This document shows positions 1-32,000 of a DNA stretch of 32,000 nt, in pieces (within the stretch, counting starts at the first letter, position 1; the number at the start of each line of letters is the position of its first letter). The DNA lies in contig URFW01000002.1 of the NCBI GenBank assembly GCA_900547225.1, positions 140,392-172,391 of the forward strand, in the 5' to 3' direction. The notes under the pieces were generated by a model that worked only from the letters and a program-made list of their open reading frames with translations, had not been told where the DNA came from and did no database searches. Origin of the DNA: an uncultured Mycoplasmatota bacterium. GTDB lineage: Bacteria > Bacillota_I > Bacilli_A > RF39 > UBA660. Position numbers and translations under genes: made by a program.

Positions 1-47
1 TGTTTTTTTATTGCAATTCTAATAGAATTTAGTAAACGTTTTTTCAT
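1..47 (-). CDS. 5' end (15 codons) of an unidentified gene running off the left edge
   Basis: The reverse strand reads GAGGTGA-agt-ATG AAA AAA CGT TTA CTA AAT TCT ATT AGA ATT GCA ATA AAA AAA (MKKRLLNSIRIAIKK). An SD-like GAGGTG (complement of 52-57) sits just upstream of the ATG (complement of 45-47). Too short for a functional call. Confidence 0.3.
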   Translation of the reverse strand, partial: MKKRLLNSIRIAIKK

Positions 48-223
48 ACTTCACCTCGTTTATCTAATTTATGATTTAATTTTAGTATACTTAAACTAAA
101 AAGATATTTTATTAGTTTTAAATCATAAATAAATAAGCTAAAAATAATTTATTTATTATTTAAAACAAACATTTTTTACCTTTTAACTTCAAAAAATTAC
201 CATTTAGCATTGTTTTCATCTTT

Positions 224-251
224 TTGACGAATAATTTTGTATTATTAAATA
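224..251 (+). promoter_or_regulatory. candidate sigma-A promoter of the cold-shock gene with a long 5' UTR
   Basis: TTGACG (224-229), 16-nt spacer, TAAATA (246-251). This gives a ~100-nt leader, as is usual for csp genes. Sequence-only prediction. Confidence 0.25.
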
Positions 252-357
252 GTCGTTTGCGAAATTTGTCGAAATTTGATGAACGTAAATGGTTGAAATC
301 AGGTGTTTACATGCGGTATATTAGTATTGTAAGCAATAAGGGAAGTGAGGTGTACGT

Positions 358-579
358 ATGACGAGATTGGGTAAGATAAAGTGGTTTAATAATGAAAAAG
401 GATACGGCTTTATCGAAGGCGAACATGATGAAGATATCTTTGTTCATTATTCTGCAATCAAACAAGATGGTTATAAATCACTATCTGAAGGACAAATGGT
501 AGAGTATGAATTATTAGAAACTGAAAAGGGATTACAAGCTATCAATGTCAAAGAAGTATCAAATGCTACTGTTAGATAG
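358..579 (+). CDS. csp: cold-shock protein, CspA family (single cold-shock domain)
   Basis: 73 aa. [16 protein letters not shown] (RNP1-like) and DIFVHYSAI (RNP2-like) motifs. GAGGTG RBS 6 nt upstream of the ATG. Confidence 0.93.
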
Positions 580-594
580 TAGCATTTGTTTTTG
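565..594 (+). terminator. candidate rho-independent terminator of csp
   Basis: GCTACT (565-570) pairs with AGTAGC (578-583) around a 7-nt loop, followed by ATTTGTTTTT. The short stem overlaps the stop codon. Confidence 0.35.
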
Positions 595-631
595 TATTGT
601 GATATAATTTAAGTGTAGGAGGATTGATAAT

Positions 632-1162
632 ATGAAGTACAACATTCGTGGTGAAAAAGTAGAAGTAACTGAAGCAATAAGATCTTATATAGAAGATAAG
701 ATTGGAAAACTTGATAAGTACTTTGAAAACGCTGATAACATAACTGCAAGTGTGGTAATTAAGGTTCGCGGAAAAGAACAAAAAATTGAGATAACAGTAC
801 CAGCTATGCATTATACGTTAAGAAGCGAAGAAGCACATTCAGATTTGTATGCAGCTATCGATTTAACAGTTGATAAGCTAGAAAGGCAAATAAGAAAACA
901 TAAAACGAAGATCAATTCTAAAAACAAGAAAAACGTAATTCAAAACTTTGAAATTGATTTAGAAGATAAGTTTGAAGAAGATGAATCAAAGGTTTTAAAA
1001 AGAAAGAAAGTAGATATGAAACCTATGGATGAAGAAGAAGCTATAATGCAAATGGAAATGTTAGGACATTCATTCTTTGTATTTAAAAATGCTGAAACTA
1101 ATAATATTTGCGTTCTATATCTAAGAAAAGATGGAAATTACGGAATTATTGAAACAAATTAA
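632..1162 (+). CDS. hpf: ribosome hibernation promoting factor, long form (HPF/YvyD)
   Basis: 176 aa. The N-terminal sigma-54-modulation/S30AE domain (MKYNIRGEKVEVTEAIRSYIEDKIGKLDKYF) and the C-terminal dimerisation domain (KPMDEEEAIMQMEMLGHSFFVFKN) are both present. AGGAGG RBS. Conserved position upstream of secA. Confidence 0.92.
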   Translation: MKYNIRGEKVEVTEAIRSYIEDKIGKLDKYFENADNITASVVIKVRGKEQKIEITVPAMHYTLRSEEAHSDLYAAIDLTVDKLERQIRKHKTKINSKNKKNVIQNFEIDLEDKFEEDESKVLKRKKVDMKPMDEEEAIMQMEMLGHSFFVFKNAETNNICVLYLRKDGNYGIIETN

Positions 1163-1172
1163 TAATAAACTT

Positions 1173-1214
1173 AAAGGAAAATAGTTAAAAATCTTTAATT
1201 ATTTTCTTTTTTTT
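1173..1214 (+). terminator. weak AU-rich hairpin plus U-tract between hpf and secA (terminator or attenuator)
   Basis: AAAGGAAAATA (1173-1183) pairs with TATTTTCTTTT (1200-1210) with one G-U pair, followed by TTTT. An extended -10 TGtTACAAT follows at about 1215-1223. Confidence 0.3.
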
Positions 1215-1248
1215 GTTACAATATTTTTTAAGGAGATGATTTGAATAT

Positions 1249-3744
1249 ATGTTAGGATTTTTAAAGAAAATTTTTGATCATGAATATAAAGAATTAAAGA
1301 AGTTTAAATTAATTGCAGATGAAGTATTTGAGTTAGATGATAAATATAAAAAGATGACCGATAAACAACTTCAAGGATGCACTAATAAATTAAAAAAGAG
1401 ATTAAAAGATGGTGAAACGGTAGATGATATATTACCAGATGCTTTTGCAGTAGCTAGAGAAGCAGCTTACCGTGTAATTGGGGAAAAGCCATTTTATGTA
1501 CAGGTTTTAGGAGCCCTTGCAATTCATTTTGGTAATATTGCAGAAATGAAAACTGGTGAAGGTAAAACTTTAACTTGCGTTATGCCAGCATACTTAAATG
1601 CATTAACTGAAAAAGGTGTTCACGTAGTAACGGTTAACGAATATTTAGCAACTCGTGATGCCGAGTGGATGGGTCAAATATATAGATTTTTAGGATTAAC
1701 AGTAGCTGTTAACTTAAGAGAAATGTCATCTAAGGAGAAAAAAGAAGCTTATAACTGTGATATTTTATATTCAACAAATAACGAATTGGGTTTTGACTAC
1801 CTAAGAGATAACATGGTTGTTAACGCTGAGGATAGAGTTCAAAGACCACTTCATTTTGCAATTATAGATGAGGTTGACTCTGTATTAATTGATGAGGCTA
1901 GAACTCCACTTATAATATCTGGTGGTGTTATGAAGTCAGCTAATCTTTATAAGGATGCTGATAGATTTGTTAAAACTTTAAGAGAAAATGAAGATTATAC
2001 AATAGATGAAAAAACAAAAGATATAACATTAACAGACCAAGGAACGGAAAAAGGTGAAAAATACTTTAGAATAGCAAACCTTTATGATATTGAGCATTCT
2101 GCATTAGTTCACCACGTTAATCAAGCATTAAAAGCAAACTATACAATGCATAATGATGTTGATTATGTTGTTCAAGAAGGTAAGGTTGTAATTGTTGACC
2201 AATTTACCGGAAGACTTATGCCTGGTAGAGCATTTTCTGACGGGCTTCATCAAGCAATTGAAGCTAAAGAAAACGTAGAAATAGAAGAAGAAACAAAGAC
2301 ACTTGCTACCATTACATTCCAAAATTACTTTAGAATGTATGAAAAGTTATCTGGTATGACAGGTACTGCTAAAACAGAGGAAGAAGAATTTAGAAACATA
2401 TACAATATGTATGTAATTGAAATTCCAACTAACTTACCAGTAATAAGAGTTGATGCAGCTGATTTAATTTATTCAACAAAAGAAGAAAAATATAAGGCAA
2501 TAATCGCTGAAATCAAAAGAAGACACGAAAAAGGACAACCAGTATTAGTTGGTACAATTGCAATTGAAACCAATGAATTATTAAGTAGTATGCTAAAGAA
2601 AGCTCATATAAAGCATGAAATATTAAATGCTAAAAACCATGCAAGAGAAGCAGAAATAATTGCAAAAGCAGGTGAGAAGGGCTCTGTTACTATTGCAACT
2701 AATATGGCAGGACGTGGTACTGATATCAAGCTTGGAGAAGGTGTTAAAGAGCTAGGCGGATTATGCGTAATAGGTACTGAAAGACACGAGTCAAGACGTA
2801 TAGATAACCAGTTAAGAGGACGTTCAGGTCGTCAAGGAGATCCAGGTTATAGCCAATTTTTCGTATCATTTGAAGATGAATTAATGGTAAGATTTGGTAC
2901 TGATAGATTTAAGTCTATCTTAGAAATGGCTGGTTTAGATAGTGAAAGAAACATGCGTAGTAGAACTATTACAAGATCAGTTGAAACAGCACAAAAAAGA
3001 GTTGAAGGAAACAACTTTGATGCTCGTAAACATTTATTACAATATGATGATGTAATGGGTAAACATCGTGAAATAATGTATGCTAGGAGAAATGAAATAC
3101 TAGACAATGAAGATGTTCACAACTATGTTATTAATACAATGAAAGAGCTTATTGAATTACTAGTAAGAAGACACACTAATGAGCATGGTGTAATTTTAGA
3201 AGCTGATTGTAATGAAATAGTTGAATATGTAAATGAAAACTTACTTAATAATTCTAACTTAAAATTATCTGAAATATTAAATAAGGAAATAAATGACATA
3301 ATTGATGTTATACAAAGCAAGGTATTAAAAGAATATGAAGAAAAAATAAAAGAATTACCTGATGAAATAAGAAAAGACTTTGAAAAAGCTATAAGCTTAC
3401 AAGTCATTGATAACTACTGGATGGAACATATTAATACTATGGACCACTTAAGAGAAGGTGTTTCATTAAGGGGTTATGCTAATGAGGATCCTCTTCAAGC
3501 TTATATAAGAGAAGGATTTGAATTATTTGATAAAATGTTAGATAACATTTGTAAAGATACTACTTTGTATTTATTAAAAGCTGAAATAAGACAAAATTTG
3601 CAAGCAAAGCAAGTTAAGGGAAGTACTAACGAAGCAAAAGAACAAGGAGTAAAAAAGACTATTAAAAAGGGTAAGAAAATAGGACGTAATGACATGTGTC
3701 CTTGTGGTTCGGGAAAAAAATATAAGAATTGCTGTGGAAAGTAG
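1249..3744 (+). CDS. secA: preprotein translocase ATPase SecA
   Basis: 831 aa. Walker A MKTGEGKT, DEAD-like IIDEVDSVLIDEARTPLIISG, TNMAGRGTDIKLG, and the C-terminal zinc-finger tail CPCGSGKKYKNCCGK. AAGGAGA RBS. Confidence 0.98.
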   Translation: MLGFLKKIFDHEYKELKKFKLIADEVFELDDKYKKMTDKQLQGCTNKLKKRLKDGETVDDILPDAFAVAREAAYRVIGEKPFYVQVLGALAIHFGNIAEMKTGEGKTLTCVMPAYLNALTEKGVHVVTVNEYLATRDAEWMGQIYRFLGLTVAVNLREMSSKEKKEAYNCDILYSTNNELGFDYLRDNMVVNAEDRVQRPLHFAIIDEVDSVLIDEARTPLIISGGVMKSANLYKDADRFVKTLRENEDYTIDEKTKDITLTDQGTEKGEKYFRIANLYDIEHSALVHHVNQALKANYTMHNDVDYVVQEGKVVIVDQFTGRLMPGRAFSDGLHQAIEAKENVEIEEETKTLATITFQNYFRMYEKLSGMTGTAKTEEEEFRNIYNMYVIEIPTNLPVIRVDAADLIYSTKEEKYKAIIAEIKRRHEKGQPVLVGTIAIETNELLSSMLKKAHIKHEILNAKNHAREAEIIAKAGEKGSVTIATNMAGRGTDIKLGEGVKELGGLCVIGTERHESRRIDNQLRGRSGRQGDPGYSQFFVSFEDELMVRFGTDRFKSILEMAGLDSERNMRSRTITRSVETAQKRVEGNNFDARKHLLQYDDVMGKHREIMYARRNEILDNEDVHNYVINTMKELIELLVRRHTNEHGVILEADCNEIVEYVNENLLNNSNLKLSEILNKEINDIIDVIQSKVLKEYEEKIKELPDEIRKDFEKAISLQVIDNYWMEHINTMDHLREGVSLRGYANEDPLQAYIREGFELFDKMLDNICKDTTLYLLKAEIRQNLQAKQVKGSTNEAKEQGVKKTIKKGKKIGRNDMCPCGSGKKYKNCCGK

Positions 3745-3876
3745 TATAAAACAAGGAAAAAATTGAATTTAAGAAAGGTAACAAATTTGTTGTTTGTCAA
3801 CCAATAAATAAAAATGTGGACAAAATCCATTGAAATTAAATGATGTCAGCAAAAAGTAATTTGTTGACATTTTTTA

Positions 3877-4677
3877 TTGAAGGGGATGAAAAGAATGATG
3901 GAGTTAAATAATTTATTAAAATCATTAGATATTGATAAAGATTATCACGACAAAATTTTTGGCAATATGATATTTGAAAATTTATATACAAAAGTAGATT
4001 TAAATAAGTATGCTGCTATAAAAAATAAAATTTATTGGATGAGCTTATTGATATATAGAATATCTATGACAAACTATTTAAAATCGATTAACAAGAATAT
4101 TAATTTTGAAAATAAATTTATTAATATCGAAAAAAACAATCTAATGGTTTTTCATTTATCGCTAAACATTACAAGTGAAATTTGTAAACAATTTAGTAAT
4201 GGTGAAATATATCCATCATATATTTCAATGTTATGTAGGCAAATAATAGAACAAATATGTTTTATTAAAGAAGTTAAAAATGAAAATATAAATTTACAAC
4301 TTATAGTAGAATCTGCTTTAGAATCGTATAATAAACAATTAGGAGCAAAAAGCTTAAATATACAAGAATTGAATGATAATAATAAAGGATTACTGAAAGT
4401 TTTTAAAGGTAAAAAATCATATGGAAAACTTGCAAAAAAATATAAATATGGGTATATGTATAATTTCTTTTCTGGAGATATTCATTTATTATCACAAATT
4501 GATAAATTAATACCATTTAATACCAATCATTCAACGCAGTATTATGATATATATTTTAATTGTATTTTAACTTTGTTAAAGGATTATTTCTTGCTCATAA
4601 ATGATTATAATACTGAAGTAAAAGTAGATGTGACAAAATTAAATCAAATTAATTTTATGGAAATAAAAGATAGTTAA
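3877..4677 (+). CDS. hypothetical protein (islet cargo A); helical, distantly related to cargo B
   Basis: The ORF opens at TTG 3877. The likelier start is ATG 3895 or 3898, 8-11 nt after GAAGGGGA. No recognised catalytic motif. It shares a G-x5-Y-x-S-x(1,2)-R-x-I/A-I-E segment and a His segment ~80 aa downstream with the 407-aa ORF. Confidence 0.6.
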   Translation: MKGMKRMMELNNLLKSLDIDKDYHDKIFGNMIFENLYTKVDLNKYAAIKNKIYWMSLLIYRISMTNYLKSINKNINFENKFINIEKNNLMVFHLSLNITSEICKQFSNGEIYPSYISMLCRQIIEQICFIKEVKNENINLQLIVESALESYNKQLGAKSLNIQELNDNNKGLLKVFKGKKSYGKLAKKYKYGYMYNFFSGDIHLLSQIDKLIPFNTNHSTQYYDIYFNCILTLLKDYFLLINDYNTEVKVDVTKLNQINFMEIKDS

Positions 4678-4712
4678 TTAGATGGATTAATCAACTATCT
4701 TTTATTTTTTAT
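4665..4712 (+). terminator. rho-independent terminator after cargo A
   Basis: AAAAGATAGTT (4665-4675) pairs with AACTATCTTTT (4693-4703), followed by ATTTTTTATT. Confidence 0.5.
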
Positions 4713-4751
4713 TAGATTGAATTGAAATAATAGTGATTAAAGAAAGGATAA

Positions 4752-5998
4752 GTGACAATAATGATCAATATTAGAAAAAGGGGTAAAGTGTATCAATATT
4801 GCTTTGAAGCAGGGAAGGTAAATGGAAAAAGAAAACAAATAACTAAATCAGGTTTTAAAACTAAAAATGAGGCATATATAGCTGGACAAAAAGCATACGA
4901 TGAATTTATAAATGGAATAACTAATGTAGAGTGTAATATGTTATATGGAGATTATTTAGACTATTGGATGAAAGAATATTTTGAAATAAACTATAAATAT
5001 TCTACTGCAAGGAGATATAAAGAATCTTTTAGGAATATTAAAAAGGAATTAGGTAATTATAAGTTATCAATTTTAACACCATATATTCTAAATCAAGCGC
5101 TATTAAAGTTATATCAAACATCTGGCACAAGGAACGCATTAAGAAATTATCAAAAGGTTATTAAAAGTTCGTTGAGGGATGCAACTTACTATTTTGGATT
5201 TATTAAGAATAATCCGGCTGGTGATTTGGAGATACCTAGAGTATTATCATTTGAACTAAAAAAAACAATATAGGTCACATCTATACTGAAGAAGAAATAG
5301 AAATAATTTTGGGCAGATTTAAGAATAACAAAGTTTTTGTATGTGCATTTTTAACTGCTTGCTATACGGGAATGAGAACTGGTGAAGTATTTGCTTTAAC
5401 TTGGGATGATATTGATTTAGAAAATAGAATAATAAAAATTAATAAGACCGTTTACGCAAAAGATAAAGAAGAAAATGGCAGATGGTATTTAGGTACAACA
5501 AAAACAATAGGCAGTAGTAGAGAAGTTTATATTTGTGATACTCTATATTCAGTATTATCTGATTATAAAAATCTACAAGTTAAATATAAAAAAGAATATG
5601 GCAAAAAGTATAAAAGATATACCTTAAAAGAAATAAAAAATAAATATGGTAAGTTAATAGAATATAAAGTTATAGAAAGTCAATCTAGAAATAATAAAAT
5701 TCAAATGGTATTTACTAGGAAAGATGGAACTTATTCAGGAACAGATATTATTAGATATCCATTTAGAATAATTCATTATGAATTAGGAATTCAATGTAGA
5801 TTTTACGATTTAAGAGGAAGTTTTGCTACTATAAGTTTAAGAGGCGGGTGTGAAATAAAAGATATTGCAGAGGTGTTAGGGCATAAAAGAATAGAAACTA
5901 CCGAAAAATATTATATTTCAAGTACAAGTGAAGATAAGAAAACGGTTTCAAAAATATTAGAACAAAATCTCAAAAACTATAGTAATCTTAAAATGTAG
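4752..5998 (+). pseudogene. int: tyrosine recombinase (phage-type integrase) split by a frameshift at an A8 tract
   Basis: The N-terminal ORF (4752-5273) has an arm-binding AP2-like domain (RKRGKVYQY...GKRKQITKSGFKTKNEAY) and a SAM-like core-binding domain. The C-terminal ORF (frame open from 5255, ends 5998) has the catalytic domain (TGMRTGEVFALTWDDID, YDLRGSFAT, LGHKRIETTEKYY with the Tyr nucleophile). The frames meet at A8 (5258-5265), and one extra A would fuse them. Confidence 0.85.
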
Positions 5999-6037
5999 AT
6001 AAATTGTTATTTTTATGAAATGATGATATAATTTTAT

Positions 6038-7261
6038 ATGAAAAATTTACTTTGGAGAAGAAATATGAGTGATAATTTTAAATATAGTGAATGGAGAAAA
6101 AATGAAAATATAAAACGATATGAAATTCCTAATGTTGAAAACTATTTTGAAGATTTAATGAATATTGAACATTCATTTTCAGGAAGAATGGATATACCAT
6201 TAGCAAACACTTTTATAATGGAAGCGGTTCAATTAGTTGTTAATTCTATTTCTCTTTTTGAATTAGGTTATTTTGATAATGCTTACTATTCCTTAAGGGA
6301 AGCTATTGAAATATCAACAACAATAGTTTATTTATCAGATATGCCAGATGAAGAAAGACGAGAAAAAATGGAAGATTGGAAAAATACTAAAGATTTTCCA
6401 ATGCAAGGACAAATGTTAAATCAGTTATATCAATATGGGATAGTAATATCCGATATGAAAGAGAAAATGGAATCATTTTTTGATGAAATAAAAAATGTTA
6501 GCAAAAAGATAAATAAATGTATTCATAAACAGGGGTTAAGATTCTTTTATGTTAGCAGAAATCATCCAATAAATATAAAAAAGGATGATAAAGTATTTAT
6601 TGAAAATTATGTTGACTTTTTGGAAAAAACTATTGGAATAATTGCAGTTATGAGATTGGCAATAGATCCATATCCTGTATTATTAATGGATGAAGAAATA
6701 TTATTAAGATGTTTTGATTCGATGACAGAAGCATATAAAAATGAATTTGTAGAAAAATATATTACAAATGAAACATTAAAAGATTATAAAAAAACAGAAA
6801 TGTACATAAATCACTATAATGGACATATTACCGAAGAAAAAAAGAATTATGCTGTTTTTGATATAATGAAACATCAAGTTATAGATACAACAAAAATAAA
6901 AGAGATATTATCGCAAATCCATTTATTAGATAATACGGATAAAATAGCAACATATATAGCATTGATTTCTAAAAAGGTTGTAAAGATATATACTTATGGT
7001 GGTCTTCAAATGTATTTTACTGATAGAAAAACAAACAGAAAGGCACTTTCATGGGATGGTATGGAATTTAAACAATTTGAAGAAAGTAATGAAAAATTTA
7101 ATCAAAATTATGATGAAGTTTTTATATCAGTATTCACTTATAATATAGGAGATAATAAACAAGAATCTTTTTTTGTCGAACATAATGAGTGTTTAAACGA
7201 TTATGACATTAATTTGATAAAAGAATTGTCTGTAGATAAAATTATGGAAGACCAGGGTTGA
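6038..7261 (+). CDS. hypothetical protein (islet cargo B); helical N-terminal domain of DUF5677-like appearance
   Basis: The likelier start is ATG 6065, after GGAGAAG. LFELGYFDNAYYSLREAIEISTTIVYLSDMPDEERREKMEDW resembles, from memory and unverified, the G-x4-A-x3-R-x3-E-x6-YL...P-x-E pattern of DUF5677/Abi-associated helical domains. Confidence 0.6.
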   Translation: MKNLLWRRNMSDNFKYSEWRKNENIKRYEIPNVENYFEDLMNIEHSFSGRMDIPLANTFIMEAVQLVVNSISLFELGYFDNAYYSLREAIEISTTIVYLSDMPDEERREKMEDWKNTKDFPMQGQMLNQLYQYGIVISDMKEKMESFFDEIKNVSKKINKCIHKQGLRFFYVSRNHPINIKKDDKVFIENYVDFLEKTIGIIAVMRLAIDPYPVLLMDEEILLRCFDSMTEAYKNEFVEKYITNETLKDYKKTEMYINHYNGHITEEKKNYAVFDIMKHQVIDTTKIKEILSQIHLLDNTDKIATYIALISKKVVKIYTYGGLQMYFTDRKTNRKALSWDGMEFKQFEESNEKFNQNYDEVFISVFTYNIGDNKQESFFVEHNECLNDYDINLIKELSVDKIMEDQG

Positions 7262-7303
7262 CACTAAATAATATATTTTATATAATTGTAGCAAGTGAAC
7301 GGA

Positions 7304-7320
7304 TGTGGACACTGTCCACA
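7304..7320. repeat. perfect 17-bp palindrome TGTGGACA-C-TGTCCACA in the right arm of the islet
   Basis: Read directly. A third TGTGGACA copy lies in the left arm at 3815-3822. Confidence 0.8.
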
Positions 7321-7350
7321 ATATGTACACGTTAGAGAAATACTTATAGT

Positions 7351-7444
7351 ACAGGTAATATCATAAATACAAATAATATAGATGTTACCTAGTCTGGAAA
7401 AGCCTGAAATACAGGTAATATTATAAATACAAATAATACAGATA
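7351..7444 (+). repeat. two ~33-bp direct repeats spaced 60 bp apart (candidate integrase arm-type sites or iterons)
   Basis: 7351-7383 ACAGGTAATATCATAAATACAAATAATATAGAT and 7411-7443 ACAGGTAATATTATAAATACAAATAATACAGAT differ at 2 of 33 positions. Confidence 0.75.
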
Positions 7445-7464
7445 ATATGGGAGTACAAAGTTCA

Positions 7465-7506
7465 TGTGGCTCAGGAAAAAAATACAAACAATGCTGTGGA
7501 AAGTAG
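7465..7506 (+). repeat. displaced secA 3' fragment (attR-side copy of the SecA zinc-finger tail)
   Basis: In frame it reads CGSGKKYKQCCGK-stop. The upstream in-frame codons (..SS) lack the first Cys, and no ORF or RBS precedes it. Confidence 0.7.
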
Positions 7507-7507
7507 G

Positions 7508-7545
7508 CTCGCAAAGCCTTATAAATAAATGGCTTGCGAGTTTTT
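7508..7545 (+). terminator. rho-independent terminator, probably the native secA terminator
   Basis: CTCGCAAAGCC (7508-7518) pairs with GGCTTGCGAG (7531-7540) with one bulged A, followed by TTTTT (7541-7545). Confidence 0.75.
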
Positions 7546-7690
7546 CTATGATTACAATATTTAGGTAATTTTAGGAATGTCTTTTGTCTTAGATAAGTTG
7601 TTGAATAAAAACTTGCAATGTTTCAATAAAAAATTCTCTAAAAATTAATATTTATTACTATCTGATGCAATAAGAGGCTAAGATTTATTC

Positions 7691-7718
7691 TTAGTCTTTT
7701 TATAATTTATGATATAAT
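7691..7718 (+). promoter_or_regulatory. candidate promoter of the WYL regulator gene with extended -10
   Basis: TGaTATAAT: TG at 7710-7711 and TATAAT at 7713-7718. Weak -35 TTAGTC at 7691-7696. An inverted repeat CTAAGA/TCTTAG (about 7678-7695) overlaps the -35 and could be an operator. Confidence 0.35.
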
Positions 7719-7734
7719 GAATGTAGGTGATTTT

Positions 7735-8337
7735 ATGTCTAAAGTATCTAATGTTATAACAATGCTAGAATTGTTACAAAACGGAAAAAAATATAGTATT
7801 AATGAACTTTCTAAAGAGCTTGAAGTATCAGAAAGGATGATTAGAGTTTATAAAGAAGATTTAGAAAAAGCAGGAATTTATGTAGATACAATTATGGGAC
7901 CATATGGAGGATATGTATTAAATCAGCAGATTCGTATGCCAATTAGAAAATTTAAATTAAAAGATACAAAATTATTAGATAAATATATATTAAAAGAAAA
8001 AGATAAGAAGATAAAAGAAGAATTAATTATGCTTCAAGATAAAATAAAAGGAGTTTATATAGGGAGCAAACAAGAAGAAAAAGAGTTAAATTTAAAAGAA
8101 GAAACTGGAAAAAAATACAATTTGTTAACAAGAGCCATAAAAGAAAAAAGAAAAGTTAAATTATTGTATTATTCTTATGGTAAGGGTGAAAATCAAAGAA
8201 TTATATATCCTGCTGAAATGTTTTTGTTTCAAAATGGTTGGTACTGTGCAGCATTTTGTGAAATGAGACAAGATATTAGACATTTTGAATTGAAAAGAAT
8301 AATAAATTGTGAATTATTAGATGAAAAATATGAGTAG
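7735..8337 (+). CDS. HTH plus WYL domain transcriptional regulator (YafY/BrxR/CapW-like architecture)
   Basis: N-terminal winged HTH (ITMLELLQNGKKYSINELSKELEVSERMIRVYKEDLEKAG). C-terminal WYL domain (KVKLLYYSYGKGENQRIIYPAEMFLFQNGWYCAAFCEMRQDIRHFELKRI). The track ORF starts at 7717, but that ATG overlaps the -10 box. ATG 7735 follows AGGTGA. Confidence 0.8.
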   Translation: MSKVSNVITMLELLQNGKKYSINELSKELEVSERMIRVYKEDLEKAGIYVDTIMGPYGGYVLNQQIRMPIRKFKLKDTKLLDKYILKEKDKKIKEELIMLQDKIKGVYIGSKQEEKELNLKEETGKKYNLLTRAIKEKRKVKLLYYSYGKGENQRIIYPAEMFLFQNGWYCAAFCEMRQDIRHFELKRIINCELLDEKYE

Positions 8338-8349
8338 ACGAAATATTGC

Positions 8350-8381
8350 CTCCTTTTAAGTTATAGTTAACTTAAAAGGAG
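8350..8381 (+). promoter_or_regulatory. perfect 14-bp hairpin whose 3' arm contains the RBS of the downstream gene
   Basis: CTCCTTTTAAGTTA (8350-8363), loop TAGT, TAACTTAAAAGGAG (8368-8381). The AAAGGAG SD of the ATG at 8389 lies inside the 3' arm. No U-tract follows. Confidence 0.7.
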
Positions 8382-8388
8382 AATTATT

Positions 8389-9663
8389 ATGGAAAATAAA
8401 AAATTTATAAAACTGATATTAAATGATGAATATATTAATTGGATTAATATTTTTATTGAACAATATGGGGAATTTGACGATTGCTATTTTCTGCACAACG
8501 GTAGAGAATTTTTAAGCGAAAAAGACCTTATTTTTATTGGTTATATATCAACTTTGTTTGATCAAATTAATAAATATGGATTTAAAAATGGGATTACATT
8601 TAAAAATACATTTTGTTATTTGCTAAAATACAATGAAAAATTTTATGAAATTTTTGATAACGGAGATTGTTACTGTTGTAAAATTGGTGAAAAAGATGAT
8701 AATGTGCCAGTAATAGACTATAATCAATTCAAAAAATATTATCAAAAAAATATGCAAGTTAATTTTGATATTTTAAAAGAAAGAGTTATTGATTCATTAG
8801 AATCTACTGATTTGAAATTTATTAGAAAAGAATTATCTAAATTAAGTGGTCCAACATTATTTAGTGGTGTTGGAGGCTCAAGTGTGGTTAGTGAATTTGG
8901 AGCAAAGGTTATTAATGCTAAAAACGGTATAGTTTCAATAAATAGTGAGCCAAGAGACTTCTTATATCAAAATAATAAAGCATTTAAAAATGTTATATCA
9001 TGTAGTTACAGCGGAAATAATTACGGAGTTGAATTATCTTTTGAAAATCAGTTAAAAAAATATCTATTATCCAACAACTCTTTTAATGATAGTGATGTAA
9101 CTTATTTAAAATATAATACTAATATTCCAAAAGAAAATAGTTTTATTTCTGTTGGTGCTACATTAATTCCGGTAAGCATATTGATGGACTATTATTTAAA
9201 TGGACAAAAAAATTTGATATTAGATTGTATAGAAGAATCATCATTTGAATTTGATTTAGAAAGTGATATATACGAAATATTTAGTGGTTACGATACAAGT
9301 GTGGCATCAAAATATTTAGAATCAACTATGGTTGAATCCGGAATTGGAATACCAATAGTTCATGATAAATATTCTTATTGTCACGGTAGGAGTACACTTG
9401 CTATTAATTATAATAATGTAGCTATTTATTATAATAGAAATACTGAATTTGACAGAATCATGCTAGAAGAATTGAAAAAATATTATAGTAGAATTATCAC
9501 TATTGATTCCAAATTTGAAGACCAAATATTAGATGATTATCAAATGCTTGTGCAAAGTATGTATCTAACAAAGTATATTTCTTATAAAAAAGAAAAAGAT
9601 TTATCCAAAGTAGAATATTCACCAATAACAAAAAAATTGTATAAATATAATGGTCAAATTTAA
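8389..9663 (+). CDS. hypothetical protein: unknown Cys-containing N-terminal domain plus a SIS-like (sugar-isomerase-fold) ligand-binding region
   Basis: 424 aa. LFSGVGGSSVVSEFGAKV..., VISCSYSGNNYGVE and SFISVGATLIPVSIL match the G-x-G-x-S / S-x-SG-x-T / helical layout of SIS domains. A second degenerate half (IFSGYDTSVASKYLE...YCHGRS) follows. The N-terminal ~140 aa is unrecognised. Confidence 0.6.
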   Translation: MENKKFIKLILNDEYINWINIFIEQYGEFDDCYFLHNGREFLSEKDLIFIGYISTLFDQINKYGFKNGITFKNTFCYLLKYNEKFYEIFDNGDCYCCKIGEKDDNVPVIDYNQFKKYYQKNMQVNFDILKERVIDSLESTDLKFIRKELSKLSGPTLFSGVGGSSVVSEFGAKVINAKNGIVSINSEPRDFLYQNNKAFKNVISCSYSGNNYGVELSFENQLKKYLLSNNSFNDSDVTYLKYNTNIPKENSFISVGATLIPVSILMDYYLNGQKNLILDCIEESSFEFDLESDIYEIFSGYDTSVASKYLESTMVESGIGIPIVHDKYSYCHGRSTLAINYNNVAIYYNRNTEFDRIMLEELKKYYSRIITIDSKFEDQILDDYQMLVQSMYLTKYISYKKEKDLSKVEYSPITKKLYKYNGQI

Positions 9664-9868
9664 TTATGATAATTTTTCTTAAAAAAATATAATTTCATAT
9701 TCTAGATATTTTAAAAGAAATTTTCGTTGGTTATAATTTATTTATATTTTTTATGTATTAAAGGTTTAAAAATTTTAATAGAATTTAAAATGTTAAAAAA
9801 TATTATGTTTTTTTTGTAATGGATTTAAATAAGAAAAAAAATGTGTTATAATTACAATAGGTGATTAT

Positions 9869-10985
9869 ATGGAGATTACAAATAAAGATATAGAAATATT
9901 AAATAGAAAGTTTAATCAAATATGGAGGTCTCTTTGAGGTAGAAGAAAAACAAAAAGAGATAAAAAAACTAAATGAAAAATTATCAGAACCAAATATTTG
10001 GGATGATAGTAAGAATGCAGAAAAACTAACTAAAAAAATGAGTGAATTAAATGAGATTATTAATCCTATTATTAAGTTGAAAGAAAATATAGATACTTTA
10101 AATCAGTTTAAAGAGTTTGATGAAAATACCTTAGATTCTGCTTTAAAAAAAGAATTTGAAAAATTATATGAAAATTCTACTATAGAGTTAGAAAAGCAAG
10201 AAACTCTTACATATTTATCTGGAAAATTTGATAATAATGCCGCCATTTTTGAAATACACGCCGGGGCAGGTGGTACGGAAAGTTGTGATTGGGCAATGAT
10301 GCTTTCTAGAATGTACACAAAATATTTTGATAAAAAAAATTATTCATATGAAGTAATAGATGAGCAAGAAGGCGAAGAGGCCGGAATAAAAAGTATTGTG
10401 TACATTGTAAAAGGAGCATATGCTTACGGGTATTTAAAAAACGAAAAAGGGGTTCATAGGCTAGTTAGATTATCTCCGTTCGACTCAAATAACAGGCGTC
10501 ATACTTCTTTTGCAGCAGTTGATGTTATACCAGAATTTGACGACGATATAGATATAGAAATAAAAGATTCCGACGTTAGAATAGACGTATATAGAAGTAG
10601 TGGGGCCGGGGGACAAGGAGTAAATACAACTGATTCTGCTGTTAGGGTAACTCATATACCAACTGGAATAGTAGTTACTTGTCAAAACGAACGAAGTCAG
10701 ATAAAAAATAAAGAAACAGCACTTAAAGTTTTAAAAAGTAAGCTTTATCAAATAGAACTAAAAATGAGAAAAGAAAAAATAGATTCTATGAAAAGTGACC
10801 ATAGTGGAATAGAATTTGGATCACAAATAAGAAGTTATGTACTTCATCCATACTCAATGATAAAAGACCATAGAACAGGTTATGAAACATCTAATGTTAA
10901 TAAAGTTTTAGATGGTAATTTAGACGGATTTATAGAAAGTAATTTAAAAGGAGAAAAAATAAATGAGACTAATAAGAAAAATTAG
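9869..10985 (+). CDS. prfB: peptide chain release factor 2, requiring a programmed +1 frameshift at codon 23
   Basis: Frame 0 reads MEITNKDIEILNRKFNQIWRSL, then TGA (9935-9937). The +1 frame continues EVEEKQKEIKKL... into the 315-aa track ORF, which has SPF (RLSPFDS) and GGQ (GAGGQGVNTTDSAVR) motifs. Confidence 0.95.
9924..9937 (+). promoter_or_regulatory. RF2 autoregulatory +1 frameshift site
   Basis: Internal SD-like GGAGG (9924-9928), 3 nt, then CTT TGA (9932-9937). This is the canonical SD-CUU-UGA arrangement. Confidence 0.9.
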
Positions 10986-11868
10986 AAGTAAAAAAGATTC
11001 TAAAGTATTAGCGATGATAGAAAAGGCAAACCTCTTTAAAAGATATGTATTTCTAATTATTGGTACCGCAATTTATGCAGCAGCATATAATTTATTCTTC
11101 TTTAAGAATAACATAGTATTTGGTGGTGCAAGTGGTATATCAATAATTACCCAAAAGATAATAGATCCTTATGTTATGATACTTATCTTAAACGTCTTTT
11201 TCCTAATTTTAAGTTTGTTATTATTAGGAAAAAGAAAAACTCTAGATTCAGTTGTAGGTTCAGTCTTATTTCCACTATTTGTTAAATTTACGGCAAATAT
11301 AGGAGATTATATTCATATTTCAAACGATAATTTACTTTTAATATCAATAGTAGGCGGTGTGTGTGTAGGTACTGCATCTGGTATTATATTTAAAAGTGGA
11401 TTTACAATTGGTGGAACTGATATATTAAATCAAATAGTAGCAAGATATTTTAAAGTTTCAATTGGAACTTCTATGCTAATGACTGATGGACTTATTGTTT
11501 TAGCAGGTGGCTTCTTCTTCGGATGGACAAGAGTGCTTTATGCATTAATAGTATTATATTTAATTAATATTATGGTTGATAAAGTAGTAATTGGAATATC
11601 TAATAATAAAGCTGTTTATATTACAACAAATGAAGATGACTTAGTCTGTGATTATTTATTAAACGAATTAAATTTAGGTATAACGTTAATTGAAACAAGA
11701 GGTGGTTATACAAATAAAAAAGATCAATTAATAATGTGTGTTGTTCCAACTGGTGATTACTTTGAGTTAAAAAGTGGAGTAACACAAATTGATCCAAAAG
11801 CAGTAATATTAGTAACAGATGCATATCAAACATCTGGTATATACACGGGTAATACAAGTATTATCTAA
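10963..11868 (+). CDS. YitT-family membrane protein (YvjA-like; DUF2179 C-terminal domain)
   Basis: 301 aa, multi-TM, with GGASGISII and GGTDIL motifs. The C-terminal soluble domain is ITLIETRGGYTNKKDQLIMCVV. AAAGGAGA RBS. Overlaps the prfB end by 23 nt. Its position matches B. subtilis yvjA. Confidence 0.8.
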   Translation: MRLIRKIRSKKDSKVLAMIEKANLFKRYVFLIIGTAIYAAAYNLFFFKNNIVFGGASGISIITQKIIDPYVMILILNVFFLILSLLLLGKRKTLDSVVGSVLFPLFVKFTANIGDYIHISNDNLLLISIVGGVCVGTASGIIFKSGFTIGGTDILNQIVARYFKVSIGTSMLMTDGLIVLAGGFFFGWTRVLYALIVLYLINIMVDKVVIGISNNKAVYITTNEDDLVCDYLLNELNLGITLIETRGGYTNKKDQLIMCVVPTGDYFELKSGVTQIDPKAVILVTDAYQTSGIYTGNTSII

Positions 11869-11899
11869 TAAAAAAAGAATTAAAGGAAGGTGCAGTAAT

Positions 11900-12598
11900 A
11901 TGGAATTTATTAAATTTAGAAATGTTGAAAAAACATACAAAAATGGTGTAAACGCTGTGTATGATATGAACCTTGATATAAAAAAAGGTGAGTTCGTATT
12001 TGTAATAGGGGCATCAGGTTCAGGTAAATCTACCCTTATAAAAATGTTATATCGTGAAGAAAGACCAACTAATGGAGAAATTTATGTTGGTGGTATAAAC
12101 GTTGCAAAAGTAAAAAATAATAAGGTTTATAAATTAAGAAGAAAAATTGGAATAGTGTTTCAAGATTATAAATTATTGCCAAAACTAACCGTATATGAAA
12201 ACGTAGCTTTTGCACTTGAAATATATGGTCTTCCAACTAATGAGGTAAAAAGAAAAGTATTAAAGGCTCTTGATTTAGTTGGTTTAAAATCAAAAACCAA
12301 GAGTTATCCAAACCAATTGTCAGGAGGAGAACAACAACGTGTTGCAATAGCGCGTGCAATAGTTAACTCTCCAAAACTTTTGATTTGTGATGAACCAACA
12401 GGTAACCTAGATCCAGATACAAGTTTAGAAGTTATGAAAGTAATTGAGAAAATTAACGATTTAGGTACTACCGTTGTAATGGCTACTCATGATAGAGAAA
12501 TGGTTAATAAGATGAAGAAAAGAGTCGTTTTATTAGACAATGGAAAACTTGTAAAAGATTATGAGAAAGGAAGTTATACTCATTATGAAAGCAATTAG
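11900..12598 (+). CDS. ftsE: cell-division ABC transporter ATP-binding protein FtsE
   Basis: [13 protein letters not shown]..., Walker [10 protein letters not shown], signature [14 protein letters not shown], Walker [24 protein letters not shown] before ATG 11900. The track ORF start at 11819 is an unsupported extension. Confidence 0.93.
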
Positions 12599-13484
12599 AA
12601 TACTTGGAAGAAACATAAGGGATGGATTTAAAAGCGTAGGAAGAAACTTGAGCTTATCAATTGCATCTATCTCGTGTATTACAATTACATTACTAATAGT
12701 AGGAATAGCGCTAATAGCATCATACAACGTAGAAAATATGACTAAATTAGTTAAAGAAGACTTTACGATAGTAACATTTATCGATACAAGTGCAACAAAT
12801 GAACAAATAGAAGATTTAAAGAAAAACATAGAATCATATAAAAACGTGGAATCTGTTGAACATCAAACTAAAACACAAATAGCAGATGAAATGAAAGATA
12901 CTTCTGAATCGCTTTCTGCAATTATAGATAGTTGGTCAGATAATACTAATCCTTTATATGATACGTTACTAGTTAAAGTTAAAGATACTGAAAAAATATC
13001 AAAAACCGCAGAGCAAGTAAAAGAATTAGGATTAGTTAAAGATGTAAGATATGGACAAGGAATGGTAGAAAACCTTCTTAAAGTATTTAAAGTTTTAGAA
13101 AAAGCAATGATAATTGCAATGATAGCATTAGTTTTTGTAACCTTATTCTTAATTACTAACACAATTAAAATAACTATCTTCTCAAGAAAAAGAGAAATAG
13201 AAATAATGAGACTTGTTGGAGCATCTAACTTCTCAATTAAGCAACCATTTGTAATTGAAGGATTTTGTCTAGGATTTATAGGAGCATTAATACCTATTGC
13301 AGCAACTTTATATGGGTACTCAGCACTATATAAACATTTTAATGGACAATTATTCTCACCATTTGTTAAATTAGTTCCAGCAGAACCATTTATATACTGG
13401 GTATCATTAATATTGTTAGGATTAGGTGTTGTTGTTGGTATGTTTGGTAGTTATAGAGCAGTAAGGAAGTACTTAAAGATATAA
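12585..13484 (+). CDS. ftsX: cell-division permease-like protein FtsX
   Basis: [21 protein letters not shown]..., a large extracytoplasmic loop, and a C-terminal FtsX domain (RKREIEIMRLVGASNFSIKQPFVIEG). Overlaps the ftsE end. Confidence 0.9.
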   Translation: MKAIRILGRNIRDGFKSVGRNLSLSIASISCITITLLIVGIALIASYNVENMTKLVKEDFTIVTFIDTSATNEQIEDLKKNIESYKNVESVEHQTKTQIADEMKDTSESLSAIIDSWSDNTNPLYDTLLVKVKDTEKISKTAEQVKELGLVKDVRYGQGMVENLLKVFKVLEKAMIIAMIALVFVTLFLITNTIKITIFSRKREIEIMRLVGASNFSIKQPFVIEGFCLGFIGALIPIAATLYGYSALYKHFNGQLFSPFVKLVPAEPFIYWVSLILLGLGVVVGMFGSYRAVRKYLKI

Positions 13485-14707
13485 TGAAGAAAATATTAAG
13501 ATATAGTTTATTACTATTTATATTACTTTTAATACCAATTACAACAGTAAATGCAAAGGAAAAAACACTAGGGCAGTGGAAAACTGAACTAAATAAAATT
13601 CAAAAACAATTAGAAGATACAAATAATAAGAAAGCTCAAAACCAAAAAGACATAGATAATACCAATAGTAGAATTAATTCAATTTATTCTCAAATGGAAA
13701 AAATTAATAGCGATATAGATAAGAAAACTAAAGAAAGTGAGCAACTAGAAAAAGACATAGATAAAAAGAATAACGAAACAAAAGATTTGATGCGTTATTA
13801 TCAGGTTTCATCTTCTGGTTCATCAATGCTTGAATACATAATGGGTGCAGAAAGTTTGACGGATTTAATTTATCGTTTATCTATTACTGAACAAATTTCT
13901 AACTATAATAAAAAAGTAGTAGAAGAAATGAATAGTATGATTAAGGAAAATGATAAAATAAAAACCGAGTTAGCTAGTAAAAAAGATGAACTTGCTTCGC
14001 TACAATCTGAACTTAATACACAAGTAGCTAAGTTAAACGAGACTAAAGCAAGTTTAAATGATGAGGGACATTCTCAGGAAGAGTCTATCAAAGAGATGAA
14101 AAACACCATTAAATATCTTGAGGGATTAGGTTGTAAGGATAGCGAAACTCAAACATCTTGTTTAAATAGGAAATATTCTCATAAAAATAATGGTTCATCA
14201 GGAGGAAGTGGCGGCAGTTATTTGCCTTCTGGAACAACTTTTTATAGACCAACGTCTTCTGGAAGAATATCAAGTGAATATGGTTGGAGAACGTTATATG
14301 GAAAGCCTAATTTACATGCTGCAATTGATATTTCAACGCCTATTGGAACAACCGTTTATGCAGTAGCACCAGGCTATGTTGCAAAAACAATAAGAAGTAA
14401 TAGCGGCGGCGGCAACCAAATAATAATTCACCATTTAATAAATGGCAGATATTATACATCTTATTATTGTCACTTATCAGCGTTTAATGTATCGGTTGGA
14501 CAAATAGTTACTAAAGATACTGTAATAGGAAAATCAGGAAATACCGGTAATTCAACAGGACCGCACTTACATTTAGGATTAGCAAATGGTAGGTGGTATG
14601 CTGACTATTATTCATATTATGGAAACAATGGTTTTATAGGACACTCATTTAATCCAAGAAATGCTATAGTATTCCCATCAAAAGGACAGAGCTATTACAA
14701 TAGATAA
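13484..14707 (+). CDS. secreted coiled-coil M23 (LytM-type) peptidoglycan endopeptidase, a likely FtsEX partner (EnvC/PcsB-like organisation)
   Basis: Signal peptide, ~200 aa of coiled coil, a Gly/Ser linker, then an M23 domain (HAAIDISTPIGTTVYAVAPGYV ... GNTGNSTGPHLHLGL). The start overlaps the ftsX stop (TAATG). Confidence 0.88.
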   Translation: MKKILRYSLLLFILLLIPITTVNAKEKTLGQWKTELNKIQKQLEDTNNKKAQNQKDIDNTNSRINSIYSQMEKINSDIDKKTKESEQLEKDIDKKNNETKDLMRYYQVSSSGSSMLEYIMGAESLTDLIYRLSITEQISNYNKKVVEEMNSMIKENDKIKTELASKKDELASLQSELNTQVAKLNETKASLNDEGHSQEESIKEMKNTIKYLEGLGCKDSETQTSCLNRKYSHKNNGSSGGSGGSYLPSGTTFYRPTSSGRISSEYGWRTLYGKPNLHAAIDISTPIGTTVYAVAPGYVAKTIRSNSGGGNQIIIHHLINGRYYTSYYCHLSAFNVSVGQIVTKDTVIGKSGNTGNSTGPHLHLGLANGRWYADYYSYYGNNGFIGHSFNPRNAIVFPSKGQSYYNR

Positions 14708-14716
14708 AAAAGTCTA

Positions 14717-14748
14717 AAAAAGTCAAGTTTTTAAACTTGACTTTTTTA
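14717..14748 (+). terminator. rho-independent terminator ending the ftsEX-M23 operon
   Basis: AAGTCAAGTTT (14720-14730) pairs with AAACTTGACTT (14733-14743), followed by TTTT. Confidence 0.8.
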
Positions 14749-14769
14749 ATGTTTACGTCAAGAAAAATA

Positions 14770-14798
14770 TTGATTTTTGTCGAATTTTTCGGTATATT
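14770..14798 (+). promoter_or_regulatory. candidate sigma-A promoter of the secretion/assembly operon
   Basis: TTGATT (14770-14775), 17 nt, TATATT (14793-14798). This leaves a ~90-nt leader before the first gene. Confidence 0.4.
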
Positions 14799-14892
14799 TT
14801 TATAGTAGGATAGCCGGGTCTAAGTAGTTTAGTGGTTATCTAAAAGAAGCATTAAATGTCTTCAATATTTCATACAAAAGGAGGTGAATAAC

Positions 14893-15423
14893 GTGAATCA
14901 AAAGAAAAAGAAAGGATTAATAGCTTTAGTAATACTACTTGTAGTAGCTATTGGTGTTGGTTTTGCAGCATCACAAGACGCAGTAAATATTACTGGTACT
15001 GCAAGCGCTGTTGCAACAGATTTTGATATTCAGTTTAAAACAGATGCTACTATAACAACCGAAAAGAGCGCTGGTGCTACAATAGTTGCTTCAGGTGCTT
15101 ATGGTACTGATGGAAATGCTGATGCTACAATGACTGTTTCTGGATTAAAGAACGCTAATGATTATGCAGAAGCAACTTATACTATCATAAACAAAAGTAC
15201 TGATGTAAACGCTGACATTACAGCAAAAGTATCATCTGCTATTGAAGATGCAGATCATTATAATGTTGAAGTAACAGGTGGTGCAAATGGTGTTGCTCCA
15301 GGTGCAACAACTACTGTAACAGTTAAAGTTACACTAAAAAAAGCTTTTGCTGATGATACAGCTGCACAGGCACCAAAATCATTCAAAATTACAGCAACTG
15401 GTGTAGCAGCTGAAGAAAAATAA
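14893..15423 (+). CDS. small secreted Ala/Thr/Gly/Val-rich protein (candidate fibre or surface-layer subunit) with a cluster-specific leader motif
   Basis: The track ORF starts at GTG 14884. GTG 14893 lies 8 nt after AGGAGG. It has a Lys-rich n-region, a hydrophobic h-region, then GFAASQDAVNITGTASAVA. The mature part has low complexity and looks beta-rich. It sits next to a SipW-type peptidase gene. Confidence 0.75.
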   Translation: MNQKKKKGLIALVILLVVAIGVGFAASQDAVNITGTASAVATDFDIQFKTDATITTEKSAGATIVASGAYGTDGNADATMTVSGLKNANDYAEATYTIINKSTDVNADITAKVSSAIEDADHYNVEVTGGANGVAPGATTTVTVKVTLKKAFADDTAAQAPKSFKITATGVAAEEK

Positions 15424-15458
15424 TATTTGGCAGAAATTAGTTAAGGAGGAGGTATATT

Positions 15459-16584
15459 ATGGCTAAAAGAAGAGATTCGGCTTATATATACTTTGCATTT
15501 GTAATAGTATTTCTTCTCCTTAATCTTCTTGTGCTAAATATTAGTGCAAAATTACAATTGTTACCCATATTTATAATTATATTTTTGTTAAGTTTTATCT
15601 TCTTTAAATTTAGAAAAGACAAAACTTATGCAAGAATTCAGGTAACTATTACAATGTTACTTATAGGAATTGTGCAAATAGTTTTATATCTTTTAACCGG
15701 CTTTTTAGAGGGCTTTTCTAAGAATGCTATTAGTATGAGTTTTAACCGTTTTTTAACCGTTATTTTACCTATTATATTAATATTAGTAGTTATTGAATTG
15801 TTAAGATATATGATATCAGTAAAATTCGAAAAAAACAATTTAATAAGAATACTTAGTATTACTATGTTTGTACTATTTGATGTGACTTTATTTGGCTCAA
15901 ACGTGAATTTTAATAGTTTGGATTCTGTATTAGAATTTTTAGGAATAACGTTTTTTCCTAGTCTGGTAAGTAATATTGTGTTTGATGATATGGTAGTTAA
16001 ATATGGATATAAACCAATACTTGTTTATAGATTATTAACAACGTTATGTTATTACATGTTGCCTATCGTTCCTAATATGTATATTTTATTTAGGGCAATT
16101 GCAAGAATTGTGATTCCGCTTATTTTTTACTTCATATTATCTTATATGTATGATAGGGTAACGTTTCAAGAAGCATTAAAGGTAAAGCCTAAAATAAGTA
16201 TTTCATCAATAATTATACTTATATTAGTAATTATTATGGCAGGTTTAATATCTTGCGAATTTAGATATGGTATTTTAACAATTGGAAGTGGTTCTATGAC
16301 TGGAACTTTAAACAAAGGAGATATTGCTTTTTTTCGAAAAATTTAATGGTCAGGAGTTAGAAATAGGTGACATTATTATATTTAAACGAGGCAAAAGAAA
16401 TATAGTCCATAGAATCACACAAGTTGGCTTATTCAATGATGAATACGTTTATATAACAAAAGGAGATAAAAATAAAGTAGAAGATAATGGGTATGTTTAT
16501 CAAAAGGATATTCAAGGGATAGTTCACTATAGGATAAAATATATCGGATACCCATCTATATGGATAAGAAATTTATTTAATTAA
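15459..16584 (+). pseudogene. polytopic membrane domain fused to an ER/archaeal-type (SipW-like) signal peptidase I, split by a frameshift at a T7 tract
   Basis: ORF 15459-16346 has ~9 TM helices and ends ...GSGSMTGTLNKGDIAFF (catalytic Ser box). ORF 16324-16584 continues FFEKFNGQELEIGDIIIFKRGKRNIVHRIT...ITKGDKNKVEDNG (His box and KGDxN box). The frames meet at T7 (16328-16334), and deleting one T fuses them. AAGGAGGAGG RBS at the 5' end. Confidence 0.8.
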
Positions 16585-16615
16585 TGTAATTAAAATTTAA
16601 AAAGGAGGTAAAGTT

Positions 16616-17710
16616 ATGGACAGAAAACAAATAAGCAAAGTTATGCAAGAAACAAAAAAAAGAACAAGAACTATTGCTATTTTGATATTTGTTGTAATAG
16701 CTGTTTTACTTGCAGCTATAAGCATAATTTTTATCTCTATAAATAGTGAGAAGAATTACTACATTCATTATGATGAAAAAAGTGATTTAGATTATAAGGT
16801 ATATTTAAAAGAAAATGATTATTTTGGAAGATATCTAGGTAAAAACAATCAATATATTGCAAGCCTAATTGATTATGTGGAGGCAGATTTTAATTACAAA
16901 TTATCAATCGATGAGAAAATTGATTATTCATATTATTATTACGTAGAAGCAACTGTTCAGGTTTTAGATACTAATGATAAACCATTATATAAAAAGGTTG
17001 ATAAAGTAGTTGAAAAACAATATTTCAAGGATCCTGTTAATCATGCTTTTGAAATAGATCAAACTGTTAATTTGGATTATAATTACTATAACAATATAGT
17101 AAATACGTTTATTAAGAGATATAACTTATCAAATGTTAAAAGTAATGTCACTTTAAGTATGTATGTTGGAATTGAAGGGGAATGTAAAGAATTTGATTCT
17201 TCTTTAGCAGACAACGCAGTTATTAGTATGAACGTCCCATTAACAACAAACACTGTTAATATTGACATGAATTATAAATTAAATAATTCTACAAACAAGT
17301 TATTAAAATGTAGAGAAGAATCAGTATTAAATAATAAATTACTTATTTTAGGCATAGTTTTATTATTCATTGATTTAGGTGTTTTGGTAGGAACTATTAG
17401 ATATTCAAAAAGAACTAGAAGCACTTTAACTATATATAATAAAAAACTAAAAAATATTTTTAATAATTATGGTCAATATATATCTAAGATTAAAACGGAG
17501 TTAAAATATGAAAAATTCCAAATTGTATTAGTTGAAGAGTTTGAGGATTTATTTGAGGTAAGAAATTCAAGTAATTCACCTATATTATTTTGCCAGGATG
17601 AAACAAAAACAAGAAGTGCCTTTGTTGTTCCAACAAATTCTGGACTAGTGTACATCTATTATTATTCAATTAGTAATGTAATTGAGCAAGGATGCAAACA
17701 TGAAAGTTAA
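16616..17710 (+). CDS. bitopic membrane protein (TM, ~210-aa extracytoplasmic domain, TM, ~100-aa cytoplasmic tail); possibly DUF5305-like
   Basis: 364 aa. TM1 is IAILIFVVIAVLLAAISIIFISI and TM2 is LLILGIVLLFIDLGVLVGTI. AAAGGAGG RBS. From memory and unverified, proteins of this layout (DUF5305) accompany SipW-type peptidases. Confidence 0.6.
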   Translation: MDRKQISKVMQETKKRTRTIAILIFVVIAVLLAAISIIFISINSEKNYYIHYDEKSDLDYKVYLKENDYFGRYLGKNNQYIASLIDYVEADFNYKLSIDEKIDYSYYYYVEATVQVLDTNDKPLYKKVDKVVEKQYFKDPVNHAFEIDQTVNLDYNYYNNIVNTFIKRYNLSNVKSNVTLSMYVGIEGECKEFDSSLADNAVISMNVPLTTNTVNIDMNYKLNNSTNKLLKCREESVLNNKLLILGIVLLFIDLGVLVGTIRYSKRTRSTLTIYNKKLKNIFNNYGQYISKIKTELKYEKFQIVLVEEFEDLFEVRNSSNSPILFCQDETKTRSAFVVPTNSGLVYIYYYSISNVIEQGCKHES

Positions 17711-20063
17711 AGATAAATTTTTAAAGGCACGAAAAAAATATAGTGATAGTAAGAAGTGGGCAATTTTTCTTATATTAACTATATTTTTATTGAATATAGG
17801 TTATGCAGCTTCAAAGGCCTCGCTTGAAATAAAGGGTAGTGCGAGTGCTGTAAAAATACCAGAATTATTTATCGAAGAAGTAAAAATAATTGACATAAAC
17901 GGATGTTCACAAAATGAACTTCCCATAACAAATGGAACTACTTTGGATACTAATATAAATTTTCCTTCTAATGAATATTCATATATAACATATCAGGTAA
18001 CTATTGCAAATGGTACGGATTCTATTCAAAAGTATACAGGAGAAACTTATAATAGCGATACATCAACTAAAAATGTTATTAATTATGAACTTACGGATGG
18101 TCTTTCTTCCGGTGAGTATTTGTTCCCTGGGGATAGTACAACATATACGTTAACTTATAAGTATAGAAACGGTGCAAGTACAGGTAATTATGATTTGAAA
18201 ATGAACTTTAATTTTGAAGATTCCGGTAAGTTTTCCGCACTTTCATATACAAATAGTGTTGATTTAACTAATAAAACTAAAGAAGCCGTAAAAATTAAGG
18301 TAATGAATAATGGAGATTCTGCAATCAATTATAATCTCAACATAGATAATACTAAATTTGAACTAACTGATATTAATGGAAATTCTTTAAGTTCTCTTTC
18401 TATAAAAGCTCATACTGAAGAAGAAATAACTGTTTATTTATCCAAAAAGTCAGATGTTACATATTACAAAACAGAATATGAAACAAACTTTAGTTTAAGT
18501 TATAATGATATTACATTAGATTTTGGAAAAATAAAAATAAAAACAAATACAACAAGTGGCTATGTTGATACAACACCTCCTCAAATAGGGACAGTATCAG
18601 TTGATATCGTATATGAAGTTGGATCAATTGATGTTACTTGGTCTAATTTAGATAATAAAAATGAGTCTCCAGTAACTAATTATGTTGTTTTACTTTATAA
18701 TGATTCGGGAACTCTTGTTACAACCGGAAACACTGGTAATTCAGATACCACCTATAGATTTAAAAATCAAGCACAAGGAAATTATTATGCTGTAGTTTAT
18801 GGTATAGACGAAGCTGAAAATTCAGGAGAAACTTATGTTTCATCTTCTTCAACATCAACAACCAATGCAAGAAAATCTGTTACAAAAGAAATGAGATGGA
18901 AAAGAACAATAACATATAATGTTACAAATATTAGTGTTGCAGGACCTAATGAGGCTAATTTGGGTGAGTCATTTACAGCTACTTTAAAACCGGATAATAA
19001 CTATAAATATAATTCTGTTCCTTCAGTTACGTCAGATGGTAAAACTTTTAAAGATTATTCAACGAATGCTGATAAATATACTATAACAATAAATCAAGTG
19101 ACAGGTGATCTAGTTATTACTGCAACAGCAGCAAGAACTGCTTGCCTTGCTAAAGGAACAAAAATATTACTTGCAAATGGCAAATATAAGAACATAGAAA
19201 ATATTAGATATGATGATTTACTAATGGTATATAATCATGAAAATGGTACATTTACTCCTGAATATCCTATTTGGATTGAAAAAGGTAATTTGTCTAGTAA
19301 TTATCAAGTAATAACATTTAGTGATGGTACTTCTTTAACAACGATCGATAAACATTCTTTATTTAGTATTGATGACAATAGATATGTTGATGTAACAGAT
19401 GAAAATACATTTCACGTTGGAACTAACATACTAAAAACAGTAAAATCTAAGAGAGGTTACAAGCTCAAAAGTGTTTCTGTAACTAATATAGAAAAGGTAA
19501 ATAAATCGATTGATTATTATAACGTTGTATCAACAAAATACTATGATATAATTGCAAACGATGTATTAACATCAGATGGAAGAACAGGACTAGTTAATTT
19601 TTATGAGTTTAAGGAAAATGCTGTTTGGTCTTCAAGAAGACAAGAAGTTATAAAGAATAATACATTCTTAAACTATGAAGATTATAAATTTATTCCGTAT
19701 TACTTGTTCCATGGCTTAAGAGCACAAGATGGAGCGGTTATAATTAAGTATAATTATATGACTAAAGAAGAATTTGAATCTGTGTTTACCGATTTATTAT
19801 TAAATAAAGAAATGGTATTAGATCCAATAACTAAAAACAAAAAAAGATATTGGATGGTAACAACATCAGATGATAAAGTAACAAGTAAAAATAAAGAAAA
19901 ATATTTACTGAAAGAAAATAGTTATTATACGTTAGAAAAACCTAAGAAAACGAAAAATTTCAAAGGTTGGTATAATACTGGCGATGGGAAGATTTATAAA
20001 CCGGGTAGTAAGGTAAAGATATATCATGGTACACATTTTGTTGCATCATATAATAAAAATTAG
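17700..20063 (+). CDS. large secreted multidomain protein: cluster leader motif, Ig/CARDB-like beta domains, FN3-like domain, Hint (bacterial intein-like) domain, unknown C-terminal region ending in a Listeria-Bacteroides-type repeat
   Basis: The track ORF starts at TTG 17682. ATG 17700 follows AAGGA. Leader: GYAASKASLEIKGSASAVK. FN3-like: PPQIGTVSVDIVYEVGSIDVTWSNL...YYAVVYGIDEAENSG. Hint block A: CLAKGTKILLANG (Cys codon 19143-19145). Hint C-terminal block: YYNVVSTKYYDIIANDVLTS. C-terminal FKGWYNTGDGKIYKPGSKVKIYHGTHFVASY. Confidence 0.85.
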   Translation: MKVKDKFLKARKKYSDSKKWAIFLILTIFLLNIGYAASKASLEIKGSASAVKIPELFIEEVKIIDINGCSQNELPITNGTTLDTNINFPSNEYSYITYQVTIANGTDSIQKYTGETYNSDTSTKNVINYELTDGLSSGEYLFPGDSTTYTLTYKYRNGASTGNYDLKMNFNFEDSGKFSALSYTNSVDLTNKTKEAVKIKVMNNGDSAINYNLNIDNTKFELTDINGNSLSSLSIKAHTEEEITVYLSKKSDVTYYKTEYETNFSLSYNDITLDFGKIKIKTNTTSGYVDTTPPQIGTVSVDIVYEVGSIDVTWSNLDNKNESPVTNYVVLLYNDSGTLVTTGNTGNSDTTYRFKNQAQGNYYAVVYGIDEAENSGETYVSSSSTSTTNARKSVTKEMRWKRTITYNVTNISVAGPNEANLGESFTATLKPDNNYKYNSVPSVTSDGKTFKDYSTNADKYTITINQVTGDLVITATAARTACLAKGTKILLANGKYKNIENIRYDDLLMVYNHENGTFTPEYPIWIEKGNLSSNYQVITFSDGTSLTTIDKHSLFSIDDNRYVDVTDENTFHVGTNILKTVKSKRGYKLKSVSVTNIEKVNKSIDYYNVVSTKYYDIIANDVLTSDGRTGLVNFYEFKENAVWSSRRQEVIKNNTFLNYEDYKFIPYYLFHGLRAQDGAVIIKYNYMTKEEFESVFTDLLLNKEMVLDPITKNKKRYWMVTTSDDKVTSKNKEKYLLKENSYYTLEKPKKTKNFKGWYNTGDGKIYKPGSKVKIYHGTHFVASYNKN

Positions 20064-20090
20064 CTCATAACTACATGAGCTAATTTTTTT
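20062..20090. terminator. hairpin terminator between convergent genes (probably bidirectional)
   Basis: AGCTCAT (20062-20068) pairs with ATGAGCT (20075-20081), followed by AATTTTTTT on the + strand. An A-rich run on the 5' side gives a U-run for the minus-strand transcript. Confidence 0.7.
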
Positions 20091-20110
20091 AAATAGATCA
20101 AATAGAAAAA

Positions 20111-20497
20111 TTATTCTTTAATTATATATTTTATTACTTCTTCTACGCTTTTCTTTGTTCCATTAGTATTGTAATATATTAAAACAGTATCAATAGCAAG
20201 TTTTAGCATATTAAAATATATTATAAGTTCGCGTCCTTTAGCAGTATCTTTGTATTCATTAATATATTTTTCAAACATCTTTTTATCTTCATTTGAAAGT
20301 GGCTCTATTTCAAAATTATATTTCTTTTCTTTTTTTGCAAATCTATAAAATATCCCATTATAATACTCATCTATAAATGATAAATCACTAATTTTTACTA
20401 TATCAGGTGTTATTCTACTATTTATATTTTTTACTAGCTTTAAATCAGCTTCATATCTTTTTTCAAACAAAAATTTTAGTCTTTTATTCTCGTTCAT
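20111..20497 (-). CDS. hypothetical cytoplasmic protein, 128 aa
   Basis: AAAGGAGA RBS 7 nt upstream of the ATG. No TM segment or signal peptide and no recognised motif. One of only two supported full-length minus-strand genes in the window (the other is the XRE regulator at 22640-22960). Confidence 0.6.
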   Translation of the reverse strand: MNENKRLKFLFEKRYEADLKLVKNINSRITPDIVKISDLSFIDEYYNGIFYRFAKKEKKYNFEIEPLSNEDKKMFEKYINEYKDTAKGRELIIYFNMLKLAIDTVLIYYNTNGTKKSVEEVIKYIIKE

Positions 20498-20570
20498 TAT
20501 AACGTCTCCTTTGAATTAACATTTTATATAATAATAGTATAGCACATTATTATAATCTAAGTAATTCTTA

Positions 20571-20599
20571 TTGATTACATATAAAATAAGTGTTAGAAT
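20571..20599 (+). promoter_or_regulatory. candidate uvrB promoter
   Basis: TTGATT (20571-20576), 17 nt, TGtTAGAAT (extended -10, TAGAAT 20594-20599). Confidence 0.4.
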
Positions 20600-20671
20600 A
20601 AGTTAATAGAATTTATTTAATGTTATTAGTATTGCTTGCTGAATTTTTAAGACAGGGCAAGGAGGTTATTT

Positions 20672-22627
20672 ATGTTCGATTTAGTGTCAAAATTTAAGCC
20701 ATCAGGTGATCAACCAGAAGCTATAAAAGAGCTTTCTAAGGGGATAAAAGATGGTAAGAAATATCAAGTTTTATTAGGAGCAACAGGAACTGGTAAAACT
20801 TTTACAATAGCAAACGTTATTAAAGAGGTTAATAAACCAACATTAGTACTCGCACATAATAAAACGCTTGCAGGTCAACTTTACTCTGAACTTAAGGAAA
20901 TATTTCCAAATAATCAGGTTTGCTATTTTGTTTCGTATTATGACTATTATCAACCAGAAGCATATGTACCTTCAAGTGATACTTATATAGAAAAAGACTC
21001 TTCAATAAATGATGAGATAGATGAATTAAGGCATTATGCAACATCATCACTAATTAATTCAAAAGATGTAATAGTAGTAGCATCGGTATCTTGTATATAT
21101 GGTATTGGAGATAAAGAAGAATATGAAAAACATATGTTAACGTTAAAGGTAGGAGAAGAAATAAATAGAAATGAAGTCCTATCAAAACTAGTTGATATGA
21201 TGTATGAAAGAAATAACATAGATTTAGCAAGAGGCATGTTTAGAGCTAAAGGGGACGTTATCGAAGTAATACCAGTTTACGAAAAAAGCCATGGAATAAG
21301 AATTGAATTATTTGGTGATGAGATAGAAAGAATAACAGAGTTTGATGTTTTAACAGGCGCGGTAGTAGGTGAGAAAAAATTCATTTCAATTATGCCAGCA
21401 TCACACTTTGTTACAAGTGAAGAAAAATTAAAAAAAGCAATCGTAAACATAAGAAAAGAATTAGATGAAAGATTAGCTTATTTTAGAGAAAACGGCAAAT
21501 TATTAGAGGCTGAACGCCTGGAACAGAGGTGTAAGTATGACCTTGAAATGCTTGCAGAAACAGGTTTTTGTTCTGGCGTTGAAAACTATTCTAGACACTT
21601 GGCTTTAAAACCAGAGGGTGCAACTCCAACTTGTCTTTTGGACTTTTTTCCTGATGATTTTTTAATGGTAATAGATGAGTCACACGTAACATTACCTCAG
21701 GTTAAGGCAATGTATAATGGGGATAGAGCAAGAAAACAAATGCTTGTAGATTATGGATTTCGTCTTCCATCAGCACTAGATAACAGACCACTTAAATACG
21801 AAGAATTTGAAGAAAAAATAAATCAGGTAATATATGTATCTGCAACTCCTGGGGATGAAGAATTACAAAAAGTAAATAACAAGGTAGTAGAACAAATAAT
21901 AAGGCCAACTGGACTTTTAGATCCATTAATAGAGGTTAGAAAACAAGAAAACCAAGTTGATGATTTAATAGAAGAAATAGAAAAGCAAATAGAAAAAGGT
22001 GATAGAACACTTGTTACAACATTAACAATTCGTATGGCAGAGGAATTAACTTCTTACTTAAAAAATTTAAATATAAAAGTAGCATACTTGCATAGTGAAG
22101 TTAAAACCTTAGAAAGACTAAAAATTATTCACGATTTAAGGGAAGGCAAATATGATGTTTTAGTTGGTATTAACCTTTTAAGGGAAGGTCTTGATATTCC
22201 TGAGGTTAGTTTAGTTGCTATTTTAGATGCAGATAAGCAAGGATTCTTAAGAAGTCATAGAAGTTTAATTCAAACCATAGGTAGATGTGCTAGAAACGCA
22301 GAAGGCAGGGTAATTATGTATGCTAACTTAATAAGCGATGCGATGAGAACTGCTATAGACGAAACGAAAAGAAGAAGAGAAATTCAAATTAAATATAATA
22401 AGGAACATAACATAGTTCCAAAAACAATAAAGAAAAAGATAATGGATGTAGTAACGGTAAATGATGAAGCAGGAGAAAAAACTAATAAACGTAATATAAA
22501 AGATGTAAAAGAAACTGAAAAAATAATTAAAGGTTTAGAAGAAGAAATGCAAAAAGCTGCAAAAGAATTAGACTTTGAACGTGCTATGGAACTTCGTGAT
22601 ATTATATTTGAAATGAAAGTTAGTTAA
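20672..22627 (+). CDS. uvrB: excinuclease ABC subunit B
   Basis: 651 aa. Walker A GATGTGKT, beta-hairpin region [10 protein letters not shown], helicase motifs DESH, and a C-terminal UVR domain ([18 protein letters not shown]). AAGGAGG RBS. Confidence 0.98.
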
Positions 22628-22657
22628 AAAGTAGAGATTTTACTTATCTCTACTTTT
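22627..22657. terminator. 12-bp hairpin shared by the convergent uvrB and XRE gene ends
   Basis: AAAAGTAGAGAT (22627-22638) pairs with ATCTCTACTTTT (22646-22657). The 3' arm encodes the last residues (SRDK-stop) of the minus-strand XRE gene. Confidence 0.65.
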
Positions 22658-22960
22658 AATATTTTTACAATACCAAATAACATCTTTTTTCTGATTATCA
22701 CTAAGTTTATCAAATTCATATATTAATTCATCATTACAAGTAGTATCTTTTAATCTTATTGGAGTACTTATGTTTGTTCTATCTAACAAATAATCAACAG
22801 AAGTATCTAAAAAGTCTGCAAGCTTAATTAATGTATCAGCACTAGGAAGAGCTTTTCCACTTTCATATGCACTTATTGTTTCTTGTGATACCTCGGCAGC
22901 TATTGATAGTCTTATTTGAGTTATATTCTTTTTTTGTCTTAATTCTTTTAAATTCTTCAT
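22640..22960 (-). CDS. XRE-family helix-turn-helix transcriptional regulator
   Basis: 106 aa. LRQKKNITQIRLSIAAEVSQETISAYESGKALPSADTLIKLADFLDTSVDYLL is a typical HTH_3 (Cro/C1) domain. Confidence 0.85.
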   Translation of the reverse strand: MKNLKELRQKKNITQIRLSIAAEVSQETISAYESGKALPSADTLIKLADFLDTSVDYLLDRTNISTPIRLKDTTCNDELIYEFDKLSDNQKKDVIWYCKNIKSRDK

Positions 22961-23117
22961 AATACTACTTCTTTCTATATTTCTAAAATAATTTTATAAA
23001 AAGTATTTGTATTTTATAGATATATGATTTATAATATATACATATACAGATTATATTTATTATATGCAGTATCTTAATAATTATTCTGTAAATATGTAGA
23101 AAGGAGTAAGTAGTGCT

Positions 23118-23717
23118 ATGAAAGAAGAGAAAAAAACAGGATTTTCAGTTGCGTCAATGGTATTAGGAATAATTGGAATTTGCTTATCATTTATACCCAT
23201 AGTTAATAATGTTTCATTTATATTAGGTGTTTTATCTGTTATTTTTGCGATAGTTTCATTAGTTAAAAAGTCAGGCAAGGCAAAGGCAATTGTAGGATTA
23301 ATATTAGGTATATTATCTGTTGTAATAACGCTATCACTTCAAAATAGTTGGTCAAAGTCGCTAGATGATGTTGGTAAAGATTTGGATAATATGACGGGTG
23401 ATAACACAGAAGAAATATTAAAAAAAGATGTTGACGTTAATATTGGAAAATTAAATGTTACAACCGATGAATATGGTTATTCAGATTCTGAACTTGTAGT
23501 TACAGTAACAAATAAATCTAAAGAGAAAAAATCATTCACTATACATATAGAAGCAGTAGATAATACTGGAAAAAGAATAGATGATGATTATGTTTATGCA
23601 AATGACTTGAATTCTGGTCAAACGCAAGACTTTAAAATATTTACTTTAGTTTCGTCGGAAAAATTAGAACAAATGAAATCAGCTGAATTTAAAATTATTG
23701 ATGTTTCAATGGATTAG
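23118..23717 (+). CDS. membrane protein: N-terminal DUF4190-like TM hairpins plus an extracytoplasmic beta domain (DUF4352-like)
   Basis: 199 aa. GFSVASMVLGIIGICLSF..., ILGVLSVIFAIVSL and IVGLILGILSVVITL are TM helices. The C-terminal part is beta-rich (ELVVTVTNKSKEKKSFTIHIEAVDNTGKRI). AAAGGAG RBS. Divergent from the XRE gene. Confidence 0.7.
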   Translation: MKEEKKTGFSVASMVLGIIGICLSFIPIVNNVSFILGVLSVIFAIVSLVKKSGKAKAIVGLILGILSVVITLSLQNSWSKSLDDVGKDLDNMTGDNTEEILKKDVDVNIGKLNVTTDEYGYSDSELVVTVTNKSKEKKSFTIHIEAVDNTGKRIDDDYVYANDLNSGQTQDFKIFTLVSSEKLEQMKSAEFKIIDVSMD

Positions 23718-23719
23718 AA

Positions 23720-23746
23720 AAGTTATGTTTTACATAGCTTTTTTTC
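23720..23746 (+). terminator. rho-independent terminator after the membrane protein gene
   Basis: AAGTTATGT (23720-23728) pairs with ACATAGCTT (23732-23740) with one G-U pair, followed by TTTTT. Confidence 0.6.
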
Positions 23747-23835
23747 TTATCATTGCCATAAGTACATTTGTTTGATATAATTGATGTATAAATTTAATAA
23801 TTTTATGATAGAATATTAAACTGAAGGTGATTTAA

Positions 23836-26652
23836 GTGGACAAAATTATAGTAAAAGGTGCAAGAGAAAATAATTTAAAAAACGTGGATATAGAAATACC
23901 AAAGAATAAACTAACGGTAATGACAGGTGTATCAGGAAGTGGTAAATCGTCCCTTGCTTTTGATACGATATATGCTGAAGGACAAAGAAGATATGTAGAA
24001 AGCTTATCTGCTTATGCAAGGCAGTTTTTAGGAGGAACAAAAAAACCAGATGTAGATTCAATAGAAGGTCTTTCTCCATCTATTTCAATAGATCAAAAAA
24101 CTACTAATAATAACCCAAGGTCAACGGTTGGAACGGTTACAGAAATATATGATTATTTTAGACTTTTATTTGCGCGTATAGGAGTTCCATATTGTCCTAA
24201 TCATAATATTCCAATAACAAGTCAATCGATAGAAGAGATGACTACGCAAATAATGAATGAGGAAGATAAAACAAAATTAATTATTATGTCACCGGTTATA
24301 TATGGTCAAAAAGGAACATTTAAAGATTTATTAGATTCTTTAAGAAAAGATGGTTATGTTAGGGTAAAAATAGATGATGAAGTAAAGGATTTAAGTGAAG
24401 AAATAACTCTTGATAAAAATAAGAAACACAACATATTAGTTGTAATAGATAGGGTAATTAAAAAGGAAGAAGCAAGAAGCAGAATATATGAAGCCCTAGA
24501 ACTTGCTTGCAAATTATCTAAAGGAAAAGCAGTAGTTTCCATCCCTGGAAGAGAAGACATTGTTATGAGTGAGTCATTTGCATGTCCACACTGTGATTTT
24601 TCTTTAGAAGAACTTGAACCTAGAATGTTTTCATTTAATGCTCCTTATGGTTCTTGTCCTGATTGTAAAGGTTTAGGATTTAAGCAAAAGATAAGTGAAC
24701 AACTGATAATTCCTGACAAGGAAAAGACTCTAGCAAGAGGCGGGATAGAGCCACTTTCTGGTATGGATGACCAAAATATATACATAAAGAAACTAGAAAT
24801 AGTTTGCGATAAGTTTGGCATAGATATGAACAAAAAAATGAAGGATTTAACTAAAAAAGAATTAGATATAATTCTTCGTGGTACAAAAGAAGCTATAGAA
24901 TTTAATTTTAAAACTAGAAGTGGAAACGTAATGAATAGTTATGAGCCTTATGAAGGTGTTTTAAATAACTTAGAAAGAAGATATTTTGAAACTAATAGTG
25001 AGTTTATAAGGGATTGGTTAGGTAAATATATGGTAGAACTAACTTGTCCTACATGCTTAGGTAAAAGGCTTAAAAAAAGTGTTTTATCAGTACTAATAAA
25101 TAAGAAAAACATAATTGATTTAACAGATATGAACATTGATAAGCTTTATGAGTTTTTTGATAATTTAAAACTTAGCAAGGAAAAAGAAAAAATAGCAAAA
25201 TTATTAATAAAGGAAATAAAGTCAAGACTAGAATTTTTGCATAATGTTGGATTGGGATACTTAACCTTATCTCGTAGTGCATCAACCTTGTCAGGTGGTG
25301 AGGCACAGAGAATAAGACTTGCAACGCAAATAGGTTCTCAGTTAACGGGCGTTTTATACGTACTGGATGAACCTAGTATTGGACTTCATCAAAGAGATAA
25401 CCAAAGACTTATTGATTCATTATTAAAAATGAGGGATATTGGAAATACACTAATAGTAGTAGAGCATGATACTGATACTATGTTACAAGCTGATTATTTA
25501 GTTGACGTAGGTCCTGGTGCAGGAGAGCATGGAGGCAGGATAGTAGCATGTGGAACGCCAGAAGAAGTTATGCAAAATACTAATAGTTTAACAGGAGATT
25601 ATTTAAGTGGTAGAAAGAAAATAGAAGTACCTTTAAAACGTCGTAAGGGTAATGGTAAATTTATCGAAATAAAAGGCGCAAAGGAAAATAATTTAAAGAA
25701 CATAAACGTTAAATTTCCTTTAGGAAATCTTGTTTTAGTAACTGGTGTATCAGGTTCTGGTAAAAGTAGTTTGGTAAACCAAATTTTGTATAAGGCTTTA
25801 GCATTAAACGTATACAAATCAAAAGTGGTTCCTGGCAAATATAGAAGTATAAAAGGTATAGAAGACGTAGATAAAGTAATGGATATAACACAAGATCCAA
25901 TAGGTAGAACTCCTCGTAGTAATCCTGCTACATATGTTGGTGTATTTGATGATATAAGAGATGTTTTTGCGCAAACAAAAGAAGCTAAAATAAGAGGATA
26001 TGAAAAAGGAAGGTTCTCATTTAACGTAAAAGGTGGTAGATGTGAGGCTTGCTATGGAGATGGCGTTAAAAAAATATCAATGAACTTTTTACCAGATGTA
26101 TATGTTCCTTGTGAAGTATGTGGTGGAACTAGATTTAATAAGGAAACTTTAGAGGTTAAATATAAAGGAAAAACGATATATGATGTACTTGGAATGCGCG
26201 TTGAAGAAGCTATAGAATTCTTTGAAAATCATCCTAAGATAAAAAGAAAATTACAAGTTTTAATGGACGTTGGATTAGGATACATAAAGTTAGGTCAAAG
26301 TGCACCAACTCTATCAGGTGGTGAGGCTTCTCGTGTTAAACTTGCTAAAGAACTTCAGAAAAAACCAACCGGAAAAAGTGTATTTATTCTAGATGAACCA
26401 ACAACTGGTCTTCATAGTGATGACATAAAAAAATTACTTGTTATTTTAAATAGAATAGTTGATAATGGAGATACTGTAGTAGTAATAGAACATAACCTTG
26501 ATGTTATAAAAGTGGCTGATTACATAATAGATTTAGGTCCTGAAGGAGGAGACTTAGGAGGACAAGTAGTTTGTACAGGAACTCCTGAGAAGGTAGCTAA
26601 ATGCAAAGAATCTTATACTGGTCAGTATTTGAAAAGAGAATTAAATAAATAA
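23836..26652 (+). CDS. uvrA: excinuclease ABC subunit A
   Basis: 938 aa, GTG start after GAAGGTGA. Two ABC modules (GVSGSGKSS twice; LSGGEAQRIRLA and LSGGEASRVKLA). Zinc modules CPHCDF...CPDCKG and CEACYGDG...CEVCGG. Confidence 0.98.
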   Translation: MDKIIVKGARENNLKNVDIEIPKNKLTVMTGVSGSGKSSLAFDTIYAEGQRRYVESLSAYARQFLGGTKKPDVDSIEGLSPSISIDQKTTNNNPRSTVGTVTEIYDYFRLLFARIGVPYCPNHNIPITSQSIEEMTTQIMNEEDKTKLIIMSPVIYGQKGTFKDLLDSLRKDGYVRVKIDDEVKDLSEEITLDKNKKHNILVVIDRVIKKEEARSRIYEALELACKLSKGKAVVSIPGREDIVMSESFACPHCDFSLEELEPRMFSFNAPYGSCPDCKGLGFKQKISEQLIIPDKEKTLARGGIEPLSGMDDQNIYIKKLEIVCDKFGIDMNKKMKDLTKKELDIILRGTKEAIEFNFKTRSGNVMNSYEPYEGVLNNLERRYFETNSEFIRDWLGKYMVELTCPTCLGKRLKKSVLSVLINKKNIIDLTDMNIDKLYEFFDNLKLSKEKEKIAKLLIKEIKSRLEFLHNVGLGYLTLSRSASTLSGGEAQRIRLATQIGSQLTGVLYVLDEPSIGLHQRDNQRLIDSLLKMRDIGNTLIVVEHDTDTMLQADYLVDVGPGAGEHGGRIVACGTPEEVMQNTNSLTGDYLSGRKKIEVPLKRRKGNGKFIEIKGAKENNLKNINVKFPLGNLVLVTGVSGSGKSSLVNQILYKALALNVYKSKVVPGKYRSIKGIEDVDKVMDITQDPIGRTPRSNPATYVGVFDDIRDVFAQTKEAKIRGYEKGRFSFNVKGGRCEACYGDGVKKISMNFLPDVYVPCEVCGGTRFNKETLEVKYKGKTIYDVLGMRVEEAIEFFENHPKIKRKLQVLMDVGLGYIKLGQSAPTLSGGEASRVKLAKELQKKPTGKSVFILDEPTTGLHSDDIKKLLVILNRIVDNGDTVVVIEHNLDVIKVADYIIDLGPEGGDLGGQVVCTGTPEKVAKCKESYTGQYLKRELNK

Positions 26653-26701
26653 GAAAATTTTAAAGATTTTCAGGGGGTTTTAAAAAGTTATGGATAATAA
26701 T

Positions 26702-26738
26702 AAAGTAGAGATATAGATTATCTTTACTTTATTTTTTT
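26702..26738 (+). terminator. rho-independent terminator of uvrA
   Basis: AAAGTAGAGAT (26702-26712) pairs with ATCTTTACTTT (26720-26730) with one mismatch, followed by ATTTTTTT. Confidence 0.6.
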
Positions 26739-26815
26739 ATGATTTATTTAAAATTTTTAGATTAACTTTTCTTTTTATAAGAATGATAAAATATTAATTG
26801 AAGGGAGCTGTTATT

Positions 26816-27235
26816 ATGTTAAAACCTGTAAATATATCTTGGACAAAAACAAAGAAAAACGTTGAGCAAATAATATCACAATACATATATTATAGTTTGT
26901 CTGTTGATAACAGCTCATCTAGCAACATAGGAGATTCTTATCTTTTAGATGCTCTAGATTTTAATAGTGTTGATAAAACATACATTAAAATATCGCAAGA
27001 AGAACAAAAAAGAAGAATAAATTTTGTTAATTATGTAAGATTTTCTTTTAATAAGTTAACTACTGAGGAAAGAAAGATAATATACTGGACATATTTAGAT
27101 AAGGAAAACAATTATGATGATAGATTTATTGCAAATAATTTGGGCTTTTCTTTGGGATATTATTATATAAAAAAGAAGGAAACATTAATAAGATTCGCAT
27201 ATTCTCTAGGAGTTGAAGAATTAAATGGTAAATAG
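26816..27235 (+). CDS. ArpU-family (phage-type, sigma-70 region-4-like) transcriptional regulator, orphan
   Basis: LTTEERKIIYWTYLDKENNYDDRFIANNLGFSLGYYYIKKKETLIRFAYSLGV matches the C-terminal HTH pattern of ArpU-like late-gene regulators. ATG 26816 follows GAAGGGAG. The track start at 26798 is a TTG inside the RBS. Confidence 0.6.
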   Translation: MLKPVNISWTKTKKNVEQIISQYIYYSLSVDNSSSSNIGDSYLLDALDFNSVDKTYIKISQEEQKRRINFVNYVRFSFNKLTTEERKIIYWTYLDKENNYDDRFIANNLGFSLGYYYIKKKETLIRFAYSLGVEELNGK

Positions 27236-27236
27236 A

Positions 27237-27259
27237 AGCTTTGCTAAAGCTCTTTTTTT
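27237..27259 (+). terminator. short hairpin plus T7 terminator
   Basis: AGCTTT (27237-27242), loop GCT, AAAGCT (27246-27251), then C and TTTTTTT (27253-27259). Confidence 0.5.
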
Positions 27260-27317
27260 GACGAAAAAAATTATATATAAAAACATATACGTGTGATATA
27301 ATTAGGTTGGTGATTAT

Positions 27318-27761
27318 ATGAAGGTAATAGTTGTTGATTCCAATAAAAAGAAAAAAACAAATGGTAAAGAAATAGAATACAGATTAAATTTATTTTTAGA
27401 GTGGTTAATATATATGTTTGGTTATGCAATCGTTTTACTTATAACATCAAATTTGTTTAGACCGTTATACGTAGAAAACTTCTTATATGGTTTTATAGCA
27501 GCAGTATTGATATACATTTTAAATAAAACTGTAAAACCGTTTTTAGTTACAATTTCTCTGCCACTTATTGGGATGTCACTTGGTTTATTTTACTTTGTGA
27601 TAAACGTAGTTATACTTCTTTTAGTAAGTTTAGTTTTAGGTAAACACTTCTACCTAACAGGCTTTTTTTCTCCGTTTATAGTGGCAATATTTATAAGTGT
27701 TATGAATGTTATTATGGAGAATTTAATAATAAAACCATTAATAGAAAGGTGTAAAAGATAA
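27318..27761 (+). CDS. YvlD/phage-holin-4-2 family small membrane protein
   Basis: 147 aa with four TM helices. GYAIVLLITSNLF...FLYGFIAAVLIYILNKTVKPFLVTISLPL is typical of the DUF360/YvlD family. Extended -10 TGaTATAAT about 20 nt upstream. Confidence 0.7.
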   Translation: MKVIVVDSNKKKKTNGKEIEYRLNLFLEWLIYMFGYAIVLLITSNLFRPLYVENFLYGFIAAVLIYILNKTVKPFLVTISLPLIGMSLGLFYFVINVVILLLVSLVLGKHFYLTGFFSPFIVAIFISVMNVIMENLIIKPLIERCKR

Positions 27762-27762
27762 T

Positions 27763-28572
27763 ATGAATCCAGTTGCAATTAGTTTAGGACCACTTACAAT
27801 TACGTGGTATTCTATATGTATATTATTAGGAGTTATTTTAGCGGGTATTGTTATTAATAACGAAGCTAAAAGATATAATATTCCAACAAGTTTTGTTACG
27901 AATTTAATATTTTGGTGCGTGATATTTGGCCTTTTAGGCGCTAGAATATACTACGTATTATTTAATTTAGATTATTACAGCACATCTCCAATAGAAGTAG
28001 TTAAGATATGGAATGGCGGGCTTGCTATTCATGGAGGAATAATTGCAGGATTAATAACGTTAATCGTATATTGTAAGAAATATGGCGTTGATATTCTAAA
28101 GATGATTGATATATCAGTTCCGGGTCTTATCTTAGCTCAAGGAATTGGAAGATGGGGTAACTTCTTTAATGGTGAGGCCCATGGTGGTATTGTGTCTCGT
28201 GCATTTTTAGAAAACTTACATTTACCAAAATTTATAATAGATGGAATGCATATAGGTGCACATTACTATCATCCAACGTTTCTTTATGAATCAGTCTTTT
28301 GCTTACTATGCTTCTTCATATTGTATGGTTTTAGAAGTATGAAAAATACAAAATTAGGAAATACCACAGCGTTGTACCTAATTTTATACGGAACAATAAG
28401 GTTCTTTGTTGAATCTCTTAGAACGGATAGTTTGATGCTAGGCTCAATAAAAATGGCTCAATTAGTTTCTATTTTAATGATAATAGGTGGCATTATTATG
28501 TTTATAATAACCAAACTTAAATGTAAAAATTATGATGACGTAGGAGCAAAAGAAAATGAAATCAAATGTTAA
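27763..28572 (+). CDS. lgt: prolipoprotein diacylglyceryl transferase
   Basis: 269 aa. ...ITWYSICILLGVILA, GLLGARIYYV, and the Lgt signature GRWGNFFNGEAHG. Confidence 0.95.
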   Translation: MNPVAISLGPLTITWYSICILLGVILAGIVINNEAKRYNIPTSFVTNLIFWCVIFGLLGARIYYVLFNLDYYSTSPIEVVKIWNGGLAIHGGIIAGLITLIVYCKKYGVDILKMIDISVPGLILAQGIGRWGNFFNGEAHGGIVSRAFLENLHLPKFIIDGMHIGAHYYHPTFLYESVFCLLCFFILYGFRSMKNTKLGNTTALYLILYGTIRFFVESLRTDSLMLGSIKMAQLVSILMIIGGIIMFIITKLKCKNYDDVGAKENEIKC

Positions 28573-29458
28573 TTATGACGTAATAATAATAGGAGCAGGT
28601 CCAGCAGGCATGGCTGCTTCTATTTACTTAAAAAGAGCAGGCGTATCACCACTTATTTTAGAAGCTAAGGCACCGGGTGGCACTTTAAATGAAATATATA
28701 AATTACAAAATTATCCAGGATACACCGAAGAAGATGGGACAACTTTAGCATTTAGAATGTACTCCCAGGTTGAAAAGTTAGAGATTATACTTAAAACAGA
28801 AAAGGTAATTAATATAGAAAAAGATGAAAATTTATACAAAGTAATATGTGAAAATAACAATTATTATGCAAAATATATATTAATTGCATCTGGTAAAACT
28901 CCTAGAAAATTATTATGTAAGAATTCAGACAAGTACGAAGGAAAAGGTATATCATACTGCACCATATGTGATGGAGCCTTATATAAGAATAAAACTGTAA
29001 TAGTTTTAGGTGGAGGCAATACTGCTATGGAGTCCGCTAAATATATGAGTAATATTGCAAATAAGATATACATAGTTAATAGATCACCTTTAAGAGCAGA
29101 TTTAAAAGAACAAGAAATAATTAAAGATGAAAAAGTAGAAGTTATATTAAATGCCACCATAAAAGAGGTAATAGGTGATGAAAATCATATTACAGAAGTT
29201 ATTTTAAATGATGATAGAAAAATAAAGGCTGATGCTATATTTGTATGCATAGGAAAAGAATTATCTAGCGCATATTATCAAAACTTAAATATTAAAACAG
29301 ATAATTTAGGAATAATAGTGGATAAAGATATGAAAACAAGTAATTCATCTATTTATGCGGCAGGAGATGTTATAAGTAAAAGTTTATATCAAGTTGTAAC
29401 AGCAACTGGTGAAGGTGCACTTGCAGCAAGTTCTATAATTAAGAGTTTAAAAAAATAA
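28556..29458 (+). CDS. trxB: thioredoxin-disulfide reductase family flavoprotein (variant CTIC redox motif, degenerate NADPH motif)
   Basis: 300 aa. FAD motif IIIGAGPAGMAAS, redox centre SYCTICDG (28958-28969), second dinucleotide motif VLGGGNTAMESA, and C-terminal AAGDV. The HRRD position reads NRSP (29078-29089). Confidence 0.85.
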   Translation: MKSNVNYDVIIIGAGPAGMAASIYLKRAGVSPLILEAKAPGGTLNEIYKLQNYPGYTEEDGTTLAFRMYSQVEKLEIILKTEKVINIEKDENLYKVICENNNYYAKYILIASGKTPRKLLCKNSDKYEGKGISYCTICDGALYKNKTVIVLGGGNTAMESAKYMSNIANKIYIVNRSPLRADLKEQEIIKDEKVEVILNATIKEVIGDENHITEVILNDDRKIKADAIFVCIGKELSSAYYQNLNIKTDNLGIIVDKDMKTSNSSIYAAGDVISKSLYQVVTATGEGALAASSIIKSLKK

Positions 29459-29488
29459 AAGTCTAATATGTGAAAATTGGACTTTTTT
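29457..29488 (+). terminator. candidate terminator after trxB
   Basis: AAAGTCTA (29458-29465) pairs with TGGACTTT (29478-29485) with one G-U pair and a 12-nt loop. The U-run TTTTTT (29483-29488) overlaps the 3' arm. Confidence 0.4.
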
Positions 29489-29575
29489 ATATAAATAAAT
29501 TATTAAAAACTCCTGGATATGTTGAAAAAGAAATCTTTATCTGATATAATCATACTAGTTAAGGATGGTGGTAAG

Positions 29576-30508
29576 ATGACATTCTCAAGTAAAATAAAAA
29601 AAGAAATAAGTACAACAGAATGTACTAGGGCTGAGTATTTGTCAGAGTTATCTGGTATCATTAGAACTAGTGCAGAAATCAAAATATATAACATAAAGAT
29701 ACAAACAGAAAACAAATTTGTTGCAAACCGTATTTTTGGACTTTTTAAAATCTTATATGATATTAATCTTAATATATCTCTAAGAAAAAATTATAACTTT
29801 AAGAAAAACGAAATTTATGTTCTTGAACTTAAAAAAGACACATTAAAAGTGCTTAGAGATTTAGGAATAGTAAGTGAAAAAAATGAGCTTCTTAGAATAC
29901 CTAGCGAGTCTTTATTATCAGATGAAGAATTAAGAAGGGCATATTTAAGGGGAGTATTTTTAGTATCAGGAAGTTTAAATGATCCAAAAACTTCAAGATA
30001 TCATTTGGAATTTTTAATAAATGATACAGAGTATGCTAACTTTTTAAATAAACTTTTAAATGACAACAATTTAAATAGTAAGATACTTCATCGTAAAAAA
30101 GGTTATATGATATACATAAAAGAAGCTGAAAAAATAAGTGATTTTCTAAGACTTATAAGAGCATATAACGGAGTTATGTACTATGAAGAAATAAGGGTAT
30201 ACCGTGAAAAGATAAATATGACTAACCGTCTTAATAATTGTGAGCAAGCAAACGTAGAAAAGATGGTTGCAACGTCAAATAAACTTATTAAAGATATAAA
30301 TTATATAAAAGAAAAAGATATGTTTGACTTACTTGATGACAAAATAAAGGAAAGTGCTGAGTATAGAATTAGATATCCAGAAACATCTCTTTTGGAATTA
30401 AGCAAAATAATAACTTTAGAAACAAATTCTAACGTAAGTAAATCTTGTTTAAATCATAGATTTAGAAAGATAAAAGAATTTGCAGAAAAGATACGTAATC
30501 AAAATTAA
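29576..30508 (+). CDS. whiA: DNA-binding sporulation/cell-division regulator WhiA
   Basis: MTFSSKIKKEIS... is the typical WhiA N-terminus. It has a degenerate LAGLIDADG-like core (AYLRGVFLVSGSLNDP) and a C-terminal HTH (ETSLLELSKIITLETNSNVSKSCLNHRFRKIKEFA). The track start at 29519 gives an unsupported 19-aa extension. Confidence 0.9.
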   Translation: MTFSSKIKKEISTTECTRAEYLSELSGIIRTSAEIKIYNIKIQTENKFVANRIFGLFKILYDINLNISLRKNYNFKKNEIYVLELKKDTLKVLRDLGIVSEKNELLRIPSESLLSDEELRRAYLRGVFLVSGSLNDPKTSRYHLEFLINDTEYANFLNKLLNDNNLNSKILHRKKGYMIYIKEAEKISDFLRLIRAYNGVMYYEEIRVYREKINMTNRLNNCEQANVEKMVATSNKLIKDINYIKEKDMFDLLDDKIKESAEYRIRYPETSLLELSKIITLETNSNVSKSCLNHRFRKIKEFAEKIRNQN

Positions 30509-30548
30509 ATATAAATAACCCTTTAAAAAATATCATTTATTTGATAGA

Positions 30549-31391
30549 ATGGTATTGTTAAAGATAATAAAAAATAAGAAAGAAGTGAGGCAAGTGGGAA
30601 GAGTAATAGCATTAGTAAATCAAAAAGGTGGTGTAGGTAAAACCACTACAAGTATTAATTTAGCAGCTTCACTAGGGGTTCAGAATAAAAAAGTATTACT
30701 TATTGACTTAGATCCACAAGGAAACGCATCAACTGGTGTTGGTATAAATAAAGGTGATGTTGATAAGAGTATATATGATTTATTATTAGGTAGATGTACT
30801 ACCAATCAAGCAATTATTAAAACAAATTTTAAGAATTTAAGCATAATACCCGCAACAATTAATTTGGCAGGTGCAGATATTGAATTAATTGAAAAGGCAA
30901 AGCAAGATCCATCGTTTCAAAAGAACATGCAGCTTCGTCTAGCACTTGATCCAATAAGAAATTTATATGATTTTATTATAATTGATTGTCCTCCATCTTT
31001 AGGTCTTTTAACAACAAATGCACTTACGGCATCAAACTCAGTATTAATTCCTGTTCAATGTGAGTTTTTTGCATTAGAAGGAATTATGCAATTATTAAAT
31101 TCAATAATGCTTGCACAAAAGAAGTTAAATCCAGGACTAGAAATAGAAGGGGTACTTTTAACAATGCTTGATTCTAGAACTAACTTAGGATTAGAAGTAG
31201 TAGAGGAAATAAGAGGTTTCTTTAAGGAAAGAGTATATAATACTTTAATTCCTAGATTAATAAGATTGACTGAGGCACCATCACATGGAAAACCTATTGT
31301 TGCATATGATCCAATGAGTCGTGGTACCGAAGCATACCTTAATTTAGCAAAGGAGGTAATCGAACAAGATGAAAGAAGAAACAAACAGTAA
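30549..31391 (+). CDS. soj: chromosome partitioning ATPase ParA/Soj
   Basis: Deviant Walker A NQKGGVGKTTT, IIIDCPPSLG, and APSHGKPI. The start is uncertain: ATG 30549 has no RBS, and GTG 30594 (VGRVIALVNQKGG) follows GAGG by only 3 nt. Confidence 0.9.
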   Translation: MVLLKIIKNKKEVRQVGRVIALVNQKGGVGKTTTSINLAASLGVQNKKVLLIDLDPQGNASTGVGINKGDVDKSIYDLLLGRCTTNQAIIKTNFKNLSIIPATINLAGADIELIEKAKQDPSFQKNMQLRLALDPIRNLYDFIIIDCPPSLGLLTTNALTASNSVLIPVQCEFFALEGIMQLLNSIMLAQKKLNPGLEIEGVLLTMLDSRTNLGLEVVEEIRGFFKERVYNTLIPRLIRLTEAPSHGKPIVAYDPMSRGTEAYLNLAKEVIEQDERRNKQ

Positions 31392-32000
31392 AAGAAGAGC
31401 ACTTGGAATGGGGCTAGAGCAATTATTTAACTCAGAAATGCTTGATTTTGACCAAGTGGAAGAAAAAATAGTAGAGGAGACTCCAAAAGATGAGATAGTA
31501 GAAATACCTATTAGTGAGCTTATGAGTAACCCTTATCAGCCAAGAAAGATTTTTGATGAGGAATCCTTAAAAGAACTTGCTGAATCAATAAAAGAACATG
31601 GTGTATTTCAACCTATTATAGTTAAAAAATCAGTTAAAGGATATAACATAATTGCAGGTGAAAGAAGAACTAAAGCATCAGAACTTGCTGGTTTAAAAAC
31701 TGTGCCTGCAATAGTAAGAGATTTTTCTGATGAAGAAATGATGCAAGTTGCATTACTAGAAAACTTACAAAGAGAAGATTTATCTGCAATAGAAGAAGCT
31801 AAAGCATATAAATCAATAATAGAATCACTTAGATTAACTCAAGATGAACTAGCTAAAAGGCTTGGTAAATCAAGAAGTCATATAACTAACATGCTTGGAT
31901 TACTTAGGTTACCTTTAAGTGTTCAAGATATGGTTTTATATGGAAAAATTTCAATGGGACACGCAAGGGTGTTAAGTAAATTAGAAAATAGTGAACAAAT
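31369..32000 (+). CDS. spo0J: chromosome partitioning protein ParB/Spo0J, 3'-truncated by the window edge
   Basis: Not in the ORF track because it has no stop in the window. AGGAGG at 31351-31356, then ATG 31369. Translation: MKEETNSKRRALGMGLEQLF...NPYQPRKIFDEESLKELAESIKEHGVFQPIIV...IIAGERRTKASELAGL...ALLENLQREDLSAIEEA...LTQDELAKRLGKSRSHITNMLGLLRL (ParB box GERR and HTH). Confidence 0.9.
   Translation, partial: MKEETNSKRRALGMGLEQLFNSEMLDFDQVEEKIVEETPKDEIVEIPISELMSNPYQPRKIFDEESLKELAESIKEHGVFQPIIVKKSVKGYNIIAGERRTKASELAGLKTVPAIVRDFSDEEMMQVALLENLQREDLSAIEEAKAYKSIIESLRLTQDELAKRLGKSRSHITNMLGLLRLPLSVQDMVLYGKISMGHARVLSKLENSEQ

Follow-up and report, generated by a model that had tools for sequence, protein, structure and literature searches.

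Organization of the locus

The DNA analyzed here (the window) is a 32,000 nt stretch from an uncultured Mycoplasmatota bacterium, and all features described below lie on its forward strand. Between secA and prfB are two CDS, both found where a preliminary description had reported them: one for a transcription factor with a WYL domain (gene 1) and one for a protein here called X (gene 2). The upstream boundary of the module is formed by the displaced 3' end of secA and the secA terminator (7460–7545). The displaced end is a 47 nt repeat (7460–7506) with 83% identity to positions 3698–3744, and represents the attR of an islet spanning 3745–7506, while the terminator, recognized by reading the sequence, occupies 7508–7545. 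Since both lie upstream of the module, the latter is situated outside the islet in this window, and the displaced terminator and the placement of the module had been correctly described. On the other side, prfB begins at 9869. The earlier view of the secA-prfB gap as a composite accessory hotspot is also borne out, as in relatives this gap contains integrase islets and genes for RhuM, RT with AAA_15, Schlafen and Fic.

The WYL regulator and its promoter

Gene 1 (7735–8337) codes for a 200 aa transcription factor with HTH_11 and WYL domains. The ORF had been listed as 7717–8337, and a comparison of about 75 orthologues places the true start at the ATG at 7735 (MSKV...), preceded by a Shine-Dalgarno (SD) sequence, AGGTG, at 7725–7729. 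The ATG at 7717 overlaps what reads as an extended -10 box of the WYL-X transcript, TGATATAAT (7710–7718), and many orthologous loci have the same box about 16 nt ahead of the start codon. Pfam matches to HTH_11 (2e-8) and WYL (1e-16) cover residues 15–66 and 134–199, respectively, in the numbering of the 206 aa ORF, and the protein matches the PADLOC WYL model PDLC01457 at 3e-29. Its sequence is conserved at 49–90% identity across all module variants. The closest solved WYL domains in the PDB are those of PafBC, PafC, CapW-type proteins and BrxR. The earlier assignment as an HTH-WYL regulator is therefore right in kind, but the full BrxR/CapW architecture that had been attributed to it does not hold, because the protein ends 7 residues past the WYL domain, which leaves no WCX.

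An inverted repeat (7672–7700) with arms CTAAGA (7678–7683) and TCTTAG (7689–7694) lies over the -35 region of the WYL promoter. It scored as terminator-like, and is kept only in close relatives (L001-3, L025, L027 and L029-31), where it may serve as an operator or as an upstream insulating hairpin. No promoter operator common to the entire family was found, as only close relatives have the 7672–7700 repeat.

An RNA hairpin between the two genes

The junction of the two genes carries a putative cis-acting RNA element (8334–8394), recognized by its folding energy and by a covariance model, that consists of the motif GUAGACGAAAUA followed by a 14 bp hairpin. The arms of the hairpin are 8350–8363 and 8368–8381, and the 3' arm contains the SD of X (AAGGAG, 8376–8381). 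A U-rich tract after the hairpin, degenerate in the window (AATTATT), runs into the AUG of X at 8389. The element has a minimum free energy of -18.5 kcal/mol (z = -5.25). When RNAalifold was applied to a MAFFT alignment of the intergenic sequences no pairs were returned, because indels shift the arms out of register, and a covariance model (R1) with re-alignment was used instead. Matches to the model, one per locus and all of them at the WYL-X junction, came from 77 of 86 and subsequently from 46 of 56 sources. In the resulting alignment, which is fitted to the model, stem pairing is 93.9%, compared to 80% in shuffles and 38–57% in slid controls. Double (compensatory) changes were seen at 10 of the 14 stem pairs; among 49 distinct sequences the SD lies within the stem in all, and 6–7 U residues follow the stem in 32. 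No Rfam family matches the element, which is absent from the preliminary description. Judged by these sequence comparisons, the hairpin is conserved and terminator-like, and is predicted to lock the ribosome-binding site of X. We also considered the hairpin as a DNA operator and set this aside; the stem varies, with compensatory changes and G-U pairs, while the HTH domain is nearly invariant.

Protein X

The CDS for X (8389–9663) specifies 424 aa. An N-terminal domain (aa 1–116; 8389–8736) precedes a core of about 305 aa (8737–9663). The N-domain is lineage-specific and absent from most orthologues, which are core-only proteins of about 305 aa. Its AlphaFold model is confident (pLDDT 92), and showed no significant fold match in the PDB or BFVD. 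A Cys-containing N-terminal region of about 140 aa had been noted previously; such a region is present, although it is shorter (about 116–120 aa) and its Cys cluster is not conserved in divergent members. The cluster was considered as a conserved Zn site, an idea that was dropped because those members have no such Cys.

Searches with the sequence of X alone found no match in Pfam or the PDB, nothing usable came from PHROGs or PADLOC, and the X of the window does not reach the gathering score of Pfam SIS (PF01380). Distant members of the family do pass it (for example P0262, with 37.7 bits where 25 are required), and a profile of the X family reaches SIS structures among PDB sequences at E = 1e-5. 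The AlphaFold model of full-length X, whose SIS part is of medium quality (pLDDT 67), was compared to the PDB with Foldseek, and each of the top 50 matches was a double-SIS protein (probability 1.0, E from 2e-6), with GlcN6P deaminases and FrlB among the matches. The earlier recognition of gene 2 as SIS-like was accurate, as was its description as a domain of no recognized fold joined to a phosphate-binding region of SIS type; more precisely, the core resembles the double-SIS proteins of the GlmS-isomerase, FrlB and PGI/PMI type. None of the NCBIfam equivalogs is reached, the weak match to TIGR02128 scoring 15.8–31 bits in the family against a cut-off of 213.9.

The catalytic Glu and His of FrlB and GlmS are exactly 16 residues apart and act with Ser46, Ser91 and Ser93 (PMC10285752). 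X has E316 and H332, also exactly 16 apart, which align with the Glu and His of the FrlB-like structure 3eua. Both are invariant in 56 diverse members of only 25–50% identity, as are G162-G163-S164 of the GxGxS loop, and the phosphate-loop Ser is likewise retained. S206-x-S208-G209 is invariant among close members, with Asn211 at the Thr position of SxSGxT. The catalytic set thus appears intact, and from the sequence and the model X is predicted to be a double-SIS enzyme; it looks like an enzyme and not a mere ligand sensor. The preliminary description had held that a match to a characterized isomerase with an intact catalytic site would speak against its reading, and such a match was found in part: the fold is that of isomerases and deglycases, and the Ser, Glu and His are in place. 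Both genes of the module are under purifying selection (omega 0.07–0.23).

Distribution, gene neighborhoods and mobility

The X family comprises about 1,600 clusters at 90% identity and 267 at 50%. Its members are labeled 'hypothetical protein' throughout, save for one fusion protein named 'FrlB-like' in IMG, and the hosts are all gut or rumen organisms. Of 59 X clusters, all from Bacilli of gut and rumen, 53 have a WYL gene paired with that for X (count corrected for L087), and this pairing also covers PfkB-X and Ham1-X fusions as well as X followed by a gene for Ham1 or PfkB; X without WYL was seen in at least five clusters (L005, L054, L063, L092 and L123). Genes for Ham1 (an NTP pyrophosphatase), PfkB (a ribokinase-like kinase) or Nudix hydrolases adjoin X in about 12% of clusters, mostly in divergent branches, and Nudix and Macro genes are found near some modules. 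Across 456 neighbor clusters X has no constant partner, and the surroundings of X in 172 loci contain no gene for a transporter, an epimerase or a GntR-type regulator. That the module lacks a kinase or transporter partner, as had been stated, is correct for the window itself but not for some relatives, in which a PfkB kinase is fused or adjoining. The associated view that an ordinary sugar operon is unlikely is upheld, as no homologues were found within sugar catabolic operons. Our literature search returned no relevant work on WYL combined with SIS.

The divergence of the module is decoupled from that of its flanks, and one MAG carries two divergent copies. The identity of the X core equals or exceeds that of SecA between distant species. 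In L017, L018, L019 and L025, X is followed by repeats of the secA 3' att type, and some relatives have integrase remnants immediately ahead of WYL, so the module looks like old islet cargo. WYL-X is a self-contained two-gene cassette moving among gut Bacilli.

Proposed function and alternatives

The reading we favor, with a probability of about 0.4, is that of a mobile enzyme cassette under tight gating, whose substrate is an intracellular sugar phosphate, probably a nucleotide-linked one. It builds on the architecture, fold, conserved catalytic residues, pairing, RNA hairpin and mobility described above, from which we infer autoregulation, ligand, substrate class and physiological role. The two genes would form an autonomous cassette exchanged horizontally, in which the WYL factor is transcribed from its own promoter and probably autoregulates it, the WYL domain responding to a nucleic-acid or nucleotide-derived ligand. 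X, as a predicted double-SIS enzyme, may isomerize, deaminate or deglycate a phosphorylated ketose, aldose or ketosamine. It would be expressed only by read-through of the terminator-like hairpin that also buries its SD, which would keep X low relative to WYL and couple its expression to events at the WYL stop codon. Given the PfkB, Ham1 and Nudix partners and the absence of a transporter, X most likely acts on an intracellular sugar phosphate that originates from nucleotides or amines or is attached to them, and a substrate of this class suggests an inducible role in clean-up or stress instead of the catabolism of nutrients.

The module had been put forward initially as a candidate novel defense or sensor system, and for the defense claim we found no direct support. 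WYL regulators stand at the head of BREX and CBASS loci, and X may yet have a sensor or defense role. In a system of this kind, directed against phages or acting by abortive infection, the WYL factor would sense infection (ssDNA, RNA ends or nucleotide signals) and release X, alone or with its fused Ham1, PfkB or N-domain, and X would deplete or alter an essential sugar phosphate or nucleotide precursor. We regard this as rather unlikely. The nearest PDB relatives of the WYL domain are CapW- and BrxR-type structures, and the module occupies an integration and defense hotspot, with RhuM, RT and AAA_15, Schlafen, Fic and AbiLi-like neighbors, is att-bounded in some genomes, and diverges independently of its host, even to the point of two divergent copies in one MAG. 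Variable N-terminal enzymatic modules are set on a constant X core, and X seems to be kept off at several levels; the hotspot site, swapping of alleles and multilayer OFF control would fit a toxic defense effector equally well. However, X has no meaningful PADLOC match (the best being Avs2 at E = 0.045), no homologue in phage records, plasmids or IMG/VR, a narrow taxonomic range, and a highly conserved core, whose identity between distant species is no lower than that of SecA. The survey of neighborhoods confirmed co-occurrence with WYL regulators (53/59 clusters) but not a consistent association with known defense genes. Some loci are defense-rich (L018), while in a census of 150 neighbor clusters, made without a background control, housekeeping genes are mixed with accessory genes, including RhuM, Fic, AbiLi and PDC matches. 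Still more doubtful is a specific form of the defense idea, an undescribed anti-phage or anti-MGE conflict system with a sugar-phosphate isomerase or deglycase-type enzyme as its effector, silenced by promoter repression, the intergenic terminator and SD occlusion. The WYL factor might here bind GUAGACGAAAUA RNA as well as DNA, and so cause ligand-dependent antitermination in its own operon.

An enzyme for the use of fructosamine (Amadori) or amino-sugar phosphates, equivalent to FrlB/FraB or NagB-II and with its kinase and transporter encoded elsewhere, is improbable. It would account for the FrlB-like catalytic pair, the PfkB-type kinase fusions, the FrlB-like name given to one fusion protein in IMG, the gut and rumen hosts, and the GlcN6P deaminases and FrlB among the Foldseek matches, but not for the lack of a transporter, epimerase and GntR-type regulator in 172 loci, the lack of an NCBIfam equivalog, or partners that are nucleotide hydrolases rather than sugar genes. 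For catabolic genes, control by a WYL regulator and a terminator-gated ribosome-binding site would be unusual, too.

Even less probable is a toxin-antitoxin-like addiction module in which WYL acts as a DNA-binding antitoxin and repressor and X as a metabolic toxin, with translation of X coupled to that of WYL. The regulator-first order, tight spacer (about 51–67 nt), mobile module and islet context agree with it, and an SD-sequestering hairpin about 12 nt past the WYL stop would allow translational coupling, but X, with 305–424 aa and the features of an intact isomerase-type enzyme, is unlike known toxins. It is also strongly conserved, stands without a WYL gene in at least five clusters, and gave no match in the plasmid collection. 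Finally, X could be a non-catalytic ligand-sensing partner that modulates the WYL factor, in effect a split RpiR/MurR-like regulator; SIS domains do act as sensors in RpiR and MurR, MurR SIS structures are among the weak profile matches, and WYL and X are co-inherited, but this is highly improbable, as X is fused to enzymes and the invariance of Glu, His and the phosphate-loop Ser in 56 members of 25–50% identity is hard to explain without catalysis.

X represents an unannotated family of 'dark-matter' enzymes from gut and rumen Bacilli that are abundant, uncultured and small in genome size. The family is experimentally tractable, with a paired and very conserved WYL factor, fusions to nucleotide house-cleaning enzymes, and a covarying terminator/RBS hairpin that provides a built-in reporter. 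Resolving its role could extend the substrate range of the SIS superfamily by a new class, and could give the first ligand and target of a WYL regulator without WCX; should the defense reading prove true, X would be a type of metabolic effector outside current catalogues.

Comparison with known systems

FrlB/FraB and the isomerase domain of GlmS share with X two tandem SIS domains, a length of about 300 aa, the phosphate-loop Ser and the Glu/His pair 16 apart (PMC10285752), and the PfkB kinase fused to some X relatives parallels the combination of FrlD and FrlB. X differs in its low identity to these proteins (about 12–16%) and in not reaching the threshold of any Pfam or NCBIfam family. The positions of FrlB T96 and E98 are N211 and G213 in X, so the substrate of FrlB cannot be transferred to it. 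The context of frl/fra operons (transporter, GntR regulator) is missing from the 172 X loci, with PfkB present in a minority of relatives, and the partners of X are WYL, Ham1 and Nudix, unlike those of FrlB/FraB. The best NCBIfam and Foldseek neighbors are the archaeal-type bifunctional PGI/PMI (TIGR02128) and the NagB-II/PH0510 GlcN6P deaminases, of about 300–330 aa, but their scores with X are sub-threshold only, and their genomic context is unrelated.

Operons for ADP-ribose processing under the control of WYL or Nudix transcription factors have been predicted by comparative genomics, with the WYL factor proposed to sense a nucleotide-sugar moiety and to de-repress enzymes acting on sugar-nucleotide derivatives (PMC9503650). 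A WYL factor is common to both, and Nudix and Macro genes occur near some WYL-X modules too, but the ADP-ribose operons center on ARG, Macro or phosphatase enzymes and have no double-SIS protein (PMC9503650), so the link is thematic only.

The intergenic element resembles intrinsic terminators and RBS-sequestering attenuators in its stem-loop and U-tract, A-rich 5' flank and SD within the 3' arm. Unlike these, it lies between two co-inherited genes, with the U-tract abutting the downstream AUG, and it is set apart by the conserved 12 nt 5' motif GUAGACGAAAUA and by having no Rfam family.

Gene 1 shares with BrxR, CapW, PafBC and DriD an N-terminal winged HTH and a WYL domain and, like them, is first in its operon and presumably autoregulated and ligand-gated. 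Its PDB relatives are longer, with 291–318 aa (664 aa in the fused PafBC), compared to 200 aa without a C-terminal WCX, and the family-wide identity of gene 1 (49–90%) is unusually high. Where BrxR, CapW, PafBC and DriD precede BREX, CBASS or DNA-repair genes, gene 1 precedes a SIS enzyme.

Locus Organization and the Adjacent Islet

The window, which matches a locus (L001) of Clostridium sp. CAG:594, an uncultured gut bacterium of the Bacilli, carries in order csp, hpf, secA (1249-3744), an integrase islet of 3.76 kb, the WYL regulator gene (gene 1), the gene for the 424-aa protein X (gene 2; 8389-9663, + strand) and prfB. The preliminary description placed the two-gene module between the secA terminator and prfB, and this position is confirmed: with the displaced terminator at 7508-7545 and the prfB start at 9869, the module coordinates span exactly the stretch from the old secA end to prfB. 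For prfB, the ORF list gives the downstream frame only (10038-10985). The programmed +1 frameshift typical of this gene has its site, CTT TGA G, at 9932-9938, with GGAGG ahead of it at 9924-9928.

The integrative islet (3745-7506) sits in the 3' end of secA and is flanked by a 47-nt repeat of that end (att; 3698-3744 and 7460-7506, 83% identity). Its tyrosine integrase occupies two ORFs in different frames, 4752-5273 (arm-binding and SAM-like domains) and 5309-5998 (catalytic), and the identical split is present in the islet copy of a related locus, L010 (96.5% identity). The cargo ORFs (266 and 407 aa) matched no family except for a weak hit to DUF5677. Just inside attR, a 47-nt sequence is imperfectly repeated in direct orientation at a 60-bp period (7337-7383 and 7397-7443); the two copies may be arm sites for an integrase or excisionase.

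The WYL Regulator

Gene 1 appears in the ORF list as 7717-8337, but this start was rejected and corrected to 7735 (7735-8337, + strand; 200 aa), because about 75 orthologues all begin with MSK(V/I)SN, preceded by an AGGTGG Shine-Dalgarno (SD) sequence, and the ATG at 7717 overlaps the -10 box TGATATAAT. The protein carries HTH_11 (2e-8) and WYL (1e-16) domains, and its entire length is covered by a match to a CRISPR-associated WYL model of PADLOC (3e-29). The closest solved WYL domains are those of PafBC, PafC, CapW-type proteins and BrxR. Those proteins are 291–318 aa long (664 aa for the fused PafBC), whereas gene 1 stops 7 residues past the WYL domain and so lacks the C-terminal WCX domain. 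Immediately upstream of the -10 box is an inverted repeat (7672-7700; 12-bp stem followed by a T-run), kept among close relatives only. It might serve as an operator, or as a terminator that shields the module from transcription entering from upstream.

An RNA Element between the Two Genes

The junction of the two genes (8334-8394) contains a conserved element that the preliminary description did not mention: the motif GUAGACGAAAUA and, after it, a 14-bp hairpin (stem 8350-8363 with 8368-8381), placed between the WYL stop codon and the X start codon, with the SD sequence of X in the 3' arm. The window copy folds at -18.5 kcal/mol (z = -5.25). A covariance model gave one match per locus, solely where WYL meets X, first in 77 sources and then in 46 further ones, and over 1.9 Mb detected nothing else apart from weak reverse-strand matches of the same palindrome; no Rfam family matched the element. 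In the alignment, which was fitted to the model, stem cells were paired in 93.9% of cases (80% in shuffles, 38–57% in slid controls), and compensatory double changes were seen at 10 of the 14 stem pairs, with many G-U. Among 49 distinct sequences, all have the SD within the stem, and 32 have a U6-7 tract after it that runs into the AUG. From the stem, the U-tract and the enclosed SD, the hairpin resembles an intrinsic terminator and at the same time occludes the ribosome-binding site (RBS). Production of X would then need both read-through and opening of the stem, and a ribosome terminating at the WYL stop codon, about 12 nt ahead of the stem, could bring about the latter. A DNA operator is disfavored relative to a role in RNA, since the stem sequence varies whereas the HTH is nearly invariant. 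In one relative (L066:4718-10915), about 4.7 kb of inserted genes part WYL from X, but the element remains directly before X (9950-10009), so it travels with X.

Fold and Probable Active Site of X

Direct searches of Pfam and PDB with X of the window gave no match. Three independent lines of evidence show that residues ~120-424 are a double-SIS domain. The AlphaFold model (pLDDT 67) matched double-SIS enzymes exclusively, all at probability 1.0, including Lmo0035, archaeal GlcN6P deaminase, PH0510, the GlmS/GFAT isomerase domain, AgaS and FrlB; a profile built from 56 diverse homologues in the family matched SIS structures (E=1e-5), aligning with the FrlB-like 3eua over both halves; and distant members exceed the Pfam SIS threshold. 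Only G162, G163, S164, E316, H332 and G333 are invariant across the 56 members (25–50% identity), while S206-x-S208-G209 is fixed in close members. The enzymes FrlB/FraB and GlmS use a Glu as general base and a His as general acid, spaced by exactly 16 residues, and bind phosphate through Ser46/91/93 (PMC10285752). X has the same Glu/His spacing and phosphate-binding serines and, from this pattern, looks like a working enzyme rather than a ligand binder alone. The N-terminal domain (residues 1-116) is confidently predicted (pLDDT 92), and its fold matched nothing in PDB or BFVD; its Cys cluster is not conserved among divergent copies.

The X Family and Its Neighborhood

Relatives of X number about 1,500–1,600 at 90% clustering (267 clusters at 50%), none with a functional name and a few tagged 'hypothetical protein'. 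Most are the core only (~305 aa); others have N-terminal additions, namely the window-type domain, a ribokinase-like kinase (PfkB), an NTP pyrophosphatase (Ham1) or further extensions of unknown type. Gene neighborhoods were surveyed at 172 loci from genomes and metagenomes. WYL lies immediately upstream of X (~51–67 nt) in 53 of 59 informative clusters, a pairing that holds for the Ham1-X fusion and for the PfkB-X fusion, where X is 32% and WYL still 49% identical. Among 57 clusters, the gene directly after X is Ham1 in 4, PfkB in 2 (plus locus L093) and Nudix in 1. No transporter or constant neighbor besides WYL was seen in the loci examined, and the 729 neighboring ORFs fall into 456 clusters, 328 of them singletons. 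A short way upstream of two distant modules is a DUF1848 gene. At L091 (4443-5366) it abuts WYL, beside a DNA_alkylation repair gene and SbcC; at L089 (3342-4220) it is ~1.3 kb away across two opposite-strand genes, and an RT and an ASCH gene lie downstream. A link to damage of DNA or nucleotides may be hinted at here.

Mobility and Selection

Divergence in the module does not track divergence in the flanks. Compared with L012, the flanks share 96% DNA identity and the module 83.5%; compared with L002, the module shares 97–99% and the flanking proteins 81–96%. Against distant species, dN is ~0.25 for SecA (dS 1.1–1.6), 0.07–0.16 for WYL (0.07–0.09 in five of six comparisons) and 0.11–0.16 for the X core (dS 0.65–1.15). 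Both module genes are under purifying selection (omega 0.07–0.23).

A secA-3' att copy occurs downstream of X in four relatives (L017, L018, L019 and L025), and an integrase remnant directly upstream of WYL in L025 and L029-31. In these genomes the module is formally within an att-bounded segment, which suggests that it is old islet cargo of the same hotspot. More distant copies are located at unrelated sites. One MAG, CAKOTU01, holds two divergent modules (L038 and L076; X 68% and 56% identical to that of the window), one at the prfB locus and the other elsewhere.

The hotspot carries defence-type genes in some genomes. At L018:200-14130, three secA-3'-end copies delimit two tandem islands, of which the first contains, besides a radical SAM protein, genes of this type for RhuM and an HD-Nudix fusion; the second contains others of this type, for a nucleotidyltransferase, an AAA_15 ATPase with reverse transcriptase and a Schlafen/AlbA_2 protein, followed by WYL-X.

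Possible Function and Relation to Known Systems

The observations are consistent with a mobile enzyme cassette that regulates itself. X would be a sugar-phosphate isomerase or deglycase of the GlmS/FrlB type, held low by the terminator/RBS gate. X recurs fused or adjacent to Ham1, Nudix and a ribokinase-like kinase and has no transporter nearby, which points to a substrate that would be intracellular and nucleotide- or amine-linked and, in turn, to a probable role in clean-up or stress. We regard this as the best, though uncertain, reading (probability about 0.4). A defence system is a weaker possibility, with which the WYL regulator, the location in a hotspot, the exchange of alleles and the tight control that keeps X off would all agree; against it, X has no PADLOC match, is absent from phage, plasmid and IMG/VR collections, and has no consistent defence neighbors in the surveyed loci. 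Amadori or amino-sugar catabolism is unlikely and ranks behind both clean-up and defence, as does a toxin-antitoxin-like module, which we consider more doubtful still. That X is a non-catalytic co-regulator is the least probable of these explanations, well behind clean-up or defence.

A literature search on WYL and SIS pairing found nothing on this SIS family, the pairing or the RNA element. The superfamilies of both proteins are already known, as are WYL-headed cassettes as a kind; what appears undescribed is the SIS family itself, which has no annotation, the obligate partnership of this family with a WYL factor that lacks WCX, and the terminator/RBS element with its covariation.

Follow-up and report, generated by a model that had tools for sequence, protein, structure and literature searches.

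What a four-gene operon with its own signal peptidase makes in an uncultured human-gut bacterium of a Bacilli lineage is the question raised by this locus. The window (the whole stretch of DNA analysed) spans 32,000 nucleotides. We infer that the operon most likely makes a surface or matrix fibre of the TasA/AbpX type by a self-contained, chaperone-free system (probability about 0.7), and that the AbpX type is its closest described relative.

Organisation and conservation of the operon

The boundaries and genes are as follows.

14715..14748, no strand assigned: palindromic terminator hairpin that ends the ftsEX-M23 operon, with a T-run on both strands
14770..14806, + strand: candidate sigma-70-type promoter(s), TTGATT-17-TATATT and TTGTCG-18-TATAGT (9/12 matches, consensus scan)
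14893..15423, + strand: g1, proposed major fibre subunit precursor, 176 aa (ORF and RBS)
15459..16584, + strand: g2, signal peptidase I of the archaeal/ER type, with a polytopic membrane domain at its N-terminus (TIGR02228)
16616..17710, + strand: g3, DUF5305 protein with two TM segments, proposed accessory subunit of the peptidase (Pfam PF17231)
17700..20063, + strand: g4, proposed minor subunit of 787 aa (ATG at 17700; the alternative TTG at 17682 gives 793 aa)
20055..20088, + strand: terminator hairpin with T-run that ends the g1-g4 operon (sequence and RNA fold)

The four-gene operon is real. All four genes lie on the + strand between two hairpins, each followed by a T-run. The upstream hairpin folds as RNA with -16.3 kcal/mol (z -5.1 against shuffles; the terminator scan puts it on the - strand) and the downstream hairpin with -15.0 kcal/mol (z -5.9), in agreement with the two terminators of the first-pass annotation. 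The good ribosome binding sites and tight or overlapping genes that it described were also found: a GGAGG Shine-Dalgarno sequence precedes g1, g2 and g3, and the last 11 nt of g3 lie within g4. The ORF coordinates give the sizes it had listed, namely 176 aa (GTG at 14893) or 179 aa (start at 14884) for g1 and 787-793 aa for g4. The promoters are weak candidates, the region overall not being enriched against shuffles. An Rfam search of the operon leader returned no element.

Of 80 related loci, 51 have g1-g4 in colinear order, so their proposed co-occurrence in other genomes was borne out. The operon is present at the same site in all the same-species assemblies fetched (6/6), and in other species it is mostly found in different contexts. 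The idea of an accessory insertion is thus correct only in part.

The proposed small subunit g1

The g1 precursor has a signal peptide with a predicted cleavage site ('GFA↓ASQD'); the N-terminal strand behind it is amphipathic, and the core is modelled as a beta-sandwich. In the AF2 model, the strand is extended (aa 28-39) and the core has a pLDDT of about 90. The g1 family comprises 2514 representative clusters, and its best-conserved part is the cleavage site ('G-[FY]-A', conserved in g1) together with the alternating-hydrophobic N-terminal strand. The mature protein (about 151 aa) is acidic (pI 4.4), Ala/Thr/Gly-rich and abundant-looking, and g1 is the operon gene that varies most between strains; acidity and variability fit an exposed major subunit, as expected.

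Searches of Pfam and NCBIfam with g1 and g4 matched neither TasA/camelysin nor any other family. PF12389 was not matched by g1 and the 'AFND/AFSD' motif was missing, in line with the earlier statement that the substrates lack the TasA/camelysin signature. Profile comparison of g1 with TasA gave 0.5% (no match), and a PDB sequence search with g1 gave no match. Foldseek with the g1 model placed no TasA-family structure among the top 50 (best E-value only 2.9e-3); the best matches, all weak, were donor-strand pilins such as EcpA, FimA, DaaE and BPSL1626.

Of about 250 control ORFs, the g1-family HMMs matched those of the AbpX type only. The precursors of g1 ('AIGVGFA↓ASQDAVNITGTAS') and AbpX ('AIGLTYA↓QWSETLSLSATIS') can be aligned over signal, cleavage site and strand, and hhalign gave 92.5% with the signal peptide kept. 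This value dropped to 17.7% (E 1.4e-3) after removal of the signal peptide and to 7.6% after removal of the strand as well, which leaves homology between the g1 and AbpX cores weak and not established.

The proposed large subunit g4 and its Hint module

The first 175 aa of g4 (AF2 pLDDT 88) resemble g1 in signal, strand and first domain. Ig/fn3-like domains occupy aa 178-478, the Hint domain aa 482-626, and a conserved domain the remainder (aa 627-787). The g1-family HMMs align to g4 aa 11-157, so that the N-terminal module is common to both proteins, and the signal/cleavage/N-terminal strand motif is the same. Homologues of g4 form 65 clusters, with 90 species-level genomic matches.

A non-filamentous surface coat is a quite improbable explanation of these proteins. 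Such a coat would be either S-layer-like or a shed antigen, with g1 as a monomeric protein or one arranged in a 2-D lattice, g4 as a separate adhesin and the peptidase serving export only. The composition, apparent abundance, acidity and hypervariability of g1 are frequent in S-layer proteins and surface antigens, its polymerisation is a prediction, and its core resembles fibre subunits only weakly. However, mature g1 is small for an S-layer protein, the conservation of cleavage site and strand is more in keeping with a donor strand than with a lattice protein, and the same strand and first domain on g4 imply co-assembly. Moreover, the pairing of signal peptidase (SPase) and DUF5305 protein has so far been described only beside donor-strand fibres.

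Two further features lie in the C-terminal part of g4.

19143..19577, + strand: bacterial intein-like (Hint) domain in g4, from Cys482 onwards (AF2 and Foldseek)
19578..20060, + strand: post-Hint C-terminal domain of g4, a helical part and a small beta part, conserved

Structure prediction and Foldseek agree on the Hint domain that the first-pass annotation had assigned: the match is the BIL2 domain (6tmm, 6y75; TM 0.75-0.79, prob 1.0), and weak Pfam Hint-family matches were obtained in g4 relatives (31/52 and 12/52). Cys482, His552, Thr624 and Asp626 are invariant in the relatives, while the C-terminal His-Asn and the +1 nucleophile are both absent. The post-Hint domain, which matched nothing in Pfam or in a PDB sequence search, shows 31-65% identity over 20 relatives, with residues invariant across the family. 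The Hint domain and its 160-aa end are also carried by type IV pilin-like and TasA-like subunits in relatives.

Passages in PMC4436062 and PMC4287609 describe PT-HINT domains that free C-terminal toxins in polymorphic toxin systems. A g4 of this kind, in which Hint would free an effector, g1-g3 would be the export apparatus and the - strand ORF 20111-20497 the immunity gene, is highly improbable. A post-Hint domain outside known families and a small ORF without family assignment directly downstream of the operon would suit it, but the domain is conserved rather than polymorphic, the ORF is oriented against the operon and turned up in close relatives only, and pilin-like proteins from other classes of filament carry the same cassette. 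No Hint domain was found described in the literature on AbpX/Tafi/TasA-type fibres, in keeping with the earlier statement that it has no counterpart in tapA-sipW-tasA-like systems. The Hint plus 160-aa end module looks new on such fibres, for which a putatively self-cleaving intein-like module on the large subunit was not reported before.

The signal peptidase g2 and the DUF5305 protein g3

The assignment of g2 as a Ser-His peptidase of the ER/archaeal type was confirmed by TIGR02228 (76.7 bits, cut-off 51.85) and by the conservation of Ser279, His317, Asp336 and Asp342 in 61 relatives; the SipW equivalog score was far below its cut-off (51 bits against 190). N-terminal to the catalytic domain there are about 8-9 hydrophobic segments, close to the nine proposed. 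This fusion had been considered to lack a counterpart, which did not hold: a 2026 preprint describes AbpX loci of bacteria and archaea with a ten-TM SPase I and DUF5305 accessory genes (doi 10.64898/2026.01.04.697558), and the g2 N-domain HMM matches an SPase encoded in an archaeal AbpX-like locus (E 1.8e-15), although the P. abyssi SPase itself was not detected. Full-length g2 gave BLASTP E values of 6e-19 and 9e-14.

The g3 protein matches PF17231 (E 7.4e-15, 55.4 bits, cut-off 29). It had been annotated as bitopic, but hydropathy revealed two TM segments (aa 22-40 and 243-261). DUF5305 genes adjoin fibre-dedicated SPases in the Tafi (PMC11821415) and AbpX (10.64898/2026.01.04.697558) loci.

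In the window, g2 is not the single uninterrupted gene originally described, being split into two ORFs (15459-16346 and 16324-16584).

16328..16334, + strand: T7 homopolymer that frameshifts g2 between catalytic Ser and His (T6 in other assemblies)

The six same-species assemblies have T6 and an intact 374-aa g2. As a result of the frameshift, the fibre system may be off in this assembly. It is possible, if on balance unlikely, that the locus in this strain is a decaying or switched-off remnant, disabled by the frameshift whatever its ancestral role. The extra T parts the catalytic Ser from the catalytic His. Comparison with four other assemblies over about 20 kb shows no further single-base indel in coding sequence, indicating that the assembly is not generally error-prone. 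Against decay, the remaining operon genes are intact and 99.4-100% identical to the six same-species assemblies, a single homopolymer miscall is possible, and the truncated product has no record in any other sample and is thus not a common allele.

Proposed fibre assembly

In the fibre model, Sec would export g1 and g4, and their uncleaved signal anchors would keep both in the membrane. The peptidase g2, with its polytopic membrane domain, and the two-TM g3 would cut behind the conserved G-[FY]-A, releasing the amphipathic N-terminal beta-strand (pattern L-x-I-x-G-x-A-x-A). The freed strand would enter the beta-sandwich of a neighbour (donor-strand complementation), giving a g1 polymer. Since g4 shares the cleavage site and strand of g1 and has a similar first domain, it probably joins one fibre end as a minor subunit bearing the Ig/fn3-like stalk. 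Its Hint domain is predicted to undergo an N-S acyl shift at Ala481-Cys482 and to cut the chain there, parting a fibre-bound piece (about 455 aa) from the Hint and C-terminal piece.

Comparison with known systems

Hedgehog Hint domains move their N-terminal partner onto cholesterol. BIL2 of the Tetrahymena BUBL1 locus, which shares with the g4 Hint the fold, the N-terminal catalytic Cys and the block B His, moves its partner onto lysine amines and forms an isopeptide bond (PMC8616854). Unlike both, the g4 Hint would be extracellular, as part of a fibre subunit, with a conserved domain of 160 aa behind it; its activity is a prediction. Splicing is not expected, because it ends in T-[ST]-D-G in place of H-N plus Cys/Ser/Thr.

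The first-pass parallel with tapA-sipW-tasA of B. subtilis (dedicated SipW-type peptidase, small major subunit, large accessory subunit) was upheld by the shared motif of the substrates and the colinear genes. Both systems combine an archaeal-type Ser-His peptidase, a major subunit and an accessory protein with N-terminal strand logic; passages in PMC10151520 and PMC9674648 describe TapA donating a strand to TasA. In contrast, the PF12389 and 'AFND/AFSD' signatures are missing here, SipW has neither the polytopic N-domain nor a DUF5305 partner, and TapA has no Hint domain.

Tafi of Haloarcula hispanica shares the dedicated signal peptidase (TafD) and the DUF5305 protein (TafG). TafD is needed for subunit processing, and no Tafi are formed once tafD is deleted; models assemble the major and minor subunits by donor-strand exchange, and there is a larger anchor subunit (PMC11821415). 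However, the signals of Tafi subunits are of the twin-arginine type, those of g1 and g4 Lys-rich and of the Sec type; TafD, with four TM segments, has another layout, and Tafi has no Hint domain.

The AbpX loci (Pyrodictium abyssi AbpX and homologues) differ in several respects. In g1, similarity of the core is not significant without the signal peptide, and Ser replaces the aromatic residue conserved at mature position 2 of AbpX homologues. SLH/LPXTG anchors are lacking here, as are neighbouring c-di-GMP or histidine-kinase genes; the large subunit closes with Hint and a further domain (not mentioned in the preprint), and the host belongs to an uncultured gut Bacilli lineage. As for likenesses, the subunit is in both cases small, acidic and secreted, with a signal for SPase I and an amphipathic strand at the N-terminus, proposed here as a donor strand. 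Both also have a dedicated SPase I, of about ten TM helices, a DUF5305 accessory, and larger subunits (minor, tip or anchor) with the same donor strand. In the archaeal AbpX-like locus (L088), the AbpX homologue, SPase and DUF5305 genes stand in the same order as here.

Operon organisation and sequence context

The operon is real, conserved and of a recently recognised kind, in which a TasA-superfamily-like fibre is combined with a dedicated polytopic signal peptidase and a DUF5305 protein. The conserved Hint-bearing end subunit of the fibre appears not to have been described before. The four + strand genes lie between two hairpins, both of which fold far better than shuffled sequences and are followed by a T-run, and this bears out the four-gene operon between terminators proposed in the first-pass annotation.

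Features of the operon (window coordinates)
14715-14748: hairpin 1, -16.3 kcal/mol, z -5.1 against shuffles, T-run after it
14893-15423, + strand: g1, small subunit, 176 aa, GTG start with the best-placed GGAGG
15459-16584, + strand: g2, signal peptidase, two ORFs in the window (15459-16346 and 16324-16584)
16616-17710, + strand: g3, DUF5305 protein
17700-20063, + strand: g4, large Hint-bearing subunit, 787 aa
20055-20088: hairpin 2, -15.0 kcal/mol, z -5.9 against shuffles, T-run after it

There were no hairpins between the four genes. A GGAGG-type ribosome-binding site precedes each of g1, g2 and g3, and the first 11 nt of g4 lie within the end of g3. The promoter scan gave two candidate promoters at 14770-14806; promoter-like sites in the operon leader region were not in excess over shuffled sequence. 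No Rfam family matched the leader or the rest of the window, and no regulatory RNA was found in the leader. The G+C content of the operon (26-33%) is similar to that of its flanks.

Elsewhere in the window, prfB (RF2, 9870-10985) harbours the classic programmed +1 frameshift site GGAGG-TCT-CTT-TGA-G at about 9925-9939, and a 315-aa ORF from 10038 is the downstream part of prfB only. Between secA and prfB there is a variable island (3877-9663) whose content differs among the six same-species assemblies (L001-L006); it contains a tyrosine recombinase split in two ORFs (4752-5273 and 5309-5998), a WYL-domain regulator and family-less ORFs of 266, 407 and 424 aa. A 128-aa family-less ORF (20111-20497, - strand), found only in close relatives (L001-L008), lies between the operon terminator and uvrB. 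The stretch between uvrB and uvrA (22640-23717) carries an XRE-type HTH gene (- strand) and a DUF4190-like membrane protein, and this slot varies by strain (TM2 and PASTA/Ltp proteins in L002, empty in L005 and L006).

Distribution of the operon

The distribution scan, with one genome per species, gave 90 hits and returned 80 loci. All 80 are from uncultured MAGs; the titled sources are human stool, rumen and chicken excreta, and the depositor labels are Bacilli, Tenericutes, Mollicutes and Erysipelotrichaceae, with a few bins evidently mislabelled. The four genes were colinear (g1-g2-g3-g4) in 51 of the 80 loci, which answers the question of co-occurrence in other genomes, named beforehand as a point on which the operon reading could fail. 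Of the remaining loci, most are interrupted by contig ends or carry g1-g3 in divergent orientation to g4. Outside the window's species, the operon occupies the site between ftsEX-M23 and uvrB only in close relatives (L008). In a sheep rumen locus (L049:7950-10130), a lone 726-aa g4 homologue with a g1-like N-terminus, fn3 and Hint was found between the M23 peptidase gene and uvrB, and g1-g3 were not nearby. In a metagenome collection, 605 indexed blocks contain the identical g3 protein, and the organism is therefore common.

Two adjacent subunit-peptidase-DUF5305 modules were present in five loci (L018, L020, L056, L075 and L082; for instance, the second set at L018:10538-13888), and these genomes sometimes carry further long proteins with g1-like N-termini. 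When L008, which represents a neighbouring species, was compared to window 11900-20063, g2-g4 were 91-98% identical and ftsE/ftsX only 82-88%; this sequence comparison hints that the operon may have been recombined or transferred between species.

The small subunit g1

The g1 precursor has a Lys-rich n-region (MNQKKKKG) and a 19-aa hydrophobic core, followed by GVGFA and, across the predicted cleavage site, ASQDAVNITGTASAV. The predicted mature N-terminus ASQDAVNITGTASAV is amphipathic, with Ser at position 2 and Asp at position 4, and the mature peptide is predicted to start ASQDAVNITGTASAVATDFDIQFK (pI 4.43, 12.6% Asp+Glu). Close relatives of g1 form 55 clusters. A profile search of 1.84 billion representatives recovered 2514 relatives (clusters at 50% identity) with E <= 0.001, 860 of them with E <= 1e-10. 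Family members are almost all 165-185 aa long and start MKxKK...LGIGYAA-x4-L-x-I-x-G-x-A-x-A, and none of the ten family proteins looked up had an informative name. More than 30 separate 90%-identity clusters share more than 85% identity with g1. The best-conserved part of the family is the cleavage site together with the alternating strand, which fits recognition by a dedicated peptidase and then strand insertion.

The AF2 model of g1 (pLDDT 76, core about 90) shows an extended strand (aa 28-39) and a beta-sandwich. Foldseek matches of this model in the PDB were weak (E >= 2.9e-3) and mostly donor-strand pilins, including EcpA, FimA variants, DaaE and BPSL1626. TasA was not among the top 50 Foldseek matches, hhalign of g1 against TasA gave 0.5%, and g1 matched no PDB sequence and no Pfam or NCBIfam family, so that membership of the subunits in TasA/camelysin was rejected. 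PF12389 did not match g1, g4 or 27 relatives even at E 10, in agreement with the earlier view that both substrates lack the TasA/camelysin N-terminal signature.

Of the operon genes, g1 differs most between strains: its nucleotide identity is 92.7-99.1%, and in-frame indels of 3 and 6 nt occur at about 15069 and 15412. In five of the six same-species assemblies, the remaining genes of the operon show 99.4-100% identity. The strong variation of g1 suggests that an exposed structure is under pressure from the host or from phages.

The DUF5305 protein g3 and the possible relationship to AbpX

g3 matched PF17231 (DUF5305) at E 7.4e-15 (55.4 bits, cut-off 29). The literature matches for DUF5305 concerned donor-strand fibres throughout, and reportedly include a study of a halophilic archaeon and its Tat-dependent bundling pilus (PMC12337348). 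In the Haloarcula Tat-fimbriae, the dedicated peptidase TafD is required for subunit processing, and the DUF5305 protein TafG is encoded beside it (PMC11821415). AbpX loci of bacteria and archaea encode a ten-TM-helix SPase I, a DUF5305 'accessory' protein, minor subunits, tip proteins and anchors (bioRxiv 10.64898/2026.01.04.697558). Hydropathy revealed two hydrophobic (TM) segments in g3, as the same preprint describes for the DUF5305 accessory proteins; g3 is therefore not the bitopic protein that had been annotated.

The AbpX precursor (AIGLTYA followed by QWSETLSLSATIS) aligns to the cleavage site and strand segment of g1. With the signal peptide included, the g1 family reached 92.5% in hhalign (E 4.8e-7, 154 columns) against a set of six AbpX homologues. 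This value was not taken at face value: it fell to 17.7% when the signal peptides were removed and to 7.6% when the strand was also removed (core), and sequence therefore does not establish homology of the core. When about 250 ORFs were searched with the g1-family HMMs, the top hits were AbpX, the subunit of L088 (an archaeal locus with a weaker AbpX homologue) and its neighbour (full-length E 4.8e-12, 8e-8 and 6e-5); with mature sequences only, the AbpX-type ORFs gave E 2e-3 and 2e-2. The L088 gene order is subunit, minor subunit, 411-aa peptidase and DUF5305.

The signal peptidase g2 and its frameshift

The first-pass annotation described g2 as one SipW-type peptidase gene and overlooked a defect in the window: a T7 run (16328-16334) breaks the reading frame between the catalytic Ser and the catalytic His, leaving two ORFs. 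All six same-species assemblies (L001-L006) have T6 and an intact 374-aa g2, and in two close relatives the tract varies but stays in frame. T7 was the sole single-base coding indel over about 20 kb aligned to four same-species assemblies, which argues against a general tendency of the assembly to homopolymer errors. No other sample has the truncated product on record. Recurrent homopolymer switching was considered and rejected, given this absence and the fact that the split in L010, a related locus, is a run of N. A private null allele, an 'off' phase variant and a single miscall are all possibilities for T7.

Repaired g2 scored 76.7 bits against TIGR02228 (archaeal/ER-type signal peptidase, cut-off 51.85) but 51 bits against the SipW equivalog NF046067 (cut-off 190), so it belongs only to the wider archaeal/ER-type class. 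S279 (SxSM), H317-R318 and a TKGDxNxxxD motif are conserved in 61 relatives, as are G81, G85, F86, E113, R116, P202 and P205 in the membrane part. Hydropathy gave about 8-9 hydrophobic segments N-terminal to the catalytic domain. In full-length BLASTP, g2 aligned end to end with the peptidases of L087, the Pyrodictium abyssi AbpX locus (E 9e-14), and L088 (E 6e-19). The membrane-domain profile (aa 1-240) matched the L088 peptidase at E 1.8e-15 and no other ORF of the control set, among them further membrane proteins from the window; the P. abyssi peptidase was not detected with this profile. Given the L088 match and the ten-TM SPase I of AbpX loci, the polytopic peptidase fusion does have a counterpart, contrary to what had been annotated.

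The large subunit g4 and its Hint domain

g4 has 65 homologous clusters, all full length (28-99% identity). Its N-terminus (NIGYA followed by ASKASLEIKGSASAV) repeats the g1 motif, and the g1-family HMMs cover aa 11-157 (signal, strand and first beta domain). The AF2 model has a pLDDT of 88 (about 90 in the Hint region).

Domains of g4 (AF2 model)
aa 56-175, 178-281, 295-390 and 396-478: beta domains
aa 481-626: Hint domain
aa 629-700: helical segment
aa 710-787: small beta domain

Outside the Hint domain, Foldseek matches were to fn3/Ig arrays. The Hint domain itself matched Tetrahymena BIL2 (6tmm and 6y75; TM 0.75-0.79, rmsd about 3.5 Å, prob 1.0) and also the archaeal intein PhoCDC21-1. Cys482, His552, Thr624 and Asp626 are invariant in the family (Cys482 and His552 across 52 relatives); Cys482 is the N-terminal nucleophile and His552 the block B histidine. 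The BIL2 match and the two invariant residues confirm the annotated Hint domain, although the Pfam Hint models remained below their cut-offs: g4 scored 21.5 bits against PF05203 (cut-off 32.1), and at E <= 0.01 PF05203 was found in 31 of 52 relatives and PF01079 in 12. No paper linking Hint domains to pilins or TasA-like fibres was found in the searchable library, which agrees with the earlier statement that the Hint domain has no counterpart in such fibre systems.

The Hint domain ends in A-N-D-x-L-T-[ST]-D and the next residue is mostly Gly. A splicing intein was rejected, as there is neither a C-terminal His-Asn nor a Cys/Ser/Thr +1 nucleophile; with the end T-[ST]-D-G, the domain is expected to be capable of N-terminal cleavage or transfer only, and not of splicing. 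Conservation within g4 is highest in the Hint and post-Hint parts. The 160 aa after the Hint domain matched nothing in Pfam or in a profile search of PDB sequences, and a resemblance of the post-Hint domain to Listeria-Bacteroides repeats, seen by eye, was not confirmed by Pfam. That g4 might be a polymorphic toxin with a releasing Hint is unlikely because its C-terminal domain is conserved, not variable; moreover, the next ORF downstream, where an immunity gene would be expected, runs in the other direction and was detected among close relatives only.

The Hint cassette on other filament subunits

Hint plus the 160-aa C-terminal part of g4 (the cassette) was found on other N-terminal modules in about a dozen loci, 32-45% identical to that of g4.

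Cassette fusions in related loci
L036:7662-9992
L068:7536-8894
L065:7296-8966
L067:2145-3803
L081:7491-9278
L082:856-2592

In L036, L065, L067 and L068 the protein starts with a type IV prepilin signal (KKGFTLIELLAV...), which in L036 and L068 passes the cut-offs of both PF07963 and TIGR02532; in L068 a pilin-sized domain is joined directly to the cassette. In L081 and L082 the N-terminus (VYAYFSDSY) resembles by eye a TasA-type SipW signal, and ordinary short SipW-type peptidases are encoded near these cassette genes. Across related gut and rumen Bacilli, the cassette thus recurs as a portable end piece on subunits of three unrelated filament classes (AbpX-like, TasA-like with SipW, and type IV pilin-like). 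Bulky type IV pilins are generally found at pilus tips and, by this analogy, the pilin fusions point to a cassette that would sit at the filament tip and not at a wall anchor.

Immediately upstream of the type IV pilin-Hint gene, L036 carries a sortase gene and an LPXTG SpaA-type pilin gene (L036:5031-7570). It follows that a cell wall and sortase pili are present in some members of the lineage at least.

Proposed mechanism and comparison with known systems

From the gene content, conservation, family and fold matches, conserved catalytic residues and the N-terminal module shared by g1 and g4, we infer a pathway of export, cleavage, polymerisation, g4 placement and Hint scission. g1 and g4 would be exported by Sec, and g2 with g3 would cut after G-[FY]-A. 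The freed N-terminal strand of g1 would then insert into a neighbour to build the polymer, with g4 incorporated at one fibre end. An N-S acyl shift in the Hint domain would lead to scission at Ala481-Cys482, and the thioester could undergo either simple hydrolysis or transfer to an acceptor.

A bolder and rather unlikely reading, to which we give about one chance in five, is that the cassette is a portable, self-activating module for the covalent attachment of filament ends. The N-S acyl shift would place a thioester at the C-terminus of the fibre-bound fragment, and the post-Hint domain would present the acceptor, which might be an amine or hydroxyl on peptidoglycan, on a host or mucus molecule, or on another subunit. 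The filament end would thus be ligated covalently without sortase or ATP. The occurrence of the cassette in three filament classes points to a general function at filament ends.

TasA-superfamily fibres are an emerging matrix and adhesion scaffold common to bacteria and archaea, with examples known from Bacillus and extremophilic archaea. To our knowledge, no such fibres were known in this lineage, and we are aware of nothing known about the surface of these small-genome uncultured Bacilli, which are common in human-gut and rumen metagenomes. The locus adds these organisms to the known range of AbpX/Tafi-type machinery (a polytopic signal peptidase with DUF5305) and brings to light a large g1 family without annotation. 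The Hint end module suggests a hypothesis open to direct test, namely that filament ends may be processed or covalently attached in a new way; such attachment chemistry, if real, would be useful for protein engineering.

Hint domains of Hedgehog proteins transfer to cholesterol. Covalent attachment by the cassette would be analogous to this reaction, to thioester-domain adhesins and to that of BIL2, the nearest relative of the domain in structure, which forms isopeptide bonds to lysine (PMC8616854). Tafi subunits have twin-arginine signals, whereas the n-regions of g1 and g4 (KARKKYSDSKK in g4) are Lys-rich with no RR motif. AbpX has an aromatic residue at position 2 of its mature N-terminus, where g1 has Ser at the predicted site, and it polymerises by calcium-dependent donor-strand complementation; the monomer model of g1 has the extended strand and the beta-sandwich. 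AbpX (about pI 4, about 15% Asp/Glu) and mature g1 are both acidic with a low pI, the polytopic g2 corresponds to the SPase I with about ten TM helices encoded next to the AbpX subunit gene, and g3, like the AbpX accessory protein, is a DUF5305 protein.

Follow-up and report, generated by a model that had tools for sequence, protein, structure and literature searches.

Two exported proteins encoded at this locus, the small protein S and the large protein L, carry a similar segment directly behind their hydrophobic leaders, although the rest of the two chains is unrelated, and the question is what this segment does. It may be a signal-peptidase site, a tag read by the peptidase whose gene lies between those of S and L, or an N-terminal donor strand. 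Most likely, the shared segment is a plug that joins S and L to one surface fibre of the TasA/AbpX type. The features of the cassette are collected in Table 1, with positions given in the window, i.e., the whole stretch of 32,000 nucleotides that was analyzed. The hairpin upstream of the S gene is likely the operon boundary; promoter and terminator scans revealed nothing beyond this hairpin, and neither Rfam families nor tRNAs were found in the window.

Table 1. Features of the S/L cassette and its upstream border.
Feature	Positions	Strand	Details
Hairpin with T-runs	14714-14749		Between PcsB-like M23 gene and cassette; terminator-like site
Small protein S	14893-15423	+	ORF, 176 aa; acidic beta-sandwich; GTG 14893 after AAAGGAGG site
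S signal peptide	14893-14967	+	n-region MNQKKKK, h-region; G23-F24-A25 = predicted -3/-2/-1
S predicted donor strand	14968-15015	+	ASQDAVNITGTASAVA; first 16 residues of predicted mature S
Polytopic signal peptidase I	15459-16584	+	S26B catalytic domain; interrupted; ORFs 15459-16346 and 16324-16584
DUF5305 protein, TafG-like	16616-17710	+	Pfam PF17231, 7.4e-15, 55.4 bits (cut-off 29)
Large protein L	17700-20063	+	787 aa from ATG 17700; mechanical ORF starts TTG 17682
L signal peptide	17700-17807	+	Ends G34-Y35-A36
L donor-like strand	17808-17855	+	ASKASLEIKGSASAVK; L6, I8, G10, A12, A14; register as in S
Hint/BIL domain of L	19143-19583	+	Begins at invariant Cys482; invariant TxxH His552

The first-pass annotation had read the S segment as GFAASQDAVNITGTASAVA (14959-15015) and the L segment as GYAASKASLEIKGSASAVK (17799-17855). 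Both translations were correct, with 10 identities in 19 residues and 4 conservative pairs (F/Y, Q/K, V/L and T/S). When the whole proteins were compared by BLASTP, only the N-termini matched (16/35 identical, E = 4e-5 for the pair). Ten identities were reached by 1 of 1,000,000 composition-preserving shuffles in the fixed register, and by 1 of 300 shuffles of the whole S and L proteins when any register was allowed. As for the equal spacing that had been claimed, the 19-residue segments abut the h-region and the last Lys is 16 (S) or 15 (L) residues ahead of the motif Gly, under the assumption of starts at GTG 14893 and ATG 17700, which are those of database proteins 97-99% identical. Outside the leader, the S and L families are indeed unrelated (hhalign probability of 2.8% without leaders), and an S-like domain at the start of L was dropped as a candidate, as hhalign of the S body with the first 260 post-leader residues of L gave no homology. 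The leader DNA of the two genes is 53% identical, with many synonymous differences, which rules out a recent gene conversion between their 5′ ends; the likeness is therefore maintained at the protein level. When all six reading frames of the 32 kb window were translated, a stricter core motif (core2) was found in the S and L ORFs only, and a looser pattern gave 4 additional chance matches elsewhere. The motif is common to these two proteins only, as had been stated, within the window (core2), but not in general: it is a local variant of a wider leader class, LRR adhesins included, that an HMM of the leader finds in 2,628 protein clusters. The search pattern suggested earlier, [FY]-A-A-S-x4-I-x-G-[ST]-A-S-A-V, matches neither S nor L, because the gap from Ser to Ile is 5 residues, not 4.

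The cassette gene that follows that of S encodes an archaeal/ER-type (Ser-His) signal peptidase I, with the catalytic motifs SGSM, HR and GDKN read in the sequence; its C-terminal piece (ORF 16324-16584) matched TIGR02228 (53.1 bits, cut-off 51.85) and SipW (2.7e-10). In the window this gene is frameshifted by a 1-nt insertion near 16334, and if the frameshift is real, processing there would need another enzyme; the gene is intact, coding for 374 aa, in three related loci (L001, L004 and L005). For the intact 374-aa orthologue, 7 hydropathy peaks were obtained at a strict threshold, about 9 helices were read before the catalytic domain, and no C-terminal transmembrane (TM) helix was seen. The DUF5305 protein, with TM segments at residues 22-40 and 243-261, a beta domain outside and another domain inside, is a putative accessory subunit of the peptidase, by analogy with the role proposed for DUF5305/TafG (PMC11821415; AbpX preprint 10.64898/2026.01.04.697558). 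Among 80 related loci, which come from uncultured Bacilli of the gut and rumen, at least 52 contained the four-gene cassette (S, signal peptidase, DUF5305 and L), and the adjacency of the peptidase and DUF5305 genes is kept in related loci. When the leader HMM was run over about 1.4 Mb of related loci (2,012 ORFs), matches were observed only beside the peptidase/DUF5305 genes or at cut contig ends, which supports the proposal that the motif marks proteins encoded beside a dedicated signal peptidase. The wider leader class, however, includes LRR adhesins whose genes lie between housekeeping genes and at a distance from every cassette. A leader profile of 44 residues, used in a word-indexed protein search, was unproductive (3 matches).

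The cassette substrates S and L have in common the h-region, G-[FY]-A and then the consensus x-[YF]-x-Q-x-L-x-I-x-G-x-[AV]. In 32 aligned cassettes, G and F/Y were conserved in 100% and A in 97-100%; in the columns that follow, P2′ is Y/F in about 90%, and L, I/V and G occupy P6′, P8′ and P10′. The cleavage site predicted from these alignments lies after G-[FY]-A and so precedes AAS↓ by two residues. The two sites proposed at first were not upheld, both being confined to the clade of the window: AAS↓ puts Tyr or Phe at -1 in most cassettes, and ASA↓V is nonexistent in most of them, ASA being lost even inside the S family, at 58-60% identity. No match to the window proteins was obtained with the SipW-substrate models TIGR04088, TIGR04089 and TIGR04090. 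With TIGR04088 (cut-off 19 bits), both window leaders and two divergent homologues gave none at E<=10, with a TasA control at 38 bits, and 92 proteins of the wider leader class gave 7 matches, all below the cut-off (best E 0.0038, 17.3 bits). Class III (prepilin) processing at KKKKG↓L was rejected: S reads KKKKG-LIALV, without a Glu5, and its Gly is absent from L and not kept among relatives; no prepilin peptidase was found in the cassette. A true type IV pilin, with KKKKG↓FTMVELL, is available for contrast at L036.

S, the putative major fibre subunit, belongs to a family of 55 database proteins with no Pfam domain. Its hydropathy profile has a single peak (residues 8-26), mature S has 19 D+E vs 11 K+R, and the AlphaFold model is all-beta (pLDDT 78.9). 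No match above cut-off was obtained with Pfam and NCBIfam for S or the L N-terminus; neither DUF1102 or another Pfam domain nor a Peptidase_M73 or TasA match was found in S, and relatives gave weak CARDB/DUF11-type Pfam matches only. The PDB sequence profile search with S was empty, Foldseek of the model against the PDB gave no match at E<=1e-3, with TasA absent from the top 50 matches, and no sequence or fold match of S to TasA, AbpA, TafE or any solved structure was detected. The best Foldseek matches, all weak, were the donor-strand pilins EcpA, DaaE and BPSL1626. L (pLDDT 86.6) is composed of the leader, the donor-like strand, tandem Ig/Fn3-like domains, the Hint/BIL domain and a C-terminal domain, and its Foldseek matches were Ig/Fn3 tandems and BIL2. 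The Hint/BIL domain superimposed on BIL2 (6y75) with a TM score of 0.79, an rmsd of 3.3 and E 6e-8; it lacks the terminal His-Asn, and the Pfam Hom_end_hint match of L (2.5e-4) was below the cut-off. In the single-chain model of S the shared segment is a paired strand (residues 28-39, pLDDT ~91) followed by a low-confidence linker, and in L residues 40-49 have pLDDT <50 and are undocked on its own domains, the first domain strand beginning at residue 56. In these models, a segment that docks as a confident strand in S and stays loose in L is suggestive of strand donation.

If cleavage after G-[FY]-A is assumed, the register of the family consensus is Y/F2, Q/D4, L6, I8, G10 and A/V12, which fits the AbpX pattern of an aromatic residue at 2, an acidic one at 4 and hydrophobic ones at 6, 8, 10 and 12. 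With the same assumed cut, the S strand of the window reads S2, D4, V6, I8, G10 and A12, and the L strand S2, A4, L6, I8, G10 and A12; both are without the aromatic residue at 2, and L is also without the acidic one at 4. Furthermore, the strands of S and L co-vary: in 49 non-redundant cassettes, cognate pairs shared 5.37 of 17 residues vs 3.26 for non-cognate pairs, a value reached in 0 of 20,000 permutations, with the relatedness among cassettes incompletely corrected. The enrichment peaks at P11′ and P13′-P17′, and clade-specific states are common to S and L, e.g., ASAV in the window; L033 has INSS/IQSS in both, and L002 has xNI. Such co-variation would also arise if a partner other than S, e.g., the outside domain of the DUF5305 protein, reads the strand. 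We consider it probable that a dedicated signal-peptidase site is followed here by an N-terminal donor strand, with L acting like TapA or a tip protein. A donor strand as in TasA/TapA was among the earlier suggestions, and it is favoured by the homology of the cassette to Tafi and AbpX, the AbpX register, the co-variation and the behaviour of the segment in AlphaFold. The S and L precursors would be exported, with the h-region holding both in the membrane, and the polytopic archaeal-type signal peptidase I, with the DUF5305 protein, would cut after G-[FY]-A (GFA↓ASQD and GYA↓ASKA). The freed S N-terminus would then enter the beta-sandwich of the next S subunit, so that a fibre forms by donor-strand complementation. 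L, with the same strand and no S-like body, would plug into an S subunit as TapA does into TasA, and could be the nucleator, tip or adaptor that presents the Ig-like domains. Within this scheme we infer where cleavage occurs, that it requires the cassette peptidase, that filaments form and which place L takes in them.

The alternative that survives best, unlikely as we judge it, is that the segment is a recognition tag only, read by the peptidase or the DUF5305 protein for substrate choice and cut position, with no later structural role. In the sampled loci the motif is limited to neighbours of the peptidase/DUF5305 pair, both substrates of a cassette co-vary, and the SipW substrates described in PMC10269814 are distinctive around the cut, with an aromatic residue at P2′. 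However, the neighbours of the scissile bond are invariant and not co-varying, and the co-variation peaks 11-17 residues downstream, at P11′-P17′, too far away for the active site of a signal peptidase to contact, so that the pure peptidase tag considered earlier fits poorly. In addition, the segment has an alternating buried-face pattern, is an integral strand of S in AlphaFold, and has, with the assumed cut, a register equal to that of the solved AbpX donor strand. A lower probability still is given to an uncleaved signal anchor, in which the N-terminal helix keeps S and L in the membrane and the segment, a stalk close to the membrane, touches the complex of the polytopic peptidase and the DUF5305 protein. 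The L helix in AlphaFold does run through G-Y-A to residue 40, cleavage is itself a prediction, and the peptidase of the window is frameshifted; but an aromatic residue at -2 flanked by invariant small residues at -3 and -1 is the classic pattern of signal peptidase I, for whose sites the -3/-1 rule is established, the cassettes retain a catalytic S26B domain, and the homologous Tafi pilin is processed by its cluster peptidase. That these are ordinary Sec signal peptides, cut at AAS↓ or ASA↓V by a housekeeping signal peptidase I and alike merely in composition, is highly improbable. In the clade of the window AAS↓ and ASA↓V do satisfy the -3/-1 rule, and A, S, G and T are abundant in the segment; but at least 52 cassettes have kept the motif, ASA is lost in the S family, AAS would give Y or F at -1 in most cassettes, and a single shuffle in 10^6 equalled the observed identities.

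The donor-strand principle is already established for TasA/TapA, Tafi and AbpX, and what is described here is a new, widespread bacterial version of it. If the donor-strand reading is true, a TasA/AbpX-like donor-strand fibre exists in uncultured Bacilli of the gut and rumen that have small genomes, a group with hardly any known surface structures; the shared strand becomes a sequence handle that predicts fibre-borne proteins, adhesins included, among the clusters matched by the HMM; and the co-varying S/L strand pairs are natural specificity swaps that bear on partner matching in chaperone-free donor-strand systems. It is possible, though doubtful, that the leader G-[FY]-A↓x-[FY]-x-x-x-L-x-I-x-G is a general sorting-and-assembly signal of Bacillota, with a role like that of LPXTG/sortase, cut by the polytopic peptidase-DUF5305 pair. 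Its carriers would then be interchangeable fibre tips (cassette subunits, Hint-domain proteins and BspA-type LRR/DUF285 adhesins encoded elsewhere), and the Hint/BIL domain of L would cleave itself, releasing or covalently attaching its N-terminal part.

Among known systems, the N-terminal extensions of chaperone-usher pilins in Gram-negative bacteria also provide a donor strand in which hydrophobic residues alternate and a Gly is conserved, and EcpA and DaaE, two of the weak matches of S, are pilins of this kind; the cassette, unlike those systems, has no chaperone or usher, belongs to a Gram-positive-type envelope and consists of unrelated genes. In the TasA-TapA-SipW system of Bacillus subtilis, as in the cassette, an archaeal-type signal peptidase is encoded with two substrates (PMC9674648, PMC10151520). 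Once SipW has cut, the leading 11 residues of TasA serve as its donor strand, which the TapA N-terminus resembles (PMC9674648). TapA, an otherwise unrelated accessory that copies the strand of the major subunit N-terminally and is thought to start the fibre, is matched by L, the N-terminus of which mimics the S strand while the bodies are unrelated. In contrast to the cassette peptidase, SipW is a protein of two TM helices that lacks a DUF5305 partner; S, unlike TasA, matches none of the TasA, camelysin or TIGR04088 models (with NF046066, 3 of the 92 wider-class proteins matched, below cut-off); and L, unlike TapA, is 787 aa long with Ig-like domains and a Hint domain. The Tafi (tat-fimbriae) of haloarchaea and the taf-like Sec clusters of Thermococcales and Archaeoglobales share with the cassette a signal peptidase (TafD) and a DUF5305 protein (TafG) (PMC11821415, PMC12337348). 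Tafi has major, adaptor and tip subunits assembled by first-strand donation and requires its peptidase for pilin processing, deletion of TafD blocking TafA processing and fibre formation (PMC11821415). TafD differs from the cassette peptidase in its four TM helices and C-terminal Ig-like domain, and Tafi is archaeal, with DUF1102/TafE-like subunits that in haloarchaea use Tat. AbpX of Pyrodictium abyssi, from biomatrix fibres, has archaeal, Bacillota and Chloroflexota homologues; its loci, also in Bacillota, encode a ten-TM signal peptidase I with a DUF5305 accessory, as well as minor and tip subunits for which joining through donor strands is predicted, and by cryo-EM its donor strand buries W2, L6, L8, A10 and I12 and has an acidic E4 (10.64898/2026.01.04.697558). 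As in the cassette, a many-TM signal peptidase I lies beside a DUF5305 gene, and the subunit is small, acidic and a beta-sandwich, with additional minor or tip proteins; in the cassette an amphipathic strand of like register (positions 2, 4, 6, 8, 10 and 12) is predicted for the first 16 residues of the mature protein. The window strands differ from AbpX in having Ser, not an aromatic residue, at position 2; the Pfam, PDB-profile and Foldseek searches linked S to AbpX neither by sequence nor by fold; the Hint/BIL domain in the large partner is a cassette feature unmentioned in the AbpX work; and the hosts of the cassette, unlike those of AbpX, are small-genome Bacilli, uncultured, from gut and rumen. 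The enzyme pair of the cassette, an S26B signal peptidase with a DUF5305 protein, is nevertheless that of the Tafi and AbpX loci, and the homology of the cassette therefore supports the fibre reading.

The first-pass annotation had reported that the leaders of a small protein (S, a putative fibre subunit) and of a large Hint-domain protein (L) resemble each other in the window, and its translations of both stretches are exact, with 10 of 19 residues identical plus four conservative pairs. When S and L were compared by whole-protein BLASTP, this N-terminal match was the sole hit (16/35 identical, E = 4e-5). In a shuffle test with fixed register, 10 identities were reached by 1 of 10^6 shuffles, and with any register allowed between shuffled S and L in 1 of 300. 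The bodies of the two proteins are unrelated, as had been claimed, because the profile-profile probability of the two families without their leaders is 2.8%. The DNA of the two leader stretches is 53% identical with many synonymous differences, and therefore the likeness has been kept by selection on protein; the same figures rule out gene conversion as its source. A stricter core motif (core2), sought in all six reading frames of the window, matched the S and L ORFs only, and a looser pattern matched four unrelated places as well. The regular expression proposed earlier, [FY]-A-A-S-x4-I-x-G-[ST]-A-S-A-V, requires x5 in place of x4.

Both genes belong to a four-gene cassette (S, signal peptidase I, a DUF5305 gene and L), which is placed behind the hairpin that terminates ftsE-ftsX-pcsB-like genes. 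The peptidase has about nine membrane helices ahead of its catalytic part, and this C-terminal part passes the archaeal-type signal peptidase I model TIGR02228 and resembles SipW. In the window a one-base insertion between the Ser and His motifs splits the gene (GCTTTTTTTCGAAAAA, versus GCTTTTGTCGAAAAA in the related loci L001 and L004 and GCTTTTTTTGAAAAA in L005), and the gene is whole in these three close relatives, whose L proteins are 99%, 97% and 96% identical, respectively. A sequencing error, a pseudogene and a phase switch are the candidate explanations, in no order of preference. The peptidase genes of two other loci, L007 and L078, are also split, at other positions.

Features of the cassette in the window
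Feature	Position	Length	Remarks
S	14893-15423	176 aa	First cassette gene
Leader segment of S	14959-15015
S residues 41-56	15013-15060		Conserved T-D-F-D-I-Q-F behind the strand
Insertion in peptidase gene	16324-16346		One base, near 16334
DUF5305 protein			Third cassette gene; two membrane helices
L	17700-20063	787 aa	Last cassette gene
Leader segment of L	17799-17855
Hint/BIL domain of L	19143-19583		Begins at invariant Cys482; TxxH His552 invariant

In the model of L (AlphaFold and Foldseek), Ig/Fn3-like domains are strung together ahead of a Hint/BIL domain and, last, a C-terminal domain. The best structural match of the Hint/BIL domain is the Tetrahymena BIL2 domain (TM 0.79). The domain of L ends in ANDVLTSD and has no terminal His-Asn, which suggests that it would perform N-terminal cleavage or transfer only. 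The cassette is located at a rearrangement boundary, because the DNA 3′ of the large gene differs between L001 (13896-16637) and the window (20111 onward), though the L proteins are 99% identical: uvrB occupies this place in the window; in L001 it is taken by ParA-like and transglutaminase genes along with another, inverted ftsE-ftsX-pcsB set.

Database relatives of S (55) and L (29) are nearly all metagenomic, and none is annotated. Scanning species-representative genomes with the L family gave 80 loci, all from MAGs and one of them on a 1.34 Mb chromosome, which are labelled mostly as Bacilli, Erysipelotrichaceae, Tenericutes or similar, and some otherwise (e.g., Muribaculaceae, Bacteroides, Clostridiales). 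The full small-peptidase-DUF5305-large set was found in at least 52 of the 80, two or more DUF5305 genes in seven, and two small genes in some cassettes. Some genomes carry two cassettes or tandem small-subunit genes (L009 18658-21094, L012 1680-3048, L015, L017, L039, L059 and L078), and other cassettes in this group have a different large cargo of 516-743 aa behind the same leader.

The same leader design was present in every small and large partner of the cassettes compared. In 32 cassettes placed in a common register, G (100%), F/Y (100%) and A (97-100%) are followed by a small residue, Y/F (about 90%), x, Q, x, L, x, I/V, x, G, x and A/V. This invariant G-aromatic-A agrees with the -3/-2/-1 rule for sites of signal peptidase I. 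The cuts originally suggested, AAS| and ASA|V, could not be maintained: both sites are found solely in the clade of the window, the former would leave Tyr or Phe at -1 in most cassettes, and ASA is already gone within the S family at 58-60% identity. With the predicted cut after G-[FY]-A, the family would have an aromatic residue at mature position 2, Q/D at 4, L at 6, I at 8, G at 10 and A/V at 12, and the predicted mature starts in the window are A-S-Q-D-A-V-N-I-T-G-T-A (S) and A-S-K-A-S-L-E-I-K-G-S-A (L), both with Ser in place of the aromatic residue at 2 and the latter with Ala at 4.

Co-variation of the partners was analyzed over the first 17 positions behind G-[FY]-A in 49 non-redundant cassettes. 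Strands of the same cassette shared 5.37 identities versus 3.26 in mismatched pairs, a value that none of 20,000 permutations reached, with kinship among cassettes incompletely corrected. States common to both partners are ASAV (window clade), V-I-S/N-x-V-T-L (L038), IQSS/INSS (L033), x-N-I (L002) and INI-x-GST (L010); the pattern is repeated in several separate clades. AlphaFold models residues 28-39 of S as a paired strand (pLDDT about 91); behind it, residues 40-62 are of low confidence and contain the conserved FDIQF, which reads W-K/D-V-x-F in most cassettes; by analogy with the self-complementing strand 48-61 of TasA, residues 41-56 could be a second strand competing for the same groove. 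The corresponding residues of L, 40-49, fall below pLDDT 50 and are not docked on the protein's own well-modelled domains, the first of which starts at residue 56. A strand that is docked in modelled S and loose in modelled L would be expected if it belongs in an S-type groove.

We consider it probable that the shared segment combines a dedicated signal-peptidase site with a donor strand behind it, with S as the subunit of a fibre and L as a TapA-like starter or tip that would carry a copy of the donor strand. That the segment serves purely as a recognition tag is unlikely; the excess S/L identity lies mostly at P1′, P11′ and P13′-P17′ (counted after the predicted cut), and not at the invariant residues around it. 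An uncleaved anchor with a stalk, set beside the invariant G-[FY]-A, is quite unlikely, and ordinary signal peptides alike by chance are a very improbable source of the likeness.

The leader signal extends beyond the cassette genes. Among 2,012 ORFs of related loci (about 1.4 Mb) every match of the leader HMM lay next to the peptidase/DUF5305 pair or at the cut end of a contig, and other cargo proteins of 516-743 aa were among the matches. Against 1.84 billion representatives and at E<=0.001, the leader profile matched 2,628 clusters, in every case at the very N-terminus and in many as GYA-AFSD-x-L-x-I-S-G-T-A. The cargo of this wider class includes DUF285/PARCEL proteins and BspA-type LRR adhesins, two of which (L085 2467-6078, 1203 aa, GFA-VLQSNLNISGTA; L086 10001-12892, 963 aa, GYA-TLQSNLSISGTT) show that the signal is not confined to the cassette, since they sit amid housekeeping genes (such as mutL, rlmN, pknB and ddl) with no peptidase or DUF5305 gene within the 11-20 kb fetched. 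In addition, the L homologue of L036 (9662-11992), alike from about residue 135 on, follows a type IV prepilin N-terminus of canonical form (KKKKG|FTMVELL). Its neighbours include LPXTG pilins and a sortase, and neither a peptidase nor a DUF5305 gene is close by; another filament system appears to bear the same cargo here. In L079 (816-2546) and L082 (9200-10933), an ordinary-looking signal peptide precedes the C-terminal half of the L family, which contains the Hint domain, and about 2 kb downstream there is a short peptidase gene of SipW size.

The principle of a donor strand placed behind a signal-peptidase site is already known; the literature searched contains no description of the cassette, of its Hint-bearing partner or of the hosts. 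Pfam, Foldseek against the PDB and a PDB sequence profile search linked S to none of TasA, AbpX and TafE, by sequence or by fold. The window leaders match neither TIGR04088 nor the TasA model, and in the wider class 7 of 92 proteins match the former and 3 of 92 the latter, all below cut-off. In the haloarchaeal Tafi system, processing of the pilin TafA requires the cluster peptidase TafD, and TafG is a DUF5305 protein (PMC11821415); its subunits form strand-donation fibres by modelling, solved in Natrinema (PMC11821415, PMC12337348). The AbpX loci of archaea and Bacillota combine a ten-helix signal peptidase I with a DUF5305 accessory, and their minor and tip subunits are predicted to join via N-terminal donor strands (bioRxiv 10.64898/2026.01.04.697558). 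The doubled small-subunit genes found here recall the major and minor subunits that both systems have. In TasA, residues 28-38 act as donor strand and lie immediately behind the SipW cut, and the TapA N-terminus is similar (PMC9674648); a donor strand at the fresh N-terminus is likewise predicted for S and L. In the AbpX fibre structure the donor strand is formed by the first 16 mature residues, with W2, L6, L8, A10 and I12 buried and an acidic E4 (bioRxiv 10.64898/2026.01.04.697558), a register that the family consensus described here would share, if the proteins are cut after G-[FY]-A.

Follow-up and report, generated by a model that had tools for sequence, protein, structure and literature searches.

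The last gene of a TasA/AbpX-type fibre locus in an uncultured, low-GC member of the class Bacilli from the human gut encodes a secreted protein that ends in a genuine Hint domain, whose N-terminal nucleophile and block-B histidine are intact, followed by a tail of 160 residues that is the obligate partner of the Hint domain in every complete protein, whatever the N-terminal carrier. Hint domains are known from protein splicing (inteins), toxin release (PT-HINT), the attachment of cholesterol to Hedgehog and ubiquitin-like conjugation in ciliates. The Hint and tail described here are a well-defined, unannotated bacterial subfamily in which the Hint domain is locked to a private C-terminal tail, and which forms the end of pilus, fibre and adhesin proteins in abundant gut Bacilli that have not been cultured. 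Together, the two domains probably cut the protein off, and may re-attach it covalently, without a helper enzyme. In the reading that we favour, to which we give a probability of roughly 45%, they would form a Hedgehog (Hog)-like autoprocessing cassette on a large accessory subunit, acting in the directed transfer of the fibre module. The window referred to below is the whole stretch of 32,000 nucleotides that was analysed, and the features that bear on this reading are collected in Table 1.

Layout of the protein

The open reading frame begins at 17682 (TTG, 793 aa) or 17700 (ATG, 787 aa), and its stop codon ends at 20063. The ATG is probably the true start, because an AAGGA ribosome-binding site lies 7 nt upstream of it and because the homologues are annotated at 787 aa; residue numbers throughout are those of the 793-aa version. 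The AF2 model is confident (mean pLDDT 86.6). By the −3/−1 rule, signal peptidase I is predicted to cut after G40-Y41-A42, and the segment that follows, ASKASLEIKGSASAV, is a candidate donor strand by analogy with the TasA/AbpX literature; residues 45-56 have a pLDDT below 50 in the monomer model. The surface module finds Ig/FN3 arrays and WxLIP in Foldseek searches and has weak Pfam matches to Ig_J and Fn3. Across the family, the residue preceding the Hint domain is small (G/S/T/A/V). The Cys codon at 19143-19145 from which the original prediction began its Hint domain, and the peptides that it quoted, were all found in their places. Its Hedgehog-like layout also holds, in that the Hint domain lies between an all-beta surface module of about 440 aa and an obligate C-terminal tail, and among Pfam models the Hedgehog-type Hint (PF01079) gives the best match over the full length. 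A cluster that is 99% identical to the window's protein has 362 member sequences.

Table 1. Features of the fibre locus and of the Hint-bearing protein (positions in the window; residues of the 793-aa version)
Feature	Position	Strand	Basis or remark
Palindromic terminator-like hairpin after pcsB-like gene	14714..14749	.	Upstream edge of fibre cassette
Candidate major fibre subunit, small, 179 aa	14884..15423	+	Signal-peptide end and mature N-terminus as in the large protein
Signal peptidase I, polytopic membrane domain plus archaeal/SipW-type catalytic domain	15459..16584	+	TIGR02228, E 3e-14
DUF5305 protein	16616..17710	+	PF17231, E 7e-15
Large fibre-accessory protein (putative role) with Hint and tail	17700..20063	+	TTG-opened frame from 17682 gives 793 aa
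Signal-peptide hydrophobic region WAIFLILTIFLLNIGYA	17757..17807	+	Predicted signal peptidase I site after G40-Y41-A42
Candidate N-terminal donor strand ASKASLEIKGSASAV	17808..17852	+	Common to small subunit; disordered in monomer model
All-beta Ig/FN3-like surface module	17853..19133	+	Residues 58-484; AF2 model
Short linker R-T-A	19134..19142	+	Predicted scissile bond Ala487-Cys488
Hint domain	19143..19577	+	Residues 488-632, ~145 aa; fold and profile matches
Cys488, nucleophile, Hint position 1	19143..19145	+	Invariant, 199/199 modules
Glu533, Hint position 46	19278..19280	+	187/199 modules (94%); spacing of Hedgehog Asp46
His558, block-B histidine	19353..19355	+	Invariant, 199/199; aligns to BIL2 block-B His
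T630-S631-D632 replacing intein x-His-Asn	19569..19577	+	BIL2 alignment
Tail part 1, family-specific helical subdomain	19578..19817	+	Residues 633-712; AF2 model and family conservation
Tail part 2, Flg_new/InlB B-repeat type beta-grasp repeat	19818..20060	+	Residues 713-793

The Hint domain and its catalytic residues

Residues 488-632 are modelled as the all-beta horseshoe of the Hint fold at a pLDDT of about 85-95 (AF2). The closest solved structure, and the closest sequence, is the Tetrahymena BUBL BIL2 (PDB 6tmm and 6y75), found by Foldseek with a TM score of 0.78-0.80 and an E value of 5e-8 and superposed at an rmsd of 3.2-3.4 Å over about 150 columns; the archaeal intein 6rpq is matched as well (E 6e-8). 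Moreover, a family profile built from 16 Hint sequences matches BIL2 end to end with an E value of 4e-6 among 177,635 PDB sequences. The Hint domain predicted for 19143-19580 is thus borne out by fold and by profile. The family profile reaches BIL2, but no curated Hint-clan model of Pfam or NCBIfam passes its cutoff. Searched as a single sequence, every Hint-clan match fell below its curated threshold, the best being Hom_end_hint (E 2e-5; 25 against 32.1 bits), the Hedgehog-type Hint PF01079 (E 2e-4; 22.4 against 29.7 bits) and intein_Nterm (E 8e-4). PF01079 was matched by 9 of the 16 members, against one for PT-HINT (PF07591). The B-type BIL model Hint_2 (PF13403) was matched by five of the 16 with a best E value of only 0.13, and the pattern of motifs, those of the N-terminal side being kept and the C-terminal one missing, is compatible with a B-type BIL. 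When hhalign was run with the Hint profile and one Hedgehog sequence, 1AT0, the two were aligned out of register (probability 11%), and the correspondence with Hedgehog was taken instead from 78 pairwise alignments, which give it moderate support.

Conservation was counted over 199 unique modules from more than 100 species. Cys488 aligns to Cys1 of BIL2 and, in 75 of the 78 pairwise alignments, to C1 of Hedgehog; Glu533 aligns to Hedgehog D46 (D303) in 46 of the 78, a moderate level of support from alignments of low identity. The block-B-like Thr/His pair of the original prediction stands in part, because the His is invariant but the Thr is present in only 113 of the 199 modules (about 57%) and the spacing is TxxxH, not TxxH. 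[quoted passage not shown] The absence of His-Asn and of a +1 Cys/Ser/Thr, also predicted, is therefore real, but the +1 residue is G633 and not the Asp, which occupies the position equivalent to Asn. With the intein His-Asn and the +1 nucleophile missing (T/S631, D632 and G633 in their place), canonical splicing is not expected. The invariance of Cys488 and His558, together with the retention of E533 in 94% and of T630 in 96% (192/199) of the modules, points to selection for catalysis. We regard the Hint domain as probably active at residues 487/488.

The C-terminal tail

The tail consists of a helical subdomain and a single repeat of the Flg_new (Listeria-Bacteroides) type. N639, F643, W649, P672, Y674 and R680 are near-invariant in the helical part, and the first three of these residues lie at the junction between Hint and tail. 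No relatives of the helical subdomain were detectable in Pfam, in NCBIfam or by fold search, and the tail as a whole matches nothing in Pfam or NCBIfam apart from one marginal hit to Flg_new. The Listeria-Bacteroides repeat with which the protein had been predicted to end is confirmed indirectly, although Pfam misses the copy in the window and detects the repeat in one of 18 tails: positions 110-156 of a tail profile match true Flg_new repeat proteins 9-10 times each. Foldseek with a model of the tail only gave no significant match, the best being an InlB B-repeat (E 0.74). In some carriers the Flg_new repeat is also found upstream, as an ordinary repeat of the stalk.

The tail is rare: of 1.84 billion cluster representatives, only 253 have it. 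Whenever the protein is complete, the tail comes straight after the Hint domain and ends no more than about 30 residues from the C-terminus, and the matches to the tail only are fragments. Mean identity is 47% for the Flg_new part, 35% for the helical part and 32% for the N-module; the Flg_new part is thus better conserved than the N-module, and the helical part about equally so. One close relative of the Hint domain (P0029) has a tail of only 37 aa, unrelated to the one described here, and the Hint subfamily can therefore exist without the 160-aa tail. Word-indexed homology searches with the Hint profile returned mostly fragments and revealed little about the tails of neighbouring Hint subfamilies.

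Carriers of the cassette and the fibre locus

The Hint domain and tail are found on at least five kinds of carrier, unrelated to each other, which include SipW-type fibre proteins, type IV pilin-like proteins, TasA-like "AYFTD" proteins, a probable lipoprotein, DUF285/LRR adhesins and Flg_new adhesins. Their presence on unrelated carriers indicates that they behave like a C-terminal sorting or processing module. Most of these carriers are held by their N-terminus, through a donor strand, a pilin helix or a lipid, so that anchoring to the producing cell by the C-terminus is not obviously needed. The idea that the cassette replaces sortase in organisms that lack it was rejected: in one locus (L037), LPXTG-type proteins and a probable sortase adjoin a pilin-type Hint protein, and in at least this lineage the cassette is not simply a substitute for a missing sortase.

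In the window, the Hint gene closes a conserved four-gene cassette of the TasA/AbpX type, in the order small subunit, multi-TM signal peptidase I, DUF5305 protein and Hint-bearing protein; identity of 97.4% to a related locus (L001) begins at about 14472. The linkage of the Hint gene to the other three is seen in co-linear as well as divergent arrangements. In 43 loci the gene of the small subunit precedes the Hint gene by about 2.8 kb, DUF5305 is present in 66 of 80 loci, and signal peptidase I and DUF5305 are conserved in about 64-66 of the 80. Downstream of the Hint gene no gene is conserved, the adjacent reverse ORF of the window being present in only two of the 80 loci. The small subunit resembles the N-terminus of the large protein (BLASTP E 1e-5 over 29 aa). 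In a search of the PDB, the top two matches of its family profile are AbpX, at E values of 0.02 and 0.034, which are weak and out of register, and one member of the family matches Peptidase_M73 (E 0.003). The membrane domain of signal peptidase I, roughly 290 aa, is fused to the catalytic part. A 1-nt insertion at a T7 run (16328-16334) splits the gene into two ORFs in the window, whereas most relatives, L001 and L002 among them, have a single ORF; because of this frameshift, the particular locus in the window may not be functional. For DUF5305, a role as an accessory subunit of signal peptidase I has been proposed in the literature.

Proposed mechanism

We propose that the protein would be a large accessory subunit, at the tip or the anchor, of a donor-strand fibre of the TasA/AbpX type. 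After export, the dedicated multi-TM signal peptidase I, with DUF5305, would cut behind GYA and expose an N-terminal strand resembling that of the small subunit, while the C-terminus would carry the portable "Hog-like" cassette of a 145-aa Hint domain and its 160-aa tail. Once folded outside the cell, Cys488 would attack the carbonyl of Ala487 in an N-to-S acyl shift assisted by His558, and the resulting thioester would be resolved by a nucleophile, freeing the Ig-like fibre module from a Hint and tail fragment of roughly 35 kDa. No canonical splicing would take place, since the protein has neither the His-Asn of inteins nor a Cys, Ser or Thr at +1. In the favoured version, the tail would act like the sterol- or adduct-recognition region of Hedgehog and present a specific nucleophile, for which Glu533 is possibly the general base; the new C-terminus of the fibre module would then be esterified or amidated to a molecule of the envelope or of a target, giving a self-contained counterpart of LPXTG/sortase anchoring. 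Of this scheme, the fold, the conserved catalytic residues, the strict pairing of Hint and tail, the range of carriers and the gene context were observed, and we infer the cleavage, the transfer and the identity of the nucleophile; envelope lipids or glycolipids, peptidoglycan precursors, gut-derived sterols and amines of the host or of a partner may be suggested for the last.

Stated generally, this would be a prokaryotic "Hog", in which a Hint thioester and a non-water nucleophile delivered by the tail couple fibre tips, pilins and adhesins through their C-termini without sortase or ATP, a tentative proposal that we hold to be some way short of probable. In favour of the main reading were counted the fold and sequence of the Hint domain, its invariant residues, the missing His-Asn and +1 nucleophile, the rarity of the tail and its strict coupling to the Hint, the unrelated carriers, the better conservation of the Flg_new part, the linkage to the other three genes, the anchor proteins of homologous AbpX loci, the ATP-free transfer by BIL2, the match to PF01079 and the Hedgehog-like spacing of E533. 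Several observations were counted against it: the tail is without a recognisable ligand-binding relative and could serve in retention, folding or timing; P0029 has a short tail; LPXTG proteins and a probable sortase coexist with the cassette in at least one lineage; most carriers are already held by their N-termini; the match of E533 to D46 comes from alignments of low identity; the Pfam Hint scores lie below cutoff; and the signal peptidase gene of the window is frameshifted.

Alternative readings

The thioester could simply be hydrolysed by water, the fibre module keeping a free C-terminus and the tail being discarded. In such a plain autoproteolytic maturation the tail would be transient, retaining the precursor at the surface, acting as a chaperone or blocking premature assembly. 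We consider this possible but doubtful. The fold and the conserved residues fit it equally well, and hydrolytic N-terminal cleavage is the default side reaction of Hint/BIL domains (PMC7765530); the existence of a short-tailed relative, a helical half of the tail no better conserved than the N-module and the use of the Flg_new repeat as an ordinary stalk repeat in some carriers also agree with it. It leaves unexplained, however, why Hint and tail are so strictly coupled on at least five kinds of carrier, why N639, F643 and W649 are near-invariant at their junction, and why an acid is near-invariant at the spacing of Hedgehog D46.

Double processing of the BIL type would add to the N-terminal reaction a cyclisation of Asp632 that cleaves the bond between Hint and tail, leaving either a free extracellular tail or a fibre module ligated to the tail through the new alpha-amine. 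This reading, absent from the original prediction, is unlikely. D632 does align with the terminal Asn143 of BIL2, the position is D, E or N in 184 of the 199 modules (162, 18 and 4, respectively), the +1 residue is Gly in 105 of them, and inteins that end in Asp, as well as BILs that lack a +1 nucleophile, are reportedly able to process. Yet Thr or Ser stands in place of the penultimate His, which helps the cyclisation, nine modules have Ser or Val at position 632, Pro, Asp or Arg are common at +1, and no "spliced-type" allele, with a carrier joined straight to the tail, was found.

That the Hint fold is kept as a structural or binding module that has lost processing seems more improbable. The sub-threshold Pfam scores, the poorly conserved block-B Thr and weak matches to AXH-type, non-catalytic relatives of the fold could be read in this way, but Cys1 and the block-B His are invariant in 199 diverse modules, and the −1 residue is small.

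Polymorphic-toxin-like release, raised in the original prediction, in which a pre-toxin HINT would free the C-terminal 160 aa as an effector against competitors, was rejected as highly improbable: a secreted protein with a Hint and then a C-terminal domain does resemble PT-HINT systems, to which one of the 16 members has a weak match (E 0.003), but the tail is one conserved family (35-47% identity against 32% for the N-module) where such systems have variable domains, searches of Pfam and NCBIfam and with Foldseek gave it no match to a toxin or an enzyme family, the downstream side shows no conserved gene that resembles an immunity gene (the neighbouring reverse ORF is present at 2/80 loci), and release would need a cut at the C-terminus of the Hint, where His-Asn is missing.

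Comparison with known systems

The resemblance of the favoured Hog-like cassette to Hedgehog/Hog proteins lies in the order of a secreted N-module, a Cys, a Hint domain and a C-terminal region outside the fold, in the lack of a terminal Asn and of a +1 nucleophile, and in the equal spacing of C1, the acid at 46 and the His at 71/72, with moderate support for the match to D46; the tail abuts the Hint at the C-terminus of a secreted protein, a likeness of architecture only. Unlike Hedgehog, the host is bacterial, the PF01079 score does not reach the Pfam cutoff, the −1 residue can be other than Gly and the block-B Thr is not conserved, and the tail of 160 aa (helical and Flg_new) is unrelated in sequence to the SRR of approximately 70 aa. 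BUBL BIL2 needs no ATP to pass its N-terminal domain to lysines of the substrate (PMC8616854); in contrast to the window's Hint, it still ends in His-Asn, and it is a eukaryotic domain flanked by ubiquitin-like domains. Conserved His-Asn also defines the A-type BILs, from which the window's Hint differs in this respect. With canonical mini-inteins the domain shares the fold, Cys1, the block-B His and a block-F-like YYN(I/V)IAN motif, but it lacks His-Asn, the +1 Cys/Ser/Thr and a homing endonuclease. A mobile intein was rejected, as the domain has no endonuclease, is not inserted at a conserved site of a conserved host protein, and is never missing from an allele in which the flanks are joined. 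PT-HINT (PF07591) domains likewise lie near the C-terminus of secreted bacterial proteins, but the downstream domain of the window family is conserved, without a toxin match or an immunity gene, and PF07591 is matched by only one of 16 members.

As a functional analogue only, LPXTG with sortase offers an element at the C-terminus of various surface, pilus and fibre proteins and a thioester at the new C-terminus that is then taken by a nucleophile. In the cassette, the thioester would form in cis, by the substrate's own Hint and once per molecule; there is no homology to sortase, and at least one lineage has both the cassette and sortase substrates.

No annotation or publication of the Hint and tail family was found, and literature searches on Hint or intein-like domains in connection with pili, donor-strand fibres, sortase, SipW or DUF5305 turned up no prior description. 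Should the tail steer the thioester towards a specific acceptor, the cassette would be a new, enzyme-free way of fixing bacterial surface structures to the envelope or to a target. It would also be the counterpart in bacteria of Hedgehog autoprocessing, and a compact candidate tool for site-specific labelling of protein C-termini. As a prokaryotic Hog, it would be the first example beyond the eukaryotes of adduct transfer in the manner of Hedgehog, and could plausibly serve as a model of how the Hog domain arose. If it serves only in self-cleaving maturation, it is still a new component of the recently recognised TasA/AbpX/Tafi fibre systems. The locus shares with these systems the dedicated multi-TM signal peptidase I, the DUF5305 accessory protein, the small candidate major subunit and, at the sequence level, an N-terminal strand common to the large accessory and the small subunit. 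It differs from them in that no described locus has a Hint-bearing subunit and in that its small subunit is only weakly related to AbpX (E 0.02). Neither "intein" nor "Hint" is mentioned in the AbpX preprint; in the homologous bacterial AbpX loci, LPXTG or SLH anchor proteins serve as accessory fibre subunits (bioRxiv 10.64898/2026.01.04.697558).

Identification of a Hint domain in the large protein

The likely start of the large protein is ATG 17700, because homologues are called at 787 aa and this codon is preceded, at a distance of 7 nt, by an AAGGA ribosome-binding site; residue numbers follow the 793-aa form. The peptides quoted in the original prediction and the Cys codon on which it turned were found where it had placed them, Cys488 being encoded at 19143-19145. 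In single-sequence profile searches, the window protein gave matches that are below threshold and anchored on this Cys, to Hom_end_hint (E 2e-5), to the Hedgehog Hint family PF01079 (E 2e-4, with 144 of 146 residues covered) and to intein_Nterm (E 8e-4). In an AlphaFold2 model made with the family alignment (mean pLDDT 86.6), residues 488-632 are all-beta. Foldseek matched them in the PDB to BIL2, a domain encoded at the BUBL1 locus of Tetrahymena (6tmm and 6y75; E ~5e-8, TM 0.78-0.80, rmsd 3.2-3.4 Å, ~150 columns), as well as, at the domain level, to the archaeal intein 6rpq (E 6e-8). Moreover, a Hint-only profile of 16 members matches the BIL2 chains end to end in a search of 177,635 PDB sequences (E 4e-6). 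Residues 488-632 are a Hint domain, and the fold that had been proposed for them is borne out by both BIL2 matches. Among Pfam models, the best full-length match is PF01079 (9 of the 16 members, versus 1 of 16 for PT-HINT). The domain is a member of the HINT superfamily without the defining features of inteins or of the A-type BIL/PT-HINT domains; it fails the Hog domain definition by score, and nonetheless its predicted action is most like that of a Hog domain.

A homology search returned 28 full-length relatives (30-99% identity), all lacking annotation, and relatives occur in at least 114 species when a single genome is scanned for each, nearly all of their hosts being uncultured gut or rumen Bacilli. 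The hosts are labelled 'Tenericutes', 'Mycoplasma sp.' or Ca. Aphodocola, part of the bins being evidently mislabelled; in public sources the protein is 'hypothetical' or unnamed.

Catalytic residues are kept and splicing residues replaced

Aligned with BIL2 through the Hint-only profile, Cys488 corresponds to Cys1 and His558 to the block-B His, and A-N-D-L-L-T-T-D stands opposite A-N-G-V-L-A-H-N143; residue 631 (T/S) therefore stands for the penultimate His, D632 for the terminal Asn and G633 for the +1 residue. Among 199 unique modules, Cys488 and His558 are present in all 199, Thr630 in 192, Glu533 in 187 and the block-B 'Thr' (554) in 113. Position 632 is D in 162 modules, E in 18 and N in 4, position 633 is G in 105 and otherwise P, A, D or R, and position -1 is a small residue (G, S, T, A or V). 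Judged from these sequences, the N-terminal nucleophile machinery is strictly selected. The residue pattern and the BIL2 alignment together make canonical splicing unexpected and agree with the earlier view that splicing residues are missing, since T/S631, D632 and G633 replace His-Asn and the +1 nucleophile.

The Hint domain and its tail form a portable cassette

The tail (residues 633-793) is predicted with confidence as part of the full protein and also by itself (pLDDT 87), with five short helices (~650-706) and then a beta domain (716-790). Pfam and NCBIfam searches gave no match to the tail, and structural searches no significant one, the InlB B-repeat ranking first (E 0.74), ahead of other beta-grasp folds. 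The tail profile found only 253 proteins among 1.84 billion cluster representatives. Three of them (P0151, P0164 and P0169) match at profile positions 110-156 only, 9-10 times each, and the two that were scanned, P0151 and P0164, proved to be genuine proteins of Flg_new repeats (Pfam E 1e-125 and 1e-87). Thus, the last ~75 tail residues are one Listeria-Bacteroides-type repeat, as had been suspected for the end of the tail. For the helical half, no relatives were found beyond the Hint+tail family.

The full tail directly abuts the Hint domain and lies at the C-terminus or no more than ~30 residues from the end in 80 of the 80 related loci fetched and in every representative protein that is complete; tail-only matches are short gene fragments. 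Some 20-25 residues extend beyond the tail in the modules of L051, L057, L058 and L062 and in the representatives P0031 and P0114. The proteins that bear the pair are mutually unrelated. The majority have the N-terminus of the window protein, a transmembrane helix followed by (I/V)G(Y/F)A; some have the type IV pilin N-terminus K-G-F-T-L-(I/V)-E-L-L (e.g., L071, L074, L037, P0042, P0057, P0064, P0088 and P0140); and the remainder show TasA-type 'AYFTD' N-termini, ordinary Sec signals, a lipobox, or giant DUF285/LRR and Flg_new arrays. Since unrelated carriers share a fixed C-terminal pair, Hint and tail constitute a portable cassette at the C-terminus of extracellular fibre or adhesin proteins. 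Mean pairwise identity is 54% for the Hint domain, 47% for the Flg_new part of the tail, 35% for its helical part and 32% for the N-module; by this sequence measure, the cassette is not the variable region of the protein. The Hint subfamily extends a little beyond the cassette, because the metagenomic protein P0029 (519 aa) has FN3-like repeats, a closely related Hint domain (E 6e-36) and a 37-aa acidic, unrelated tail; it carries Leu in place of Glu533, with an Asp beside it.

Among the pilin-type carriers (L071, 7296-8969; L074, 7536-8894; L037, from ~7647, a 781-aa stop-to-stop segment; and L073), the N-terminus reads KKGFTLIELLAVIVIL, and neither the fibre cassette nor obvious pilus machinery is adjacent in these four loci. 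In L037, the Hint protein comes after two LPXTG proteins and a probable sortase. An ORF of L065 (from 7395, 579 aa) joins the N-terminal portion of a DUF5305 protein directly to Hint and tail, with a junction peptide, ESKSTS|CFVEGTKI, identical to that of L026; a deletion or a chimeric assembly is the probable cause. A subgroup of ~1050-1120 aa (P0016, P0018-P0020, P0024 and P0027; L051, L053, L057, L058 and L062) has an extra insertion of ~280 aa, with internally repeated domains, immediately after the signal peptide.

The Hint gene belongs to a probable fibre locus

Three linked genes lie upstream. One encodes a 179-aa candidate small subunit that is similar to the large protein at the end of the signal peptide and over the first ~15 residues of the mature form (E 1e-5). 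Another encodes a signal peptidase I of the archaeal/SipW type that is joined to a polytopic membrane domain (TIGR02228, E 3e-14), and the third a DUF5305 protein (E 7e-15). This four-gene set is kept in ~64-66 of the 80 loci, where the Hint gene is either co-linear with the others or divergently oriented, and the flanking genes vary. A multi-TM signal peptidase I and DUF5305 are hallmarks of TasA-superfamily donor-strand fibres, namely the haloarchaeal tafi (PMC11821415, PMC12337348) and AbpX (bioRxiv 10.64898/2026.01.04.697558), in which the major subunit assembles together with large 'tip' proteins and, in the bacterial systems among them, with 'anchor' proteins of the SLH or LPXTG kind (same three sources). 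The small-subunit profile had AbpX, weakly, as its top two PDB matches (E 0.02-0.03). Hint or intein is mentioned in none of these papers, and our literature searches returned nothing linking Hint/intein-like domains with pili, donor-strand fibres or sortase; an obligate Hint+tail cassette on donor-strand fibre, pilin and adhesin proteins appears to be previously undescribed.

Features of the window by position
Feature	Position	Strand	Remark
Inserted segment	3877-9663		between secA and prfB
Integrase, phage-type	4752-5273 and 5309-5998		two ORFs
prfB ORF	10038-10985		begins at PCRF profile position 32
Signal peptidase I gene	15459-16584		split into two ORFs
T7 run	16328-16334		1-nt insertion
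Large Hint protein ORF	17682-20063	+	793 aa
Reverse ORF	20111-20497	-	128 aa; converges on Hint gene

At the insertion that splits the signal peptidase I gene, the T7 run reads GCTTTTTTTCGAA, and the near-identical loci L001 (GCTTTTGTCGAA) and L002 (GCTTTTTTTGAA) read through in frame; L004 apparently has a split gene too. The split in the window may reflect an error of assembly, phase variation or genuine inactivation (pseudogene). L001, a MAG contig of the same species, is 97.4% identical over the fibre cassette and the short downstream reverse ORF only (~14472 to ~20342), and in L001 the flanking genes ftsEX/pcsB and uvrB are elsewhere or inverted; the cassette therefore lies between rearrangement breakpoints. 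Paralogous signal peptidase I-DUF5305 cassettes adjoin the Hint locus in L012 (11322-17584), L015 (11341-15809) and L057 (1592-6536 and 9981-12248), which suggests several fibre systems per genome. Their DUF5305 proteins are longer and are followed by large proteins of ~520-580 aa without Hint, several ending in ...G-x-G...PY-x-I...

Directed transfer as the favoured outcome

In Hint chemistry, an N-to-S acyl shift at Cys1 gives a thioester. By the same established chemistry, the shift would occur at Ala487-Cys488, and a nucleophile would then resolve the thioester, so that a ~35-kDa fragment of Hint and tail would part from the Ig-like module (residues ~43-487). We favour a directed transfer, Hedgehog-like in kind and sortase-like in function, over plain hydrolysis on five grounds: the strict coupling of tail and Hint on carriers of at least five kinds; the near-invariance of the junction residues N639, F643 and W649; the near-invariant Glu533 at domain position 46, which has the spacing of Hedgehog Asp46; the rank of PF01079 as best full-length match; and the behaviour of BIL2, the closest solved relative, which needs no ATP to attach its N-terminal domain to lysines of its substrates (PMC8616854). 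In pairwise alignments with the confirmed Hedgehog sequence 1AT0, Glu533 falls opposite D46 in 46 of 78 and His558 opposite H72 in 54 of 78. In addition, LPXTG anchors fill the corresponding accessory role in homologous fibre loci. Against directed transfer count the lack of a ligand clue in the tail, the short-tailed P0029, the occurrence, in at least one lineage, of sortase substrates together with the cassette, and the N-terminal tethering of most carriers, which, if anything, points to an external or fibre-distal acceptor and not to the producer's own wall. The main reading of the original prediction concerned a real feature and was largely right as to the Hint fold, Cys1, the His and the missing splicing residues; its second reading, release of a toxin, was not upheld.

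Plain self-cleaving maturation, with hydrolysis in place of transfer, is possible and rather unlikely. Double processing of the BIL type, with cyclisation of Asp632, is doubtful: the position of this residue and the preference for D, E or N there speak for it, but the penultimate His is missing and Ser/Val variants occur. That the Hint domain is non-catalytic is improbable. Release of a polymorphic toxin is very improbable indeed, because the tail is conserved and matches no toxin and no immunity gene was found, the reverse ORF, which is outside the cassette and has no family match, being kept in 2 of 80 loci only (L001 and L002).

Other elements of the window

Besides the integrase, the inserted segment contains a regulator of the WYL/HTH type and three ORFs, of 266, 407 and 424 aa, for which Pfam gave no match; it is probably a decayed integrated element. 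A programmed +1 frameshift is usual for RF2; the late start of the prfB ORF, whose short first ORF is not listed, is consistent with it.
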